Assembly: GCA_000002445.1 (NCBI GenBank)
Contig: CP000066.1
Span: 224,001 to 288,000, forward strand
Reading direction: 5' to 3'
Length of the DNA: 64,000 nucleotides
DNA from: Trypanosoma brucei
Taxonomy: Eukaryota
Shown here: one piece after another, positions 1 through 64,000 of the stretch
Position numbering within the stretch: the stretch's first letter is position 1
Layout: every line of letters starts with the position of its first letter
Program-made: the position numbers and the translations under genes
The notes under the pieces: generated by a model
What the model was told of the DNA's origin: nothing
What the model saw: the letters and a program-made list of their open reading frames with translations, nothing else
Databases searched by the model: none

Positions 1-1
1 T

Positions 2-3000
2 TTCTCATCTCTCTGGCGCGCTGCCGTTCGCCACGCAAAGAAGCGTAACGTGTGGATTGTGTGCGATGGACCAGTCGATGCAATTTGGATTGAGAATCTT
101 AACACAGTTCTTGACGATAACAAGTTGCTTACGTTAGCTAACGGGGATCGTATTCAAATGACTGACACGATGAAGTGCTGCTTCGAAGTTGAGAACTTGG
201 CAAATGCCTCCCCTGCTACTGTATCCCGAGCCGGTATTATTTTTATCTCTGATGTTATTCTGGGGTGGAAGCCGGTGCTCAAGTCACGTTTCTGCGCCAC
301 TGTGAATGAGGAGGGGCAGATCCTACCAGTTGATGTTGTGAAGAGGTGCAACACACTCCTTGCAGAAAAATTGCTTGCCTTGTTCCTCCCCACGGAGGGA
401 GAAGGCGGCGAGCCAAGTTTGACAGAACGGGTAGCGACATTCTACGAAAAGGAGTGCAGCATCGTTATGAAGACATCTATTGCTCACCTTGTAATTAATG
501 CCTTCCATCTCACAGTTGCTCTTGGAGAAGAGGTGGGCGACGGTGTGCCCGTTAGTGACGCGCTGGCACTGAAGATATTCTGGTTCAGTCTGTCATGGGC
601 ATTCGGTGGTGTCCTTGAGTCGAAGGACCGGTTGAAATTTGATGCCCTGGTGCGTGAGCTCTACGACGGCTTACCTCCATCGACAGAAGGCACGGTATTC
701 GACTTTTCGCTGAACTGCAAGAGTGGTCAGTGGGAGCACTGGGATGGGTTCTTAGAGAAGTGGAAGTACCCTGGCGATGACAGACTGGACTTCGCCACTT
801 TGTTCATTCCCACAGCTGATTCTGTGCGACTGCACTTCCTTATGAACTGCAACTTTATACAGCACCGACCAGCTTTGTTGATTGGTGTGAGTGGTACGGC
901 TAAAACGGTAACAGTTGAGAAGTTATTACTGAAGATCAAAGCTGAGTCTGAAACGTCGAACTTCCGTAAGCTCAACTTTTCGTCCATGACGACTCCCCAA
1001 AACTTCTACAATGCCCTTGAGGACATGACGGAGAAGCGTATGGGTTCTACCTTCGGTCCGAAGAACTGCGAGCAACTGACGGTCTTCATTGATGACATCA
1101 ACATGCCGGAGATCAATGAGTGGGGCGACCAGATTACAAATGAGATTGTGCGCCAGGTGGTGGAGTCTAGCATGGTTTATGATCTAAGTCATGCTGGTCG
1201 GCGGAAGGAGTTGCGCGGCCTTGTTTATATGGCTGCCATGTCGCACCCATCTGGTGGCAAGAACGATATCCCCAATCGTTTGAAGCGCCACTTCTCGATC
1301 TTCAACGTGCCACTTCCAGAGGAGAGTTCTGTACAGCAGATTTTCGGTGTCATTTTTGAAGGTCGATTCTGCAATGACAACTATGCGCGCAGTGTGCAGG
1401 ACATCGCTAAGATGCTCACACAAATGTCGATCGATTTCTGGCGCGCGATAGCGAAAAAGATGTTACCAACACCCGACAAGTTCCACTACTTCTTCAACTT
1501 GCGCGATTTGTCGCGTATTACACAGGGTATTATGATGGCTGGTATGAACGATGACCCCGAGAAACCCGAGAGAAGGTCCACAAGCAAACCGTGGGAAGTC
1601 GTAACGGACGCTGTAACGCTTATCAGGATTTGGAAGCATGAATGCTCTCGTGTTTTCAGCGACAAGCTCAATAGCGTGGCGGACAAGCGGTGGTTCGATG
1701 ACAACGTGCAAGACTGTGTCGTGCAGCACCTCACGCCAACACAATACCGAGATGTCATCGAGCAAGTGCGTGAGCCCATTTATATGGCAAATTACCTGCG
1801 GGACCCCATTATTGATCCTGAAACTGGTGAGATTGCAGAGACTGCTCCTCGCATTTACGAGCCAGCACCATCGATGGAGGTCCTCCAGGATCGCTTGCTA
1901 CGTGCTATGAAGGCTCACGACGAGCAGCCCCGTGTGAAGCAGCTGAAGCTCGTCTTGTTCGAAGCTGCTGTGAAGAATGTTTCCCGTATTTCTCGTGTCC
2001 TGTCGATGCCGCGAGGTAACTTATTGCTGGTTGGTGTTGGTGGTAGTGGCAAACAGTCGCTGACCCGTCTTGCTGCACATGTGAATTCCCATGACTACGC
2101 CACGTTGGTTTTGTCCAAGGGGTTTGGTGTCAACCAACTCTTCGATGCCATTCGTGAGCAATACGTTATGGCAGCGACGAAACGCCCAGTGACTATGCTA
2201 TTCACTGATAATGACATCAAGCATGAGATATTCTTGGAGTATATCAACTCCTTCTTGTCAAATGGTGAAATTCCCGGTCTGTTTGCATCCGATCAGCGCG
2301 ATTCAGCGATTAACGACATTCGCCCCGTCATGAAAAAAGACCCTTTCGTCAAGTTTGAAGATATGAACGAGACCTTGTGGAAGTACTTCATTAACCGTGT
2401 TCGTGAAAGATTGCACTTTGTGTTATGCTTCTCGCCGGTGGGAGATAAGTTCCGTACACGTGCGCGCAAGTTCCCGGCCCTTGTGTCTTCGTGTATCATC
2501 AACTGGTTCTTCCCGTGGCCAAAGCAGGCCTTACTCGATGTCTCATTCCGAACGCTGAAAAATTTTGAAATGGCGACCGAAGATAAGAATAAAAAAGCGT
2601 TGGTGGAGCTTATGGCAGAGATCCATTCCCTCATGCTTGAGAAATCTGAGGAATACCTTGCGCGGTACCGACGGTCGGTATACAGCACACCGAAGTCCTA
2701 CCTTGGCTTTATTGAGTCTTACACGAATGTTTACACAAAGAAGTTTAATGAACTCAATGAGGATGCCAGCAAAATTAACAAGGGTTTGCAGAAGTTACAC
2801 CAAGCAGGTGAGGATGTGCGAGTGATGAGGAAGCAACTTCAGGAGAAGGAAGGTTTGCTGCAGAGCAAACGAAAGGAGACGGACGCGCTGGTCAAGGAAA
2901 TTGAAATTCGTACCGCTGAGGCTGAGAAGAAACGGATGGAGGTGGAGGTCGTGAAGGAGAGTGTTGCACGGGACGCTGCCGTTGTCGCACAGGGTGAGGC

Positions 3001-6000
3001 TGAAGCTAAGAAGGACCTTGAGGCGGCTGAACCAGCCCTGCTGGAGGCCATAGAATCACTTAATTCTATCACATCCAATGATTTCACCACATTGAAGAAG
3101 TTGGCGAACCCTCCGGCGCTGATTAAACGTATTTTTGATGCTGTCTCAGTGTTGCTTCATAGGCCATTGATGGTCCCAGGTGCGGAGGAGGTGAAGGGTG
3201 CACTGTGGATTACAGACTCATGGGAGTTTAGCGGAAGACAACTTGCGTCTGATTCGTCCACGCTTGACGTTCTACGGTCATTTGGTGAAAATCAGAAGGA
3301 TTTCATTAATGAGGAGACATGCGAGTTGCTGTTACCGTATTTATGGATGGATGACTTCACGCAGGAGCGTGCGCGTAAGGCCTCCGGTAACATTGCTGGT
3401 CTCTGTACATGGGTGCGCAGTATGTACAAGTACATCAACATCGCCAAGATTGTTGCGCCGAAGAGGGAGAAATTGCGTATTGCGACAATTAAACTGCGTG
3501 TGGCAAACAAAAAGAAGGAAGAGCAAGAGGAAGAACTTGCCCGTGTGACTGCTGAAGTTGATCGCTACAACCAGCAACTTTCAGAGGAGAACGCAAAGAA
3601 GCAGGCCCTTGAGGACGATGCTACACGCACAAAACAGCGTATGGATAGCGCTAACGGTCTCATCGATGCTCTCTCCGGTGAACGTGAAAGGTGGACGCAG
3701 CAAAGCAATGACTTCAAGTCACTGATCGAGCGTCTTGTTGGTGATGTTGCCCTCAGCTGCGCTTTTATTTCTTACTGTGGTCCCTTCAACTCAGAGTTCA
3801 GGCACCAGTTGCTATATAAGAATTTCTACGTCAAGTGTAAAGATCTGAAGATCCCCGTGACATCCGACATCAACGTTGTGAAGTTTCTTGTAGACGAGAC
3901 AACTATTGCAGACTGGCAGCTTGAAGGACTACCAGCAGATGATCACTCTGTGCAGAATGCCATCATGATCACAACGAGTGCCAAGTTCCCCCTGATGATT
4001 GACCCCCAGGGACAGGCGCTGAATTGGATCCGCAAGCGTACCGAGCGTATGCAAGGAAAACTCTGCCAGTTGAGTGATCGTACGTTCGCAATGCACCTGC
4101 AGGAACAGCTTGATCTGGGTTTGCCACTCATTGCAGAGAACGTCCCCGAAGAAATTGACCCGATGATTGATCCCGTGCTGGAGAAGCAGGTCGTACGAAG
4201 TGGCAAGTCTTTAATCATCCGTGTCAACGGTGAGGAAATGAGCTACAATGAAAACTTCAGCTTCTTTCTTACGACGAAGTTGCCCAATCCCAGTTTTACG
4301 CCAGAAATGTTTGCCAAGAGTCTTGTCATTGACTTCACAGTGACGATGGAGGGTTTGGAACAGCAGCTGCTGTCGCATGTGATTGGCCGCGAAAAGGGAG
4401 AACTGAACGAGGAGAGTGCCAAACTTTCCGAAGACATCAACAGCAATGAGAAGCGCCGTAAGAATCTTGAGGATCGTCTTTTGAAGCAGTTGAGTGAGTC
4501 CCAGGGTAACCTTATCGATGACGTTGTGCTCATCCAGACCCTCCAGGAGACGAAGGATGCAACAGCAGAGATTGCAGAAAAACTTGCCACAGCACTTGAG
4601 ACACGGAAGCGTATTGCCGGGGCGTGCGAGGAGTACAGACCGGTTGCAACACGCGGTGCGGTGCTGTACTTCCTCGTCGTTGAGATGTCGTTGGTCAACC
4701 ACATGTATCAGACGTCTCTCGTACAGTTCGACGGCATTTTCGACGGTTCCATCCAGCGCTCAGAGCCGCACCCCGTCACAGCGAAGCGTATTCAATGTAT
4801 CATTGACTACCTTACCATGGCTGTGTTCAAATACATTATTCGTATGCTCTTTTCGTCGCACAAGCTGCTTTTCGTACTGCTCATGGCATGTAAAATTCAA
4901 ATGAAGGTTGGGCAGTTGGACGCCACCTCGTTTGACGTCTTCCTCAAGGGCGGGGGTGCCATGCAAGTGGACCGCTCAAAGCCATTTGCTTGGATTAAAG
5001 ATAAGATGTGGGCGAATATCCTTGCCATGTCGGAACAATTACCGCGGTCGTTCAAGCAGCTTCCCGATCTCATAACCCGCAGTGAACAGGTGTGGCGGCA
5101 GTACATAGAGTCAGACAACATTGAGAACTTACCAGTGCCTGATATAAACGAAAAGCTCGACAGCTTTGAGCGACTTCTCATTGTGCGTGCCCTTCGTGAG
5201 GATCGTGCTATGCTTGCTGCTAATCTTTACGTGGCCCGTACGCTCGGCAAGGAGTTCTCTGAAGCGCAGCAGCTCGATCTACAGGGCGTGGTAGAGGAAA
5301 CAAGCGGCCTGACACCTATTGTCTTCCTTCTCTCTCAGGGTTCTGATCCGACGACTCTTATTGAGGCAACCGCAAAGTCGCTTAAGAAGAAGATATTTCC
5401 TATTTCAATGGGACAAGGTCAGGAAGAGGCGGCGATGAATATTGTGTCTGGCGCGTGGCACAACGGTGACTGGGCCCTACTGCAGAACTGCCACCTTGGT
5501 CTACCCTTCCTCCTGCAGCTCGAAGAAAGACTTCGTCAACAACATTTGCCCGGGGAAAAGAAGGCTGATATCCACGAGGAAGCGCGCCTGTGGGTGACAT
5601 CGGAACCACACAAGTTATTCCCCATTGGACTGCTGCAGATGTCGATAAAGCTGACGAACGAGCCACCGCAGGGTATTAAAGCAGGTCTTGTCCGTACATA
5701 CTCATGGATGTCGCAGGATTATCTTGAGATGTTCCGCCGCCCCGAGTGGCGTCCGATGCTTTTCACCCAGTGTTTCCTGCATTCCGTTGTGGTGGAGCGG
5801 CGTAAGTTTGGACCCATTGGTTTCAGTGTGCCATATGAATTCAACCAAGGTGACTGGAACGCTTCCGTGCAGTTCCTCATCAATCACATGACGACCATCG
5901 GTGAAGCCCTGAAGAATCCGGTTAATCGTGACACCGTGTGCTATATGGTTTCGGATATTCAGTACGGTGGACGTATTACAGACAATAACGATCGTGCTCT

Positions 6001-7261
6001 CTTCAAGGCCATCACTGAGTTCTTGTACGACTTACGCATTACAAACCCGGAGAGGTCGCGCGATATGAAAATAGCCAACGACACTAAGGTCCCTCTCAAT
6101 GTCATGACCTCTACAGGGGGTCTTCACAACCCATACCCGTGCGAGATCACGGAGTTCGCACCTGGGTACGGTATACCTCTGTTCGATGACATTAACAAGC
6201 ACAGGGAATTCATTCGCGACACGTACCCCGATGTGGACACGACAGAAGTGTTCCAGATGCATTCCAATGCTGATATCACGTACCGTACACGGCAAGCGCA
6301 GGAGGCGCTGAAGACGATTTTGGATATTCAACCAAGAGACGCCGTAGCCAGAGGTGGTGTCACCCGTGAAGAGAAGGTTTTGTCGATGGCGGATAATTTC
6401 CTGCGGCAGCTTCCAGCCAACTGGGTTGTAGACCGCAAGCTTCATTTGGCTGATAAGCAACCACTATCCATCTTTGCAGGACAAGAAATTGATCGCTTGA
6501 GCGTCACCGTTCGTACAATCCGGCAAACGTGCACGAACCTCAAGCTTGCTGTTGCCGGAACCATTATTCTCACTCCTGCGCTTCAGGACGCATTGGATTA
6601 TTTGTATGCCGCACGTGTGCCACCGTCATGGGTTGCTGTGGGATGGCCATCACCTAACATTTCGCTCTGGTTCGCTGAGGTACTCCGCCGTTACGAACAG
6701 CTTGATGGTTGGGCCCGCAACGGTCGGCCACCCGTCTACTGGCTGCCAGGATTCTTCAACCCACAAGGTTTCCTCACCTCCGTGCGGCAAGAAATTACAC
6801 GTAGCCACGCAAACGAAGCGGTGCCATGGGCACTCGATAAGGTGGAAACACGGACGGAGGTTCGCTCGTCCGAGTACCGACCTGGTCAGGAACCGAAGGC
6901 GGAAGATCTGAAGACGGAGCGAGGTGAAGTTGTCATTCATGGACTCTTCCTCGAGGGGGCTATGTGGGATAAAGCGAATAAGCGGCTGAAGGATCCACCG
7001 CCAGGTGATCTGTTCCGTGAATTGCCCATGTTGCTCATTTCCGCTATCAATAAAGATGCACCGCCGCCGCACATGAATGCACCGATGAAACCTGGACAGT
7101 TGAAGGAGAGGCAGAAGAAGCAGGAATATTACCGTTGCCCCGTTTATAAGTATCCCACACGGTCTGATTTACACTGGATATTTGACGTGAACCTCCCCGT
7201 GGCTGAGGACGACGCTTATTGGCGTATGCGTGGCGTGTCACTGTTGGGGTGCACCGACTAA
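2..7261 (+). CDS. Dynein heavy chain, C-terminal ~2400 aa (5' end lies upstream of the window; frame is open back to position 2)
   Basis: The translation carries dynein motor hallmarks. It starts with ...KKRNVWIVCDGPVDAIWIENLNTVLDDNKLLTLANGDRIQM (end of an AAA module). It has P-loop-like LLIGVSGTAKT and LLLVGVGGSGKQSLTRLAA motifs (AAA3/AAA4-like). There are long heptad-rich coiled-coil arms typical of the microtubule-binding stalk, followed by conserved C-terminal AAA5/AAA6-like blocks. The apparent 'M' at 50 is a GTG inside the open frame. Stop codon is at 7259-7261. Confidence 0.9.
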   Translation, partial: FSSLWRAAVRHAKKRNVWIVCDGPVDAIWIENLNTVLDDNKLLTLANGDRIQMTDTMKCCFEVENLANASPATVSRAGIIFISDVILGWKPVLKSRFCATVNEEGQILPVDVVKRCNTLLAEKLLALFLPTEGEGGEPSLTERVATFYEKECSIVMKTSIAHLVINAFHLTVALGEEVGDGVPVSDALALKIFWFSLSWAFGGVLESKDRLKFDALVRELYDGLPPSTEGTVFDFSLNCKSGQWEHWDGFLEKWKYPGDDRLDFATLFIPTADSVRLHFLMNCNFIQHRPALLIGVSGTAKTVTVEKLLLKIKAESETSNFRKLNFSSMTTPQNFYNALEDMTEKRMGSTFGPKNCEQLTVFIDDINMPEINEWGDQITNEIVRQVVESSMVYDLSHAGRRKELRGLVYMAAMSHPSGGKNDIPNRLKRHFSIFNVPLPEESSVQQIFGVIFEGRFCNDNYARSVQDIAKMLTQMSIDFWRAIAKKMLPTPDKFHYFFNLRDLSRITQGIMMAGMNDDPEKPERRSTSKPWEVVTDAVTLIRIWKHECSRVFSDKLNSVADKRWFDDNVQDCVVQHLTPTQYRDVIEQVREPIYMANYLRDPIIDPETGEIAETAPRIYEPAPSMEVLQDRLLRAMKAHDEQPRVKQLKLVLFEAAVKNVSRISRVLSMPRGNLLLVGVGGSGKQSLTRLAAHVNSHDYATLVLSKGFGVNQLFDAIREQYVMAATKRPVTMLFTDNDIKHEIFLEYINSFLSNGEIPGLFASDQRDSAINDIRPVMKKDPFVKFEDMNETLWKYFINRVRERLHFVLCFSPVGDKFRTRARKFPALVSSCIINWFFPWPKQALLDVSFRTLKNFEMATEDKNKKALVELMAEIHSLMLEKSEEYLARYRRSVYSTPKSYLGFIESYTNVYTKKFNELNEDASKINKGLQKLHQAGEDVRVMRKQLQEKEGLLQSKRKETDALVKEIEIRTAEAEKKRMEVEVVKESVARDAAVVAQGEAEAKKDLEAAEPALLEAIESLNSITSNDFTTLKKLANPPALIKRIFDAVSVLLHRPLMVPGAEEVKGALWITDSWEFSGRQLASDSSTLDVLRSFGENQKDFINEETCELLLPYLWMDDFTQERARKASGNIAGLCTWVRSMYKYINIAKIVAPKREKLRIATIKLRVANKKKEEQEEELARVTAEVDRYNQQLSEENAKKQALEDDATRTKQRMDSANGLIDALSGERERWTQQSNDFKSLIERLVGDVALSCAFISYCGPFNSEFRHQLLYKNFYVKCKDLKIPVTSDINVVKFLVDETTIADWQLEGLPADDHSVQNAIMITTSAKFPLMIDPQGQALNWIRKRTERMQGKLCQLSDRTFAMHLQEQLDLGLPLIAENVPEEIDPMIDPVLEKQVVRSGKSLIIRVNGEEMSYNENFSFFLTTKLPNPSFTPEMFAKSLVIDFTVTMEGLEQQLLSHVIGREKGELNEESAKLSEDINSNEKRRKNLEDRLLKQLSESQGNLIDDVVLIQTLQETKDATAEIAEKLATALETRKRIAGACEEYRPVATRGAVLYFLVVEMSLVNHMYQTSLVQFDGIFDGSIQRSEPHPVTAKRIQCIIDYLTMAVFKYIIRMLFSSHKLLFVLLMACKIQMKVGQLDATSFDVFLKGGGAMQVDRSKPFAWIKDKMWANILAMSEQLPRSFKQLPDLITRSEQVWRQYIESDNIENLPVPDINEKLDSFERLLIVRALREDRAMLAANLYVARTLGKEFSEAQQLDLQGVVEETSGLTPIVFLLSQGSDPTTLIEATAKSLKKKIFPISMGQGQEEAAMNIVSGAWHNGDWALLQNCHLGLPFLLQLEERLRQQHLPGEKKADIHEEARLWVTSEPHKLFPIGLLQMSIKLTNEPPQGIKAGLVRTYSWMSQDYLEMFRRPEWRPMLFTQCFLHSVVVERRKFGPIGFSVPYEFNQGDWNASVQFLINHMTTIGEALKNPVNRDTVCYMVSDIQYGGRITDNNDRALFKAITEFLYDLRITNPERSRDMKIANDTKVPLNVMTSTGGLHNPYPCEITEFAPGYGIPLFDDINKHREFIRDTYPDVDTTEVFQMHSNADITYRTRQAQEALKTILDIQPRDAVARGGVTREEKVLSMADNFLRQLPANWVVDRKLHLADKQPLSIFAGQEIDRLSVTVRTIRQTCTNLKLAVAGTIILTPALQDALDYLYAARVPPSWVAVGWPSPNISLWFAEVLRRYEQLDGWARNGRPPVYWLPGFFNPQGFLTSVRQEITRSHANEAVPWALDKVETRTEVRSSEYRPGQEPKAEDLKTERGEVVIHGLFLEGAMWDKANKRLKDPPPGDLFRELPMLLISAINKDAPPPHMNAPMKPGQLKERQKKQEYYRCPVYKYPTRSDLHWIFDVNLPVAEDDAYWRMRGVSLLGCTD

Positions 7262-8250
7262 GGGGAAGGTAGTGAATGGTACCGTGAATGTTCACTGTGT
7301 GTTACTTAAGTGTGACCAAACAATCATGTGACAAAAGTTGTGGGAGAAAGAAAGAAAGAAGATACGAGAGGTAGTGAGTCGGGAAAGAAGGGAATAGATT
7401 TTTCGTTTCTGATTCGCAGGGACTCACCACAATGTATAAAATCACACCTTACTGCGAGAGAGGATTACATAAAGGTATATGTATAAAATGTTAAAGAGAA
7501 ATATGAAGAGTTTTGAAGATGTGAAGGTGTGAGACAGACAATAGATTGTGATATGATGTATGCTTAATACGTGTATAACTGAAAGATGTTTAGATTATCT
7601 TTCCAGTTAATCTCGTGGAACTCATGCAGAGGATATGGGGGTGGTCTGACTGCGCCTCAGGAGGCCTCTACCACGTTTTCTTTCTTGATTGTTTCTAACA
7701 ACACTTTCTAAAGTGTGCCAGTGGCAACGTTGAGCCCGTTTATCTCGCCTTTCCTCCTTAGTTGTCGCTACCGATACATATTTGCATGCATGAACTCTTC
7801 TTTTTTTTTTTCATTCCTTTCTTTGAACGCCTTGGTAAGGCGAGGAAATAAAAGGCTACATACAAGGGATAAGTTCTCACTACACATCCGTTAGTCGTAC
7901 AGACGATCACTTGATTTCGTTGGGGGTTATCCGCTCCTTTAAGGAGTGTGAAGGGAGCAGAAGGGTATACGCGTAGTTGAATACGAGTTGGTGCACCAGC
8001 TTGCCCGGCTCGTATACTTCGTGCTGTTTCCGCCTCGCATCGAGTTGTGGCACATTCCCATTTATTTTTTTTTCCATAGTTCACACTTAACGGTGAAAGG
8101 AAAGAAGGAGAGGGGAGGGGGAGGTACTTAACACTTATCGTATTTTACAGATTTTTTTCTAGTGTGTGTTGTTTTATCGATATTAGTGGTTTGGGTGGGG
8201 AAGGGAGATTTGCCTTGTGAACACGCTTCATTCGACCACTTCCTGTGTAA

Positions 8251-8715
8251 ATGAGGATCAGTTGCTCATGCCTGAACAAATCGCTCGTGTCGACTGCTAT
8301 CCCGTCTGATATCATCGAGCGTGCTGGAACCAATCTGCCCGGCATCCCGCATAAATACCGTGTTTGCCGTGCGTATCGCCAATGGCTCAAACTAGCTGTT
8401 TTGTGTCCTCATTCTCTCCTTTGTGAGCTTAATGAACATGCGCAAATGAATGAACGGTTTGTCATAATCGTCCGGCAGAAGTTTCGCGAGGGTGAAGAGC
8501 TACGAGACCCGGAGGAAATAGCCGTTGCCGTCCAAAGCTGTGAGAGAAGCCTCGCAATGTTTCGCTTTTTGGCAGCGGATGGCGCTCGCCGCCGGTTCCC
8601 GGAGGCAAAGCCGAGGTTGAACTTGCACAAGATGGGATTCATGGAGATGGCGAAAATTAATTACACGCAGATGGCGAAAGAGTATTGGAACACCTACATT
8701 ATGCGGCGATGGTAG
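8251..8715 (+). CDS. Small LYR-motif (Complex1_LYR-like) protein, probable mitochondrial accessory/assembly factor
   Basis: ATG at 8251. The segment ...KYRVCRAYRQWLKLA...ERFVIIVRQKFREGEELRDPEEIAVAVQSCERSLAMFRF matches the LYR-family pattern (L/Y-R ... R-x-x-F-R-x-N ... DP-x-x-I, as in LYRM4/ISD11-type proteins). Assignment is from motif only. Confidence 0.45.
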   Translation: MRISCSCLNKSLVSTAIPSDIIERAGTNLPGIPHKYRVCRAYRQWLKLAVLCPHSLLCELNEHAQMNERFVIIVRQKFREGEELRDPEEIAVAVQSCERSLAMFRFLAADGARRRFPEAKPRLNLHKMGFMEMAKINYTQMAKEYWNTYIMRRW

Positions 8716-9059
8716 CGGAGGGAGCACGTGGTGGAGAAAAGAGAAGCGGGTGCTTCACGTGGGGAAAACTCAGACACTCATCAGGAAACCAGAGAGCGGT
8801 CACTGTTGGGTGAAGGGTTGGCGGTATCATCGGGAAAATGACTTTTCCGTTAGGTCTTGGTTGTCGCCGTGCTTTTCGAGGGTTTGTGTGCACGGATTCT
8901 CCTTTGTGGTGTGCGCTCCATCTCTGGCCTGATTCGTGTTGCTACTCTCACGTGTTTTATTCTTTCTGTTGGCATATTTTTCCCTCTTAGGGGACAGTTT
9001 ACCCAAAGAGGGGCGGGGGAAGGCTCTGTCATTCCTGAAATAGTTGAAGGAATAGGGCG

Positions 9060-9434
9060 ATGATGAGGCCATCGACGGGCTCCGGTACACCTAGGAGTGA
9101 TGCGGGGATCAAAAGAAGTGTTACCCTCGGCATCGACATAATGAATGAAGACAGTTTTTGGGAAATTTCGGGGATACCGCTGAAAAGCAGGATGCGCTCT
9201 TTCATCTCGAGGGAGAGATTAACTCCGAAGAACGTCGGCAGCCCTTGCGACCTGTACCTCTTTCCCAGATACGATGAACAGCCACTGTGTCAAAGTTTCA
9301 AGGACCTCCTAAACCGGCACAGGTCTCAGCTGCGAGAAACGGCGAAGTCGTACGAAAGATATACAAGCGAAGTGACAAATATCCGTAAGAAAACTGCATG
9401 GTTTGAACCACAGAAGCCACCCAAATTCCTCTAG
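9060..9434 (+). CDS. Hypothetical protein (124 aa)
   Basis: ATG-initiated + strand ORF, preceded by a CT-rich tract (8930-9000) ending in AG. No recognisable domain. Confidence 0.3.
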   Translation: MMRPSTGSGTPRSDAGIKRSVTLGIDIMNEDSFWEISGIPLKSRMRSFISRERLTPKNVGSPCDLYLFPRYDEQPLCQSFKDLLNRHRSQLRETAKSYERYTSEVTNIRKKTAWFEPQKPPKFL

Positions 9435-11134
9435 TGACGTTTGAGGCGTATTTGCCTCCTACCGTAAAGAATGATTGCGGATGGACGAGGAACTCGGGTG
9501 CAGCCGCAGTGGCTGGGGCAATGAGCTCCTATATATGGAAAAAGGATTCCGCCATCGCTGCGTTTGCGGTTCCACACGGCATTTAGCTGGGGGCTTATAC
9601 TCAACTCCCTCCCCAAAAAAATAAAGGATGGTTAGCTGCCTTTCTGGTGGGTCGAATTCTGCGGTCGTCGGAATGTGTTTACTTGACACAACGATGCCAC
9701 ATGTCGGTTGTAGGCTTTGAAATGATTCCCTTCACTTGTTGGCAAGAAAGCACCACGTATCCAAGAGGGCCGCAGTGATGGCGTTGGTGTGATATGATGG
9801 TGCATTAATCGTCGTGAAAACGGTAATAATGCCACTGATGTGTTAGAATGGGAACGCATGCCTCGTCGTGCAATAGGTGGCAAATTTTTTAAAAAATCTT
9901 TTTTCCCCTTTTCTCCCTTTATTTTGGAGTTTCTATTGATTTGATGTACACAACCTATGGCGGTTGGAAAGCGGGCTGTCGAAAAACTGTCAGCGATCCT
10001 CTGTTGTTTTTTTAATTGTTTAGACCCCTCCCGTTACCTTTATGATATTTTTATGTGTACGAGTTGCGAACCCAACCATTTTATTCTATTGATGAGTTTC
10101 ACTCCATCACTACCACCGGCGCTAACAACAAAAGGTCGCGTCCCCTTGCAGTTCCTGTCGGTTGATGCGAGCTTTATTATCCCTTTCCGTCACGTGTTCC
10201 TTCGGATTAAATGCACAAAAAAGTTTTTTTTTCTTTTTTACTTAACCCTTTTATTACCCTTCTTCGCCCTTGTCTTCATTCCTTTTCCCCATCGTATCCT
10301 GTAGCGGCACAAACGTTGAGTACGTGTGTATCGCTTCCGGTAGATGATGTACAAATATGTGATTTTGTAATAAAAGAAAAATCCTTCTGTGAACCTAATA
10401 GTATGTGACCCCTCCCGTTGGGTCTCTAACGTGTATAGTCAATGACTTTTTGTTTAATTTTTTTTTATCCGTTGCTTTTACTCCCTTCTGCAGGTCTATT
10501 TACACAATGGCAAACTACGCGCGTTAGCTTCGTCGCATGTGGTGGTGGAGAACCAGTGTTAAATTCATCCCTGCGACTTCTTTTTCTTTTTTCTATTATT
10601 ATTATTATTCCATTTAAGGAGGAAATGAAACATCAAGCGCAATCAAAATATCTTAAGTTGAACAGGTGGGTGATCGGAGCGAAGGTCCTGTGTGTGGATC
10701 AAGGTACCTGGAGGGGTCAGTTAAGTTTTATTAAAAATTTTTTTTTACGTTTATACATAATTAGTGTGCCCTCTACTGATTGAATTGACTGCCACTTTCT
10801 TCTTTTCATTCTTTTCATTCTTTTCTTTTCTTTTTTTCGTTTCTTCTTCCCTTTTTCCCCACTGTATCAAACAAAGCGGATTAAGTGTTGAAGTTGGGGA
10901 GGGTTTGGCATCACAAGAGTGGATTGAACTCTCAAGGAGAGAGGAGGGCCACGGGCGCAGTCGGTGCCTCTGAAAGGAGAGCACAGTTATTACATAAGGG
11001 CGTACGGAAGGGTAATAAACACCACCAGACATATCATTGCCCCAGCACGCCGTGGTTTAGTACGTGTGAACTTACAAGACGGACATATTTGTACGACGCT
11101 CATACACACAGATCAGGTAAACTGTAGGGAAAGC

Positions 11135-12397
11135 ATGCGTCGTACTTTTTCGCTTTTCACAACTCTCGTTAGACTAGGTCGCGGGCCGGAGAATGTGACG
11201 GAGGAGGCAAGCAACTCGCTCTTGGAAGCCCTGCAAAAGCACGGTTACTGCTACGTGCAGCATCCGTTTATACAGTGGGAGATATTAGATCAAGTTCACC
11301 GCGATAGTCGCATCTTTTTTGAGCGTTATTTGTTGGACCTCCCGGAGGAAAAGCAGAGAACGAGGAAAGAGAAGTTCTCCAAGAAACTAATAGCCCCCCG
11401 TAAGCCAATCAGGGCAATGACCCCATACGAATTAGAAAGCATTAAAACATCCTCGGGTTTCCGGGGGTATTACCGTTACATTGGCGCAGGCGGCGTGGAT
11501 GATGCGATCGAGTGCTTTTCCGTTGGCCGCGAGGTGCAGAGCCCCGTGGAATTACGGGAACCGTACTACAGATTGAGCGGTTGGCAACGCGATGAGTATT
11601 TGCCACTGATTAGCCGGAGAAATGCGTGGGATTCACTTCTAACTCACCCTAAGGATGGTAGTGGAGACCCCAATGGTGTGCACGCCTTCATGGCAGATTA
11701 TCGTGAGATGATACTGGCGTATTATGACCTTTGCAGCGAGGTCGCCCTCGATGTGCTGCGGCATATAAGTTGTGGTTTGGGCGTCAGACCCAGCATTCCA
11801 CAGGGTGGTCCTGATCCTGATAGCGGATACGATCTCGAATACTTCACACAGTTCCACAACAAACTTGACTTCGACTTACAAGCAAAGTATTATCCGAGGT
11901 TCGGACAAGGGGCTCGGACACGTGGTGGTGTAGAGGTTAAGGGAGTGCAGAGCGCCTCGAACCCCAAGGGTGTAAAAGTTCTACGTCGCAAGACAGCTCG
12001 AGGACAACCGTTGGTTAATGAAGATGAAGAAAACGCCGTGTTGCGGCTGGATTCGCACAAGGACCTCAGTACTGTCACACTCCTCGCACAGGACGCTCTC
12101 GGTGGATTGGAGGTTTGGGACAATGAGTCGGAACAGTTCAATCCGGTCCCTGTGCTGAATGATGCATTGCTTGTAAACGCGGGGTTGTTCCTTGAGAAGT
12201 GGACTGGCGGGTTGTTAGAGGCGACACCGCATCGAGTGCGGAACGTGAGAGGCGGAAGTAGTCGATGTAGTGTTGTCTTCTTCTGCTTACCTAACCATGA
12301 CGCCCGGATAGAGCCCCTACTGCAGCGAGATGAAAATCCTTCTCTTGACGCGGAAGAAGGTTTCTACGCGGGTGATCTAATGCCAGCAGCACCTTAA
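11135..12397 (+). CDS. 2-oxoglutarate/Fe(II)-dependent dioxygenase (isopenicillin-N-synthase-like fold)
   Basis: The track ORF 10964-12397 starts at GTG. The first ATG is at 11135 (MRRTFSLF...). It has an HxD...H iron-binding triad (SHKDLSTVTLL ... EATPHRV) and a C-terminal RxS-type 2OG-binding region (RCSVVFF), typical of 2OG-Fe(II) oxygenases. Confidence 0.75.
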   Translation: MRRTFSLFTTLVRLGRGPENVTEEASNSLLEALQKHGYCYVQHPFIQWEILDQVHRDSRIFFERYLLDLPEEKQRTRKEKFSKKLIAPRKPIRAMTPYELESIKTSSGFRGYYRYIGAGGVDDAIECFSVGREVQSPVELREPYYRLSGWQRDEYLPLISRRNAWDSLLTHPKDGSGDPNGVHAFMADYREMILAYYDLCSEVALDVLRHISCGLGVRPSIPQGGPDPDSGYDLEYFTQFHNKLDFDLQAKYYPRFGQGARTRGGVEVKGVQSASNPKGVKVLRRKTARGQPLVNEDEENAVLRLDSHKDLSTVTLLAQDALGGLEVWDNESEQFNPVPVLNDALLVNAGLFLEKWTGGLLEATPHRVRNVRGGSSRCSVVFFCLPNHDARIEPLLQRDENPSLDAEEGFYAGDLMPAAP

Positions 12398-13490
12398 GTA
12401 GAGGTATTGGAAGAAGGATTCCCCACTCACTTGCACATGTGAGCGCAACCTCGGGAATGAGTAGACACAACCAATCACATGCATAGATAAACAGTCGCAT
12501 GTACGTTGTGTACGTATGGCCGATTTGCCACCACACAGTTTTGACAACGGGAGTATTAACCGTGTGCCGCAGAAGGAGCGATAAAAACACACGATTCAAG
12601 AAACGAGTGGCGGAGTGATACGAAGTCACATGTGGTCCCTCGTCTTGTAGAAGGCACACAAACAAAACGGAAGAGAGAAAAAGAAAAAGGGATAGAGGCC
12701 TCTCAGCAGGTGCAGCGTTTAGATTCCAAAGTAGAAGCCAAGTAAATAAAAATAACCGAAGTAAAAAAGAGAGAAGGTAAATAAACGGAGGAGGCATAGC
12801 GGCTTCCTCGAAGTAGGTGACGTTTACACATAAATGCATATATACGTATATTGCTTCACTCACATACGTGCACATACATATGGATATATAAGCGCACACG
12901 CGTGGACATCTATTTCCTCTCGTTTCTTCTGACCACGCCCACTTCACCTTCACGCGGTTGATGCCAAACGGTGTGCAGATGACATAGACATTGGTGGACG
13001 CTGCTACCTCGTTTCTTCACTGCGAAGAGATGAGTGAAGGATGCAAAGAGGGAGTTCTATAACTCATTTAGCGGGATAATTTTGCATTATGTTTCCAACA
13101 TTCACACACACACACGCGCACGCAAACACATTTTCTTGTTTTCTCCCGTTACACTCATATATTCATTTATATCTTTATTGATATTACCGTCCACTCTTTA
13201 CAACTTTATTTCCTCCCCCTCCCCCTTCTGCGTGTTAATGTTTGTTTGACGTTGTCATACGACTTGACCCGCGTGTGACGAGTTGTTATTATTGATATTG
13301 TTATCAGTAAATGGTGGAGGTGGGGAACACTGCATGCGGGCATAATAAAGGGCGAGTGCGGCGGATTTTTTGTTTCCTTCCTTTTCACAGTTATAGAGTT
13401 TTCCTTATCCCCCTTTATTTCATCAACATCATCACCACACTTTTGGGCAGTGTAACATTCGGTGAGTAGCGGCCGTACGCGTGCCAACGT

Positions 13491-13656
13491 TTCACTTCCT
13501 TCCTTCCTCCCTTCCATTTCTTTTCTTTTTCCCTTTCCCCCTTTTTTTTCTTGTTCTCTTTGCTACTGTTGTCATTTCTCCTTTCCCCTATTTCATTTGC
13601 TGTTTCTTTCGGTTTTTTTTTCCAATTTCATATCTTTTTTATTTGCAATTGTAAGG
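13491..13656 (+). promoter_or_regulatory. Long polypyrimidine (CT-rich) tract, a trans-splicing/polyadenylation signal region upstream of the Sec61 gamma gene
   Basis: About 165 nt of almost pure C/T on the coding strand (ttccttccttcctcccttccatttcttttctttttcc...). Established kinetoplastid intergenic architecture. Confidence 0.55.
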
Positions 13657-13828
13657 AAGTTTTCAGCAAAGCAGACTAAACCACAGCCGAGGAGCCCAAC
13701 CATAGTCACCTCAGCTTACCATTTTTTTTTTGTTTACTTCTTGGTTACTACTGTTTCAACTGTGCGTCCACCGCCACCCAAGTTTCAGGAAGTGATATCA
13801 CGCCGAGGATAATAATAATAAGGTGGCA

Positions 13829-14038
13829 ATGGATTTCCTGGATGAAACCGTGATCCACCCCATGACTGCCTTTGCGCGCAACAGCCGCATGCTTGTGCGT
13901 AAATGCCAGAAGCCAAATTACAGCGAGTTCAACGCCTCAGCCATGGCCACACTCGTGGGGTTTGTGGTGATGGGCCTTTTAGGCTTCTTCGTTAAGGTTG
14001 TTTTCATTCCAATTAATAATGTTGTACTCGGCGCTTGA
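13829..14038 (+). CDS. SEC61G: Sec61 gamma / SecE-like translocon subunit (69 aa)
   Basis: MDFLDETVIHPMTAFARNSRMLVRKCQKPNYSEFNASAMATLVGFVVMGLLGFFVKVVFIPINNVVLGA follows the Sec61gamma/SSS1 signature (…R-L-x-K/R-C-x-KPD/N-x-x-EF … A-x-G-F-x-x-MG-x-I/L-GFFVKL/V-x-x-IPINN-x-x-G) closely. The track start at 13823 is GTG; the ATG is at 13829. Confidence 0.85.
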   Translation: MDFLDETVIHPMTAFARNSRMLVRKCQKPNYSEFNASAMATLVGFVVMGLLGFFVKVVFIPINNVVLGA

Positions 14039-14698
14039 GCAGCATCTGGCGGGTCAAATTACAGAAACACCGCAGGCGGACGGACATATTTTGTTATGGC
14101 GTTACCTGTCAGGTACCATCACCTTATGGAGTAACTCCACCAGATGCACCCTTCCTCTTTCTTCATTTGATTGGTTGTTGTTTTTCTTTTTTTTTCATAT
14201 TTAAATATATTGTCGTTTTATTGTTTCATTTTGAAGGGTGCTGTCATTAAGGAATTGCTGCTGGGAAAGAAGTAGAAAAAGACAAAAAAATGAACAGAAG
14301 GGATGTGCCGAATAAAAGCTGTAGAATGGAGAAGTGATACTATGAGGTTTCTCGTTGTTTTTTTTTCTAAATTCCGTCATATGAAATAAGAGATTGCGGC
14401 AATGCGTGTCGCGGGTTGCTCCAGCACACACTTGAAGGTGCGTTAGCATGTGCACCCCCTCCCCCTCTATACGGAAACAGTAAGCAATTAAGCAACAAAA
14501 AAAAGAAGAAAAGATGAAACACATCTGAGGAAAAGCAGCAGAAAAAGGGGAAAAATATTAGCTGCAAGTTAACTCCACGTTGCTGGTGCCCGGTTTACCT
14601 TGTCTCATTTTTCAGAGTTACGACTGCGTGCTGCAGTTTAAAATATCCCGTTATTCACTCAGTGATTATCCCCTCCCACACACACCCTGGAGGCACTG

Positions 14699-14792
14699 CT
14701 CATTTCTATTTGTCTCCTTGATGTTATTTTCATCTCTCATTCATTTACATCACTTCACTTCACTTTTCTTTTCTTTTTTTCTTTTTCCTTCG
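14699..14792 (+). promoter_or_regulatory. Polypyrimidine tract upstream of the dehydrogenase gene
   Basis: CT-rich run (ctcatttctatttgtctccttg...cttttcttttctttttttctttttccttcg) about 190 nt upstream of the ATG. Confidence 0.5.
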
Positions 14793-14984
14793 AAATATAA
14801 TTGGCGACAAAGGGAGGGTGCGAAGCAGCCGCACACACACGCAGAAGCACAAGGTGAGGGGTGGGGAAGGGAATCATTTGGAGGTTTGTTGTTTCCTCTG
14901 CTACCCGGGTCTTATTGCCCCAATTGTGCCAAGAACAACAGTAGCAGTTTCAGAAACCTGCGCCGTTAACACGAAGTGTGAAAC

Positions 14985-16097
14985 ATGTCGGCCATTAAAC
15001 GCTCCCTTAACGTTGGTGTAGTGGGCATGGGTAACATGGGAGTTCCCATTGCACGCAATCTTGGCTTCAAAGCACGCAGTGCCATGTATTTACAGATCCA
15101 TAGCAGGGCACTCAGTAAAGCGAAGCGAGTGTGCGACGATCTTTCGGTTGATGGGGCAACTTGTGCTATGCGCATCCACGACCGCTATTCCACGATGACA
15201 AAATGGTGTGACGTGATTGTGCTTGCCCTAGCTGATGTTAAGGCATCGCGACACGCACTACTAGAAGATAATGAGTCACTTATCATGAACGCGCGCAAAG
15301 GTCAAATCATTGTGGATCACACCACTGTGGATGCCGAAACCTCGCGTGAATGCGCGCACGAAGCGGCTCGCCGGGGTGCTTACTTTCTCGATGCACCAAT
15401 GAGTGGGAGCCCACGTGCTTGCTTCAATGGACAACTGCTGCTGATGGTTGGTGGTGACGCAGAGACCTTTCAGAAGATGCTGCCGATATTTCACATGTAC
15501 GCTGATAACGTGTTTCATATGGGCGAGAGTGGTAGCGGGACCGCGGCGAAGATGATATCGCAAGCCCTCGTGGCCTCGCACAACGCAGCAGCAGCCGAGG
15601 CTCTTTCAATGGCCCATGCCCTCGGCATCGAAGACCAAAGCAAACTTGTGCAGGTTCTTGATGCCTCATGGGGAAGCAGCACAATGCTGCGCCGAAACGC
15701 CCCACTATTGCAGGACCTCATACGTAACCCAGATAAAACCCCCCCTACGTCTGCCGTTAGTGTTGATCGGCTGTTGTCTGACCTCGCCCATTTGGATGCC
15801 TCGCTGCCTAAGCGCGGTGGGGAGGATGAACCGTTTCCGGTTTTCGATGCCGCGCTCCGCTCGCTGGCCGCTGCATCCGATGCAGGTATGGGTGACCGGG
15901 ACCTTGCTTCAGTTGTGCATTACATCGAGGCGGGAGAGGCGGAATTGCGAAACCGAACGCGTGTACCGTTGGGTGGTGAGCATTTGACAGGTCGAACTGC
16001 GGCGACTGAGGCCAACTCAAGCGTCAATGAAACCCCTTCGACCGTCAATGGTTCTTCTGAAGTCCCCAATGAATTTGGGGTGGAGGACTTTTACTAG
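14985..16097 (+). CDS. NAD(P)-binding 3-hydroxyisobutyrate dehydrogenase / beta-hydroxyacid dehydrogenase family protein
   Basis: N-terminal Rossmann motif VGVVGMGNMGVPIARNL. Conserved HIBADH-family blocks follow: ...DAPMSGSP..., ...HMGESGSGTAAKMISQAL..., with a C-terminal 6-phosphogluconate-dehydrogenase-like helical domain. Confidence 0.8.
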   Translation: MSAIKRSLNVGVVGMGNMGVPIARNLGFKARSAMYLQIHSRALSKAKRVCDDLSVDGATCAMRIHDRYSTMTKWCDVIVLALADVKASRHALLEDNESLIMNARKGQIIVDHTTVDAETSRECAHEAARRGAYFLDAPMSGSPRACFNGQLLLMVGGDAETFQKMLPIFHMYADNVFHMGESGSGTAAKMISQALVASHNAAAAEALSMAHALGIEDQSKLVQVLDASWGSSTMLRRNAPLLQDLIRNPDKTPPTSAVSVDRLLSDLAHLDASLPKRGGEDEPFPVFDAALRSLAAASDAGMGDRDLASVVHYIEAGEAELRNRTRVPLGGEHLTGRTAATEANSSVNETPSTVNGSSEVPNEFGVEDFY

Positions 16098-16543
16098 TAA
16101 TACCCACATCAGGGAGATGCAGTCTTTCTCACTTCCTTGGAGGGTACTAAAAGTTACGGTTGTTCACAGTTTTTCGTAGGTTGTTGTTTTTGTGTAACGT
16201 GCTGCCGCAGCGTGCTTTACCTGTTGAATTTTTTTAACACCGACTTGTGTGACCCCTCCCCCGTTCCCAATCTATTCACTGCTTTTCACTGGGTGCCCCA
16301 CTTCTCGAACTGCCCCCTTTTCTTCTTTTGACGGTATCACATTCTGGTGGTCTGAAGGCAGAAAGGTATATAAAAACTAATTGAAGGAAAAGAACAAAAC
16401 GAAGTGAAGAAGAACTTTAATAGTTGTAGTACCAGGTTAGGTTAGTATATAGGCTGCGACACAGTCGTTCTATAGAGGTTTATCTTCTTGAAGGTTCTTT
16501 CCTGTTCCGTCCAGCAGCTCACGCACCTAACAACCACTTACTG

Positions 16544-18646
16544 ATGAATAGCGAAGAAGGCCGGCACCACACCCTCTCCTCGTTCCTTGCGAGTACCCTC
16601 GAGTCACATGTTCGCTCCATACGACAGGAGGCGCTGACTGTTTGCATCAACCATGCACAGTGTGAGCTGTTGTCTCGTCGGCTTCAGCAGGTGTATAACA
16701 CTTTACGTAAGTTACCTAATGGGGCGCCCACACCTCAGCTACTAACGGTTTTTGCATCAGCTGACATGCTTGTGCAGCGCATGCGGCATGGTGGCTGGTT
16801 GCTCCTTTTGGAGCGGCACCTCACATGTCGGGCGCTGTTTGCGGCATTGTTTGAACGGATTCCGTGTGTGTGGCAGTTGCAGATGACAGATTCATGGCTT
16901 GGGGAGGATCTGTTGGCTGTGCGTGCGGATGAGCAAGTGGATGCACGTGTGTACCTTGAAAAGTTGGGTGGATGGGCGGATGTGGAATCAAGGATGGACA
17001 GGGCACGTGGATCTTTCGATTCCTCGTCGGGTGAGGAAAGTGATACAGGGGAGACTAGAGGAGGTGCCCCTCCCGACGCCTTGACAGAGCAAGATGTTAT
17101 CGATATGTTTCGGAGGCAAACGCTTAGCAGGTGGCGAGTACCACTGGAGGACCTCACACCCCCTGGGGAGGATGTGCCGCCGCCGCCTTATGCCGATTCG
17201 GAGCTTCATGTGTTTTCTCTCTATAATGGGTATCGCTATGGAAAAACACCAGTTTTGCTTTACCAGTTGGAACAGACGGCGAAACGCACCATTCCACCGA
17301 CAACAGTGACGAACTTCGTGCAGGACATGGTTGCACGAGCACGCTGGTGCCATCCGAATCTTGTCCCCTTCACCGGTGCCTTCACGGAAAAGGTGCCATT
17401 TTTGTGCCAACCGGACGATGACAACGACTGTGATCCAGATGTTGATACTAGCAGCCAGTTCAGTGGCGAAAACAGTAGTCGATCTCAGTCAGCCAATGGT
17501 TGTGGTGCTACTGAGGAAGACGTGACTGCAGCCGATGATGGTGGTGTTGACCCTTCCTCAGCCCCTGTTTTGGACCTCGGATACATGATAGAGGACATGA
17601 AATATCTTAAGGCTGAGTTATTGAATGAGGAAAGCCCCTACCTAACCTCGTACGTTGTCCGAGAAGTGGACAACTATATTGGCAACGAAACGTTTAAAAC
17701 TCTTCACGAAGTTCTTTTCGTGGAGCGGAGGCCCTTTACGGTCAGGGAAGCCATTGCTATTACACTGCAGGTTGCCGATGCTCTTCAATATATACTGATG
17801 GAAGAGGGGAATATGCCTGAAGAAGTACTTGATGCATGGACAGTGGTGTCACCCTCAAATATTTATGTGTGCCCCATAACGGTGCCAAGAAGAAGCCAAC
17901 ATGAATGTTGCCACGAACCCGGAGAATTTGGGGGGAGCGCATGGCCAACATGTGACGACGGCTACGGAGATATTCAAGAGGAATATGACCACGACATGGT
18001 AGCACCACCATTTTGTGGTAGTAGTGTGCAGCAACGCCGTTGCGTTGAGCTCTTTGCTCCTGGTGGCTGGGCGGCGATGTATAACCCTCCGGTGTATGTG
18101 GACGGAGGGCCATATAGCAGGTGGCGACCTCACCCACATGCAAGCTGTCGCCCAACTTACGCGATGGCACAACTTTTGTTAGCTTTAGTGAATAATGAAC
18201 CACCTTATCGCTTGCTCACAAAGCAGGAAGAACTTGCGAGGCATGTCTTCGAGGCAGATAACATGAATGACGACGACAACGTCTCGGTTTCGGTTAGAGT
18301 AAGCATACCGGTTGGTAGCATTGTGCCACGGAGGTTGCCCGTCGCCTTGAGGAAACTTTGCAGCCATGCAATGCATTTGCGGGACCCCCACCGACGTGGA
18401 GAGGCTTGGGATGGATTGTCACTCTCCGACTTCAGGAATCAGTTATGGGAATCATATATTAGTCTCTCTAATTCAATGGATACCGCTGGCATGCTTCCAG
18501 GCATGGACGATGATGCTCAAGCGACCGTAGTTCCAGTTGGCGAGCGCGTGGAAATGGGTTTCAGTAGGGAATCTTCGGTAACACGGGAGAGAGCTCCGGG
18601 CCCCACTCTGGATGATTACGGTGAGTTCCCTAGTAGGGAGTCATAA
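16544..18646 (+). CDS. Protein-kinase-like protein, probably a pseudokinase (700 aa)
   Basis: Central region has a kinase-fold-like pattern (…ARWCHPNLVPFTGAFTE…, …REAIAITLQVADALQYIL…, …SPSNIYVCP…, …YAMAQLLLALVNNEPPY…). It lacks canonical HRD/DFG catalytic motifs. Flanked by low-complexity acidic/Ser-rich segments. Confidence 0.5.
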   Translation: MNSEEGRHHTLSSFLASTLESHVRSIRQEALTVCINHAQCELLSRRLQQVYNTLRKLPNGAPTPQLLTVFASADMLVQRMRHGGWLLLLERHLTCRALFAALFERIPCVWQLQMTDSWLGEDLLAVRADEQVDARVYLEKLGGWADVESRMDRARGSFDSSSGEESDTGETRGGAPPDALTEQDVIDMFRRQTLSRWRVPLEDLTPPGEDVPPPPYADSELHVFSLYNGYRYGKTPVLLYQLEQTAKRTIPPTTVTNFVQDMVARARWCHPNLVPFTGAFTEKVPFLCQPDDDNDCDPDVDTSSQFSGENSSRSQSANGCGATEEDVTAADDGGVDPSSAPVLDLGYMIEDMKYLKAELLNEESPYLTSYVVREVDNYIGNETFKTLHEVLFVERRPFTVREAIAITLQVADALQYILMEEGNMPEEVLDAWTVVSPSNIYVCPITVPRRSQHECCHEPGEFGGSAWPTCDDGYGDIQEEYDHDMVAPPFCGSSVQQRRCVELFAPGGWAAMYNPPVYVDGGPYSRWRPHPHASCRPTYAMAQLLLALVNNEPPYRLLTKQEELARHVFEADNMNDDDNVSVSVRVSIPVGSIVPRRLPVALRKLCSHAMHLRDPHRRGEAWDGLSLSDFRNQLWESYISLSNSMDTAGMLPGMDDDAQATVVPVGERVEMGFSRESSVTRERAPGPTLDDYGEFPSRES

Positions 18647-18690
18647 TGATTTTGTTGCCACCAAGGTTGGTGTACATAAACGTATATACA

Positions 18691-18712
18691 TTATATATAT
18701 ATATATATATAA
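18691..18712. repeat. (TA)n microsatellite
   Basis: Run of tatatatatatatatatata directly downstream of the 16544-18646 gene. Confidence 0.9.
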
Positions 18713-19060
18713 CAAAACGGAAAGGAAAGGAATGTTGAATCTCCTGTAGCTCAGGGGAATGGAGAGAGAGTAAAATTCAAAAAAAAAGTACTAATAGAGA
18801 AAGACGCGAGTTCCCACCACGTGAGAAAAGGGGGCATTTTTGTTTTCTTGCTCTTCACCTCCTTTACTTTTCCCACAGATGCTCGTTCTTTTTATTTGTG
18901 CCATTATAATTGCATCTGCTGAGTTACCGGCTCATTGCTCTTTCATGTTCCTTCTTTTCCTTTAGTGGCACACCACGCACTTGATTTGCTATCGGATACG
19001 CATGCTTATTTTGTTTTGCTACTTCCCCCTCCCATCCCACTCCGAGAAGCGCGTGTTCAT

Positions 19061-19230
19061 TTCTTTTTTTTTTTTGAGACTTACTTCACTATTTACCTTT
19101 TCGCAGGGACTATTTCTTTGTTATTCCCTTCTTAATTTAATCATTAACTTCTTGCTTCTTTTTCTTTTTTTTCCTTTCATGTGTTCCTTGCGTTTCCTTT
19201 TTGTAGTTTTGTATGCTTTTTTGAAGGGTC
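19061..19230 (+). promoter_or_regulatory. Polypyrimidine-rich tract upstream of the 19247 gene
   Basis: T/C-rich sequence (tttctttttttttttgagacttacttcactatttaccttttcgcag...ttcttgcttctttttcttttttttcctttc) with AG dinucleotides before the ATG. Confidence 0.5.
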
Positions 19231-19246
19231 AGGAAGGAGGGGGGAA

Positions 19247-20818
19247 ATGGATCGATCACCTTCGCAACGGACAACGACGGACCGACCGGATCGTATTTCC
19301 TCTTCAAGCGATTCATCAGCTTTTGGTAGTGATGTTGATGAAATAATAAATAGATTTTCCGACCATAGTAGAGAATATATGGGCGATGCCTTCACAAAAT
19401 ATGCAACTGGATCAAATAGTTGCATTTCCCCGAGGACGGCAGGAGGGGACTCAAATTATGGAAGTCCCCCTCCGAACAGTAAAGCACCCGCCATGCCTTC
19501 GTATCGTACAGAAACTGCGGTGATACCTCCAAGCACGCCAAGGGTCAAGGGGGCATGTCATGACAATGATGTAAAGGAGGTTGAACCACCGACAGCAACC
19601 CAACAACTTCAGAAAGTGCGTCAAATGTTTCGTCGTCTCGATTCTCATAACGATGGTATGGAGGAGGCCCTTATTGGTTTGCGCTCACGTATAGATACAT
19701 TTCGGTCACTTTTGGCAACGTGCCTTAACGGGACTGTGAAGGAGCTGCGCGGTGAGTTGCGCATTCTTCGGGAGTCAACGCAGTTCCTTGTGCAAGATTT
19801 TGCCGGGGATTTGGAACAGTGCAGGAGGATTATAATGAGGCGCCTTCAAGGGGAGGCAAATAGACGTGGGTATGATCCTCCAGCTACGAGATCGTTCAAA
19901 AAGGATTATTCCATGGAAGGCGGCTTATCAAAGCGCGAGTCGTCATGGGAACTGCAGCAGCAGTGCGGTGCTGGGAGAGGCGAACAATCCGTTTTTCCCG
20001 GATGGAGGGAGTTAGAGGTTCGAGAAGACTTGTTGGAGGCTCAGCAGCGATGCACTGCTCTGGAGAAGAAGTTGAAGCAGCAGCGTGAGGCTCATGAAAA
20101 TCATTTGAGTGCCATGAAGGATATGTATGAGTCGAAGGAGTACACATTAAAACGGCGAGTGGAACTACTGGAACGACTTGTAGAACGTGATAGCGAAAAG
20201 CTTCGTTATATTCTCAGCGATGATAGTAAAGATGGCCATGGGAAATGGGGGAAGAGGGGCCATTTTAAGGAGGAACAGGACAACTATTATAGCAGTGGGG
20301 ATGATGACTGTGATGAAGTTCGGGAGTCCAGCAGGTTGCACACAAGAAGTAAACAATCGCTCAAAGCTCCAGCTCAAAAGTTGTTGAAAAAGCGCCGTGG
20401 TGGATTAGTAAAGGAACACGAGTCGCACCAAAGTCAGCACCCTCGTCAGGGGCCATCGGATTCGTGGACACCGATGCTTTACGATGACGTGGAGCGCCGA
20501 GTTCGTGCGCAGCTTTTGTATGGTCGACAAAACTCACCCAATCGCCCCAAAGGAGGGGGAAGCGGCCGTGACGTCGGAGGTCCTCAAAAGGGTGGGGAAT
20601 GCAGAAACCGTTTGGAGGAGCGCAGGCTGGAAAATGTGGCGCGGCGTCTTCTCAATGCGGTGGGTGAAGCAAAAGCAAAACAGAAGTGGCCTCAAGCTGA
20701 TGATGAGGCGGACCACCGGCGTGTGGGCCCATGGCGCACTTCAAACGATGTGTCAACGGTGGCGCGTGGTTTGTGGGCTGAAAATGTACTGCAAAAGAGG
20801 GCGGCGCGTCAACTTTGA
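19247..20818 (+). CDS. Hypothetical coiled-coil protein (first ATG of the 19181 GTG-ORF)
   Basis: Long + strand ORF: MDRSPSQRTTTDRPDRISSSSDSS... with heptad-rich central region (LEAQQRCTALEKKLKQQREAHENHLSAMKDMYESKEYTLKRRVELLERLVE) and a basic C-terminus. No catalytic domain recognised. Confidence 0.5.
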   Translation: MDRSPSQRTTTDRPDRISSSSDSSAFGSDVDEIINRFSDHSREYMGDAFTKYATGSNSCISPRTAGGDSNYGSPPPNSKAPAMPSYRTETAVIPPSTPRVKGACHDNDVKEVEPPTATQQLQKVRQMFRRLDSHNDGMEEALIGLRSRIDTFRSLLATCLNGTVKELRGELRILRESTQFLVQDFAGDLEQCRRIIMRRLQGEANRRGYDPPATRSFKKDYSMEGGLSKRESSWELQQQCGAGRGEQSVFPGWRELEVREDLLEAQQRCTALEKKLKQQREAHENHLSAMKDMYESKEYTLKRRVELLERLVERDSEKLRYILSDDSKDGHGKWGKRGHFKEEQDNYYSSGDDDCDEVRESSRLHTRSKQSLKAPAQKLLKKRRGGLVKEHESHQSQHPRQGPSDSWTPMLYDDVERRVRAQLLYGRQNSPNRPKGGGSGRDVGGPQKGGECRNRLEERRLENVARRLLNAVGEAKAKQKWPQADDEADHRRVGPWRTSNDVSTVARGLWAENVLQKRAARQL

Positions 20819-21605
20819 GGGGCGACAAAAATGGATGCGGTTTGCGGGTGAAGTTAACCATTGTGGGATGTAACGGATTTGATACATCCATAGAGGGATC
20901 GTAAATGTGCATTTTCGTAGGTGAGCGCAAAGGAATGCGTGTTTTGTGAATTTGAGATGACTAGTCTAATATTTATCGTCATGCTTCGTGTGCACTGAGC
21001 CGGTACAGTGCACACTTCAAAGGAACTAGATTTAATGATCAACCATTAGAATAAGAGTTGCAGTTGGTGCACAAAAAAAAAAAAAGAGTTCCCTACTCAA
21101 TGGGAAACAGGTATTAAGTACTCATAAATGAACTAGGGGGATCAGTGCGTCCACTGGTCAGTGCTGCAATACACATATATATATATAGAGAGAGAGAAAA
21201 AACACTTTTCTTTGGGTTGGGTAACGTATACGTGCATTACTCTCTTTTTTTTTTATTGCCTCATTTCTATACTTATCACTTTTGGTCTATTATATTTATT
21301 TTGCGTCTCTGTCGTTAATTTCACATGTGTTGACCTGCCAAGCCCTAGAGATGGGTATGAGTGTCTTCTCGGGCCTCATGGCGACGTCCCACTATGCTAC
21401 CCAATCGCTTCTCACTCCTTTTTGTTGCCTCCTCCTTTTTTTTCATATTGTTTACATATACGTGCAAAAAAAAAAAAAAAGAGAAAAAAAGCGAGCATTG
21501 ACACGGACAGTGTGGTGATAGTGGGTGTAATCATAAACTGGTGTGTGTTTGTTCACACCAGCATCTGTACATCAGCAACTGAGTGGAGCTTTTTTGTAAC
21601 AGCGG

Positions 21606-22148
21606 ATGCGGCGCACATGTTGCGCCACCACCAGTGCAGTGCTACGGTCGTTAGTTTACCTCCGTCCTCATGGACGCGCAAAACCAACCACATCAGGAAG
21701 TGGAAGGAAAGAAAGACAATTTAGCACCACGACAGCGAGATGCGAGTCCAAAGGGTGGCACCCCGCGAAGTTAGGAATGGATGGATTCACCGACGTCGCT
21801 TACAACACCGCAGCTGACACTTTTCTTGAGCGAGTTGAGAGCGCTCTGGAGACAATTGGCGACACGGACACGTTGGAGGATGTGAACCTCGCCGGTGGAG
21901 TGCTTGTGATCGAAACGACATCGAGGGGGACATTTGTACTTAATAAACAGGCACCCAATGTTCAGTTATGGCTTTCTTCGCCGCTATCGGGCCCGCATCA
22001 TTACGACATGACAACATCTGCCACCGGCAGTGTGGAATGGCGCGCAGATGCTGACGGGCATTCATTGGAAGAGAGACTTGAAAAGGAACTCAGTGACGTG
22101 GTGGGAACTGAAGTGAGTTTGAGTTCAGGGGCTGGAGAAACCGAATAG
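21606..22148 (+). CDS. FXN: Frataxin (mitochondrial iron-sulfur cluster assembly protein) with N-terminal presequence
   Basis: The frataxin/CyaY core is conserved: ...FLERVESALETIGDTDTLEDVNLAGGVLVIETTSRGTFVLNKQAPNVQLWLSSPLSGPHHYDM... (compare the canonical GVLTL..G.YVINKQ.PN.QIWLSSP.SGP..YD). The N-terminus is Arg/Ser/Thr-rich (MRRTCCATTSAVLRSLVYLRP) like a mitochondrial targeting peptide. Confidence 0.85.
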   Translation: MRRTCCATTSAVLRSLVYLRPHGRAKPTTSGSGRKERQFSTTTARCESKGWHPAKLGMDGFTDVAYNTAADTFLERVESALETIGDTDTLEDVNLAGGVLVIETTSRGTFVLNKQAPNVQLWLSSPLSGPHHYDMTTSATGSVEWRADADGHSLEERLEKELSDVVGTEVSLSSGAGETE

Positions 22149-22908
22149 TGTTGAACCGTTTGCGTGTGCATACGCGTGTATTGGGGCGTATGGCTGACCT
22201 GAGCGTCGGGAGCAACCCAACGTAACGTGTGGACGCGTGGGTTCGTTTTAAAGATGGGTGTCGTTCCCTCACGTACCGGGGCGAATGTGTGACAAGGGGA
22301 AAGGGAGAAAAAGTGATGTTGAACATTACATTTTGAGTGTTCGTTGATATGAGAGCGGATAGCGTGGCGTGGCGTGAATGGGTGGATGAACTGAACATCC
22401 ATGTGTGAACAGTCGCCTCGGGAGAATGACGAGGAAAATTGTTGTTGAATTCAAGACATAGTCCTGCGACAGCTTTGGTATCTGTTGAGTGTGTGTGAAG
22501 GTGGTTTCAATTCATTTGCGTGAGCATGTATCGCGTCCTTGTTGTAGTTAATGTGTGATTGTTTGTTTAATGGGAACGACAAGAAGAGGAAAAGGTGTCG
22601 TGACAATTAACTCCCATGCACCGCATGGTTGCAGCGGGGCGCCATTGTTTCCTTTCATGATTCTAACAAACCAACTTGAGCATCTTTTCTCACATTTCGC
22701 CTAATTGGTACCGAAGGGAAATAAAAAGTATATATACTTGTGATTAATATCGCCATTGATACTTAGGAAAGAAAAAAAAAAGGAAGGACGTACTGAGCAC
22801 GGTAGTAGCAAGTAGGAGGAAAACAAAGGAATACGGGGAGGAAAGGATAGAGTAAAGACGGAAATACAATAAAATCCAGTACAACAACTCTTTCGTGACT
22901 GCAAGAAT

Positions 22909-24711
22909 ATGTTGGTCGAGGAACAGACTGGTAGTGTGGTGGATACGGTCGATAGGACTAACCCACCAGCGGAGGAACCAACCCCGCAGGAGGCTCTGCA
23001 GGAACAACGCAGTGCAAACGCACTTCAATCCGACGGAGATGAGCCTGAAGCGGAAGCGGAGGCGCCTGTACAGCACCAACGAAGCGATTCCGACGAAATT
23101 CAAAACAGAAACGGGGTGGAGAGTGAGGAGGCGGAGGCAAGAGGACATGATGACTCCGCTGCCGTTACATTGTATCAAAAGATTATTGAGGGTGGCGAGT
23201 GGTCAGAGCTTCTTTCCGTCTCCTACGATGCTGTCCAGAAAACGCTCCATAGGGAGGCGGTGGAAGCAACAAATCTGCCGGATACTTGCATCCGCGTATC
23301 CAGCTTGCGCGCAGACGGCAATAAACTTTTTGTGCAGTTAGTGCTGTCGCTGGAAGAGAACGCCACACCGGATAAGGTGCAGAGTATTCTGGATGACCAC
23401 CCTTTTGACGAGACAAGGGCTCTCAGAGCGCGTCATGAGAACGGACCAGGTGAAGAAGACGAGGTTGCGGCTGCAGCCCGTGACGAGTGCGATGTTGGAG
23501 ATATAAATGGAAATACATCAAAGAAAGAAAAGAAATCTGCAAAGAAGAAGGTTAAGAAGTTACCGAAGGCCGTGGCTTCTCTAGTCACGGATGAGGCTTC
23601 GGAACAGGCAGCAGCTGCGCCCCAGAACAGGAGGAGGACGAACTACAAGGAGGCACCAACACCTTATTATAAGGCAATCTCAGGAGCTGCCGCAAGAGCT
23701 GCGAAAGACTCGAGGTCGACGTCGAAGACTCGGAGGACGCGAGGTGCCGCCGATGTAAATGAAAACCCCACTTCAAGTGCCACGCCTCGAAACATGACGG
23801 TTCCGCCTCTGTCGCGGTCTGCCATCGCACACTCCGTTAGTGCAACACGCGCCCTGAGCCTCGGGGACCGAATTTCCGCGGGTCGCGGGCCTCGTACTCC
23901 CCGGACGGGTCGCGCGCCGTCCATCCATACTCCTCGAGTCGGTACTAATAACCTGATCCACCGATCTACAGTACAACGCCGGTGCTTTGGATCAGCAGTG
24001 GTGCCCACCATTCCAACTGGGCCAATTGCTGCGCGACCCAGTACTGCGTCAGGAACCGCCGTGCCATTGGCGGCCGGGAGAGCCGAAAACAAAGAGGCCC
24101 CAATGCGCGCGGGGCGTAGGCGTAACCGCCGCAGTGTTCCTCCTCAACACGTTGTGTTCGTCGAAATGTCATATCGCAAGCGCACTGAGTTGCAAGCAAT
24201 GAATGCGGCGGCTGTCGTTACTGATGAAGAGATTAATGAGGAGAGCATTGTTCCGGCTGACGCAGCGGGGCGAATGGCAAGTGGGTCAACTTCTCCTTCG
24301 CGGAGACCGTTCAATAAAGGGGGTTCGGTTGAGTCCGCTGCGACGCGGCCGTCTGGAAGGGGAGCTGCTCTCACGCAAGATGCCGTTGATGCTGAAGGAA
24401 GTGCCGCTGACTCAAACGCCAGGCGTCTAACAGGACGAAATGTGACCGATACTAAAGGGGAACTCCCGACAGAAGTAAAGGAGGATGCTGAACCTGACAA
24501 CCGACGGCGAGTGGGGGATGAAGCTTCTGCGCCCGTGGAAAGGGATTCCGAGCAGGAGCCCGAGCCCAGAGCCGACAGCGCCGTCGCACCACCAACTGTT
24601 GACGGATCCAATAGGGCCTCTCCGCACGCGAGTGTGAACCGTAGCGAAACAGTGGAAGAAAAGGAAGAAGTGAGGGAGGAACAAGCTTCAGAGAAGGAAT
24701 CGACTGCTTAA
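22909..24711 (+). CDS. Hypothetical low-complexity acidic/Ser-Ala-Arg-rich protein (600 aa)
   Basis: ATG at 22909. It has an acidic N-terminal third (EEPTPQEALQEQ..., DEPEAEAEAP) and a basic KKEKKSAKKKVKK stretch. The C-terminal half is S/T/A/R/P-rich. The composition is coding-like, with no recognisable domain. Confidence 0.45.
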   Translation: MLVEEQTGSVVDTVDRTNPPAEEPTPQEALQEQRSANALQSDGDEPEAEAEAPVQHQRSDSDEIQNRNGVESEEAEARGHDDSAAVTLYQKIIEGGEWSELLSVSYDAVQKTLHREAVEATNLPDTCIRVSSLRADGNKLFVQLVLSLEENATPDKVQSILDDHPFDETRALRARHENGPGEEDEVAAAARDECDVGDINGNTSKKEKKSAKKKVKKLPKAVASLVTDEASEQAAAAPQNRRRTNYKEAPTPYYKAISGAAARAAKDSRSTSKTRRTRGAADVNENPTSSATPRNMTVPPLSRSAIAHSVSATRALSLGDRISAGRGPRTPRTGRAPSIHTPRVGTNNLIHRSTVQRRCFGSAVVPTIPTGPIAARPSTASGTAVPLAAGRAENKEAPMRAGRRRNRRSVPPQHVVFVEMSYRKRTELQAMNAAAVVTDEEINEESIVPADAAGRMASGSTSPSRRPFNKGGSVESAATRPSGRGAALTQDAVDAEGSAADSNARRLTGRNVTDTKGELPTEVKEDAEPDNRRRVGDEASAPVERDSEQEPEPRADSAVAPPTVDGSNRASPHASVNRSETVEEKEEVREEQASEKESTA

Positions 24712-24885
24712 AATGGTTCTGTGAAAATTGCCTGAGCGACTTCGCGGGTGTTGCCGGTGCCCGTGACGAAAAGAGGGGCATCAGGAGTCGAAGTCGACGG
24801 TAGCATTGACATGCTGGAGATCCGAAGCGAATGTGAGTTATGATACGAAAAGGGAATTAAAAGGCTCACAAAGGGGGAAAAAATA

Positions 24886-24930
24886 TTTATATATCTATAT
24901 CTATACATATATATATATATATATTTATAT
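24886..24930. repeat. (TATC)/(TA)n microsatellite
   Basis: atatttatatatctatatctatacatatatatatatatatatttatattttttt. Confidence 0.85.
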
Positions 24931-26933
24931 TTTTTTAAAAAATGAAATGTGTGAATAGTTTGTGTGAATAAAATAGGAGGAAATGAACTTGGTTTGTAAG
25001 CCAAGGAAAAGTAATAAGTCGAAGCGCGTATATGTCTGTGTGCACATTTGCGAAGGCAATGACATCCGATGATTGGTTGGAGTGTGAGGAATAAATTAGC
25101 AAGTCTTTACCACTTCCCAGAAGGGAATTCTTGCGGCGTCGAATCGAGTGGCATGCTAGCAACAAACTTTTCTAACCAGGTGTGGTGGCTTGCAACCGAA
25201 TTTTCCTTGCTACTCAATGTTCTACAGAGTGTTGGCCATTTCGCTTTTGGTTGTTTTCGCCTTCACTTACCCACTGCACACACAGATAAAATGGGATATA
25301 AAGACGGAATATCTAAGCTAAACCCAACAGTAATAAACGGGCGAAAGCGGGGAATGAAAGATATCTATTCGTTCCCTCTAGAAACAAAAAAAAATGAAAA
25401 TGAAAGTGAAAAACAGCTGCTGTGCCATCGGGTCACTCGCAATCCCATCTGCTGACATGAGAGTATAGTTGGCACGTGCCTGAGTGGGGCCTTTTTTTAC
25501 CACGGATTGTTTATTTGTTTTCTTTTTCCTTTTCCTTTTACTTCACCACTCCACTCTATTCTGCTTTGCTCCCTTTCCCCTTTTTGATTAGTTTTCGTCA
25601 TTTTTGATGTTTGTTTCTTTTATTTGTTCGGACATACAGTTTGAGAGGGAGAAGTAGCGGCGGAGGAAGGAGATGAGATGAAAAGGACGCCACACAGTTA
25701 AGCACATTATTGTTGAGAGCTTTTGTTGGTTTGTCAATATAAGTGCTCAACATAACACGAGAGAGGAGAGGGGAAAGGAACAGCAGCAACAACAACGAAT
25801 GATAATAATAAAACAAAACCGAAAAGAAAGGAGGGAAAAGGAAAAGGAAAAGAAACTTACGAAGCAATTACAATGTATATATGTGAATGTAGAAGTGTAG
25901 TTTCGGATGCTGAAGGTATTTGGTTGCTTCTCTGGTGTGTTGGGCATCATGTAATTAGGTAATCATTGCTCTACGCTTCTTGGTGTGCAAATGTGTGTGC
26001 CCACTGAGGGTGTTTCTGCGCTGTGTACGTTTATCTTTGTGTTTGCATGATGGGTTTTGTGTGTAGTGTAGCGGCAAAACATTAACCAAACTCGGTACTC
26101 ACCATCGGAATGCAAAGCAAGACAAAACAAAACAAAACAAGAAAAGAAAAAGAAAAGCAATATGACCCTCCTTCTCTATTTTTATAATCATTATGATCAT
26201 TTTTTTTTTATCTTTTTTCTTTCTTTTATGTGTTGTTGGTCGTTTTCGTCAAAACTTCATCCGCGATGTGCAGGACGATCAACGGAGTGTAAAAGATGGG
26301 TGGACGGAAGGAGATGAAAGGGGCCCATACAAGCGCACGCATAAGTGGTTGTGTTGGCAAGCTAAAAATTCCATATGAAACCGTGTGAGCATGCGCAATC
26401 CGTGCGGCTATTATGTCTCCATCGTTATTTCCTTTTTTTTTCTTCCTTCTCCCCTTGACTGTTTGATTGATTGGTTTATTCACTCATTCACTCATCCATT
26501 CTCTTTGTTTGGTCACCTTCCGTTGTCGGTTCTCAGTTTGAAAGTGTACATGAAAGGCAAAACTTGGAGACTTTCACTTCGTACATCAGTTGATGACGTG
26601 CCCGCCCCGATGGGTTTCCTCCCAAGTCCGTCAAGTATTTTCCTTTTAATTGGGGCGGGGATTTGACACGTGTGTGCTGCGCCATGCGCTCTTTCACGTT
26701 CGTATCTCTGTTTTCTTTTGTTTCACAATTTTTCTTTGTCACTTCCACACAAACACAACCACACCCACGCACGCACGCTGCGGCCTCTTTCTCTTCCTTC
26801 TTTTCGTTTTTTTTTGCCTTTTGTCTCTGTATCGCCTGGGCTGTCCTTTATTTCGTTTGAAGCGTAGTAATAGAAGTAAGTGGTGGGCGCTAAGGCACAA
26901 GCAAAAAGAGGGTGTAAGAGCGCATATAAATAA

Positions 26934-26938
<5 letters not shown>

Positions 26939-26967
<29 letters not shown>

Positions 26968-26976
26968 ATATATATT
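26939..26976. repeat. (TA)n microsatellite immediately upstream of the 27011 gene
   Basis: catatatatatatatatatatataattatatatatt. Confidence 0.85.
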
Positions 26977-27010
26977 GGAAGGGGGAATAAATATCACAAA
27001 TACATCGCTG

Positions 27011-28492
27011 ATGTTTTCGGGTTCTGAAGGCAGCGTTCGAACGGATGACACCAACGTTGAACCACCGCCAATACCGAAAACTCGCGGCCCGTTACTTTTT
27101 GAAGGTGTGAGGTTGGCGGGCGGCCCCCCGCGCAGAACACCCAAAAGATCGTGCTCTCGTTACTTTTCTGTAACCAGGAAAACGACTTCTGCGGGGACAG
27201 ATGAGTGTGAACATGCGCCACCAGGGTTTTCATTAGTTAATACACCAAGCACACAAGATGTTTCCCCCTCAGCGAAAATGGAACTGCCGTGCAGTGCTGC
27301 TGCCCATTATGATGATGACGATGATGATGATGATATTATACCATCGACTGCCCCACTTCCGACACCACACCCGGTGATGCACAGAGTTTTAGCAACAGGA
27401 CAACCCAATGGAGTGTCGCGGTTGTTGCCATTTGATGAATATGTTGTTGAGGAAGTGACACCGAGAAAATGTAGCAGCATTTCAGCAGATACAAGTGGTG
27501 CCGCGCCCTCCACCCCGCAAGGCACTGAACTAAGAGAAGTTACACAGGTGGAAGAACAATCACCGCTTCCCGCGGTTCCAGAGATGTGTGAGTCGCCAAC
27601 ACGATTTACGCTTGGTCCACGACTACCGGTAAATGGGGAAAAGGTCCGTATGGATTTTTATTTTCTCCAACAGGAAGTTGATGCGTGGGCAAAACCTATC
27701 GAAACGACAGCCGACGTCGAGTGGCACAAACAGCACCTACAAGAAACGAGGGTCGCAATGCGTTCCCTGCTGCATGAGTTGGAAGTACTTATAGCGAGAG
27801 AAGCCGCAGAACATGAGCGGTTGTGCATTGCGAGGGGGTTCAGTGCAATGGAATCCACCAGTGATGGCAAATGCACTTATGCGGGTGAAACCGATGTTGT
27901 GAGTAAAACTAGAGGCAAGGAATGGAAACAAGAGGAATTAGAAACGCTGGAGGCGTGGCGGGTGGAAAAGGGGGCACTTTTGGCACAAAAGTCAAAATTG
28001 CTTCGCGAGCACCAGGAGTTGCAATACCGTTTGCGCTCTCATTTAAGTGGTAGCGCTACTGGAAGAGTGACACCATCACCAAATACTAGCGTTAGCAGAA
28101 GTAACAAAAGTAGGGGAGATGAGGGAAATATCGGTGGGATGTCGACTCCACTCGACAACGGCGTGGCGCAATTACGGCTTGAAATCAGTGAGATGAATGC
28201 CAAGTTAAAGAAACTTGAAGATGCATACAAAGTTCTTCATGACAACCAACAATGGCGTCAGGGAGAGTTTGATGATGAATATGGCGCGTTATGTCGTGCG
28301 CTCGCCACAGCAACGGCTGGAGAAATAAACAACCGCACGGCTTTGCAAGATACCATTAGGGAGGCGGAAGGTGTGCGGGCAAATTGTCTCAGGCAAGGTG
28401 ATGCATCGCTTGTATCTCTAATGGAGCGTGGTTTGAGCGAGGCTAAAGCAGCTCTTAAATGCCACGACACCGAGCAATACGAAACTAAGTGA
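27011..28492 (+). CDS. Hypothetical protein with C-terminal coiled coil (first ATG of a TTG-started track ORF at 26975)
   Basis: MFSGSEGSVRTDDTNVEPPPIPKTRGPLLFEG... It contains an Asp9 run encoded by (GAT/GAC)n at 27301-27330. The C-terminal ~200 aa are heptad-rich (LEISEMNAKLKKLEDAYKVLHDNQQW...). Confidence 0.45.
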   Translation: MFSGSEGSVRTDDTNVEPPPIPKTRGPLLFEGVRLAGGPPRRTPKRSCSRYFSVTRKTTSAGTDECEHAPPGFSLVNTPSTQDVSPSAKMELPCSAAAHYDDDDDDDDIIPSTAPLPTPHPVMHRVLATGQPNGVSRLLPFDEYVVEEVTPRKCSSISADTSGAAPSTPQGTELREVTQVEEQSPLPAVPEMCESPTRFTLGPRLPVNGEKVRMDFYFLQQEVDAWAKPIETTADVEWHKQHLQETRVAMRSLLHELEVLIAREAAEHERLCIARGFSAMESTSDGKCTYAGETDVVSKTRGKEWKQEELETLEAWRVEKGALLAQKSKLLREHQELQYRLRSHLSGSATGRVTPSPNTSVSRSNKSRGDEGNIGGMSTPLDNGVAQLRLEISEMNAKLKKLEDAYKVLHDNQQWRQGEFDDEYGALCRALATATAGEINNRTALQDTIREAEGVRANCLRQGDASLVSLMERGLSEAKAALKCHDTEQYETK

Positions 28493-29217
28493 AGTTTCAC
28501 ATACAAATTCGGTAGACGTTCTTGCGGGGAAACGGTGTGTTTCCTTCAAAAGAGACGAAAAGGGGGAAAAATAATAAAGAACAACAACAACGACAACAAA
28601 ACAAAACAAAAAAAGAAGGTGGTGTCATGACAGGCCGGATCCTCTCCTTCTAACACCCGAGTAGTTGCCCGCAAGACGTGTTTCTCAAGCAGGAGGAGAT
28701 TCGGAGGGGAAAGCCTCTTGGTGTTATATGTACCTTAGTTTCCCTTCCATTCCTTTCTTGTTATTTTATTGTAATTTTTTTTTCTTCTGTGCACCGAGGA
28801 GCTCACTTTTTCCTTTTTTCCCCCCCCTCTCTCTCTCTCTATATATATATATATAAGGGAAAAGTTGATGCTTTTATGCCTGTGAAGATTCGGTGCTCGT
28901 CTACTTGGGTAGTGTTTTGCCTGTCCGCCTTTGTTTTGTTTTTGTTTTTGTTTTTGTTCTTTTTCTTTTTTCGAATTTCATTTACATTCATACCATTAGT
29001 TGGTCCTGTCAAATACTTTCATTATACTAAATCTTTTATCGGTGCCTTTCTGTCTAATGACTGGAATTTTTTACAAAAAAAACTTTTTTCCCCTATATTT
29101 GTGTAATCAGAGTGCGCGTGTACCATACGAGCAGTGGCTAATTAAAGGGGAAAACAAACGATATATAATTATATAACCGAAAAAAAAATAATTATAATAA
29201 ATAAGTAAACAAAAAAT

Positions 29218-30291
29218 ATGCCGGCAAAAAAGAAAGGAGGGCGTGGAAAGACGCTTAATATTGTGGACTTCAATGTTGACTACATCCCGGAGGACAATTT
29301 AGACTGGGCAGTTGTGGTGCCTCAGGAAAAAACGCAGGAGCAGGTGTTGGAAGAGAAACTTGCCAAGAGGGATTACAGTCGTACAGCCAACAATGTTCTA
29401 GTTGAAAGCGGTGGTTTCCGCGAGGCCCCATCGGAGCAAGTCACACGGCGAAGGGGAATAGAAGACCTGGAGCCACCATATGTAGCGCATTTTGGAAACC
29501 TCCGCAACGGAACAACCGAGGAGGAGTTTCTGCGTAACTTTCACGAAGATGTTGTTGTGACATCACGGCTTATTAATCAGGATGGTAAAAGTTTCGCATT
29601 TGTAGAGTTTAAAACGCCTCAGGCCCTTCTTATTGCCCTCGCGATGGACCAATCACTTGTTAAAGGGCGTAAGTTATACGTAGATTTAGCCACGCCCAAG
29701 CAGGTGGAACGGTTACGCGGCCATAGTGGTGGACTTTCTCGCCAAAATGCGGGACAACCCCAACAAAACCCTGCACTTCAGAACGTTAACTTAACTCGTG
29801 ATGCGTTTGGATCTACGCAACCGAATGAGAGGGAAAAGGATTTGGGCAGCCGTTCCGGGTTTGGAAGCCGAAACGACTTGCATGTACTATCCGACCTCTC
29901 CCGTGATACGCTAGGAACTGCTACACGACCAAATGAAGGTCTGCTCAGTCCTGTTGGTCCACCGGATTTTTCCAGTTGGCGCACGGAGGCCCCAACGGCC
30001 CAACCGGAGTTTCAACCGACGCTGCGGGAAAACCGCCGAAGTGAAACCGATTTGGACCGTCGCCGTGGACGTGGTGGTGGTGGTGGTGGTGGAGTTAAGG
30101 GACAAAGTTTTGGAAGTCTTGCGAATTGGCGCGATGAACCGATGGTGCAGGCACCTCCAATGGTGACAGCAGCTGCTGGTGAGGGAAATGCGCCACCTGA
30201 AGAAGGCGGTGCGGGTCGTAGGAATCGCGGGCCCCCGAGGTCTTCCGCAGCACCGGCGGAACCCTGCAAGTGGGAGGAACTGCGGAGATGA
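29218..30291 (+). CDS. RRM-domain RNA-binding protein with Gly/Arg-rich C-terminal region
   Basis: Single RRM. It has an RNP2-like YVAHFGNL and an RNP1-like KSFAFVEFKTPQALLIALAMDQSLVKGRKLYV. The C-terminal region holds RRGRGGGGGGGVKG (encoded by (GGT)7 at 30058-30084) and RGG-like motifs. Confidence 0.65.
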   Translation: MPAKKKGGRGKTLNIVDFNVDYIPEDNLDWAVVVPQEKTQEQVLEEKLAKRDYSRTANNVLVESGGFREAPSEQVTRRRGIEDLEPPYVAHFGNLRNGTTEEEFLRNFHEDVVVTSRLINQDGKSFAFVEFKTPQALLIALAMDQSLVKGRKLYVDLATPKQVERLRGHSGGLSRQNAGQPQQNPALQNVNLTRDAFGSTQPNEREKDLGSRSGFGSRNDLHVLSDLSRDTLGTATRPNEGLLSPVGPPDFSSWRTEAPTAQPEFQPTLRENRRSETDLDRRRGRGGGGGGGVKGQSFGSLANWRDEPMVQAPPMVTAAAGEGNAPPEEGGAGRRNRGPPRSSAAPAEPCKWEELRR

Positions 30292-33200
30292 GGAGACTTT
30301 CCGTTGATGTTTTTCTTCTTTTTTTTCTTTTTTTAACGGAGGAAACACGACCGCATGGAGAGGGAAGGGGCGGGTTTTTCACCCAAAAGTGGATGATGGG
30401 GTGCCAAAAGATGTTTAATGCTGAGGGATTATAAATGGAAGCAAACACACAACCTTCGACAAACCGGAGGTCACCTTCAAGAGTGGCTTGAGGAGGGGTG
30501 GGCGATGGAAAAGCAGGATAAAAAAAAAGTTATGAAAGAGAGAAAAAGGAAAATTTTTTTTAAAAGTTTATTAATGGAGGAATGAAGAAAGAAAGAAAGA
30601 AAGGAAAAAAAAATCAAAGAATGAAGAATGCCGTTTAACTCGTTCGATACGATCGCTGCGCACCCTCCGTCATATAAATCATTTGTTCGCCCTCCCCATG
30701 CCGCAACGAAGGGAAGTTAAGGAAAGTGTAATACCTTCATTGAAAAGAAGAGGGTTCCCGAAGCAACTGTCCAGCGTGAAAGGATCATTTTAAATGTGAA
30801 ATATTTCCGCTAACAGTAAAGCGGAAGAATAATACGAAGCAACCATTCAAAAGAGGTTGCAAATGCACAGTGAACATCAAGAAATAAGTGAAAACAAAAA
30901 GGGGAGATAAAAGTAACGACCGTGGAAATATCACATCATAAACAGTGCGTTAGGGGGGGGGGGAAGGTGATTAGAGCGTTACTTGACGTGGGGAGGAGTA
31001 ATATGCGGACTAAAAATAATATAGGCATTTGTGTTCGGAAGTGATTTAAGGTATAATGAACGCGTTATGACTATCTAAGGAAGGATATGCTTGCATTGCA
31101 ACATGTTTTCACACAGAAGAAGCGATTATAAGAGGAGGGGGACCACTCTTCAAGGCGCATTAGTTTCTTTGTTTTCAACAGAGAACTTTGCAAAATCATT
31201 TTTTTTGTTAACCTCTTTTCATTCTTGTCACTCTAATTTTTCTTTCCCTCTTTCTAAGGCCACATAACACCCCATCTATTTAGCTAACAGTAAAGCAAAT
31301 AAAAAAATTATAGATATTGGAGGCCATGAGTTTCATATGCTGCAAGGAAATCGAGGCAGTAATGGCATTCCCAGGGAAAGCGAAGAAGGAAAATATTTCT
31401 CCCAGCTTGTGGACAGATCCCAGTCGCTACGATTTCCTGCCATGATGCGGTGTTGGCGCCACCACCGCTACCACAAATGAAACCACTGATGACTATAACG
31501 TTTCACTCTTGTCGTAGGAAATGTCTTGACGAAACTTATACTTCGTTTGATTCTGAATTATTTATTACTTCCTTCACACCCTATCATTCGTCGCCCCTTA
31601 TTTACTCTTTCCGTTGGAACAATGATGTGAATCTATCTGTGCAAATGACACCTCTAGTCTGAAACACAACATGACGCGAGCACAAATACAAGTTATCCCT
31701 GGCTGAGTAATCCAACTCCATTCTCTGTCCCTTCCCTAAGCAATTCATATCGAGTTCTCTACTGAGAGAATTCGCATATATATTTTTTTTTCTTTTTTTC
31801 TTTACTTGTGTATTTGGGGGGGGGGGGATTCGCGTTCGGTCCGCGCGACCATTTGGGATGATCTTAACACGGTATCGTATACTATTTTGCCATCTTTTTT
31901 TTTTTTCTGAGATGAGGCTGAAACACTTGCCCCATCACTTGGAAACTGAAATAGCAATGGCGAACGACATGCGACGTGAATGCCCACTGTATTGTAGCGG
32001 CAATGCCTGGAGTGAGGAATGTAAGCAGTCACACGACCCCTACATCCCTCTCTCAGTTACAATTTAAGGAGGTGGTGGTGGCCGGTATGTTATCACTGAG
32101 GGGATCACATTGGAAAGGAAATGCGCACATGCGTTCTTTCCTTTGTCACCTTCTCTTTTACCCTCCACTATCACCCTTTTCTTTTCCAACCCTTCCCTCA
32201 TCGTCATTCCAAGCTTTCAGTGGCACAGTCATCGCTCCGTCTTTTCGGCGGTGCGAGCGCGTCCTGCCCTGTCCTGCGCCATATAATAATCTCCATCCTC
32301 AGATTCGCTTAAAACTTTATTATCTAGAGTAATAATCTTCCCCTACCGACGAATGAAATTCCAAGTGCATCCTTGAAACTTGTGGAGAAAAATTTGGGGA
32401 AAAGGTGGCCCTTTTTAGGTGCCGTGGTGGAGTCTTTATTACCATCCACTGGTGCTGCGGCCAAATCACAGTTCCCAAAAACCTCCCTGCCGGTTCCGCC
32501 GGTGCGACTGCGCTGAAAGAAAGAAAAAAGGGATATTGATCGACCGCCGGGAAGCTCCACTACCGTGCCCGTGCGGGCGCTTAACTTTTGCTCAAACGTA
32601 TCTCCACTAGGTCCTTGAATTCATTCCCTGAGGTTCCTTCGCCTTACATGGGAATGCTTCATTACGTGTTAAGCGGGAACTACGGCGGAGAAAGGCCTCT
32701 CCACCTTACGAACCGGCTCTCTCTCCTTTCCAAAATTCGTGTGAAAATACAGCTTCTGTGAGGACTGCTGCTTATTTATTAATTTTTTTTTTTTTGGGGG
32801 GGGGGGGAGGAGGGTCGTAGGGCGCGAGGTTTTTAGCGACATTTTTGTCTTCCCTGCCCTCTGCGAGTAACGAACGCATTCAACATATTCAGTGTTTGAC
32901 CCTCCATTGACGGTGGTGTTTTTTTTTTTCCATGAAGGGCGACGGCTACACAGAGTAGCGCGGACGGAAGTGATGGCGAGAAAGGCAGAAGCTCCCTCCG
33001 CTTCCAAGTCGCGAACTCACTTGGCATACCCGAAATCCCAGCCTCTATTAGGGCGTTCACTCTTTTACATCGTTTTTTTCACCTCCTGGAGTCTCGCAGT
33101 CCCGTCTTCACGGGGCTGAGGCCCCACTACTTGGCTATTTTCCAGCCATGACCAATACAGCGGCGTCCCGCACCGTGTTGAAACTGAATCATCCGTCCAA

Positions 33201-35854
33201 ACGCATTCATTTTCAGCCAGATTCCCGTCGTCAATAGCAACCGCAGTTCCACGCAGCGGGAAGCACTTCCCGTCTTCCCGCACCTTGAGACTAGGGTGTC
33301 CCAACCGGAGTGCAGTCTCCGTGAAACTGGGTCATCACTGAAATGTCATTACCTGGAGCCTCGGCAAAGGAAAATGTGGTTGTCTAAACGACTTTCTTGT
33401 GTGTGGCGTGTGGTGGGGACTGTTGGGCAGCATGCCCGCCCGCGTGCACACCCCAAGTGAGTTCGACAATGCACTGGTGGGTGCCAAAGGGGGTCCGAGG
33501 TCTTGTTGCTTGCGATGCGTCGCCGGAAAAACACAAACCACGGCCGGCTTTTGGTGTGGTCGGGGGTAAGGTTACGTGTCCGCGCCGTCGGTTAGCACCT
33601 TTCACGTTGGCGAGGTCAGTTCGTAGCACTTTGGGTGGTGGCGGACTGTGTGTGGGGACGGGCGCTTTGCTCGTATTGGGGTGTGTCCCCCCTTGCGGTA
33701 TGCTCCCCAATTTAAGCAGACCTTCAAGCAATGCAATGCACTTCGCTCGCTATCTACGCGCTATCGCACCCATATGCCAGTGATCGATCGCTTTAAGGGC
33801 GACATCCGCCCCCCTTTCCGAGCGATGCCTAACCGTTAGCACGTCCCCTGTAATGATTACTACGGGTGAGTTGGGAACCTTACGACAAGTTTGTCTCGAG
33901 ACCTACTTGTTCCACAGCTACTTCGCGATCCGTCACCCTGGCGACGCGGGCGCAAGGGCAAAATGGCGGAGATGCTGAAAGCGTTCACGGGTATTATGAG
34001 GTTGGCGCTTGTGCTACAGCCCGGCCCTGACGCGGCTCGCTATCGCTGCTTGATCTCCCTTCCCTGACAACGCCCTGGGGCGTGCCGCCCTGCGGGGGGT
34101 TTCCGTCAATCCCGTGACTGGATGTGGGGTTTATGTGGTTTCGGAGGGGTCATGGCGCTCTTCCGGCGTGCCCTGGTTCCCCCTGGAGACCCTTCTGCGC
34201 CAACTGTCTTTGGGAACCTGTATTTGGCGTTCTATTCCTTCTTGTCCAAGTTGTGAATGTTGTCTGACCAGCGGCGTTGCGGTTTTCCGCCCGTTCCCCT
34301 CACAGGGCAGTGTGTGTTGGGGTCCCGCCTAGAGGTCAACGGTTTCATGCAGCACAGCGTGCAGGGTCAGTAGTGTTATGCCCGGCTCTCTCCCTTGCCG
34401 GTGCCTGCTACCTTTCGTTGCCTTACTGAATATCTGTGGGAGCCGTGAGGCAGCGGTTTCCCCTGCGTCGCCGCGAAGTGTAGACCCTCTGTTGTGTTTT
34501 ACATTATTGCTGCGCTCTGCGCCGTGGCCACTTCGTCGTTCGATTACTACCGTAAGCCGGTGTGTTCGTGGTGGGTGGTTTGTTGATCACTATACCGGTC
34601 TGCACATATTTGCTGCCAATGCTTCTGTATTGGAGCACCCTCTTTGATAGTTGGGAGTTTATGCACCTGTGCTATGCGTTGCGCAGGAAACTCTCGTCGC
34701 TCGTGTGCTTGCATGGGGAACGCAGCGGAGGGGAACGTGGTTGATGAATTTGCCTTAACTGGACGCTTAGGGATATGGTGTTGCGGGAGATTACTTGGTT
34801 CCGTCCACTGGCGTTGCGTAAAAACTTGGTATAACACTCGTCGCTTCAGGCGTTTGGCCGCTTCCTCGACTCGCCAGGTTTACACCTGACGCAACTTGGG
34901 CAGGAGGTCCTATTTCGGCAATTACGGCGGATTGATGCCGGTTGAGTGACGGCGCACCTTTTAAGCGTACTGAACGGTAATTCGGCGTCTCCTCGTGTAC
35001 CACTGTGTGTAGGAGACGTTGATGTGTTTGAACTTACGATATTAAATATGTTCAGGACCTGTTGGAACGTTAATAAAAAAATTATGCGCCAACTTCACTC
35101 GATTGTACCAAGCGTAGGGTTTCAGAAGCAAATGTATACGTATATATTGCCCGACGGTCGTATGCTGCCACATAACGGCTTGCCCCATATAACCATTTAG
35201 CGGGGGAAGTGGTCTATCGAAAATAAGCAAAGAAAAAAAAACGACACGGTACGAGCGTGATGGAAAGTAAGGGTGCCCTTTGGACTAGATTTTCACGCTA
35301 GATTCTCTATATTGACTGCTCATGCCATGGGTGGTTGTGGGATAACAAACAAACACAAAAAAATGTGACTCCGCTACTAGCTGTTGCGCTGCATTTCATA
35401 CCGCGAGGTATGGGGAATTATCTTCTTTTTCTGAAACCAAGGAAGTGCATGCATGTGTGAGTTGCCACCTCTGCTACATATATGTTTGGGTCCATAGCCA
35501 AAAGAGCGGAAAGGGTGGACTGAATTACGCACGCATAATGGACCAATACAAAATATTTATTCTTTTCCTACCATTGCTTATCACACCTTTTCTGTTAGTA
35601 AGGGTTATTATTGTTTGTGTTTTGATACAAATGGGGTGACATATAAACTCAACATGCTGGGGGTCACAGGCGTGCGAAGGCACTGAGCGAACGGTGAACA
35701 CCCAATCACTAAGTAACCAAATGTGTTATTTCCGCCTTTGTGTGTGCCGTTGTTGAGAGCACTATGTTGTGCTTTAAGGGTACCACTGTATTTTTTCTCC
35801 TTTTCGCGTATGCTCATTTACTGATTTTAATTAGTTGCAGTAAAAGAAATAAGT

Positions 35855-37055
35855 ATGAAGAACAGTGTTGCGCGCACTCAACCAGTGCGCAAGTATGAGA
35901 ACTTTACTTTGGAGAATAACTTACCGTTGGCACTGGGGGCCAATTTTCACGATGACCCAATTTGTCGCGATACAAACAGAACTAGTCACACGTTACTGTT
36001 GCCACGGAATGTAGACTATGCCCCCCATACAGAGTACGTATTTAATGGAGGTGGCTTCAATCGGGAAAATAAGATGAGAACTATTGATGAAGAGTTTGTC
36101 GATGAGGACGAGCCTGTGTTTGATGGTTGGATGACAGTAAACTTTGATAACCCCGATGACGCGAAGGATCACGTTGTGTCCTTTCTTGCGTACTTTGTGG
36201 AAGATATTCCAGAAGGGACTGAGACTAAGATCGTGAGGAAGGTTTGCATTCGTTATTACACACAGGATAATAGCATATCTGTGCAAGAGGCGAAGCAACA
36301 AAACAGTGGTATTGTGCAATCGACCATTCTGTCCCGAAGACAAGTACCGAGAAGAATGGACAACATCAATGATATTGTTATGCTGGAAGACTTCCAAATA
36401 GGTGGAACAATTACGTTATTCAGCAGAGAGTATCATATTCTTGACATGGATGCGAGAAGCCGCCTTTATTATAAGAAGGTACTTGGTCAAACAGTGCCAG
36501 AACCGTTGCCGTGGCCAATTGAGATTGACAAATTCACTACAATGCAAGCTCAACTATCCAAAAGCACTCATCGTCTTGCTACATCTGAAGATATGGACCA
36601 GAAGCGTGCGATTGAACAACAACTGACTGGTATTTACACGAAGCATCCCACGGAAGATATTCTTACAGCTCAAAACTTCCTTCGTCATAACATAAATGAG
36701 CACCTGACATTTTTAGCCCTGTGGGACGATCGCGAAAGTCTTAGTGGCGACCTTCGCTTTGTTGTGATTCGTCTGTATCTAGAGAATAACACTGTGGAGA
36801 TTATTGAGAGAAGACAAGAAAATTCCGGGCGAATGGGCAGTTCGGTGATTTTGGGCCGTCAGCGGGTTGCTCGCCCCGGTGCGGAAGGGAGCAAAATCCG
36901 TTTCCAGGAGCATACGTTTGGTGTTATATTAAAGCGGGACTTTCTTGTGGCAGAAGACATGAAAGTGGGAGAAACATATCATATTCACGGTCGACCCTAT
37001 TTTATATACGATGCCGACGAAGCAACACGCCGTTACATGAAGAACGAACTTGGTA
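35855..37055 (+). CDS. EFHC1/Rib72-like: 5' portion of a Rib72/EFHC1-like flagellar DM10-domain protein, interrupted by IS10. The track ORF 35855-37093 ends in 13 IS10-derived codons.
   Basis: It carries repeated DM10-type modules (e.g. ...VRKVCIRYYTQDNSISVQEAKQQNSGIVQSTILSRRQVP...FQIGGTITLFSREYHILDMDARSRLYY...). The reading frame continues without a stop across the IS10 insertion into 38394-39532 (insert + duplication = 1338 bp = 446 codons). The terminal ...TDESPNDFGKNH* of the track ORF is translated IS10 end sequence. Confidence 0.8.
37047..37055. repeat. Left copy of the 9-bp target-site duplication (AACTTGGTA) flanking IS10
   Basis: AACTTGGTA occurs immediately before the IS10 outside end (37056) and again at 38385-38393 immediately after the inside end. 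9 bp is the IS10/Tn10 duplication length. Confidence 0.9.
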
Positions 37056-37078
37056 CTGATGAATCCCCTAATGATTTT
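37056..37078 (+). repeat. IS10 outside-end terminal inverted repeat
   Basis: CTGATGAATCCCCTAATGATTTT matches 17/23 with the reverse complement of the inside end (CTGAGAGATCCCCTCATAATTTC), the known imperfect IS10 termini. Confidence 0.85.
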
Positions 37079-37101
37079 GGTAAAAATCATTAAGTTAAGG
37101 T

Positions 37102-37170
37102 GGATACACATCTTGTCATATGATCAAATGGTTTCGCGAAAAATCAATAATCAGACAACAAGATGTGCGA
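37102..37170 (-). ncRNA. RNA-OUT: Predicted IS10 antisense RNA-OUT region (pOUT transcript opposing the transposase 5' end)
   Basis: Placed from established IS10 organisation (RNA-OUT covers element bp ~47-115, overlapping the transposase start at bp 108 = 37163). A Dam site GATC at 37122-37125 lies in the pIN promoter region. Not independently verifiable from the sequence. Confidence 0.45.
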
Positions 37171-38371
37171 ACTCGATATTTTACACGACTCTCTTTACCA
37201 ATTCTGCCCCGAATTACACTTAAAACGACTCAACAGCTTAACGTTGGCTTGCCACGCATTACTTGACTGTAAAACTCTCACTCTTACCGAACTTGGCCGT
37301 AACCTGCCAACCAAAGCGAGAACAAAACATAACATCAAACGAATCGACCGATTGTTAGGTAATCGTCACCTCCACAAAGAGCGACTCGCTGTATACCGTT
37401 GGCATGCTAGCTTTATCTGTTCGGGCAATACGATGCCCATTGTACTTGTTGACTGGTCTGATATTCGTGAGCAAAAACGACTTATGGTATTGCGAGCTTC
37501 AGTCGCACTACACGGTCGTTCTGTTACTCTTTATGAGAAAGCGTTCCCGCTTTCAGAGCAATGTTCAAAGAAAGCTCATGACCAATTTCTAGCCGACCTT
37601 GCGAGCATTCTACCGAGTAACACCACACCGCTCATTGTCAGTGATGCTGGCTTTAAAGTGCCATGGTATAAATCCGTTGAGAAGCTGGGTTGGTACTGGT
37701 TAAGTCGAGTAAGAGGAAAAGTACAATATGCAGACCTAGGAGCGGAAAACTGGAAACCTATCAGCAACTTACATGATATGTCATCTAGTCACTCAAAGAC
37801 TTTAGGCTATAAGAGGCTGACTAAAAGCAATCCAATCTCATGCCAAATTCTATTGTATAAATCTCGCTCTAAAGGCCGAAAAAATCAGCGCTCGACACGG
37901 ACTCATTGTCACCACCCGTCACCTAAAATCTACTCAGCGTCGGCAAAGGAGCCATGGGTTCTAGCAACTAACTTACCTGTTGAAATTCGAACACCCAAAC
38001 AACTTGTTAATATCTATTCGAAGCGAATGCAGATTGAAGAAACCTTCCGAGACTTGAAAAGTCCTGCCTACGGACTAGGCCTACGCCATAGCCGAACGAG
38101 CAGCTCAGAGCGTTTTGATATCATGCTGCTAATCGCCCTGATGCTTCAACTAACATGTTGGCTTGCGGGCGTTCATGCTCAGAAACAAGGTTGGGACAAG
38201 CACTTCCAGGCTAACACAGTCAGAAATCGAAACGTACTCTCAACAGTTCGCTTAGGCATGGAAGTTTTGCGGCATTCTGGCTACACAATAACAAGGGAAG
38301 ACTTACTCGTGGCTGCAACCCTACTAGCTCAAAATTTATTCACACATGGTTACGCTTTGGGGAAATTATGA
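37163..38371 (+). CDS. tnp: IS10 transposase (402 aa, intact)
   Basis: MCELDILHDSLYQFCPELHLKRLNSLTLACHALLDCKTLTLTELGRNLPTKARTKHNIKRIDRLLGNRHLHKERLAVYRWHASF... through ...EDLLVAATLLAQNLFTHGYALGKL is recognised as the Tn10/IS10 transposase (DDE, IS4 family). It has an ATG start, a TGA stop and no frameshifts. Confidence 0.97.
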   Translation: MCELDILHDSLYQFCPELHLKRLNSLTLACHALLDCKTLTLTELGRNLPTKARTKHNIKRIDRLLGNRHLHKERLAVYRWHASFICSGNTMPIVLVDWSDIREQKRLMVLRASVALHGRSVTLYEKAFPLSEQCSKKAHDQFLADLASILPSNTTPLIVSDAGFKVPWYKSVEKLGWYWLSRVRGKVQYADLGAENWKPISNLHDMSSSHSKTLGYKRLTKSNPISCQILLYKSRSKGRKNQRSTRTHCHHPSPKIYSASAKEPWVLATNLPVEIRTPKQLVNIYSKRMQIEETFRDLKSPAYGLGLRHSRTSSSERFDIMLLIALMLQLTCWLAGVHAQKQGWDKHFQANTVRNRNVLSTVRLGMEVLRHSGYTITREDLLVAATLLAQNLFTHGYALGKL

Positions 38372-38384
38372 GGGGATCTCTCAG
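38362..38384 (-). repeat. IS10 inside-end terminal inverted repeat (contains Dam site GATC at 38375-38378)
   Basis: GAAATTATGAGGGGATCTCTCAG. The reverse complement CTGAGAGATCCCCTCATAATTTC pairs with the outside end. Confidence 0.85.
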
Positions 38385-38393
38385 AACTTGGTA
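38385..38393. repeat. Right copy of the 9-bp target-site duplication (AACTTGGTA)
   Basis: Identical to 37047-37055. Confidence 0.9.
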
Positions 38394-39532
38394 TTGAACT
38401 CGCACCGTGTGTAGACATAAAGCCTATCCTTGCCTCCGACGAGAAAAAGCCAATAATATTCTTTCCTCCCCCACCAAACGGCTTTGGGAGCGAACGAGAA
38501 AACCGATCAAGTTGGCTAACTTTAAATCCAAGGCCGATGCGCCGTGATGTTGAAAAAATTGAAAAAGAAGAGGGCAGGGTCATGAATTTTTTGGCGGAGT
38601 TGGCCAATCCTTTGGTCCGCGGTGATGAGAAGAGGAGATTTGTTATATCCTTTTTTAGAGAAACTGATGAAATGTCTATTTATGAAAAACCCGAACGGAA
38701 CTCAGGTTACCTTGCCGGGAGGTTTCTTGCAAAAGGTGTTTATCGGAAACCAATGCCAGATGGCTCAACCGTTCCCTACACGGCAGAGGACTTCCAGGTT
38801 GGGAAGGAGATTACAATACTTGAGCGTCCTTTTCGTCTCCTCGATATGAGTGAAGAGACGAAGAGGATACTTACCGTAACGGAGCAACTCCCTTCTGAGC
38901 AGCGGCTGAAGGAGTTACTTCTTTTATTCAAGCAGCAAATTCAGCTAAAATTTACTCGTGGCCACGAAGCCTACTGTACATTGGCTCCTAAGGGAGTATT
39001 GGGCTATCGTCAGGTTCGCGAATTCTTAAGGTCGTGTAGCTGTTCTATAACCGAGGACGAAGCACTCCTCCTCGTACACAACCTCGTTCCTTCTAGTGCC
39101 GGAGTGATTTCATTTAATGAGTTCATGGATTTGGTGAACATAACCTCTTCAGAACATATGGATGAAGCTTCACTGACGGTGCGCTCTGTAAAGAGCGTAA
39201 ACATGACAAAAGACGAATCACTGAAGACAGTAGCTATCAAAACAGAGGACGTGAAACGAAGGAAACAGCTTGCAGTTGAGTTACGCCAAAAGTTGATCCA
39301 AAGGAAGGGTTCCGTACAGGAGCAGTTTCGCCTCATTGGTTGCCACAGCGCATCATCCCGGTTAAATCGAGATGTTTTCCGCCACTCACTGAACGAAGTA
39401 ATGCACTTTAACGTTCCTAAGACGGACGAGGATATGCTTGTGTCACTCCTTTTCGATGGGAGAGCTGACGAAAACGGCGACATAACGTACAAGCAATTCC
39501 AAGAATTCCTTGAGGTTCAGGATGATATCTAG
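38394..39532 (+). CDS. EFHC1/Rib72-like: 3' portion of the Rib72/EFHC1-like DM10 protein (in frame with 35855-37055; the track ORF 38537-39532 is its C-terminal part)
   Basis: Translation from 38394 in the upstream gene's frame is open (IELAPCVDIKPILASDEKKPIIFFPPPPNGFGSERENRSSWLTLNPRPMRRDVEKIEKEEGRVMNF...). It contains a third DM10-like module (LAGRFLAKGVYRKPMPDGSTVPYTAEDFQVGKEITILERPFRLLDMSEETKRIL) and a C-terminal EF-hand-like loop (LFDGRADENGDITYKQFQEFLE). Reconstructed uninterrupted product is 779 aa. Confidence 0.8.
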
Positions 39533-39823
39533 ATTTTATTTTTCAAAAATTCTCCATCGTGGATGTGAACAAATACACGAATGATATTATGTTTTAAATT
39601 TTTATTCATTGATATGTATACTGGTGATGTTAGATTAGCTAGAGAGGAACTGCAACATAGGTAATCGAAACCGATACAGTAGTTTTTGTATTGAATGTTG
39701 GTAGCAGCGGTCGGTTGACTGTTTAATGGCTCAGTTTGTCGCATTTTTGTAATACTTCGTTGGTGCCATAGCTGCCTTATGTTCATTTGTCCTCTCTGCG
39801 TGTTGTTTCTTCAGACTAGTTGT

Positions 39824-41158
39824 ATGAGGAATGCCCCATTGCTCTTGTTTGGAGCGGGTGGAACCCTCGGAGGGGTTAAAAAGATAGCCAATCCTAAGAC
39901 TATTCCGTACCACAGTTGGGTGCTTTCAGAAAAGTCGAGGGTCCTATTAGACTCTATTCACCATCCTCTAGTCACAGAATACTTTCTTCGACTAAACATG
40001 AGGCGTGTGGGGCTTGAACAACAACAAGAGTGCGCTGACTTGGCTTCACTGCACACTAAAGTCGGGGACACTTCTTACAATCACGTGATGTGGAATATTC
40101 AGTACAGAGATGAACTGGACGTGTCGGAGAGGCTATCAGCCCATTTACTGAAGATTAATGACAACATAAAGTTGAAGGACCAACTTCATTCACATGAAAC
40201 TCTGTCAGACGACGATCGGGATATATTACTCATGGTAGAAGAAGATGTCCGGGAGCTCGTTGAGAAGGTTCGTGACATGGATAGTGACGTGAATGCCGTC
40301 ATGACGCGGCGTCTCAATTTGAGTGATGCTCTGGGATCATGTACCAACACATGGTCGCTTGAGGTTGCTGGAAAGGCTGGTGGCGAGGAGGCATCTCTAT
40401 TTGCATCTGAGTTGCTCGAGATGTATAGGGCATACGCAACTGAAATAAGGCATTGGAGCGTTGATGTGGACGGTGGTGAAGGAGATGGCGAGCCCGTTAG
40501 TTCCGGTGGTCCTGCAGTCGGTGGAAATGGAATGAAAATTAAAGTTAAAGGGGAAGGGGTGTACCGCAATCTACGGCATGAGATTGGGGTTCACAAGGTT
40601 CAACGGGTACCCGTTACCGACCAAGATGGAAAGATGCAAACCTCTACAGCTGTGGTTACTCTGATGCCCGTGCTTGACCCAGTTTCTGTTGATGTTCACG
40701 AAAAGGATTGCAACATTGAATTCGTTCGGGGGTCAGGACCAGGGGGTCAGGGAATGCAAAGCAGTTCCAACGCCGTTTGTTTAACGCATAAACCATCTGG
40801 TATATCAGTCAAATGTCACCAGTCCCGGTCGGCTCTTGGAAATAAGGAACTTGCGCTACAGATGGTCGCCCAACAACTGTTGGTACGTCGTGTAAAGGAC
40901 CAAAATTCTTCTCTTCATGAGACGTGGTGCAATCAATGGAGCAGTGGAGAGCGATCAGACAAAATGAGGACGTACAATTACCCACAAAACCGTGTCACTG
41001 ATCATCGCCTCGGGAGGGATTACTCCTTGGGAACGTTTTTAGATGGCGGTGCTGGTCTGGTGGGATTGCACGATGACCTTAACGCAATCGATGATAGGCA
41101 ACAACTTGTACGAGTGCTTTTGCAACATATTGAGAGCGACTTCAACTGTGTTACGTAA
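39824..41158 (+). CDS. Peptide chain release factor, class I RF1-type (probably mitochondrial)
   Basis: GGQ motif (FVRGSGPGGQGMQSSSNAV). PxT-type decoding motif (RVPVTDQDGKMQTSTAVV). Conserved RF1 blocks: EVAGKAGGEEASLFASELLEMYRAYA, GERSDKMRTYNYPQNRVTDHRLG. Start chosen at the ATG (39824) that follows a pyrimidine-rich tract and AG. The track ORF begins at ATG 39779. Confidence 0.8.
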   Translation: MRNAPLLLFGAGGTLGGVKKIANPKTIPYHSWVLSEKSRVLLDSIHHPLVTEYFLRLNMRRVGLEQQQECADLASLHTKVGDTSYNHVMWNIQYRDELDVSERLSAHLLKINDNIKLKDQLHSHETLSDDDRDILLMVEEDVRELVEKVRDMDSDVNAVMTRRLNLSDALGSCTNTWSLEVAGKAGGEEASLFASELLEMYRAYATEIRHWSVDVDGGEGDGEPVSSGGPAVGGNGMKIKVKGEGVYRNLRHEIGVHKVQRVPVTDQDGKMQTSTAVVTLMPVLDPVSVDVHEKDCNIEFVRGSGPGGQGMQSSSNAVCLTHKPSGISVKCHQSRSALGNKELALQMVAQQLLVRRVKDQNSSLHETWCNQWSSGERSDKMRTYNYPQNRVTDHRLGRDYSLGTFLDGGAGLVGLHDDLNAIDDRQQLVRVLLQHIESDFNCVT

Positions 41159-41432
41159 AGGAAAAAAAGTGACAGAGAGAAGACGTGGGTGCCTAGTTCT
41201 ATCAATCGGTACTGCGATCCTTATTCGAGTGAGCAACCCGTGTTACTCTAAACTGATGTACCTTTTTTCACCCTGCTTGGAGGTTAATAGTCCGATATAG
41301 TTATTGCTGGCCTTTTGTGCACTTTCATCTGCACCCTATTGAGTCTACTTGGAAACTATTAATAGCCAACAACCAGCTGAGGGATAACGGGTGACGAGTA
41401 CTGGAACATTACAAGAAGCAACAGTATTTTCG

Positions 41433-42188
41433 ATGGCACAGGAGGGATTGAAAGAGGTAACGGATTCTCCATATTTTCTTAAGAAGTGGCTTGCCTTTAT
41501 CGATTACGCAGCCAATGACCTTTTCGGAGGCCCGCGGCCCCTCAAGGCAGCCCATGTCATCAATCTGCAGAAGGGCGGGACGCTCTTCTTTTGCTTGTGG
41601 TTGATGAAGAAGTCTGGTAACTACTCCGCAACGGCGATAACATATACCGCCCTTCATGGTGGATACGGTCTCTGCTGGTTACTGAAAGAGCTTGTTTTCC
41701 CAGATCCAAAGTGGCAAAAACACATCACGTTTGCAGGGGCTCTCACCATATTTGCCTCTGTTCTGGGACCCTACTGGTATATTGTATACAATGCAATTAT
41801 AAGAAAGGCAGAGCGTTCTGAGGGTGCACTCTGCGCAGCAACTCTTGTATACTTAATTGGACTTGTAATGATGATGTGCAGTGACTGTCAAAAATACTTC
41901 GTGTTGAAGAAAAAGAAGGGTCTTATAACTGATGGTTTTTTCTCTCGTATTCGGCATCCTAATTACCTTGGGGAGATGATGATCTATGGTACGTTTGGCT
42001 TCATCTCGAATCATGTGGGGTCCTTTGGGGTTCTTGCGTGGGTTTGGGTAGGACTGTTTCTCCCTTTCATGATTCAAAAGGAGGCAAGCATGAGTCGCTA
42101 CAGTGAATGGAGGGCGTACAAAAGCCGGACTGGTTTCTTGCTACCAAGTGTTCTTCCTCCGAAGCAGAAAACTACAACGGTAGAATGA
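41433..42188 (+). CDS. Polytopic membrane protein of the ICMT / DUF1295 / steroid-reductase-like methyltransferase superfamily
   Basis: Several predicted TM helices. C-terminal RHPNYLGEMMIYGTFGF is the R-H-P-x-Y-hydrophobic-G-E signature of the isoprenylcysteine carboxyl methyltransferase / phospholipid methyltransferase-like superfamily. First ATG is at 41433; the track start 41391 is GTG. Confidence 0.65.
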   Translation: MAQEGLKEVTDSPYFLKKWLAFIDYAANDLFGGPRPLKAAHVINLQKGGTLFFCLWLMKKSGNYSATAITYTALHGGYGLCWLLKELVFPDPKWQKHITFAGALTIFASVLGPYWYIVYNAIIRKAERSEGALCAATLVYLIGLVMMMCSDCQKYFVLKKKKGLITDGFFSRIRHPNYLGEMMIYGTFGFISNHVGSFGVLAWVWVGLFLPFMIQKEASMSRYSEWRAYKSRTGFLLPSVLPPKQKTTTVE

Positions 42189-42631
42189 TGCAGCGCGAGC
42201 ATTCGAAGTTAGTTCTTTTCTCCCATCAATATTAGTGGGGCTATGGTTCTATCCCATCTTCAGTGTGGTCGGCTGCGTTTTTTTCCTTTTACTTGGCGTG
42301 CTGTAGCTCGCGAAACCATCACTCCATCATTTGCCGGTTTTCACCCCACTTAGTTTAGGGGACGGAAATTGCTTGTGTTTCTTAAATTTCTTGGGCGGTT
42401 ACCTCTCTTCACATCACCAGGCAATGCACGTGTATATTTAACTAAACGCTGTGCTTCACGCGGGGTTACCCCGACTTTAGAAATTGTGGTTATGTTTTTT
42501 CCACCTTCCTTTTGCCCTTCAGGAGTATCAAAGTTAGAGTGTGTTGTGCTGGTGCGACAGTGAAAAGACAAAAATAAAGGGCAATACACATCTCACAAAC
42601 CGAGTTAACCGTGTACCAAAGGACGAGCAAG

Positions 42632-42889
42632 ATGAGCTCACTATTGTCTGCAGCCGACGCGAAAGTTGCGGGGAAGGGTTATCCGCCAGCTGACAATTCC
42701 AAGACGTACACGGAAGTACCCCGGCACCAGGTGCCTGCTAAGGGACCTATCAGGTCTTTTTTGTCACTCGTTAGCACGGAGTTCGCCCTTAACACTATGG
42801 ACACCACAGAGCGAGTTTTTACTGTTTTGCTTTGTGTGGCGTTTATCTCTTTAGTTCTTTGGTTGCTCAACCTTGTCTTTATTTCCTAG
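42632..42889 (+). CDS. Small tail-anchored membrane protein (85 aa), hypothetical
   Basis: First ATG of the GTG-initiated track ORF at 42611. Hydrophilic N-terminus (MSSLLSAADAKVAGKGYPPADNSKTYTEVPRHQVPAKGPIRS). Single C-terminal TM helix (VFTVLLCVAFISLVLWLLNLVFIS) ending at the stop. No family assigned. Confidence 0.35.
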   Translation: MSSLLSAADAKVAGKGYPPADNSKTYTEVPRHQVPAKGPIRSFLSLVSTEFALNTMDTTERVFTVLLCVAFISLVLWLLNLVFIS

Positions 42890-43366
42890 CCACGTGGACA
42901 TTGAAGGAATTTTGGTGGTTGCCGCTCGCCGGGGCGCTGCCTCTGGAGCGGACCCAAACCTGTTGAAGGTCAAGTGTGGCGTATGTGCGTAGCGAATTGT
43001 TCTTGTTATGCCTGTGCATCCCTGGCCGCGTTATCCACTTTTCTTCTGTTACCCATTGCAGTGTAAAAAGATTTGTGCTTTGCGCTCGGTGCGTATGTAT
43101 ATCCGCGATTCGTTGGTGTGGTGACTAGCGATGGGTTAATTTTTTACGCTCTTTCTTGTGAAAGGTTACTAGAAGTGCAGTGTGACCTCTATTCTCCCCC
43201 TTTAGTCATCCATTAGGTACATATTGCTTTTGAAAATTGAATCTGCATAGGCTACATTCCCCTCATGATTTCCCCCTTAGCATATCTCGGCTGGCTTTCC
43301 CCTCTGTTGATCTCTCTAAATCCTTTATAATGCTGTTGTTGCGACGCACGTATGTTGATTAGTTAG

Positions 43367-44005
43367 ATGACGTACTGCCCCATTACGCGAAAGGAGTTGG
43401 AGAGGTACCTTCCGAACTTCGATCCTCTCCTTGACCCGCAAATTGGGGAATGGGTGCTTGTAACCCCGGAGCGTCGCTTTGCTATCCTTGGTCCACTCTT
43501 GCAGTTTGTCCAAGAACATGCGATTAAACCAATCTATCCATTTCTTGACAATAGTGAACCATCATCTGCCCCCGTGACGACCTTTAATTTTTGCAAAGAA
43601 GACTCACCTAAAACACTGGGCGATCCATCTAAGGTGTTCCCCACGCTGAGTGAAGTGTGGCGGAGGTACCGCCGTCGTCGGTTCCACATTTCTGGCATGG
43701 ACGAGGATGGAATCGGAGAGGAGGAGGAAAATGATGACACGATACTGTACCTAAATCCACGGGCCCTGTTGCTCACACCGTGTGCTCCAGCCGTGTTTGG
43801 GGGCTCTGATTTTATTGAAGGATTGGATAGGGAAGGTGAGCGGGTGGTGTTCGTAAACTGGAAAACAGGGGAGACTCGCACCGATAGCGGGGTGTTGAAG
43901 CCGGCTCCGATTCCAGCATGGGCAGAAGATGTTGCGGAAAAGGCTGCCATGGAGTGGGAGTCATGGAAGAAATGTGTGATTCCTCCCTCATCAACCAGAG
44001 AGTGA
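43367..44005 (+). CDS. Hypothetical protein (212 aa)
   Basis: ATG-initiated + strand ORF in the same orientation as the cluster. No recognisable domain. Confidence 0.4.
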   Translation: MTYCPITRKELERYLPNFDPLLDPQIGEWVLVTPERRFAILGPLLQFVQEHAIKPIYPFLDNSEPSSAPVTTFNFCKEDSPKTLGDPSKVFPTLSEVWRRYRRRRFHISGMDEDGIGEEEENDDTILYLNPRALLLTPCAPAVFGGSDFIEGLDREGERVVFVNWKTGETRTDSGVLKPAPIPAWAEDVAEKAAMEWESWKKCVIPPSSTRE

Positions 44006-44959
44006 CATGGTGGGACTTCCTCTTCGTGGGGAAATAACGGAGAATAGGGGAAGGAAGTTGGAGGTGGTACAAGTGCGCTGGTGCTACCGCGGGAAATGCG
44101 TCGGGCCCCACGTGACCGTCAGCCTTGTGAACCACACAGGCGGCGGCGAAGGTCAATGGATGTTTGGGGGTTTGAAAAAGGTGATCAAAGAAAAGGGTGC
44201 TTATTTACATTGAATGAGGTTCCGTATCGTAGTTGGTCGTGTGGAAGGCGGACGCAAATTTTCTTCCACACCCCACTTGCTTTTTTGCACGGGGATTTAA
44301 GTGCACATGGAGCGGACTGGCACTGTGTTTGATTTTCCGGAGTTATTCTGTAACCGGTGCCACTATTTGGAATATCGTAACACGGTAGGTGACATTCTTT
44401 TCATTGGCTTTCTTGTATAGTGTTCGGGCCAATAACTTTCTTTGCAGGAAATGTGAACCAAACATTGGCTTCCATTGGTGGCCCTTGTGATGGGAGTCTT
44501 TGGGAATGGTAATCTTACGCGAGCGTCCAGCCACTTGTTGTCCGCTAATATGGCACTAATATCGACTAACCGGATCCGAAGCAGCGGTGGGGCTTACTCC
44601 ATGTGTTCCTGGTGCAGTTTCTGTTGCGTAACGTTGCACTATTTTTTGAAGGGGGTCAAGTTGAGGGATGGCGGCAAAGGGATGTGATGAACCAAGAACA
44701 TTTGCTGCTTGCATTGTGTTGTTCCTAATCCGGCGTTGTAATTTCACGTTTATATTTTTTGCGGCGATGGAACTTTTTTTCTTGATGTCAGGCGTCATGA
44801 AAGACTGCTCTGTCGTCCATAGTCTGGTCTGGGAAGCAACTAAGCTGTTCCTGAGGAGCTTTCGTGTTCACTATTCGGGACAGCTGCACAACATTAGTTC
44901 TTGATCTTGTACATGCAACTTTCTTTTTATTTACAAAAAGCAGACGAAGCCAGAGGGAC

Positions 44960-46153
44960 ATGAGACGCGCTTGTGTACATTTTGCCCGAGCCATCAAGGC
45001 AACACAAAACCTTACTCATTTGGAGGTCTTCACACAGCTTCAACTAGGTATCCACCCGCCGTTGAGTACTCAGCGTCAATTCCTTCAACAACACTTTGAT
45101 GTGGAGATGGAGCGTCGAGGTATAACAGAGACAAAACTCTTAGCTATGGATGGGCACCTCTGTACTCAGCTACTCCGTCAGTTGTTGTTTGAGCGGTATC
45201 TATCAGTTCCGTTTCGTCTTTTCACCTTTGATTTGGAGTTTACGGGGCCGCCTGTGTTTGGACCTGATGGCCCTACCGAGGATATCATGGAGTTTGGGTT
45301 TTATTCTCCGGCTCATGACAAAGTGTTTTCGTGTCTCGTTCGGCCGAGCAATGGTCGCTGTGTTTCTCCCGAGGTAACAACTCTAACGCACATAACTCAG
45401 AAGATGCTAGAGGAAGACGGTCTTCCCTTTCGAGATGCTTGGGCAAAGGTGCTTGATTTTCTTAATACACCGGAACCCCAGGAGCTCCCCGGTGCTGAGA
45501 AGCGGCTGCTTGTGCTCAGTCACGGAGGAAAATTGGCTGACGTTTCCTTGATCAAGTGGACTCTGGAAGCGTCGGGTATGGAGCTCCCTTCAAACATTAT
45601 TTTTGGTGACACGTTTCATTTGATTCGCGACGCCCATCGTCGTCGGCCGGTGACATTGGATAAGCACCCACCCACTTGGGGCCTCAGTGACCTTGTGCAG
45701 TGGTTGCGGATACCCCCAACGCTTCCTGCCCACCGCGCAGGTAACGATGCGAAGATGACATGGGACGCCTTGTATCACACGCTGGAGCGCTATGGTGACG
45801 AGGATTTGACACCGCGTGAACAACTTGTCTCACGGTTCTTTGATGTGGAAGCCAAACAAGTGATGAGTCAAGCCGGAATACGCAGTCATGCGCAGCCTGA
45901 TGGGACGTTGGAAAATGATACCAGTTACATGGAAGCTTCTGTTAGCGACTCCCTCGACCTTGACTTTGATGAGATATTTACCCCTGACGGAAAGCAGCGA
46001 CCTGAAGTGTCAGAAGACCGTACGGACGATGTTCCTGACGGTTCGAAAGGGGAGAGTCACAGTGGTGCATCCCGCGGAAAGGTGCGAAGTGGAAAACGTA
46101 ACGGTAGGAGCAGTTCCAGCGGCGGGGATCGTGGAGAGGAGTTCATCATTTAG
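44960..46153 (+). CDS. DEDDh-type 3'-5' exonuclease (DnaQ/RNase T-like) domain protein
   Basis: Exo motif I FTFDLEFTGP (D-x-E), motif II LVLSHGGKLADVSL, motif III HRAGNDAKMTWDALYH (H-x4-D). Acidic/Ser-rich C-terminal tail. Start set at the ATG (MRRACVHF...) after the CT-rich tract and AG inside the GTG-initiated track ORF. Confidence 0.7.
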   Translation: MRRACVHFARAIKATQNLTHLEVFTQLQLGIHPPLSTQRQFLQQHFDVEMERRGITETKLLAMDGHLCTQLLRQLLFERYLSVPFRLFTFDLEFTGPPVFGPDGPTEDIMEFGFYSPAHDKVFSCLVRPSNGRCVSPEVTTLTHITQKMLEEDGLPFRDAWAKVLDFLNTPEPQELPGAEKRLLVLSHGGKLADVSLIKWTLEASGMELPSNIIFGDTFHLIRDAHRRRPVTLDKHPPTWGLSDLVQWLRIPPTLPAHRAGNDAKMTWDALYHTLERYGDEDLTPREQLVSRFFDVEAKQVMSQAGIRSHAQPDGTLENDTSYMEASVSDSLDLDFDEIFTPDGKQRPEVSEDRTDDVPDGSKGESHSGASRGKVRSGKRNGRSSSSGGDRGEEFII

Positions 46154-46402
46154 TCTTTTTTTCTGACTTATCCTTTCAATGGTTTAAAGTAGATCGTGCT
46201 CTGACTCTTATTTTTGCCACCGAGCCGTTTCGGTGTGCCCGAAGGGAGAGTCCTTTAACTTTTGCTCCAGGTTATCCACGCTGTGGAATTTCTCATGGAT
46301 TTACATCATCAGCATTCAACGAAGGAGCACGTGACCATTGCTGCCGAGGCGTAACAATATGTCAGGAAAGAAGAGTATTGTACAATCATTCATGAAAATA
46401 AT

Positions 46403-46404
<2 letters not shown>

Positions 46405-46437
<33 letters not shown>
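46405..46437. repeat. (TA)16 microsatellite
   Basis: atatatatatatatatatatatatatatatat in the intergenic region between the exonuclease and IFT38-like genes. Confidence 0.9.
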
Positions 46438-46440
<3 letters not shown>

Positions 46441-46797
46441 GACATTAGTCGGTGCGAAAAACAACGACACACACATATTCGCATAAGACAGTACAATTCA
46501 CTCCCAAGGTCTGGCTTTTTGTGCTCTTTTTTTCACCAATGTCACCGAACCTTCTGTGCACCGTTTTTTTTTCTGTGATGCAATTAATTTTGTACTTAGA
46601 TAGTAGGGAGTTGCAAAATACAATTCTTGCTGTCAACTCGTTTTGTGGTTTCGTTCCAGACGTACGTATTACAATCCGTTGCTCATATTGGCGTGAGTCA
46701 GGCATAACGCCCCCCCCCCAAAAAAAAAAGAAGACGATATATTTGTTAGCTTTGCGTATAAGGTTAGCATCGGCTCCACCACGTCGAAACAGTCGAA

Positions 46798-48231
46798 ATG
46801 TCTTTTAGAGAGCTTCGTTCCTTTGCAGAGACGATGCGGTTGTTGGGCTACCCCAACCTAATCAGTATGGAGTCATTCCGAAATCCCAATGTGGAGTTGG
46901 TGGCGGATTGTCTCTTTTGGCTCATTAAACGCTACGAGCCATCCGCGGAAATTGTGTACGAAATAGAACGTGAAGCCGATCGAGTGTTTTTCTTCAAACA
47001 AGTATGCGAGGTGGCTTTGGCCAAGGGGAGGGTGAAGTTGAACATAAAGAAATTATACCAATCTGACGGGAACGCTGTGCAGGAAATGCTTATCTTAGCG
47101 AATGTACTGAAGAAGGCTATGAATACGACCGGGCTGGAGGAAATTGATCATGCTACGTTGCAGCAGGTGATTGCGCAGAGGAATGTGCAGGATGCCAAAC
47201 GTGTGCAGCAACTTTGCAGTGATTTGACGAACGATGGAAGTTCGCTCTTTTTTCTCATCGAAGAGGAAACAGGTCAGAGGGGGGAACGACAACGCGTTCT
47301 ATCGCGAGCTACAGAGGTAGGTGAATTTGAGCGCCGGCTCCGTGAAGTACTGAAGGATGTGACCACACAAGTGGAGCAACTGCAGGCATCTATTGCGAAC
47401 CTCAGTGCAGACGAGACAACGCTCGAGCAGAAGATTGAGAGCAAAAAAACCCAGTTGGAGCGAACGCAGAAGCGCCTAAAGTCCCTGAACGCTGTTCGCC
47501 CCGCTTTCATGGAAGAGTATGAAAAACATGAGGGCGATATGCACTCGCAGTTTGTCATATACCTTGAGCAGTACCGTAACTTGGAGTACCTCGAACACGA
47601 ACTCGCGAAATTCAATGCTGCGGAGGATGCCTTACTGGAGGAACATGAAACAAAGCTGCGGGTGATGCGTGAACGGCTGCGCAGGGAGGAATTAAACGCC
47701 CTTCGAGGGGAAGCGGGCCGCAAACGTGGTAGTCGCTCTGAAAACGACGGGGCGCCAAAGATTGGTGGACAAGGTAATGGTCCTGAAGGTAATGGAAGTT
47801 CTGCTGGCCCCCGCGTTCCTAAAGCGAGTGGAAACATGCGCGATGCTGCTTTAGAAGGCAGCAGTGGAAGTGACTCGAGCGGTGATTCGCAAGAAGAGGA
47901 ACATATACGCCCACAAGGAGCTTTGGGCCGACCGCGTCCCACAGCAGGACCTTCCACCAACCCACCACCGCGTGCCGGCCCAGATGGCTACGATGACTCC
48001 AATGCGGGTGGGAGGTCGGTGCGGCCGGGATTATCAGTTCGAGGAAGTTCTCCACCAGACCGCAATATGCGTGGACCGCCACCTGGTGGTGCTGGTGGAG
48101 GCGGTATGAGTGATGTTGACAGTGACTCTTCTGATGATGACGATGATGATGATGACGACTCTGACATCGATACTTCAGAGATTAGCATCGGTAGTGACGA
48201 TTCAGGTTCGGAAAGCAGCAGCGACCTCTAG
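46798..48231 (+). CDS. CLUAP1/IFT38: Clusterin-associated protein 1 / intraflagellar transport protein IFT38 homolog
   Basis: The N-terminus MSFRELRSFAETMRLLGYPNLISMESFRNPNVELVADCLFWLIKRYEP...DRVFFFKQVCEVALAKGRVKLNIKKLYQSDGNAVQEMLILANVL matches the conserved CLUAP1/IFT38 head. Central coiled coil. C-terminal Gly/Ser/Asp-rich tail with an Asp run encoded by (GAT/GAC)n around 48121-48165. Confidence 0.85.
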   Translation: MSFRELRSFAETMRLLGYPNLISMESFRNPNVELVADCLFWLIKRYEPSAEIVYEIEREADRVFFFKQVCEVALAKGRVKLNIKKLYQSDGNAVQEMLILANVLKKAMNTTGLEEIDHATLQQVIAQRNVQDAKRVQQLCSDLTNDGSSLFFLIEEETGQRGERQRVLSRATEVGEFERRLREVLKDVTTQVEQLQASIANLSADETTLEQKIESKKTQLERTQKRLKSLNAVRPAFMEEYEKHEGDMHSQFVIYLEQYRNLEYLEHELAKFNAAEDALLEEHETKLRVMRERLRREELNALRGEAGRKRGSRSENDGAPKIGGQGNGPEGNGSSAGPRVPKASGNMRDAALEGSSGSDSSGDSQEEEHIRPQGALGRPRPTAGPSTNPPPRAGPDGYDDSNAGGRSVRPGLSVRGSSPPDRNMRGPPPGGAGGGGMSDVDSDSSDDDDDDDDDSDIDTSEISIGSDDSGSESSSDL

Positions 48232-49210
48232 TCAACCTACTTCTCACCACTGCTTAATTTTTTTTTCTTTGATTCCACCGTGCTGCCGTCTTTTCCACGT
48301 GGTTGTGCAATGGTGTGACTGAATGTAATAGAGATGCAGCAATGTCGGTTCATTGTGCGAGTGCCTCGCGCTTGAGGGGTAGCACTGGTATATTTGAGAC
48401 GTGATGTATGAGGGTTCCATGCACTGTGTCGCTTCATGCTGTCACTGTATGCGCACAGGAACCCTCCGCGTTATCTCTCCCTTTATATATATATATATAT
48501 TAAATCCAAGAGGGGGAAAAAATGACGCCACCATTTCTCCGTATGATCATACATGTCTGCGTTCTTCGTGTGTTTTCTTGTTGTTGTTATCTAATCCCTT
48601 TGCTTGAAGGCGACGGCGGTTGCCACTCCAACACTGTGAACTTGTTCGAAAGGGATGACGAGCTCATGAGAGATGTTGAAAACAGTCAGTTGGCTTTTCA
48701 ATGTTTTTTTTTTGTCCCCCTGTTGCTCCAACTCCGTGGTAGAAAACGTGGGAGTAAAGTAATTTAGTGAGGCAACAGTACAGTTGGAGAGGGGCCCCTT
48801 CCGAATGTACGCATTGTGTTTACCTGCAGAAGGAACGCTACTGACTTTGCACAGGAGGTTTTGAGAGAGAAAAAAAGGCGCAAGAAGGTGGAGAAACAAA
48901 GATTTCAAATGAACCACAAGCAAAAAAAAAAAATAATAATATATATATATAGAGAGAGAGAGAATGGAAGGAAAGGTGAAGTTGAAGAAAAAAAGGTAGG
49001 GAGAGAAAACAAAAAAGAACAGGCGAAAGATGCAGGAAAAAAAAAATGAGAATGTGAAAGAGAGAAGTTGAGGGTAGTGTGAAGGGGTTATTGAGGGTGA
49101 AGAAGCTGTTCAAATGCTGCTTTACCTCCTTTTTTCTAAAAAAATTCTCCATTCACTTGTTCGTGCATATGCTTGTGAGTAAGGAGCGTACACGCTGCAT
49201 AGGTATATTA

Positions 49211-49320
49211 CGCTTTCCTTTATTCTTTTAATCTCTTGTGTCGTTTTAAAGTTATGCTTGTGAATACCGTTTACTTCTTCTATTTCCGTTACTGCTGATG
49301 TTATTCTTGGTGTTCTGGTG
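49211..49320 (+). promoter_or_regulatory. Pyrimidine-rich tract upstream of the Ran gene
   Basis: cgctttcctttattcttttaatctcttgtgtcgttttaaagttatgcttg...tttacttcttctatttccgttactgctgatgttattcttggtgttctgg. Confidence 0.45.
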
Positions 49321-49589
49321 TGTACGGGGTGTAGTGTGCAATATCCTAAGCGAAGGGTAAGATTTATTTGGGGAATCCCTTGAACTACTGCAGTGTTCCA
49401 CTTCAGAGCAATAAAAGGAGTTATCTTCCTACACGAAAGGGAAAACAACAATTAGAAGGCCGATCTAAAAAAACAAACAAAGAAAGAACCAACAATAACA
49501 ACACGGGAATAGACATAGTGCAAGTATATCAGGAAATATACAAGGGAGAGTCGTAAAAAAAAAAAAAAAGTAAATAAACATAAATAAAA

Positions 49590-50243
49590 ATGCAGGCTTC
49601 CTCGACGGCTGACTGCGTTGCCACATTCAAGCTTGTTCTTGTTGGTGATGGTGGTACGGGTAAGACAACTTTTGTGAAACGTCACTTAACGGGTGAGTTC
49701 GAGAAGCGGTACGTCGCGACGGTCGGTGTTGATGTCCATCCGCTCACTTTCCACACCAATCGGGGGAAGATTTGCTTCAACTGCTGGGACACTGCTGGTC
49801 AGGAGAAGTTTGGTGGTCTGCGTGACGGCTACTATATTGAGGGCCAATGTGCCATCATTATGTTTGATGTCACAAGCCGCAATACGTATAAGAATGTACC
49901 CAACTGGCACCGTGACATCACGCGCGTGTGCGACAACATTCCAATTGTCCTGGTAGGTAACAAAGTAGACTGTGCAGAGCGCCAGGTGAAAGCGAAGATG
50001 ATTACGTTCCACCGCAAGAAGGGACTTCAATACTACGATATCTCGGCCAAATCTAACTACAACTTCGAAAAGCCGTTCCTGTGGCTCGCAAAGAAGCTTG
50101 CGAATGATCCCAACCTCACTCTTGTGGAGGCACCGATGCTCGACCCCAACGTGCAGCCGCTCACTGCTGAACAGTTGCAGGCACTTCAGGAGGAGGCCCG
50201 CGCAGTGGAAAATGTTGTACTGCCGATGGGCGAGGACGACTAG
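49590..50243 (+). CDS. RAN: Ran GTPase (GTP-binding nuclear protein Ran/Gsp1)
   Basis: [40 protein letters not shown] (G1 plus the Ran effector loop), [17 protein letters not shown] (G3), NKVD (G4), SAK (G5), acidic C-terminal ...EDD tail. Essentially full-length canonical Ran. Confidence 0.95.
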
Positions 50244-51809
50244 AGACGGCACACCTCTCATCATTGAATTGAGTTAACTCGCGTGGAATAAATTTGTGTA
50301 AGTCGATGTATGGAAGGAACGTGTTGGTGTAATGCAAGGTTGATGGATGAAGGAAACGGAAAGCGATATGAAGTAAGCGCGCCATCAAAAAAAAAAAAAA
50401 AAGAAGAGGAGAAAAGAAAAGAAAAAAAGAGAAGAGAAAAAGGGAAGGAGGGAGGGAACAGAAAGTAATTATAAATGAAAAGAATGGTAATAAGGAGAAG
50501 GTCAATTAACTGTAATGCAGAGAGGAAATGAAGATGCTCGGAAAAGGCACAATTTATCAAAAAAGAAAAAAGAAAAAAGAGCAGATGATAAAGATGGGCA
50601 GGCGGGATTTATTAGAGACCAAATGGATCGGGAGGAACAGCACTGAGAGATATACAAAGGGGGGACAAATCAACCTTCATATGAATATGTGCGTGCGTCT
50701 GTGTGTATTTCCTTACTTTTATTATTCGAGACATGGAAACGTAAGCGATAGACTCGACCAGGTTTCCAACCCAAGCCAATGCATATGGGCAGTTATATCC
50801 CTTTCCGGAGTTTGCGTGTTTAATCATTTGTATACGCGTAGCAGAAGGTTAGAAGAAGGATTGCACATGTGGGATAGATAAGATGGCGGAGATGGGCGCC
50901 TCCCATCAGAAGGAGATATGTTACATGGGAGGGGAATGAAGGGTAGTAGGAATGCGGTTCATTTTTTTTTCTGTTTTGTGTGGAGGTACTTGAAGTGTAC
51001 GCCGTTACATATCTTGGGCGGGAACACCGTATCAAACCCCGCAGCATGTTGAATTATCACTACGGAACGAACCTTGTACCTTCAGTGCGATACTTCTCAT
51101 GAAAACTAGAGTTGAATGGGAGCCACTTCAGCCACGTTGCCCCACTGAAAATCCGTCACATCACGCGACAGGAAAATGCATGCGAGCGCCGCACCTTCTC
51201 CCTTTGTTTCTCTCAACGTTTTGCCCCTATACTCGTCGTTTGCAACGTCATTTCATTTCGTTTCATTTGTCTTTTTTTTTTCTTTTGTTCCCGTTCTGTT
51301 TGTGTTGTGGTGTTCTCCACTTCCCTCTGCTTCCATTCTGACTGCCCCGTCGCTGCTACAAGAGGCGCGTTATTGTTGCACGCAGGTGCATATTTTATGT
51401 GCCCGAGGAGCAGCGGTAAATGAAGAGGAAGAAGCGCAGCAAGCGTATCACTCAATAATTAGACGACGCTATTGGAGTGGGGGTAAGGGACTATAACGCA
51501 TTTCAAGTCCACACAGTAATGTCGTACACATTTTTGTATTACGATCATCGAGAAAAAAAAGTGATGAAGGAACACTGTGGGCTTTGAATATAGATGCTAA
51601 TGACGACCTCCTTCGTGTATTAGTGGGTTCGTCACGCACTAGGGGTTCTTCGTTATGTTTCTGCTTGACATTCGAGCACTAACCATCGTAAGATTGTAGA
51701 CACACGCTCATCACATCTTACTCTTACTTCATCTTTTATGAGTTACAGTGTTCATTTGTTGTAGGCTCGCAACCAAGAGCAGACATCACCATATTAAAGA
51801 GAATTTGCA

Positions 51810-53510
51810 ATGTCTGAGGCTCTGATTGACGAGGAAAATTTCGTTCCACCGACGGCGCGGGTTGGGTTGTCCATAGTACGGACACATCGCCGTTTCCTTT
51901 TGCGCCACCGCCACTTTGTTCATCAGTACGCTGCCATGTACAGAGCACGGCTGGAAGCACTGGAGAGGCGTGTTCTCAAGGCGGTAAGTGCCAAAGTCGC
52001 TGCTGGAAATGTTGTTGGCACTTTTCCTCAAAGGTCTCGCGTGCTGGAACTTGGCATAGGGGAGCGGGCGCTTTGTGTAGGGGTAGCGTACAAGGAGGCG
52101 CGTCTGCTTCCACGCTTCTTGGACGAATACCAGAAAGAGTTGGTGCGCATTGATGCTGGTGAGGAGGAAGACTCGTATGGGGGTTCTGAAGCTGTCTCGT
52201 GTTCTGTCCCTCTGCGTGCAAATAGTCGGGGAGTAAACCCTACACCTGGAAATTGTTGTGAAGGTGATGCACGTAATCAGTCTCACTTATTTAACATATG
52301 TGGTGAGGATGATGAGGTATTCATGGAGGACGACAGCGGTCGCGTGCGTTTGGAGGGTATCCCCGCCGCGGTTGTTTGCACGGGATTAGTACTGGGCGTG
52401 GATGGCACGTTGCTTGAGAACGGGTGTCTTTCTGTGAATTGTTACGCTATAGGAGATTTGCGGGAAGTGTATGTTCCTCGTACATTGCCGACCGTGTCGT
52501 CTCCTACGCCCTGCTACGTTGGCTTTGTTTGTGGTCTTGAACTGTGCTCTGCGCAGACACAAACCGATGCAGCAACGAACGGTCGAACAATGATCGAACT
52601 TCTTGTGGATTACCTTAGCGGCACCTTGGGAAGCACTGGGAAGGTTGTGCAGCCGTCGTACATATCCCGCTTGGTGATTGGCGGAAACAGCATAGCCCCC
52701 ACCGAAGAACTTCGGTTAAAGAGGAAAGTGAAGCTTGACCCTTCGGATCATGTGAAACTCAGCGATGACAAGCAAAACAACGGCACGGTGACCTCTGCTT
52801 CGCTTATGCGAGAGTTAGACGCGATACTTGCTCGCCTAGCGGACTCCATTGAGGTTGAGTTGATGCCAGGCGATAACGACATGACAAACGCCTTCCATCC
52901 ACAACAACCTATACACCCACTGTTGCTGCCAGAGGCGGCGCGCCGTTCCTCCATAGGTTTTGTGACGAATCCATATGAATTTGTTGCGTTCCCCAGCGAT
53001 GATGAGGAAAATCATGTAGAAAGGAGCGGCGCCGATGCGACAGAGGGTGGGACGATATTTTTTGTCTCTTCCGGCAGTAATTTGAATTGTGTCAACCGTG
53101 AGACACGATTTGACTCCCGTCTTGATGCTATGTCTTTGATTCTTCAGAGTGGATGCGCCTGCCCCACAGCACCGAACACTGTATTTAGCTACCCCTTCAC
53201 AGATACCGATCCCTTCGTTTTCCCCAAGGCTCCCCACTGTTTCGTGTGTTGTGATCAGCCGGAGTGGGAAACGCGTTGGGAGCCGCTTGCCACGTTCGAC
53301 CCAACGCGTGATACCAACGGTTGCGGTATCCTCCTGAACGAAGAGATGGAAGGTCAGTCCCAGGAAATTGAGAGCGATGGGGCTGGTGTGCGACTCGTTT
53401 GTGTACCGACTTTCGCTCAGACAGGTAAGCTAGTACTCGTGGATGTTAATTCTCCAACACTAGAAACTACTTATGTTGACTTTGCGTCAGGGCTGCGCAA
53501 CCCACGTTAA
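51810..53510 (+). CDS. POLD2: DNA polymerase delta small (B) subunit, POLD2-like
   Basis: Conserved B-subunit phosphoesterase-like core: VELMPGDNDMTNAFHPQQPIHPLLLP, IGFVTNPYEFV, TAPNTVFSYPFTDTDPFVFPKAPHCFVCCDQPEW, LVCVPTFAQTGKLVLVDV. These parallel the Pol delta p50 family blocks (…MPG..D..N..LPQQP.H…, …YPF…DPF…P…). Confidence 0.85.
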   Translation: MSEALIDEENFVPPTARVGLSIVRTHRRFLLRHRHFVHQYAAMYRARLEALERRVLKAVSAKVAAGNVVGTFPQRSRVLELGIGERALCVGVAYKEARLLPRFLDEYQKELVRIDAGEEEDSYGGSEAVSCSVPLRANSRGVNPTPGNCCEGDARNQSHLFNICGEDDEVFMEDDSGRVRLEGIPAAVVCTGLVLGVDGTLLENGCLSVNCYAIGDLREVYVPRTLPTVSSPTPCYVGFVCGLELCSAQTQTDAATNGRTMIELLVDYLSGTLGSTGKVVQPSYISRLVIGGNSIAPTEELRLKRKVKLDPSDHVKLSDDKQNNGTVTSASLMRELDAILARLADSIEVELMPGDNDMTNAFHPQQPIHPLLLPEAARRSSIGFVTNPYEFVAFPSDDEENHVERSGADATEGGTIFFVSSGSNLNCVNRETRFDSRLDAMSLILQSGCACPTAPNTVFSYPFTDTDPFVFPKAPHCFVCCDQPEWETRWEPLATFDPTRDTNGCGILLNEEMEGQSQEIESDGAGVRLVCVPTFAQTGKLVLVDVNSPTLETTYVDFASGLRNPR

Positions 53511-54139
53511 TATGCACCTACCAGTAGCATCACGTGAAAAGGCGTGTTGTTGTGTTTGTCCGTGTGAATAAGCCGATGCAGTAAGTGTGGTGGAGGCGGC
53601 ATCTCATACAGCTCTGTCATATAACACGCAACCACACCCACATTTACTCAGAGGTAACTGCGTCTAATGGAGGGGGCGTAAAGAGGAATTAAGCAACGCT
53701 ACCGGAAGAAATGGCCATGCAAGTTCTTTTGGTCTGTGCGCTCCTCTACTTAGCTTTCTTCTTAATATTTCGTCCCTTTTTTTTTTTCTCTTCCGTTCAT
53801 TCTTCTGCTTTTGTGACCGTGTGTGACGCTGCAGATGAGCGTCTGGTCTGCGGGGGAGACCGTAGCACAGCATTGTGTGATTTGGCCGTTTTTATAAACT
53901 GGTAATTCAGGGAGTTATGCTCCTGGGTTGCGGCTCGGTGCGGGTTTCCACTTCTTTTCTACCTCATTTGTTTCACAAACTCCTATTCATTTTTCTTTCT
54001 GGAAATCGTTTTTTTTTTTTAAAAACAAAACCAATTCACTAAAAATGGACATGATTTACGTACATGAAGCAGAGGGGACACAACATAGGCTACTGTAAGG
54101 TGAAGCAATTTTCCTGGGTGTGCGTGTGTGGCAGCTTCG

Positions 54140-54263
54140 GACCCTTCCTTGCTTGCCTTGACCCAGGAGTTTTTCCTTTCCTTTTTCTGTTCGCCTTTTC
54201 GGCTGTGGCCCTCCCTTCCCTCCCTTTACATTTTTTTGTTGTTTCTACTTTACCGTCTCGTAG
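54140..54263 (+). promoter_or_regulatory. Polypyrimidine tract with terminal AG immediately upstream of the SURP-protein ATG
   Basis: cttccttgcttgccttgacccaggagtttttcctttcctttttctgttcgccttttcggctgtggccctcccttccctccctttacatttttttgttgtttctactttaccgtctcgtag|gcaATG. Confidence 0.55.
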
Positions 54264-54266
54264 GCA

Positions 54267-55439
54267 ATGTCTGGTGAGGCCGATTCTACTCCGGGCATTA
54301 TTGCTCCTGGTCCGGAATTGAGGGCAAAAATTGAGCGGAGTGCCGCCAGTCTCGCGAAGCGGGACAAACGCAAGGCGGATGAGATGATGGCAAAGGTCCT
54401 TGCCAGTCAAAGACGTGAGGAATTCCTTTACTTTGAAATGACACACGTGTTTTACCCCTTCTTTTTGCAGAAACTCAACGAGTATCGGGCCCATCCGGAG
54501 TTGATTCCAACCGACAAGGACGGGGCGGCCAAGGGGACAGGAGCCCCTGGTACGGAGGGCGCAGTTACCTCTACAACGACTGTCAAGGCTGGCGGTATTG
54601 TTCGGCGGGAGGGCGGTACGAGACGCAGTGAGGTGTTGCAACAAGCCGAAGTGGAGGCGCAGCGGTATCTCGAGGATCCGTTCCCCAGTAAATACTCCCT
54701 CGATCTTCTTCATGGCACTGTGGACATTCCAACGACTACGTTTAACTACATGACTTGTACAGCACAGTATGTGGCGAAATACGGCGATCGATTTTTACAA
54801 GACTTAACAGCCCGACACCGCAACAACGCGGCGTTTAGGTTCCTGAATAGTGAGGATGTGCGACACGAGGTCCTTCTCAAACTCATTGAGTCCTACCGAC
54901 GCATTTTACACTTTGATTCAGATGAGGTTGAGGACCGATTGGAACGTTACCATTCTGTTCGCTATATAATAGACACGGTGTGCAAAGAAAAGGTAAAGTA
55001 TGCGCGGGCCGCCATCGCCCGACAGAAAGCTGCATTACTGACGGATGAGGAATTGCGGGAGAAGCTTGAGTGGAATGTGTTTACTGTTGTGCAAAACTTT
55101 TCAGCGAGCGACCTAGGCCTTGATGCACCGATGCCTGAGGCAGTGGCAGCTCGCCGGCGCGCACGCTTTGAGGCCCCCAATAATGTAGCGGATCTTCCCG
55201 TGTCCGGTGGTGGTGATTCAACAAAGGATGAGCATTTTGGGGCACCTGCAAACGGAACGTTTGTTGGCGAGCAGGACGCATCTAGGGAACCAAAACCCCC
55301 CGAGGGGATGATGGCACCCCCTACCTTCAGTCCCACGTTCATAAGTAGCAGCCTCATTCAGCCTGCTGATCAACCTGTCGCGAACAGCAACTGTAGGAAG
55401 AGGACACATGATGATGTGGACGGAAATAACTCTGCGTGA
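54267..55439 (+). CDS. SURP (SWAP) domain protein, splicing factor SF3a subunit 1 (SF3a120/Prp21)-like
   Basis: Two SURP-like modules. The clearest is ...TTFNYMTCTAQYVAKYGDRFLQDLTARHRNNAAFRFL (pattern I-x-x-TA-x-x-VA-x-x-G-x-x-F-x-x-x-L-x-x-x-x-x-N-x-x-F-x-FL). Pro/Gly-rich C-terminus. Confidence 0.65.
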   Translation: MSGEADSTPGIIAPGPELRAKIERSAASLAKRDKRKADEMMAKVLASQRREEFLYFEMTHVFYPFFLQKLNEYRAHPELIPTDKDGAAKGTGAPGTEGAVTSTTTVKAGGIVRREGGTRRSEVLQQAEVEAQRYLEDPFPSKYSLDLLHGTVDIPTTTFNYMTCTAQYVAKYGDRFLQDLTARHRNNAAFRFLNSEDVRHEVLLKLIESYRRILHFDSDEVEDRLERYHSVRYIIDTVCKEKVKYARAAIARQKAALLTDEELREKLEWNVFTVVQNFSASDLGLDAPMPEAVAARRRARFEAPNNVADLPVSGGGDSTKDEHFGAPANGTFVGEQDASREPKPPEGMMAPPTFSPTFISSSLIQPADQPVANSNCRKRTHDDVDGNNSA

Positions 55440-55974
55440 CGAGTGTGTTGTTGGTGAAAAGGCGAGGCAATTCAAGGAATAGTGGTCGAATTTCCCCGCT
55501 GTGATGTGGAATGTTGGAGAGATGTTAACTGTGCTTTGCCTCCGTCAAGAAGGGAGAGTTAAGGGGAGGGATGGTATGTGGAGGTGTGGAGGGGATAGAG
55601 CGAAGTAAGTGGATCGGTAGATCATCGGAGCAGAAGGCAGCGGGACCACCAACCGACTGAAGATACGTGTGTGAAACTGCGGCACGTCGCTTGGAAGTGA
55701 TCGCCACTTGTTGCGTTAATCAGTGTCGTGAGACGATCCACCTCTTTACAATATTGTATTGTGCTTTTGGAGGATAACTGAGGCATTTGTGCGTGTGAAG
55801 CGCGAAGTGGTCTCCTGAAACGTTGCGTTTCCGCCTCCGTCGCCTTTTCTCCGCTTTGGTGAGTTTACATTTTTTATCCTTTTCGCATACATATATCCGT
55901 CTTTTTTTTTTTGCTATTCATTCTGATTTGCGTTTGGCGTGCTTGATTTGTTGTTAATGATCATGTAGCTAACG

Positions 55975-56817
55975 ATGGGCAAATACGCTGTTGTCGTTAT
56001 TGGGCCAGCGGGGAGTGGAAAGAGTACGTTATGTTGTACCATAGCCGAGCACTATGCAACAAAGGGTCGCAGCACGCACATCTGCAACTTTGACCCGGCT
56101 GCGGAGGAACTGCGCTATAGTCCGTCTATTGACGTGCGTGACCTCATCTCGCTTGAAGATGCAATGGAGGGGAAAGGCCTTGGCCCGAACGGGGGGCTGG
56201 TATTTTGTATGGAGTATTTGTTGAGCGCCGGGGAGCAGTGGATTTGTGAGCAGCTGGGGGATCACGCTGAGGACTTTATTATTATTGACATGCCTGGGCA
56301 GGTGGAGGTCCTTTCACACGTTCCTGCGGTCCCAAACTTTGTGCGGCTTTTGCAGCGGGTCGGCTACAATGTAGTTGTGCTTTTTTTACTGGACGCATTA
56401 GCAGCGACAGTGGACGCGGGGAAGTTCGTGTCAGGTTGTACCTTTGCCCTCTCTAGCATGGTTTGTTTTGACTGTCCATTCATGACAGTCTTAACAAAAT
56501 GTGATTTGCTCCCACCAGATGTGAAAGAAGGGGATCTGGAGCACTACTGCTACTGCAACTTTGACCACGTAAACTTGAAGCCTTTACAGGGACGGTGGCA
56601 AGAGATGGTCCGCACGATGGCCTCTGTTATACATGATTTTAATTTAGTTTCTTTTCGGCCAATGGATATTACTGACACCGCGTACGTATCGAACATTTGT
56701 CAGCAGATGGATGAGGTACTGCAGGTAGTGGATGAGGCTGAGGTAAACGACAGAGACCTTCCAGGTCCTCCGGGTGAAGGTGATGGAGACATCCCCGGTG
56801 AGGATGTGATGTGGTAA
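55975..56817 (+). CDS. GPN3: GPN-loop GTPase 3 (XAB1/GPN family)
   Basis: MGKYAVVVIGPAGSGKSTLCCTIAEHY (P-loop), NFDPAAEEL, the eponymous GPNGGLVFCMEYL, and IIDMPGQVEVLSH. Length and N-terminus fit the GPN3 paralogue. Confidence 0.85.
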   Translation: MGKYAVVVIGPAGSGKSTLCCTIAEHYATKGRSTHICNFDPAAEELRYSPSIDVRDLISLEDAMEGKGLGPNGGLVFCMEYLLSAGEQWICEQLGDHAEDFIIIDMPGQVEVLSHVPAVPNFVRLLQRVGYNVVVLFLLDALAATVDAGKFVSGCTFALSSMVCFDCPFMTVLTKCDLLPPDVKEGDLEHYCYCNFDHVNLKPLQGRWQEMVRTMASVIHDFNLVSFRPMDITDTAYVSNICQQMDEVLQVVDEAEVNDRDLPGPPGEGDGDIPGEDVMW

Positions 56818-57365
56818 CTTAAAAAAAATCTAGCAGAAGGTTGGTCGGATGTTGTGTAGCGGTGCCTCCCTGTTCCTTTTTGCATTATTTTTCAATGCAT
56901 CTCCCCTTCCCACATCACTACGATGTTACCCTTCTGCCCGCTACTGTTCGTGTCCCACCCACCAACTTATGCGTATGCACTTAAATATTCCAGAGGAGTT
57001 TAATAGGACGATTGTGTGCGTGCATGACGGGGCCCGAAGGAGGGGGGACAAAGGAGAATGAGGAAGTGGAAAAGGGGGTTCTCAGTATCTTTTCCCTCTT
57101 TTTTCCCTCTCCTTTATGATGACTTGCTAGCTCGTCTACAAGGGTAGGGATTTCCATGGTCTCTTGAATTCATTCTCTTCATGTAGCAGAAGTTTTAGGT
57201 GACCCTGTCAGTGGAAGAAGGAGAGGGTGGAGGGGAAACTGGCTGCGTTGAACTACCGGGTTAGTTGATCTCTTGTGGCATCCCTCGTAGTTGTGTGTGT
57301 TTGTTGCAGGTGCCGAACGAAGCGGCAACTATATATTACCTAAGGTAGTATCCGAGAAAGTAAGG

Positions 57366-58109
57366 ATGTTTGCCCCATTCTTTCGTTCATTGAAATCCAA
57401 TGCAATAGCGCAAAGAGGGTTGTTTGTCGCCAAAACTTCGCTTCGACAATACCGGTGCCGGTTGTTTTGCTCACCTTCTGCTGTGTTGCTGTGCAGTTTC
57501 AGTAGAGATATGCCTCTTTCCATTTCACAGTTGCGAACACGACTACGGAGTCAGCTGCAGGACGGGTGCCCACGGATGCAGTCCATCGACACCGAAGGTC
57601 AATTAACGCTCACACTTGCGAGAAGCCGTCGACCAGCAGAGCAGGAGGAGGCGCTGGAGCGAGCAGAGTCCCTATGGCGTGAACTAGAGGATTCCGCCTC
57701 GCCACTTCCGTTGACGTCCATCACGGGACTGCGTGTGTCACTTTGCACATCCATGCGCCGGTGTGCACTTGTTGCGCGAAAGCAAGAACTGGCGGAGTCA
57801 TGGACCCGACGTTTTGCCAACCTACGGAACCTACAACCAATGGACTTCACTACTGGGGCTAATGTTGCTGCAGGGCGTGTTCGGGGTTGGCAACACGGAC
57901 GGCCTGCTGAGGAAACGGATCAAGAGGAGATGAGTGGTGGGGTGGTTGATGATGACGGGGCGGGTGCAGAAGGTGCAGGCAGGAAGTCTGGAAATAAAGA
58001 AACTCCACTGCAGAAGTATCGCCAGGAAGTTATGATGGACCACCCCATGATGCAACTGGCGTTTAAGCGAGGAGTACACACCCCTGGGCCGCGTTACACA
58101 GGGGATTAA
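57366..58109 (+). CDS. Hypothetical protein, possibly mitochondrial (first ATG of the TTG-initiated track ORF)
   Basis: MFAPFFRSLKSNAIAQRGLFVAKTSLRQYRCRLF... is basic/hydroxylated and presequence-like. No domain recognised. Confidence 0.4.
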   Translation: MFAPFFRSLKSNAIAQRGLFVAKTSLRQYRCRLFCSPSAVLLCSFSRDMPLSISQLRTRLRSQLQDGCPRMQSIDTEGQLTLTLARSRRPAEQEEALERAESLWRELEDSASPLPLTSITGLRVSLCTSMRRCALVARKQELAESWTRRFANLRNLQPMDFTTGANVAAGRVRGWQHGRPAEETDQEEMSGGVVDDDGAGAEGAGRKSGNKETPLQKYRQEVMMDHPMMQLAFKRGVHTPGPRYTGD

Positions 58110-58404
58110 CTCATCGTGCGTTAGTGGTGTGTTTATGTCCTCTGACACGGGTTACATTGTGAGGTGTGGATGGATCAAACACATAGTTTGAAAGCATTGT
58201 AACTGGTCGCTTTGACCTGCTTCTCCTTTTTTCTTCCGATTAACCGGCAAACCGCGCTTGTGCCCATGGTTTCGGTCATATAATGAACTAAGCGTTGGTT
58301 GGGGTATATTGATATCATTCACTTTTATCATTTTTCCCCCCTTGTCAAGTTACTTGGATTCGTGTCTACGCTACCATCAAGGGAATAGCAGTGTGAGGAA
58401 TACA

Positions 58405-59598
58405 ATGTCTACCGATGGCAGTGAAGTCATTGACGATAACAAAACTGTAAGGAGTCTCTTTAACGGACTAGCACAGAGGTACAAGGACACCGTTTTGAAG
58501 AGTGAGACGTCCATCGAACAAGATGAGAATTCACGCTCTCTTATTCCACATTTGGAGAAGCTATGGTATATGATGGGTGCGATGGGTGTTGTTTCCCCTA
58601 ACGAACAGTTGGATGATATTTCTACGAACGCGTTGGAATTGTTATGGACTCCTTACATCATTGCAGATCTCTACCAGCGCCTACAGGGACCTATGCCCAC
58701 TCCAGCACCGGTCACTCCAGGCGAAACAAATGAAGTTGCTGGAGCTGCGGGAATGACACGTGAGGAGGCCCTTTCTCGTTCGCATCACTGGTATGATGTT
58801 TTCTTCCGTTGGGCACAGGACTGCGAGTTGGTGGACGAACGGACGCTGGACACATATCGCACGTTTCGTGCGGACAATCGCACACAACGCGTGGAGCTCT
58901 CCCGGAAGCGCCGTGAGCTGGAGGTGGTACTACTCCAATATGAGGATAAGGTAGAGTACTTACAAGCAAAAAGAAAACGTATGAAGGAGCTGATGGCGGA
59001 AGACGGTGACGAAATATCTGAAAGTAACGGGGATGAGGAGGAAGCACTCCGGGGTCGCGCTCTCGCACGGTTGCGTTGGTCTGTTTACGAGGCTTGCCAT
59101 CACCTGCAGTTGTCAGCGCGCGAGTTGGAAATGCTCACGGCATTGTCACCAGAGAGGCGGCAAGAAATAGCAAACAACCACCAGCGTACGTTGGATGCTG
59201 TGCGTCGGGGAGAGTTATCACTTGGTCGGCACACGTACACTATCCTACCAGGTGGTCTCGTCGCACCGGGAGGACCGTTTCCTGTGGACCGCATTAACAG
59301 TACCGTTATGAGCGCGATAGCAAGCCAGGAGAGTTTCCGTCAGAAAGTCGTGGAAGAGTTGATGATAAACAGGAATAATCCAACTATGACGTTGGCAGAG
59401 TTCGCCGACGCGGAGATGGCAGATGTGCAGCGTCGCATGGAGGCAAACGCAGATGCGCAGCGGCTCCAACAAGAAGAGGATGAGTTACTTGGGCCTGAAG
59501 GAGTTGAGGAGCGTCAACGGAAGCGGGACTCGGCTCTAGCTGATTGGAAGGATGATCACCCCCCAATTGGCCAAACTGCAAGAGGAAACTACGCATGA
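58405..59598 (+). CDS. TAP42/alpha4 (IGBP1)-like PP2A-regulatory protein
   Basis: Helical N-terminal domain. Conserved C-terminal alpha4/Tap42 signature ...NPTMTLAEFADAEM... and terminal ...ADWKDDHPPIGQTARGNYA (compare the family's PTMT... and DDWKD.HPRG.GN... ending). First ATG is at 58405 inside the TTG-started track ORF. Confidence 0.6.
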   Translation: MSTDGSEVIDDNKTVRSLFNGLAQRYKDTVLKSETSIEQDENSRSLIPHLEKLWYMMGAMGVVSPNEQLDDISTNALELLWTPYIIADLYQRLQGPMPTPAPVTPGETNEVAGAAGMTREEALSRSHHWYDVFFRWAQDCELVDERTLDTYRTFRADNRTQRVELSRKRRELEVVLLQYEDKVEYLQAKRKRMKELMAEDGDEISESNGDEEEALRGRALARLRWSVYEACHHLQLSARELEMLTALSPERRQEIANNHQRTLDAVRRGELSLGRHTYTILPGGLVAPGGPFPVDRINSTVMSAIASQESFRQKVVEELMINRNNPTMTLAEFADAEMADVQRRMEANADAQRLQQEEDELLGPEGVEERQRKRDSALADWKDDHPPIGQTARGNYA

Positions 59599-60602
59599 GC
59601 CGGCAATTACTCTGGCTTGCATGACAGACGCTTCCTAAGGGACCGAGCGGCGCCTACAATTATGTGTAGCGACGACCTGCCCAAGTGGTTGTTAGGTAAT
59701 CACTGTTTTCGTAGCCGTTTTTTTTTTCGTGAAGGTAAAACGTGCTTCAAAAAGTACTAGTTTTAGATGCATCACTGGTCTTTTGAAACTGCCGCTTGTC
59801 GCTGCCTGGCCAGTGCCACTCCTTTTATTGCATGGTCTGCAGGGTGTTTTTGACGGTTACATACACGTTCCGGATGGACCACATGTTATGCTGGCGTGCT
59901 TCCCCTATCGAATCGTGGAGGTGAGGGGCTCTCGCGTCATTCTGTACAGCTTCTTCGCCGGTTGAGGGTCCATTCGTTTACCAACTCCCACGCAATTGTA
60001 CGTCGCTATATATTATGGAAGTTCTTCGATGTTGTGGCGTGGTGTGTTGTGTTGTGTTATCCTTTCCCGCAGGTATGTTATTAGTGGTGAACCCAACTCT
60101 TTGTAGCTAACCGCATGACACGTTTGAGGCCTCAACCCTTCGCATATCGCTTAATGGTGTTTTTCTCTCTAATCTTTTTTCCTTTCTTGACGTGAACTGT
60201 TGCGGTTAGTTGGATCCGTGTGTATTACCTTGCTCTCTTTTTGTTGAGTTGTATGAATGTGGTTGCGTGGGCCGTACCTTTGGGGTCTCTGCGTTAACTT
60301 TCCAACGGATTTTCTGCACGAATAAACCTTTCTTTCCTTTTCCTCTTATATTATCTCTTTTCCCACCGCCGACGTATGTGTCAAGTGTGGGTACACTTCG
60401 GTGGAGCCTAACAGGTAATTTTTAGTCCGTGGCACTGGGTCACCACCTGTGCCCAGCTCCTCGGGCTCGTGTTGAGGGGTGGCGGTTGCTTCGTCATACC
60501 AGTGCGTTAAAAAGGGCGCTTTTGTGCAGCAGGTTCAAAAACTATAGTAGCAACTAATTGCCGATAACTTCTGCTGGAGTAAAAGTCGCTCTCGGTTTGT
60601 CG

Positions 60603-63098
60603 ATGCCGGGCTACCCCACGGGATTGTTACTGGGCTGTCGAATGTCTTCGCGGCCTCGTGTATCATGGCTTTCGCCCGCGCTCGCTTCCCACCAACAACT
60701 TGATGCAGGGATCGCTGCACGACACCAGGTGGACCGTAAAAGTATTAAAAAGTCCAAACGCCCCTTCGAAAACTATTTTCGGTCGGAATACCGCTGCTCT
60801 CCATCACCCAGTAGGTTCACTCTGCGCCCAGGTGGCCGGGTTTCATCGTACGACGCAGTGAAACTCATGACTGATCCTAGGCGCAACTGGTCACCCTTTT
60901 GGGGCCGCGTTGTGGGTAACGTGCGGACACAAAAGAAGCGACAGGATGTGTTGCAACCTGCACCTCAGCAGTTCGGCGAGGACAGCCTTGACCAAACAAT
61001 ACAACGTTTCCTAGAGCTTCGCTTTCAATGGGATCGTGGGGATGACATCCTTGCTCCGAGTTTGGTTCCGCCTAGTTTGTATAGTTTGACTGAGCACTGT
61101 CTTCCGTACGCGTGTGATGAGCAACAACAGCAGCAGACGGTTAGCGACTGCGTAGAGTTAGACGGGGGTGGCGCACACTCATCTGCATTCCGTGCGCGGG
61201 GAAGGCGGAAGTGCTTGTTAGTACCCAGAGGAAATTTAGGTTCAAGTGGTGTTGAAACTATCCCTTCTATTGTTCTCGATGCAGCAAGAGGTCCTCTTGT
61301 GTCATCGCCGACGGAACTTTCGTTGAACCTGCGTTGGAAGGCAACGAACCGTGAGGCCACCAGTGTAAGTGAGGTATTGCGTTTGCAGCAGTGTGTAGGG
61401 CATGTGCCTGTCATGGGTATGACGGCACGATCATTGCTACTTTTGCTGAAAGCTCATGCCACCGCTGAGGTCGAGAATCCCCCACTGGCCGTTGCTCTCG
61501 CTATAGCAGCTGCGGAACACTACCACGAATACACCCCTACTGAGTGTTTGGAGCTTCTGCGGTGCCTACGTAGGGTTGCCTTTGTGAAGGGGTTGACGCA
61601 GCTGTCGCACTCACAGGTTAATGTTGTTTCTTTGTACCGTGACTCGAGACACTCCCAGATGTTTTTCGCAGGGTATATAGGAGACGCAGCCCCTTTTTTG
61701 GTAGAACGTGTATGGTCTCGCCTTCCCGAGCATGCTCAACGGCTCTGTCGGCGACGACTCTTCCTCGACTTTATAGATCTACTAGCACTAGCGGTAGAAA
61801 TGAATGGCTGGAGGTTCCCGTGTAATTTACCGAACCCCGCCAGCTCCGCAACTTATGCATCCAAGTATCTCTTCTTGCGCTATACACTGCAGTTGGATGA
61901 AGCCATGATGACAGAGTATGTGAGGTGCGTTGCAGACGCAACATTTTCCGCACCGCAGACCGAACTATATACAAATGTTGGCGGACAACAGCAAAACTCG
62001 AGGCAACTGATTGCCAGTCGCTGTGATCCAGATGACAGCGAAACCTTATTCACTCCACTTATTACATGGCTGTGTGTGTCTTTTTTGGCTCGTGTTACTG
62101 CAGAGGCCGTCGGGGATGTACTGCGGCACACTGAGATATCTCTCAAGCAACACATGAAACTTGCCAAAGATTATCAATCGGCGGCAGCGCGCGGGAAGTC
62201 GAAACTACAGCGACTAAAGGCTGAGAGGGACCTGCAGCAGTTCCTTGACAGCATTGCGCTCGTGAGGCCACGACATCATGTATACCAGTGCATTGGGCGT
62301 CGACACCCGAGGAAGATGCGCCTCCGTGTCATTCCGCTTGAAGCCTTTCCTGCAATATCGCGACACACAGGGCTTCCCTTTGGATCGGCGTCGCGACACG
62401 CGCACCTGTCCGCAGAGAGGCGGTGTGGAAGTTTTGAACATGACGATTGGACGTTCGAAGCTGTTGTAGCTCGTTCAGCTCTCGCACGGAAGCACATCGA
62501 GCGCGCTAAGGATGCGCTGGACTGGGCCGCAATGATGCTGACAAATTGTGCAGTAATTGCCAGACACATTCCGACCCCGGCCAAACGGCTAGAAGCTTGT
62601 GGTCCCAAGCATACGTTTGTATTCCCTGCCGCATCTCATCTACCGTCAAGCATTGATGCAGCAAGTAATCGTCTCGCTTGGTGCGAGGCGCTGGTGCGGT
62701 CCCGTGTGCAAGAGGACATAGACTCGCTTTTCCTCCACATACCCTGGTGCGAACTGGAGGAGCAGCTGCAGCCATTTTTAGATTCCGAGGGGAAAGCTAA
62801 CGGTATTGAAAGTAAGGAAGGAACCCAACGTGCTGGTAAGGTCACAACAGCAGGGGATGATGGGACCAGCTTGTTGGATGCATATTTTCCTTTTGACTTT
62901 CTGGACAATTCCGGCGGGACTGGTGACTGCAGGCAGGTGCCGCCCATCGAATATGATGACGCAGAGCACACAAAGCACCCGAAGACGGCGCAGCAAGATC
63001 AGAATTCTCTAGAGGCGCTCCAGGTTAGTATCGAAAAGTTTCAAGTTACCGTGGCGGAGTTGATCCGCGCACAGGAGGATTACTTTCTGATTCTTTAA
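60603..63098 (+). CDS. Hypothetical protein (~830 aa), lineage-specific
   Basis: Long uninterrupted + strand ORF in cluster orientation; the first ATG is at 60603 (track start 60558 is TTG). No recognisable domain. Coding-like composition throughout. Confidence 0.5.
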   Translation: MPGYPTGLLLGCRMSSRPRVSWLSPALASHQQLDAGIAARHQVDRKSIKKSKRPFENYFRSEYRCSPSPSRFTLRPGGRVSSYDAVKLMTDPRRNWSPFWGRVVGNVRTQKKRQDVLQPAPQQFGEDSLDQTIQRFLELRFQWDRGDDILAPSLVPPSLYSLTEHCLPYACDEQQQQQTVSDCVELDGGGAHSSAFRARGRRKCLLVPRGNLGSSGVETIPSIVLDAARGPLVSSPTELSLNLRWKATNREATSVSEVLRLQQCVGHVPVMGMTARSLLLLLKAHATAEVENPPLAVALAIAAAEHYHEYTPTECLELLRCLRRVAFVKGLTQLSHSQVNVVSLYRDSRHSQMFFAGYIGDAAPFLVERVWSRLPEHAQRLCRRRLFLDFIDLLALAVEMNGWRFPCNLPNPASSATYASKYLFLRYTLQLDEAMMTEYVRCVADATFSAPQTELYTNVGGQQQNSRQLIASRCDPDDSETLFTPLITWLCVSFLARVTAEAVGDVLRHTEISLKQHMKLAKDYQSAAARGKSKLQRLKAERDLQQFLDSIALVRPRHHVYQCIGRRHPRKMRLRVIPLEAFPAISRHTGLPFGSASRHAHLSAERRCGSFEHDDWTFEAVVARSALARKHIERAKDALDWAAMMLTNCAVIARHIPTPAKRLEACGPKHTFVFPAASHLPSSIDAASNRLAWCEALVRSRVQEDIDSLFLHIPWCELEEQLQPFLDSEGKANGIESKEGTQRAGKVTTAGDDGTSLLDAYFPFDFLDNSGGTGDCRQVPPIEYDDAEHTKHPKTAQQDQNSLEALQVSIEKFQVTVAELIRAQEDYFLIL

Positions 63099-64000
63099 CT
63101 TGGTCGTGTGTGTGCGATTAGAATGCTGAAGAAGGCAGAGATTGATTGAATTTTATAGGAGGTTGTGGCCGCACAAGGGATATTACGGCGCAGCGGGGCG
63201 CGGCGCTCGATTCCCATTCGTTTCTAGTATACTGTTCCACTGCAGCAGTGAGATTTGACCATGCCTCAGTTCGTCCTTCCGCGTGACTCACTTTTCTATG
63301 TGCGTCTCGTCCCAGTGGGTTCGCTCCTTCTGTGCTCCACATGTGTATGCACACACCTGTGACTGACATTGGATGCTCAAAGAAGTGCTCGTAGATGTTG
63401 AGGGATTGCAAGTTTTCTCCTTCCCAACGACTGGAAACCATGAACCGCCCCCAAATCGTTCGGTGCAGGTTGTGCCTACTTTCATAGACTGACCAAATAT
63501 TTCACATTTCTGATCTCGCACCGTTTATTCAATGTGCTTATAAATATATACGTGCATTCACAAAGTTATCCGTTGCCAAGTGTTGTCTGACTCTGATGGC
63601 GCCTTTGTGACTCCTTCACCCGTAAGCATTGCCATTAGCGGCTACTGGGGGACTGCTTAGAGTTCATACCGGTTCTATACGGCTGTCGTATATATGTGTG
63701 TACCCATTCATACTTCTTGTTTAACGTCCGCCCATACCTTTTCTTTATACTGCCGTGTGGTAAATGGTTGGGGGAGTGGATGGCCACCACACACCTTGAA
63801 GTGTGTAGTCTTTAACATGTTTTTTTCCTCCTTGATTCCTTTTAAACTCTTAGAACCGCTGTAGAAAAGTTGGTCACGCGGTGGGAAATAGGCGGGAAAC
63901 TTAACAAGTAGGGAAAATAGACTTGTTAAACAGTTCCTTATTATTGGAAACTGAAGGGCAGTATCATCATCACCACTTAAAGAAAGCAGAACCGTAGGAC

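What the first reader, a model, noticed from the sequence alone, without database searches (positions are those of the whole stretch)
30292..35854. 5.5-kb ORF-free gap inside a dense same-strand gene array, with a compositionally distinct GC-rich core (~33.1-34.9 kb)
Genes in this window are otherwise separated by about 0.3-2 kb. Here 5.5 kb contains no ATG-initiated ORF above ~70 aa on the coding strand.

The gap is heterogeneous:
- a purine-rich stretch (30.3-31.3 kb);
- two T-run/G-run homopolymer junctions;
- an ~1.8-kb GC-rich segment (33.1-34.9 kb) whose base composition and lack of CT-tracts differ from surrounding intergenic DNA. It carries overlapping short ORFs on both strands with no protein similarity.

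Candidate explanations:
- a structured non-coding RNA gene;
- a degenerate retroposon or pseudogene remnant;
- an internal transcription termination/re-initiation zone of the polycistron.

No tRNA, snRNA, 5S or SL RNA signature was spotted by eye.
Basis: seen in the sequence. Interest (0 to 1): 0.5.

Follow-up and report, generated by a model that had tools for sequence, protein, structure and literature searches.

The report
Known internal transcription start region
The 5.5-kb gene-free stretch is the published boundary on Trypanosoma brucei chromosome 3 where one long multi-gene transcription unit ends and the next begins, so it is real but already known.

Summary
The window is T. brucei TREU927 chromosome 3, v4 positions 224,001-288,000. 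The gap lies between Tb927.3.1030 (RBP28-like RRM gene) and Tb927.3.1040 (Rib72/DM10 gene).

Kolev et al. 2010 (PMC2936937-series paper PMC2936537, Table S14) end one Pol II unit at Tb927.3.1030. They start an "Internal" unit, Tb927.3.1040 to Tb927.3.1470, at exactly this gap. Their mapping gives the RRM gene a 3'UTR of only about 0.8 kb and Rib72 a 20-nt 5'UTR. The long-UTR reading therefore fails.

All three G runs of 9 or more in the 64 kb lie in the gap, on the coding strand. G10 is the 10-mer most enriched at the 5' edge of T. brucei start regions (Wedel 2017).

The GC-rich core (33.1-34.9 kb) shows:
- no Rfam or Pfam match;
- no codon periodicity;
- no unusual RNA folding;
- no sequence constraint between strains.

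In Leishmania, T. cruzi and T. theileri the two flanking genes are 160-200 kb apart and convergent. The gap is therefore a rearrangement junction, probably an inversion.

Side findings: a candidate C/D snoRNA at 31,613-31,717, and the known IS10 cloning artefact at 37,056-38,384.

Verdict: real, explained, already known.

The parts
29218..30291 (+). Tb927.3.1030, an RBP28-like RRM protein. It is the last protein-coding gene of the upstream Pol II unit (Tb927.3.870 to Tb927.3.1030).
   Evidence: ORF. Orthologues are named RBP28 or RRM protein. The published splice site 253,112 equals window 29,112, giving a 106-nt 5'UTR. The unit end is listed in Kolev Table S14.
30292..31119 (+). 3'UTR of Tb927.3.1030. 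It is purine-rich and contains the first G run (G11, 30953-30963).
   Evidence: Kolev Table S13 places poly(A) sites at 255,067-255,119 (3'UTR 776-828 nt), which is window 31,067-31,119. Skews are and the G run.
31259..31636 (+). Published low-abundance spliced and polyadenylated 'novel transcript' Tb3.NT.16 (377 nt, 0.48 RNA per cell).
   Evidence: Kolev Table S7 gives Tb927_03_v4 255,259-255,636 on the + strand. It starts just after the polypyrimidine tract 31237-31255.
31613..31717 (+). Candidate box C/D snoRNA:
- terminal stem GTTGGA/TCCAAC;
- C box AUGAUGU (31624-31630);
- D' box CUGA (31659-31662);
- C'-like AUGACGC (31671-31677);
- D box CUGA (31703-31706).
   Evidence: This is the only block of the gap conserved with T. 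vivax. In T. vivax the terminal stem is GCCGG/CCGGC, a compensatory change. It is the only locus in the 64 kb with a stem of 6 bp or more under a simple C/D grammar. A sub-threshold Rfam hit to the C/D snoRNA ceN61 shares the guide AAGUUAUCCCUG upstream of the D box (E 1.6).
31783..31827 (+). T/C-rich tract followed by G12 (31816-31827). This is the second coding-strand G run.
   Evidence: It matches the 10-mers TTTGGGGGGG and GGGGGGGGGG of Wedel 2017 Dataset EV1. Its position is conserved in three other T. brucei-group assemblies.
32783..32807 (+). T13G12 homopolymer junction. This is the third coding-strand G run.
   Evidence: It matches TTTTTTTTGG, TTTTTTTGGG, TTTTGGGGGG, TTTGGGGGGG and G10 of Wedel Dataset EV1.
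33100..34900 (+). GC-rich, non-coding core without polypyrimidine tracts. Its 3' half is T>A skewed. By inference it belongs to the start region, as the initiation zone and/or the unspliced 5' leader of the downstream unit.
   Evidence: GC 0.566 and period-3 signal 2.7, against 9-26 for coding sequence. AT skew reaches -0.46. No Rfam or Pfam match. Folding z-scores are ordinary. There are 21-30 differences per kb between strains, as in intergenic DNA. There is no plasmid DNA match.
35791..35854 (+). Polypyrimidine tract (35791-35805), AG acceptor (35833-35834) and the 20-nt 5'UTR of Tb927.3.1040. This is the first trans-splice site of the 'Internal' unit.
   Evidence: Kolev Table S12 gives the splice site at 259,835/6 with a 20-nt 5'UTR, which is window 35,835. 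Sequence is and the tract.
35855..37055 (+). 5' part of the Rib72/DM10 gene (Tb927.3.1040). It is the first gene of the unit Tb927.3.1040 to Tb927.3.1470 and is cut by the IS10 artefact at 37056-38384.
   Evidence: The intact 779-808 aa orthologues have DM10 domains. Window 37060-38383 is absent from other T. brucei assemblies. Kolev Table S14 lists the unit and the Figure S2 legend describes the artefact.

Best explanation
The gap is a head-to-tail boundary between two same-strand RNA polymerase II polycistronic transcription units of T. brucei chromosome 3.

The upstream unit (Tb927.3.870 to Tb927.3.1030) runs out after three features: the 0.8-kb RBP28 3'UTR, a small spliced transcript (Tb3.NT.16) and a probable C/D snoRNA. 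The rest of the gap, about 31.8-35.8 kb, is a non-divergent ('internal') Pol II transcription start region. It launches the unit Tb927.3.1040 to Tb927.3.1470.

The start region carries the sequence signature known for such regions. Long G runs and T-run/G-run junctions lie on the coding strand at its 5' side. A stretch with G>=C and T>A follows.

Pol II probably initiates dispersedly within or after the G-run zone. It would then transcribe the GC-rich core, which has no polypyrimidine tract, as an unspliced leader. That leader would be cut off when the first splice acceptor (35,835) is used for Rib72.

Shown:
- the position of the unit boundary (literature);
- the UTR limits (literature);
- the G-run and 10-mer signature;
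- the lack of coding or structured-RNA signals in the core.

Inferred:
- where exactly initiation occurs;
- that the core is a leader or promoter;
- that the upstream unit truly terminates here;
- that the boundary arose when a block of about 43 genes was inverted at an ancestral convergent strand-switch region.
For: 1. Identity of the locus. The Tn10/IS10 transposase ORF at window 37163-38371 equals Tb927.3.1050 at Tb927_03_v4 261,163-262,371, an offset of 224,000. Two published splice sites then reproduce the window ATGs, with 5'UTRs of 106 nt and 20 nt.

2. Kolev 2010 Table S14 lists 'Tb927.3.870-Tb927.3.1030, +, Divergent' followed by 'Tb927.3.1040-Tb927.3.1470, +, Internal'. The paper states that 5'-triphosphate RNA reads were enriched at all histone-marked candidate promoters, including internal sites.

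3. UTR mapping gives poly(A) sites of Tb927.3.1030 at window 31,067-31,119 and the splice site of Tb927.3.1040 at 35,835. Only Tb3.NT.16 (31,259-31,636) is listed between them.

4. All three G runs of 9 or more in the 64 kb are in the gap, on the + strand. G10 is the top 10-mer enriched on the coding strand in the 5' fifth of 199 start regions (132 against 17), and TTTTGGGGGG-type junctions are listed too (Wedel 2017 Dataset EV1).

5. Scoring all 157 Wedel 10-mers, the best 2-kb window of the 64 kb is 31,001-33,000, with 19 hits on + and 2 on -. Other high windows are symmetric (16:14).

6. The G runs keep their positions in T. b. gambiense, a second T. brucei assembly and T. equiperdum, with length polymorphism.

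7. The core lacks splice-signal tracts. This fits Kolev's description of SL-less, polyadenylated leader RNAs upstream of the first gene of a unit.

8. Synteny. In L. donovani/infantum, T. cruzi and T. theileri the RBP28 and Rib72 genes lie on one contig, convergent and about 160-200 kb apart. In Leishmania, RBP28 is followed by a convergent strand switch. In Leishmania, T. cruzi and T. theileri a cyclin gene sits roughly 0.4-1.2 kb upstream of Rib72. Locus tags in three Leishmaniinae put the two genes 41-48 genes apart, about the size of the T. brucei 'Internal' unit (Tb927.3.1040-1470).
Against: - The published boundary is given at gene resolution only. I could not see the ChIP-seq or 5'-triphosphate tracks, so the exact start zone inside the gap is not known.
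- The first G run (30953) lies inside the RBP28 3'UTR, so not every G run can sit upstream of initiation.
- The keto (G+T) content of the core (0.59-0.60 at 34.0-34.75 kb) is high but not unique in the window.
- GC-richness itself is not a described property of start regions in the papers read.
- Termination of the upstream unit at this site is asserted by the unit table, not demonstrated. Read-through may also feed Rib72.
- The far end of the proposed inversion could not be inspected. The last protein search returned no T. brucei CorA.
Confidence: 0.85

Rival explanations
1. The GC-rich core is the decayed remnant of a mobile element (ingi/RIME/DIRE/SIDER-type retroposon or RHS) or of a gene, inserted or stranded at the rearrangement junction. 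It would have no role of its own. This concerns the origin of the DNA and is compatible with the start-region function.
For: - The equivalent breakpoints in other species are occupied by such elements.
- T. vivax has copies of one reverse-transcriptase-bearing element (83% identical). One lies downstream of RBP28 and one, inverted, upstream of Rib72.
- T. cruzi has an RHS gene 4.4 kb downstream of RBP28 and an endonuclease fragment near Rib72 in one strain.
- The core has coding-like GC content and evolves neutrally.
Against: - No Pfam domain in six frames at E<=1, including RVT, Exo_endo_phos and RHS models.
- No tblastx match to the T. vivax or T. cruzi elements.
- No period-3 signal.
- No internal or terminal repeats.
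- The longest open frame has no relative outside T. brucei among 1.84 billion proteins.
- Non-coding repeats (RIME, SIDER) could not be tested, for lack of a kinetoplastid repeat library.
Confidence: 0.2
2. The gap is simply one very long UTR, either the 3'UTR of the RRM gene or the 5'UTR of Rib72, inside a continuous polycistron.
For: Regulatory RNA-binding protein genes in T. brucei can have multi-kb 3'UTRs (own knowledge). The first 0.8 kb of the gap is indeed the RBP28 3'UTR.
Against: - Published poly(A) sites of Tb927.3.1030 lie 776-828 nt after the stop.
- The Rib72 5'UTR is 20 nt.
- A separate spliced transcript (Tb3.NT.16) sits between them.
- The unit table places a boundary here.
Confidence: 0.03
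3. The GC-rich core encodes an independent structured non-coding RNA or a long non-coding RNA with a function of its own.
For: The region is probably transcribed, because it lies upstream of the first splice site of a unit. It is free of splice signals. T. brucei does have functional lncRNAs (own knowledge).
Against: - No Rfam match at E<=1.
- Folding z-scores average -0.44 on + and +0.04 on -, like control intergenic regions, with no strong outlier.
- Divergence between strains equals that of other intergenic DNA.
- No similarity to T. vivax, T. cruzi, T. theileri or Leishmania at the corresponding places.
Confidence: 0.05

Closest known systems
Non-divergent ('internal', head-to-tail) RNA polymerase II transcription start regions of T. 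brucei (Siegel 2009; Kolev 2010; Wedel 2017 counts 57 of them)
   Same: - It lies between two same-strand units.
- It is listed as 'Internal' for this exact gene pair.
- It has coding-strand G runs and T/G junctions at the 5' side.
- It is a several-kb zone free of mRNA, ending at the first splice site of the downstream unit.
   Different: Nothing contradicts membership. The sustained 1.8-kb GC-rich block (0.57) without polypyrimidine tracts is not a feature described in the papers read. Whether it is typical of other such regions was not tested.
Synthetic and natural GT-rich promoters of T. brucei (Wedel 2017)
   Same: - Strand-asymmetric enrichment of the same 10-mers, 19 on the coding strand against 2 on the other in 31-33 kb.
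[quoted passage not shown]
   Different: Promoter activity of this particular DNA has not been assayed. The GT-rich motif hits are concentrated at 31.8-33.7 kb rather than throughout the core.
Degenerate retroposons (DIRE) and RHS genes at trypanosomatid synteny breakpoints
   Same: The gap sits at a synteny breakpoint. The same breakpoints carry retroelements in T. vivax and an RHS gene in T. cruzi.
   Different: No reverse transcriptase, endonuclease or RHS similarity is detectable in the T. brucei gap in any frame.
Solitary box C/D snoRNA genes of T. brucei (Michaeli 2012)
   Same: The 31,613-31,717 candidate has C, D', C'-like and D boxes and a terminal stem with a compensatory change in T. 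vivax. It lies in an intergenic or 3'UTR-like position, overlapping the 3' end of Tb3.NT.16, a transcript Kolev lists among those carrying both an SL and a poly(A) tail. Michaeli reports that other snoRNAs lie within such 'new transcripts'.
   Different: It matches no Rfam family above threshold. Expression and target were not verified. It may or may not be an already catalogued snoRNA, for example of the TB3Cs1 group.

Membership tests
T. brucei head-to-tail (non-divergent) Pol II transcription start region | Located between two polycistronic units transcribed from the same strand | tested here: met
   All large ORFs on both sides are on the + strand. Kolev 2010 Table S14 lists the units Tb927.3.870-1030 (+) and Tb927.3.1040-1470 (+, 'Internal').
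T. brucei head-to-tail (non-divergent) Pol II transcription start region | Enrichment of primary (5'-triphosphate) transcripts | not testable with these tools
   No read data are available here. The paper says Table S14 sites showed such enrichment, so this rests on the publication at gene resolution.
T. brucei head-to-tail (non-divergent) Pol II transcription start region | Chromatin marks H2A.Z, H2B.V, H4K10ac and BDF3 over several kb | not testable with these tools
T. brucei head-to-tail (non-divergent) Pol II transcription start region | Coding-strand G runs and GT-rich 10-mers concentrated at the 5' part | tested here: met
   Three of three G runs of 9 or more in the window lie here on the + strand. 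For the Wedel 10-mers the top 2-kb window is 31,001-33,000, at 19:2 (+:-).
T. brucei head-to-tail (non-divergent) Pol II transcription start region | Bounded by the last poly(A) site of the upstream unit and the first splice-leader acceptor of the downstream unit | tested here: met
   Poly(A) sites map to window 31,067-31,119 and the Tb3.NT.16 end to 31,636. The first splice site of Tb927.3.1040 is at 35,835.
T. brucei head-to-tail (non-divergent) Pol II transcription start region | Termination marks (H3.V, H4.V, base J) at the end of the upstream unit | not testable with these tools
   Only general statements are available. All 10 head-to-tail regions of chromosome 10 carry base J, and head-to-tail sites are defined.
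ingi/RIME/DIRE/SIDER retroposons or RHS (pseudo)genes | Remnants of reverse transcriptase, endonuclease or RHS coding sequence | tested here: not met
   Six-frame Pfam scan of 31,700-35,854 found no family at E<=1. tblastx against T. vivax and T. cruzi loci holding RVT_1, Exo_endo_phos and RHS genes found nothing in the core.
ingi/RIME/DIRE/SIDER retroposons or RHS (pseudo)genes | Nucleotide similarity to the shared 5' signature or to other genomic copies; poly(A) tail and target-site duplication | not tested
   No kinetoplastid genome or repeat library can be searched at the DNA level with these tools. No flanking direct repeats were found.
Curated structured RNA families (Rfam 15), tRNA | Covariance-model or ARAGORN match | tested here: not met
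   No match at E<=1 in 29,500-36,500 and no tRNA. The only gathering-level hit in the window is RNA-OUT of IS10.
Box C/D snoRNA (candidate at 31,613-31,717 only) | C box (RUGAUGA) near the 5' end and D box (CUGA) near the 3' end, joined by a terminal stem of 4-6 bp | tested here: met
   AUGAUGU and CUGA are flanked by GTTGGA/TCCAAC. T. vivax has GCCGG/CCGGC at the same places.
Box C/D snoRNA (candidate at 31,613-31,717 only) | Guide of 10 nt or more, antisense to rRNA, immediately upstream of D or D' | tested here: inconclusive
   The guide AAGUUAUCCCUG is identical to that of Rfam ceN61 (sub-threshold hit, E 1.6). It is antisense to the conserved LSU rRNA CAGGGAUAACU, which I recall from memory.
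Box C/D snoRNA (candidate at 31,613-31,717 only) | Accumulates as a small nucleolar RNA of about 100 nt | not testable with these tools
   There is no small-RNA data. It overlaps the 3' end of transcript Tb3.NT.16.

The most novel reading that the evidence does not exclude
The internal start region was born at an inversion junction. A block of about 43 genes (Rib72 to CorA), ancestrally transcribed towards RBP28, was flipped at a convergent strand-switch region. That cut it off from its old promoter. Lineage-specific DNA (G runs plus the GC-rich core, with no counterpart in T. vivax, T. cruzi, T. theileri or Leishmania) then took over as a new Pol II promoter. This would be a dated, natural example of how trypanosome promoters arise de novo and of what minimal sequence suffices.
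Probability: 0.35. Interest if true: 0.5.

Novelty: already known. Interest (0 to 1): 0.2.

Why it matters
As it stands, the finding is a correct re-discovery from raw sequence of a catalogued feature, the only 'internal' Pol II start site listed for T. brucei chromosome 3. Its practical value is as a positive control: a long ORF-free gap with coding-strand G runs inside a same-strand array predicts a unit boundary.

The comparative result adds a modest new angle. This boundary coincides with a rearrangement junction, and its DNA is specific to the T. brucei lineage. That makes it a convenient natural case for asking how dispersed trypanosome promoters originate, and whether G runs or the GC-rich block are the active part.

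Tried and rejected
- **Rfam.** Search at E<=1 over 29.5-36.5 kb and a tRNA scan found nothing.
- **Pfam.** Six-frame scan of 31.7-35.85 kb found nothing.
- **Cyclin pseudogene.** A cyclin gene sits just upstream of Rib72 in T. cruzi, T. theileri and Leishmania. tblastn of three cyclins against the window gave only noise.
- **CorA pseudogene.** CorA follows RBP28 in Leishmania, and a 211-aa CorA fragment is annotated inside the gap in T. equiperdum. That fragment is a 1.07-kb contig flanked by N10 on both sides, so it is a scaffolding artefact. It is absent from the window and from two other assemblies.
- **Retroelement remnants.** tblastx against T. vivax and T. cruzi loci found nothing.
- **Coding periodicity, RNA-folding z-scores and strain divergence of the core.** All were ordinary.
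- **Bacterial or plasmid origin of the core** (prompted by the nearby IS10). No match was found.
- **HMMER search of the longest core frame** against 1.84 billion proteins. It matched only its own T. b. gambiense copy.
- **T. congolense.** The only contig holds 1 kb downstream of RBP28 and is not alignable, so it is uninformative.
- **Locating T. brucei CorA** to check the far end of the inversion. The search returned no T. brucei protein.
- **Site-specific chromatin, origin or base J data.** Siegel 2009 and Cordon-Obras 2022 are not held. Wedel, Tiengwe and Cliffe gave no coordinates for this site.
- **Matching the snoRNA candidate to published lists.** No sequences are held.

Full report
**Observation**

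The interval 30292-35854 is exactly the space between two + strand ORFs, an RRM protein (29218-30291) and a DM10/Rib72-like protein (35855-37093). At 5563 nt it is more than twice the next largest inter-ORF distance in the window, 2587 nt.

- 30.3-31.2 kb is purine-rich.
- 33.1-34.9 kb has a GC content of 0.566 and contains the most GC-rich 500-nt window of the 64 kb.
- Polypyrimidine tracts of 12 nt or more are absent from 32931 to 35421, apart from one 12-mer.

Two details need correction. First, there are three long G runs rather than two: G11 at 30953, G12 at 31816 and T13G12 at 32783-32807. Second, ATG ORFs of up to 109 aa do occur on the + strand. Their lengths are what shuffled sequence of the same composition gives.

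**Identity of the locus**

The RRM protein is found with an identical sequence on three long T. brucei-group contigs: T. b. gambiense DAL972 chromosome 3, a second T. brucei assembly, and T. equiperdum. The gap is 98-99.5% identical in all three.

An Rfam gathering-level hit to RNA-OUT at 37101-37170 revealed an IS10 copy. It spans 37056-38384 (1329 bp) and has a 9-bp target duplication, AACTTGGTA. It splits the Rib72 gene and is absent from the other assemblies.

Kolev et al. 2010 (PMC2936537) describe exactly this. Tn10 transposase Tb927.3.1050 interrupts Tb927.3.1040/1060 as a BAC-construction artefact. Their coordinates for Tb927.3.1050 (261,163-262,371) fix the window as Tb927_03_v4 224,001-288,000. 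With that offset, their splice sites reproduce the window's start codons:
- Tb927.3.1030: 253,112, 5'UTR 106-107 nt.
- Tb927.3.1040: 259,835/6, 5'UTR 20 nt.

**What the gap is**

Kolev's Table S14 of putative Pol II transcription units lists 'Tb927.3.870 to Tb927.3.1030, +, Divergent'. It is followed directly by 'Tb927.3.1040 to Tb927.3.1470, +, Internal'. The text says that 5'-triphosphate reads were enriched at all candidate promoters defined by histone marks, including internal sites. The gap is therefore a published head-to-tail boundary, the only 'Internal' start listed on chromosome 3.

The same paper's tables bound the transcripts:
- The RRM gene's poly(A) sites are 776-828 nt after its stop (window 31,067-31,119).
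- A 377-nt low-abundance spliced transcript, Tb3.NT.16, occupies 31,259-31,636.
- The next splice acceptor is that of Rib72, at 35,835.

**Sequence signature**

Wedel et al. 2017 (PMC5579346) searched 199 start regions for 10-mers at least six-fold enriched on the coding strand. The top one is GGGGGGGGGG, with 132 coding against 17 non-coding occurrences in the 5' fifth. T-run/G-run junction 10-mers are also listed.

In this window all three G runs of 9 or more fall in the gap, on the coding strand. When all 157 listed 10-mers are scored, the best 2-kb window of the 64 kb is 31,001-33,000, with 19 hits on + and 2 on -. Other high-scoring windows are symmetric. The G runs keep their positions, with length polymorphism, in the other T. 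brucei-group assemblies.

**The GC-rich core**

Every test for an independent gene was negative:
- no Rfam match;
- no Pfam match in six frames;
- no period-3 signal, 2.7 against 9-26 for real coding sequence and within the shuffle range;
- folding z-scores like control intergenic DNA;
- 21-30 differences per kb between strains, as in other intergenic DNA and unlike coding sequence at 2-10 per kb;
- no relative of its longest frame outside T. brucei among 1.84 billion proteins;
- no plasmid DNA match.

The 3' half of the core is T>A skewed with G>=C. [quoted passage not shown]

Kolev et al. describe SL-less, polyadenylated leader RNAs upstream of the first gene of a unit. On that basis my inference is that the core is part of the initiation zone and/or the unspliced leader that is discarded when Rib72 is trans-spliced. 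Its lack of polypyrimidine tracts fits that reading.

A decayed non-coding repeat as the origin of this DNA cannot be excluded, because no kinetoplastid repeat library is searchable here.

**Evolutionary context**

Gene order upstream of RBP28 (frataxin, FAZ1-like, a 500-860 aa protein) and downstream of Rib72 (RF-1, DUF1295) is conserved across trypanosomatids. The junction is not.

- In L. donovani/infantum, T. cruzi and T. theileri the two genes are on the same contig, convergent, and about 160, 183 and 200 kb apart.
- In Leishmania, RBP28 is followed by a convergent strand switch (CorA, DnaJ and a giant gene on the other strand).
- In Leishmania, T. cruzi and T. theileri a cyclin gene sits roughly 0.4-1.2 kb upstream of Rib72.
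- Locus tags in three Leishmaniinae put the two genes 41-48 genes apart. This is about the span of Tb927.3.1040-1470.

The simplest reading is an inversion of the whole Rib72-to-CorA block in the T. brucei lineage. One breakpoint would be in the old convergent region and the other between cyclin and Rib72. No cyclin or CorA remnant is left in the gap.

In T. vivax both breakpoints carry copies of one retroelement. In T. cruzi an RHS gene follows RBP28. I could not inspect the far end of the inversion, so this part is inference.

**A small RNA gene after all, but elsewhere**

The only block of the gap conserved with T. vivax is 31,620-31,690. It has the grammar of a box C/D snoRNA:
- a terminal stem GTTGGA/TCCAAC, which is GCCGG/CCGGC in T. 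vivax, a compensatory change;
- C box AUGAUGU;
- D' box CUGA;
- a C'-like box AUGACGC;
- D box CUGA.

It is the only locus in the 64 kb with a stem of 6 bp or more under a simple C/D grammar. A sub-threshold Rfam hit to the C. elegans C/D snoRNA ceN61 shares the guide AAGUUAUCCCUG next to the D box. From memory, that guide is antisense to the conserved LSU rRNA sequence CAGGGAUAACU.

It may correspond to a catalogued T. brucei snoRNA. For example, TB3Cs1C-1 is reported to guide a Gm in LSU-beta. I could not check this.

**Verdict**

However, the feature is already in the literature for this exact locus, and the adjacent IS10 is a known artefact. The rearrangement-junction origin and the lineage-specific GC-rich block are the only parts that go beyond what I found published. 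Both remain inferences.

Noticed in passing
window 37056-38384 (RNA-OUT at 37101-37170, minus strand; transposase ORF 37163-38371): A complete bacterial IS10 (1329 bp, 99.5-99.9% identical to enterobacterial copies) sits inside the Rib72/DM10 gene. It has a 9-bp target duplication, AACTTGGTA, at 37047-37055 and 38385-38393. It is absent from three other T. brucei-group assemblies. It is a known BAC-cloning artefact, annotated as Tb927.3.1050 (Kolev 2010, Figure S2 legend).
   Followed up: yes
window 31613-31717 (+); T. vivax L007 about 11970-12050: Candidate box C/D snoRNA with a terminal stem that covaries between T. brucei and T. vivax. It overlaps the 3' end of the published transcript Tb3.NT.16. 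It has no Rfam family above threshold. The guide next to the D box is identical to that of C. elegans ceN61. It is possibly an already catalogued T. brucei snoRNA.
   Followed up: partly
L003 (T. equiperdum CZPT02001330.1) 11714-12804, corresponding to window 30931-30953: A 1.07-kb piece carrying the C-terminal half of a CorA/MGT2 magnesium-transporter gene is inserted at the first G run. It is flanked by N10 on both sides, so it is a scaffolding artefact. Curiously, its Leishmania relative (46-52% identical in translation) is the gene that lies immediately downstream of RBP28 there, so the misplacement may not be random.
   Followed up: partly
window 46710-46729: C10A10, which is a T10G10 junction on the minus strand, lies between the + strand ORFs 44864-46153 and 46798-48231. 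It has the same form as the start-region-type junction at 32783-32807 but in antisense orientation. It is the only other G/C run of 9 or more in the window.
   Followed up: no
L007 12833-15464 (+) and L016 3833-6469 (inverted), T. vivax: Copies of one reverse-transcriptase-bearing element (83% identical over 2.6 kb) lie downstream of RBP28 and upstream of Rib72, on two different contigs. Both breakpoint sides are colonised by the same retroelement family in T. vivax.
   Followed up: partly
window 31259-31636 (+): The published novel transcript Tb3.NT.16 (377 nt) contains only chance-length ORFs. Among the supplementary files held as text, it was found only in Table S7 (the list of all novel transcripts), not in the conserved, peptide-supported or non-coding lists. 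It may be the processed host or precursor of the snoRNA candidate.
   Followed up: partly

What the first reader, a model, noticed from the sequence alone, without database searches (positions are those of the whole stretch)
37047..38393. Intact bacterial IS10 with perfect 9-bp target duplication inside a eukaryotic flagellar gene
What the sequence shows:
- A complete 1329-bp IS10 (Tn10-type) sits inside a kinetoplastid protein-coding gene.
- It has imperfect terminal inverted repeats and an undamaged 402-aa transposase.
- It is flanked by a perfect AACTTGGTA direct repeat.
- Its composition and codon usage visibly differ from the flanking DNA.

Interpretation: an intact, undiverged element with a fresh duplication points to a very recent transposition. 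The likeliest origin is the E. coli cloning host (common cloning strains carry chromosomal IS10 copies), hopping into a BAC/cosmid/fosmid insert during propagation. That makes this a clone/assembly artefact rather than parasite biology. Genuine horizontal acquisition by a trypanosomatid would be extraordinary, and nothing here supports it.

Practical consequence: the host gene is split into two ORFs. Any annotation containing them (35855-37093 with a 13-codon IS10-derived tail, and 38537-39532) is wrong.
Basis: partly seen in the sequence, partly recalled or inferred. Interest (0 to 1): 0.85.

Follow-up and report, generated by a model that had tools for sequence, protein, structure and literature searches.

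The report
Cloning-host IS10 splitting trypanosome CARP4 gene
A bacterial jumping gene (IS10) from the E. coli strain used to clone the DNA landed in a Trypanosoma brucei flagellar gene (CARP4) during BAC propagation; this is a real feature of the sequence but a laboratory artefact that the genome project and two papers had already documented.

Summary
Window 37056-38384 is a complete 1,329-bp IS10-right, flanked by a perfect 9-bp duplication (AACTTGGTA). It carries an intact 402-aa IS4-family transposase and an intact RNA-OUT antisense gene. It is 100% identical to one chromosomal IS10 copy of the BAC host E. coli DH10B, and it is the only E. coli-like DNA in the 64 kb.

Removing the element plus one repeat copy restores a 779-codon ORF. 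That ORF is identical to T. b. brucei 927 CMF34/CARP4, a Rib72/EFHC1-like protein with three DM10 domains. Independent assemblies of T. equiperdum and T. b. gambiense have an empty site with one AACTTGGTA.

Kolev et al. 2010 state that Tb927.3.1050 ("Tn10 transposase") gets no RNA-seq reads. They add that, per GeneDB, it is a BAC artefact absent from strain 927 genomic DNA and from other BACs. Gould et al. 2013 amplified a contiguous ORF from Lister 427.

One sub-claim is weak: GC content does not differ from the host gene (44-45% in both), and only the GC skew flips. Verdict: already known, ordinary, low interest.

The parts
35855..37055 (+). 5' part of the host gene CMF34/CARP4 (historically annotated Tb927.3.1040): 400 codons plus the first base of codon 401
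   Evidence: ORF list. Joining it to 38394-39532 gives a 779-aa ORF identical to P0054. Gene IDs come from PMC3811416 and PMC2936537.
37047..37055 (.). Left copy of the 9-bp target-site duplication AACTTGGTA (original host sequence)
   Evidence: A single copy is present at the empty sites in T. equiperdum and T. b. gambiense.
37056..38384 (+). Complete IS10-right (IS10R; named ISVsa5 family in NCBI annotation), 1,329 bp
   Evidence: 100% identical to E. coli copies. Exact match to the DH10B nupG copy. Identical to the copy next to tetD in a Tn10 remnant.
37056..37078 (+). Outside-end terminal inverted repeat (23 bp)
   Evidence: 17 of 23 positions match the reverse complement of the other end. 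Calling this the outside end rests on established IS10 knowledge: it is the end next to the transposase start.
37101..37170 (-). RNA-OUT, the antisense RNA that represses transposase translation
   Evidence: Rfam RF00240, 98.8 bits (gathering score 41), full length 1-70.
37122..37125 (.). GATC (Dam) site in the promoter region upstream of the transposase gene
   Evidence: Position. Its role in Dam-methylation control of IS10 is established knowledge and was not tested here.
37163..38371 (+). IS10 transposase gene, 402 aa, intact (historically annotated Tb927.3.1050, 'Tn10 transposase')
   Evidence: The exact protein is in the collection as 'IS4-like element ISVsa5 family transposase'. Gene ID from PMC2936537.
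38362..38384 (-). Inside-end terminal inverted repeat (23 bp), containing the second GATC at 38375-38378
38385..38393 (.). Right copy of the 9-bp target-site duplication AACTTGGTA (made by the insertion)
38394..39532 (+). 3' part of CMF34/CARP4, in frame with the 5' part once the IS10 and one repeat copy are removed. The mechanical ORF 38537-39532 (historically Tb927.3.1060) is its ATG-initiated subset.

Best explanation
The window is most likely the T. brucei brucei TREU927 chromosome 3 reference, sequenced from BAC clones. While the BAC carrying this region was propagated in E. coli, an active IS10-right copy transposed from the host chromosome into the insert. IS10 moves by cut-and-paste. 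Its DDE transposase makes staggered cuts 9 bp apart at the target, and repair duplicated AACTTGGTA. The insertion landed at codon 401 of the flagellar gene CMF34/CARP4, a Rib72/EFHC1-like protein with three DM10 domains. It split the gene into two apparent ORFs with a bacterial transposase ORF between them.

Shown here: the element's identity, the duplication, the exact donor copy in DH10B, the restored ORF, and the empty sites in related genomes.
Taken from the literature: absence from strain 927 genomic DNA and other BACs, and absence of transcripts.
Inferred: that the host strain of this particular BAC library was DH10B.
For: - Exact 1,329-bp IS10 with a perfect 9-bp duplication.
- 100% identity to E. 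coli copies, specifically to DH10B NC_010473.1:3199469-3200797.
- IS10R type: the identical copy lies beside tetD-tetC-tet(B)-tetR. The two other DH10B copies differ at 16 and 10 positions.
- Intact transposase and intact RNA-OUT.
- The target AACTTGGTA fits the consensus reported for IS10 cloning artefacts, NPuCNNNGPyN, as quoted in PMC2758499.
- No other E. coli DNA in the 64 kb.
- Excision restores a 779-aa ORF with 0 differences from the Tb927 CMF34/CARP4 entry.
- Empty sites in T. equiperdum (flanks 99.5-99.7% identical) and T. b. gambiense.
[quoted passage not shown] Contiguous PCR product from Lister 427 (PMC3811416). IS10 is the commonest host IS found in clone reads (PMC2891674). DH10B and other cloning strains carry IS10.
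Against: - I could not examine raw reads or genomic DNA of strain TREU927 myself. Absence from that strain rests on a GeneDB statement quoted in PMC2936537.
- The host strain of the BAC library was not documented in any paper I could read. A search for RPCI-93 found nothing.
- The target matches only 3 of the 6 specified positions of the classical hotspot NGCTNAGCN, although non-consensus IS10 insertions are well documented.
Confidence: 0.97

Rival explanations
1. IS10 is really present in the T. brucei TREU927 genome, through recent bacterium-to-trypanosome horizontal transfer.
For: Only that the element is in the deposited assembly and has a clean target duplication.
Against: - Zero divergence from the DH10B copy over 1,329 bp.
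- Empty site in T. equiperdum and T. b. gambiense.
- It would knock out a flagellar gene whose knockdown gives a phenotype, and whose full-length product is tagged and expressed from one ORF (PMC3811416).
- No RNA-seq reads on the transposase. GeneDB reports absence from 927 genomic DNA and other BACs (PMC2936537).
Confidence: 0.003
2. Assembly chimera: contaminating E. coli reads were joined into the trypanosome consensus, with no physical insertion in any clone.
For: E. coli read contamination is common in clone-based projects (general knowledge).
Against: - The E. coli-like DNA starts and stops exactly at the IS10 termini.
- It is flanked by a perfect 9-bp duplication of host sequence, which is the signature of transposition and not of a mis-join.
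- No E. coli chromosomal flank is present anywhere in the window.
Confidence: 0.01
3. Same mechanism but a different step or host: IS10 hopped into a small-insert shotgun subclone, or in a host strain other than DH10B, and not into the BAC itself.
For: IS10R copies identical to this one are widespread, in 1,968 of 5,426 E. coli genomes. Other cloning strains such as JM109 and XL1-Blue also carry IS10R. IS10 is often seen in individual shotgun reads (PMC2891674).
Against: An insertion in a single subclone would be outvoted by the other reads covering the site and would not normally reach the consensus. The genome project attributed it to the BAC (PMC2936537).
Confidence: 0.02

Closest known systems
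IS10-right of Tn10 (IS4 family; 'ISVsa5' in NCBI naming), chromosomal copy in E. coli K-12 DH10B at the nupG disruption
   Same: Identical at all 1,329 positions. Same 23-bp ends, 402-aa DDE transposase, RNA-OUT, two GATC sites and 9-bp target duplication.
   Different: Nothing in the element itself differs. Only the location differs: it lies inside cloned trypanosome DNA.
Documented IS10 cloning artefacts in eukaryotic database entries (Kovarik et al. 2001; Astua-Monge et al. 2002; e.g. insertions into the ATRX cDNA, pUC19 and pSU vectors)
   Same: A full-length, undiverged IS10 with a 9-bp duplication inside eukaryotic or vector DNA propagated in E. coli. The target fits the relaxed consensus NPuCNNNGPyN. 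The same transposase sequence is even filed as a 'human' protein, Q6AW98_HUMAN.
   Different: This one persisted in a finished reference chromosome and generated three gene models: Tb927.3.1040, Tb927.3.1050 and Tb927.3.1060.
This very locus as already described: Tb927.3.1040/1050/1060 in Kolev et al. 2010 and Gould et al. 2013
   Same: Chromosome III, a 'Tn10 transposase' ORF interrupting one transcript and one 779-aa ORF (CARP4), declared a BAC artefact. The restored protein here is identical to the Tb927 CMF34/CARP4 entry.
   Different: Those papers do not give the anatomy worked out here: the exact ends, the AACTTGGTA duplication, the IS10R type and the exact DH10B donor copy. Gould et al. 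call it only a 'sequence contaminant'.

Membership tests
IS10 / IS4-family insertion sequence | About 1,329 bp, with near-identity to reference IS10R | tested here: met
   1,329 bp. 100% identical to E. coli copies, including the DH10B nupG copy and the tetD-adjacent copy of Tn10.
IS10 / IS4-family insertion sequence | Imperfect terminal inverted repeats of about 23 bp | tested here: met
   17 of 23 positions complementary, CTGATGAATCCCC... against CTGAGAGATCCCC....
IS10 / IS4-family insertion sequence | 9-bp target-site duplication | tested here: met
   AACTTGGTA on both sides. One copy at the empty sites.
IS10 / IS4-family insertion sequence | Single DDE transposase of the IS4 family, 402 aa | tested here: met
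   Pfam PF01609 E=1.5e-24. NCBIfam NF033591 at 404 bits (cutoff 152). The exact sequence is named ISVsa5-family transposase.
IS10 / IS4-family insertion sequence | RNA-OUT antisense regulator overlapping the transposase start | tested here: met
   Rfam RF00240 at 98.8 bits, full length, 37101-37170 on the minus strand.
IS10 / IS4-family insertion sequence | Target preference NGCTNAGCN | tested here: inconclusive
   3 of 6 specified positions match, and all three mismatches are transitions. The site fits the relaxed consensus NPuCNNNGPyN quoted in PMC2758499.
Cloning-host IS insertion artefact | Element identical to a copy resident in a cloning host strain | tested here: met
   Exact match to DH10B NC_010473.1:3199469-3200797.
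Cloning-host IS insertion artefact | Precise removal restores an intact, conserved host gene | tested here: met
   A 779-aa ORF with 0 differences from Tb927 CMF34/CARP4. Full-length orthologues occur across trypanosomatids.
Cloning-host IS insertion artefact | Empty site in independent assemblies of close relatives | tested here: met
   T. equiperdum CZPT02001330.1 and T. b. gambiense FN554966.1 have a single AACTTGGTA and no IS10 hits.
Cloning-host IS insertion artefact | Absent from uncloned genomic DNA and from other clones of the same strain | not testable with these tools
   Reported by GeneDB as quoted in PMC2936537. Contiguous PCR product from Lister 427 genomic DNA in PMC3811416.
Cloning-host IS insertion artefact | No other host-bacterium DNA around it (an insertion, not a chimeric clone) | tested here: met
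   Megablast of the whole window against 5,426 E. coli genomes hits only the IS10 interval.
Rib72/EFHC1-like DM10 proteins (the interrupted host gene) | Three DM10 domains | tested here: met
   Pfam PF06565, 3 stretches, E=1.2e-67.
Rib72/EFHC1-like DM10 proteins (the interrupted host gene) | C-terminal EF-hand | tested here: inconclusive
   No EF-hand family reached E<=0.001 for this protein in my Pfam scan. Some orthologues carry PF13499. Gould et al. predict one EF-hand.

The most novel reading that the evidence does not exclude
The IS10 is a genuine, very recent insertion in the genome of the sequenced T. brucei TREU927 stock. That would be a bacterial insertion sequence transposing into a kinetoplastid chromosome.
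Probability: 0.003. Interest if true: 0.9.

Novelty: already known. Interest (0 to 1): 0.05.

Why it matters
It matters only as a matter of data hygiene.
- A bacterial IS in a eukaryotic reference can be mistaken for horizontal gene transfer.
- It splits a real gene (CARP4/CMF34, a cAMP-response and flagellar ribbon protein) into two false pseudogenes.
- It adds a false 'trypanosome' transposase to protein databases.

The trypanosome community has known about this and worked around it since at least 2010, so nothing new about parasite biology follows. The only small additions here are the base-level anatomy of the insertion and the exact donor copy in DH10B.

Tried and rejected
- Composition as evidence of foreign origin: rejected as weak. 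GC is 44.0% in IS10 and 45.1% in the host gene, and only the GC skew flips sign.
- First DH10B copy examined, at the opgB junction: 10 mismatches, so not the donor. A second region around nupG/endA, guessed from my recollection of the strain's construction, held the exact copy.
- Durfee et al. 2008, the DH10B genome paper (PMC2293198), is not held.
- Searches for the BAC library (RPCI-93) and for TREU927 with DH10B gave nothing useful. The host-strain assignment therefore remains an inference.
- PMC10359306 held none of the phrases I searched for on DH10B IS10 copies.
- The split ORF products are not in the protein collection as exact sequences. I could not show from that source that they are still deposited as proteins.
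- The '100%' identity to T. equiperdum is rounding. There are 3 amino-acid differences.
- A third AACTTGGTA at 34823 is a chance occurrence.
- No tandem repeats were found at 30.0-35.9 kb.

Full report

Yes. The 9-mer AACTTGGTA occurs at 37047-37055 and again at 38385-38393, and the DNA between the two copies is exactly 1,329 bp (37056-38384). From the base composition of the flanks, a 9/9 match at the two junctions has a chance of about 4e-6. The element's ends are imperfect inverted repeats, matching at 17 of 23 positions.

The element contains one uninterrupted ORF, 37163-38371, of 402 aa. This ORF hits Pfam DDE_Tnp_1 (E=1.5e-24) and the NCBIfam IS4 transposase model at 404 bits against a cutoff of 152. 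Rfam finds a full-length RNA-OUT, the IS10 antisense regulator, at 37101-37170 on the minus strand (98.8 bits, gathering score 41). It is the only Rfam hit in the whole window. Two GATC sites lie where IS10's Dam sites are expected, at 37122 and 38375. Their regulatory role is established knowledge and was not tested here.

**2. What is the element?**

Megablast against 5,426 complete E. coli genomes gives 100% identity over the full length. Matches occur in 1,968 genomes, annotated 'IS4-like element ISVsa5 family transposase'. In plasmids, the identical copy lies directly beside tetD-tetC-tet(B)-tetR, which is the IS10-right position of Tn10. The gene order of Tn10 is established knowledge.

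I then examined E. coli DH10B (NC_010473.1) and found three copies:
- The copy at 3199469-3200797, which disrupts nupG, matches the window element at all 1,329 positions.
- The copy at the other side of the roughly 11-kb inversion differs at 16 positions.
- The copy at the opgB deletion junction differs at 10 positions.

So the window element is IS10R, the transpositionally active form (PMC11148124), and an exact donor exists in a standard cloning host. The exact transposase protein is also filed in UniRef under a human clone name, Q6AW98_HUMAN. That shows how often this artefact reaches databases.

**3. What is around it?**

Megablast of the whole 64 kb against E. coli genomes hits nothing but the IS10 interval. 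This is therefore a clean insertion and not a chimeric clone.

Removing 37056-38393 (the IS10 plus one repeat copy) joins 35855-37055 to 38394-39532 into one 2,340-nt ORF of 779 codons. Its product has three DM10 domains (Pfam E=1.2e-67). Full-length orthologues of 770-790 aa occur throughout trypanosomatids, and several are named 'protein associated with the ribbon compartment of flagellar microtubule' or 'cAMP response protein'.

The restored protein compares with close relatives as follows:

| Entry | Differences from the restored protein |
|---|---|
| 'CMF34/CARP4', T. brucei brucei strain 927/4 GUTat10.1 | 0 |
| T. b. gambiense | 1 |
| T. equiperdum | 3 |

The window is therefore most likely the TREU927 reference.

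**4. Independent empty sites**

The T. equiperdum contig CZPT02001330.1 aligns to window 26917-37059 and 38384-49549 at 99.5-99.7% identity. It has a single AACTTGGTA at the junction and no IS10. T. b. gambiense FN554966.1 shows the same.

**5. Literature**

This exact locus is already described.
- Kolev et al. [quoted passage not shown] They say it is inserted within one transcript that covers Tb927.3.1040 and Tb927.3.1060. [quoted passage not shown]
- Gould et al. 2013 (PMC3811416) named the joined 779-aa gene CARP4 (Tb927.3.1040/60) and called the middle ORF a sequence contaminant. They amplified a contiguous ORF from Lister 427 genomic DNA.
- By 2023 the gene is listed as Tb927.3.1060, 779 aa, an orthologue of Chlamydomonas Rib72 and human EFHC1 (PMC10354285).

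The general phenomenon is also well known.
- IS10 from cloning hosts is a major contaminant of eukaryotic database entries (Kovarik et al. 2001, as cited; Astua-Monge et al. 2002, as cited).
- IS10 was the commonest host IS in shotgun reads, at 68 of 109 (PMC2891674).
- It entered K-12 laboratory strains through the use of Tn10 in strain construction.

**6. Mechanism**

IS10R moves by cut-and-paste transposition from the E. coli chromosome into the BAC insert, with 9-bp staggered target cleavage and repair that produce the duplication.

The target AACTTGGTA matches 3 of the 6 specified positions of the hotspot NGCTNAGCN, and all three mismatches are transitions. It fits the relaxed consensus NPuCNNNGPyN reported for cloning artefacts.

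The basis of each step is:
- Shown here: the element's identity, the duplication, the donor copy, the restored ORF and the empty sites.
- From the literature: absence from 927 genomic DNA, other BACs and the transcriptome.
- Inferred: that DH10B was the host of this particular BAC library. DH10B is the usual BAC host, but I found no paper that states it for this library.

**7.

The 'visibly different composition' claim does not hold for GC content. IS10 is 44.0% GC and the host gene 45.1%, and the sliding windows are indistinguishable. Only the GC skew flips sign and codon usage is modestly different.

**8. Verdict**

This is a real sequence feature, correctly interpreted, and already documented for this exact locus. 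It is a cloning artefact of a well-known kind and of no biological novelty. The residual probability that it is a true genomic insertion is about 0.3%.

Noticed in passing
L006 19469-20797 and 31929-33257; L003 20589-21917 (E. coli DH10B NC_010473.1): DH10B's three IS10 copies are not simply 'two IS10R plus one IS10L' as summarised in PMC11148124. One is exact IS10R. One differs at 16 positions (IS10L-like). The opgB-junction copy shares only the first 10 of those 16 differences (element positions 24-903) and is IS10R-like over the last ~400 bp. That looks like a left/right recombinant or a gene-conversion product.
   Followed up: partly
window 30292-35854: A 5.5-kb stretch between two genes has no open frame longer than 131 codons on either strand. 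It includes a GC-rich block (55-60% GC, AT skew down to -0.44) at about 33000-34750. It is also less conserved against T. b. gambiense (97.8% with 9 gaps) than the downstream DNA (99.5%). No tandem repeats were found. Its nature (long UTR or intergenic region, or a decayed element) was not determined.
   Followed up: partly
L001 4016-5107 (T. equiperdum CZPT02001330.1): A 1,092-bp block bounded by runs of N is absent from the window (it would fall at window ~30930-30954) and matches nothing else in the window. It carries a called CorA-like gene fragment. It is probably a contig misplaced into a scaffold gap of the T. equiperdum assembly.
   Followed up: partly
window 37163-38371 (protein): The identical 402-aa IS10 transposase is filed in UniRef under a human cDNA clone name ('Uncharacterized protein DKFZp686P13170', Q6AW98_HUMAN, n=189, Tax=root). 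That is the same cloning artefact in other eukaryotic submissions.
   Followed up: no
window 1-64000: All 21 ORFs of at least 250 aa are on the + strand, consistent with one trypanosomatid polycistronic transcription unit. The IS10 transposase happens to lie in the same orientation.
   Followed up: no
L005 3001-5427 (T. b. gambiense FN554966.1): The gambiense orthologue is annotated as 808 aa, with a 29-residue N-terminal extension (MLCFKGTTVFFLL...) that the 779-aa T. b. brucei and T. equiperdum models lack. This is probably a start-codon annotation difference.
   Followed up: no
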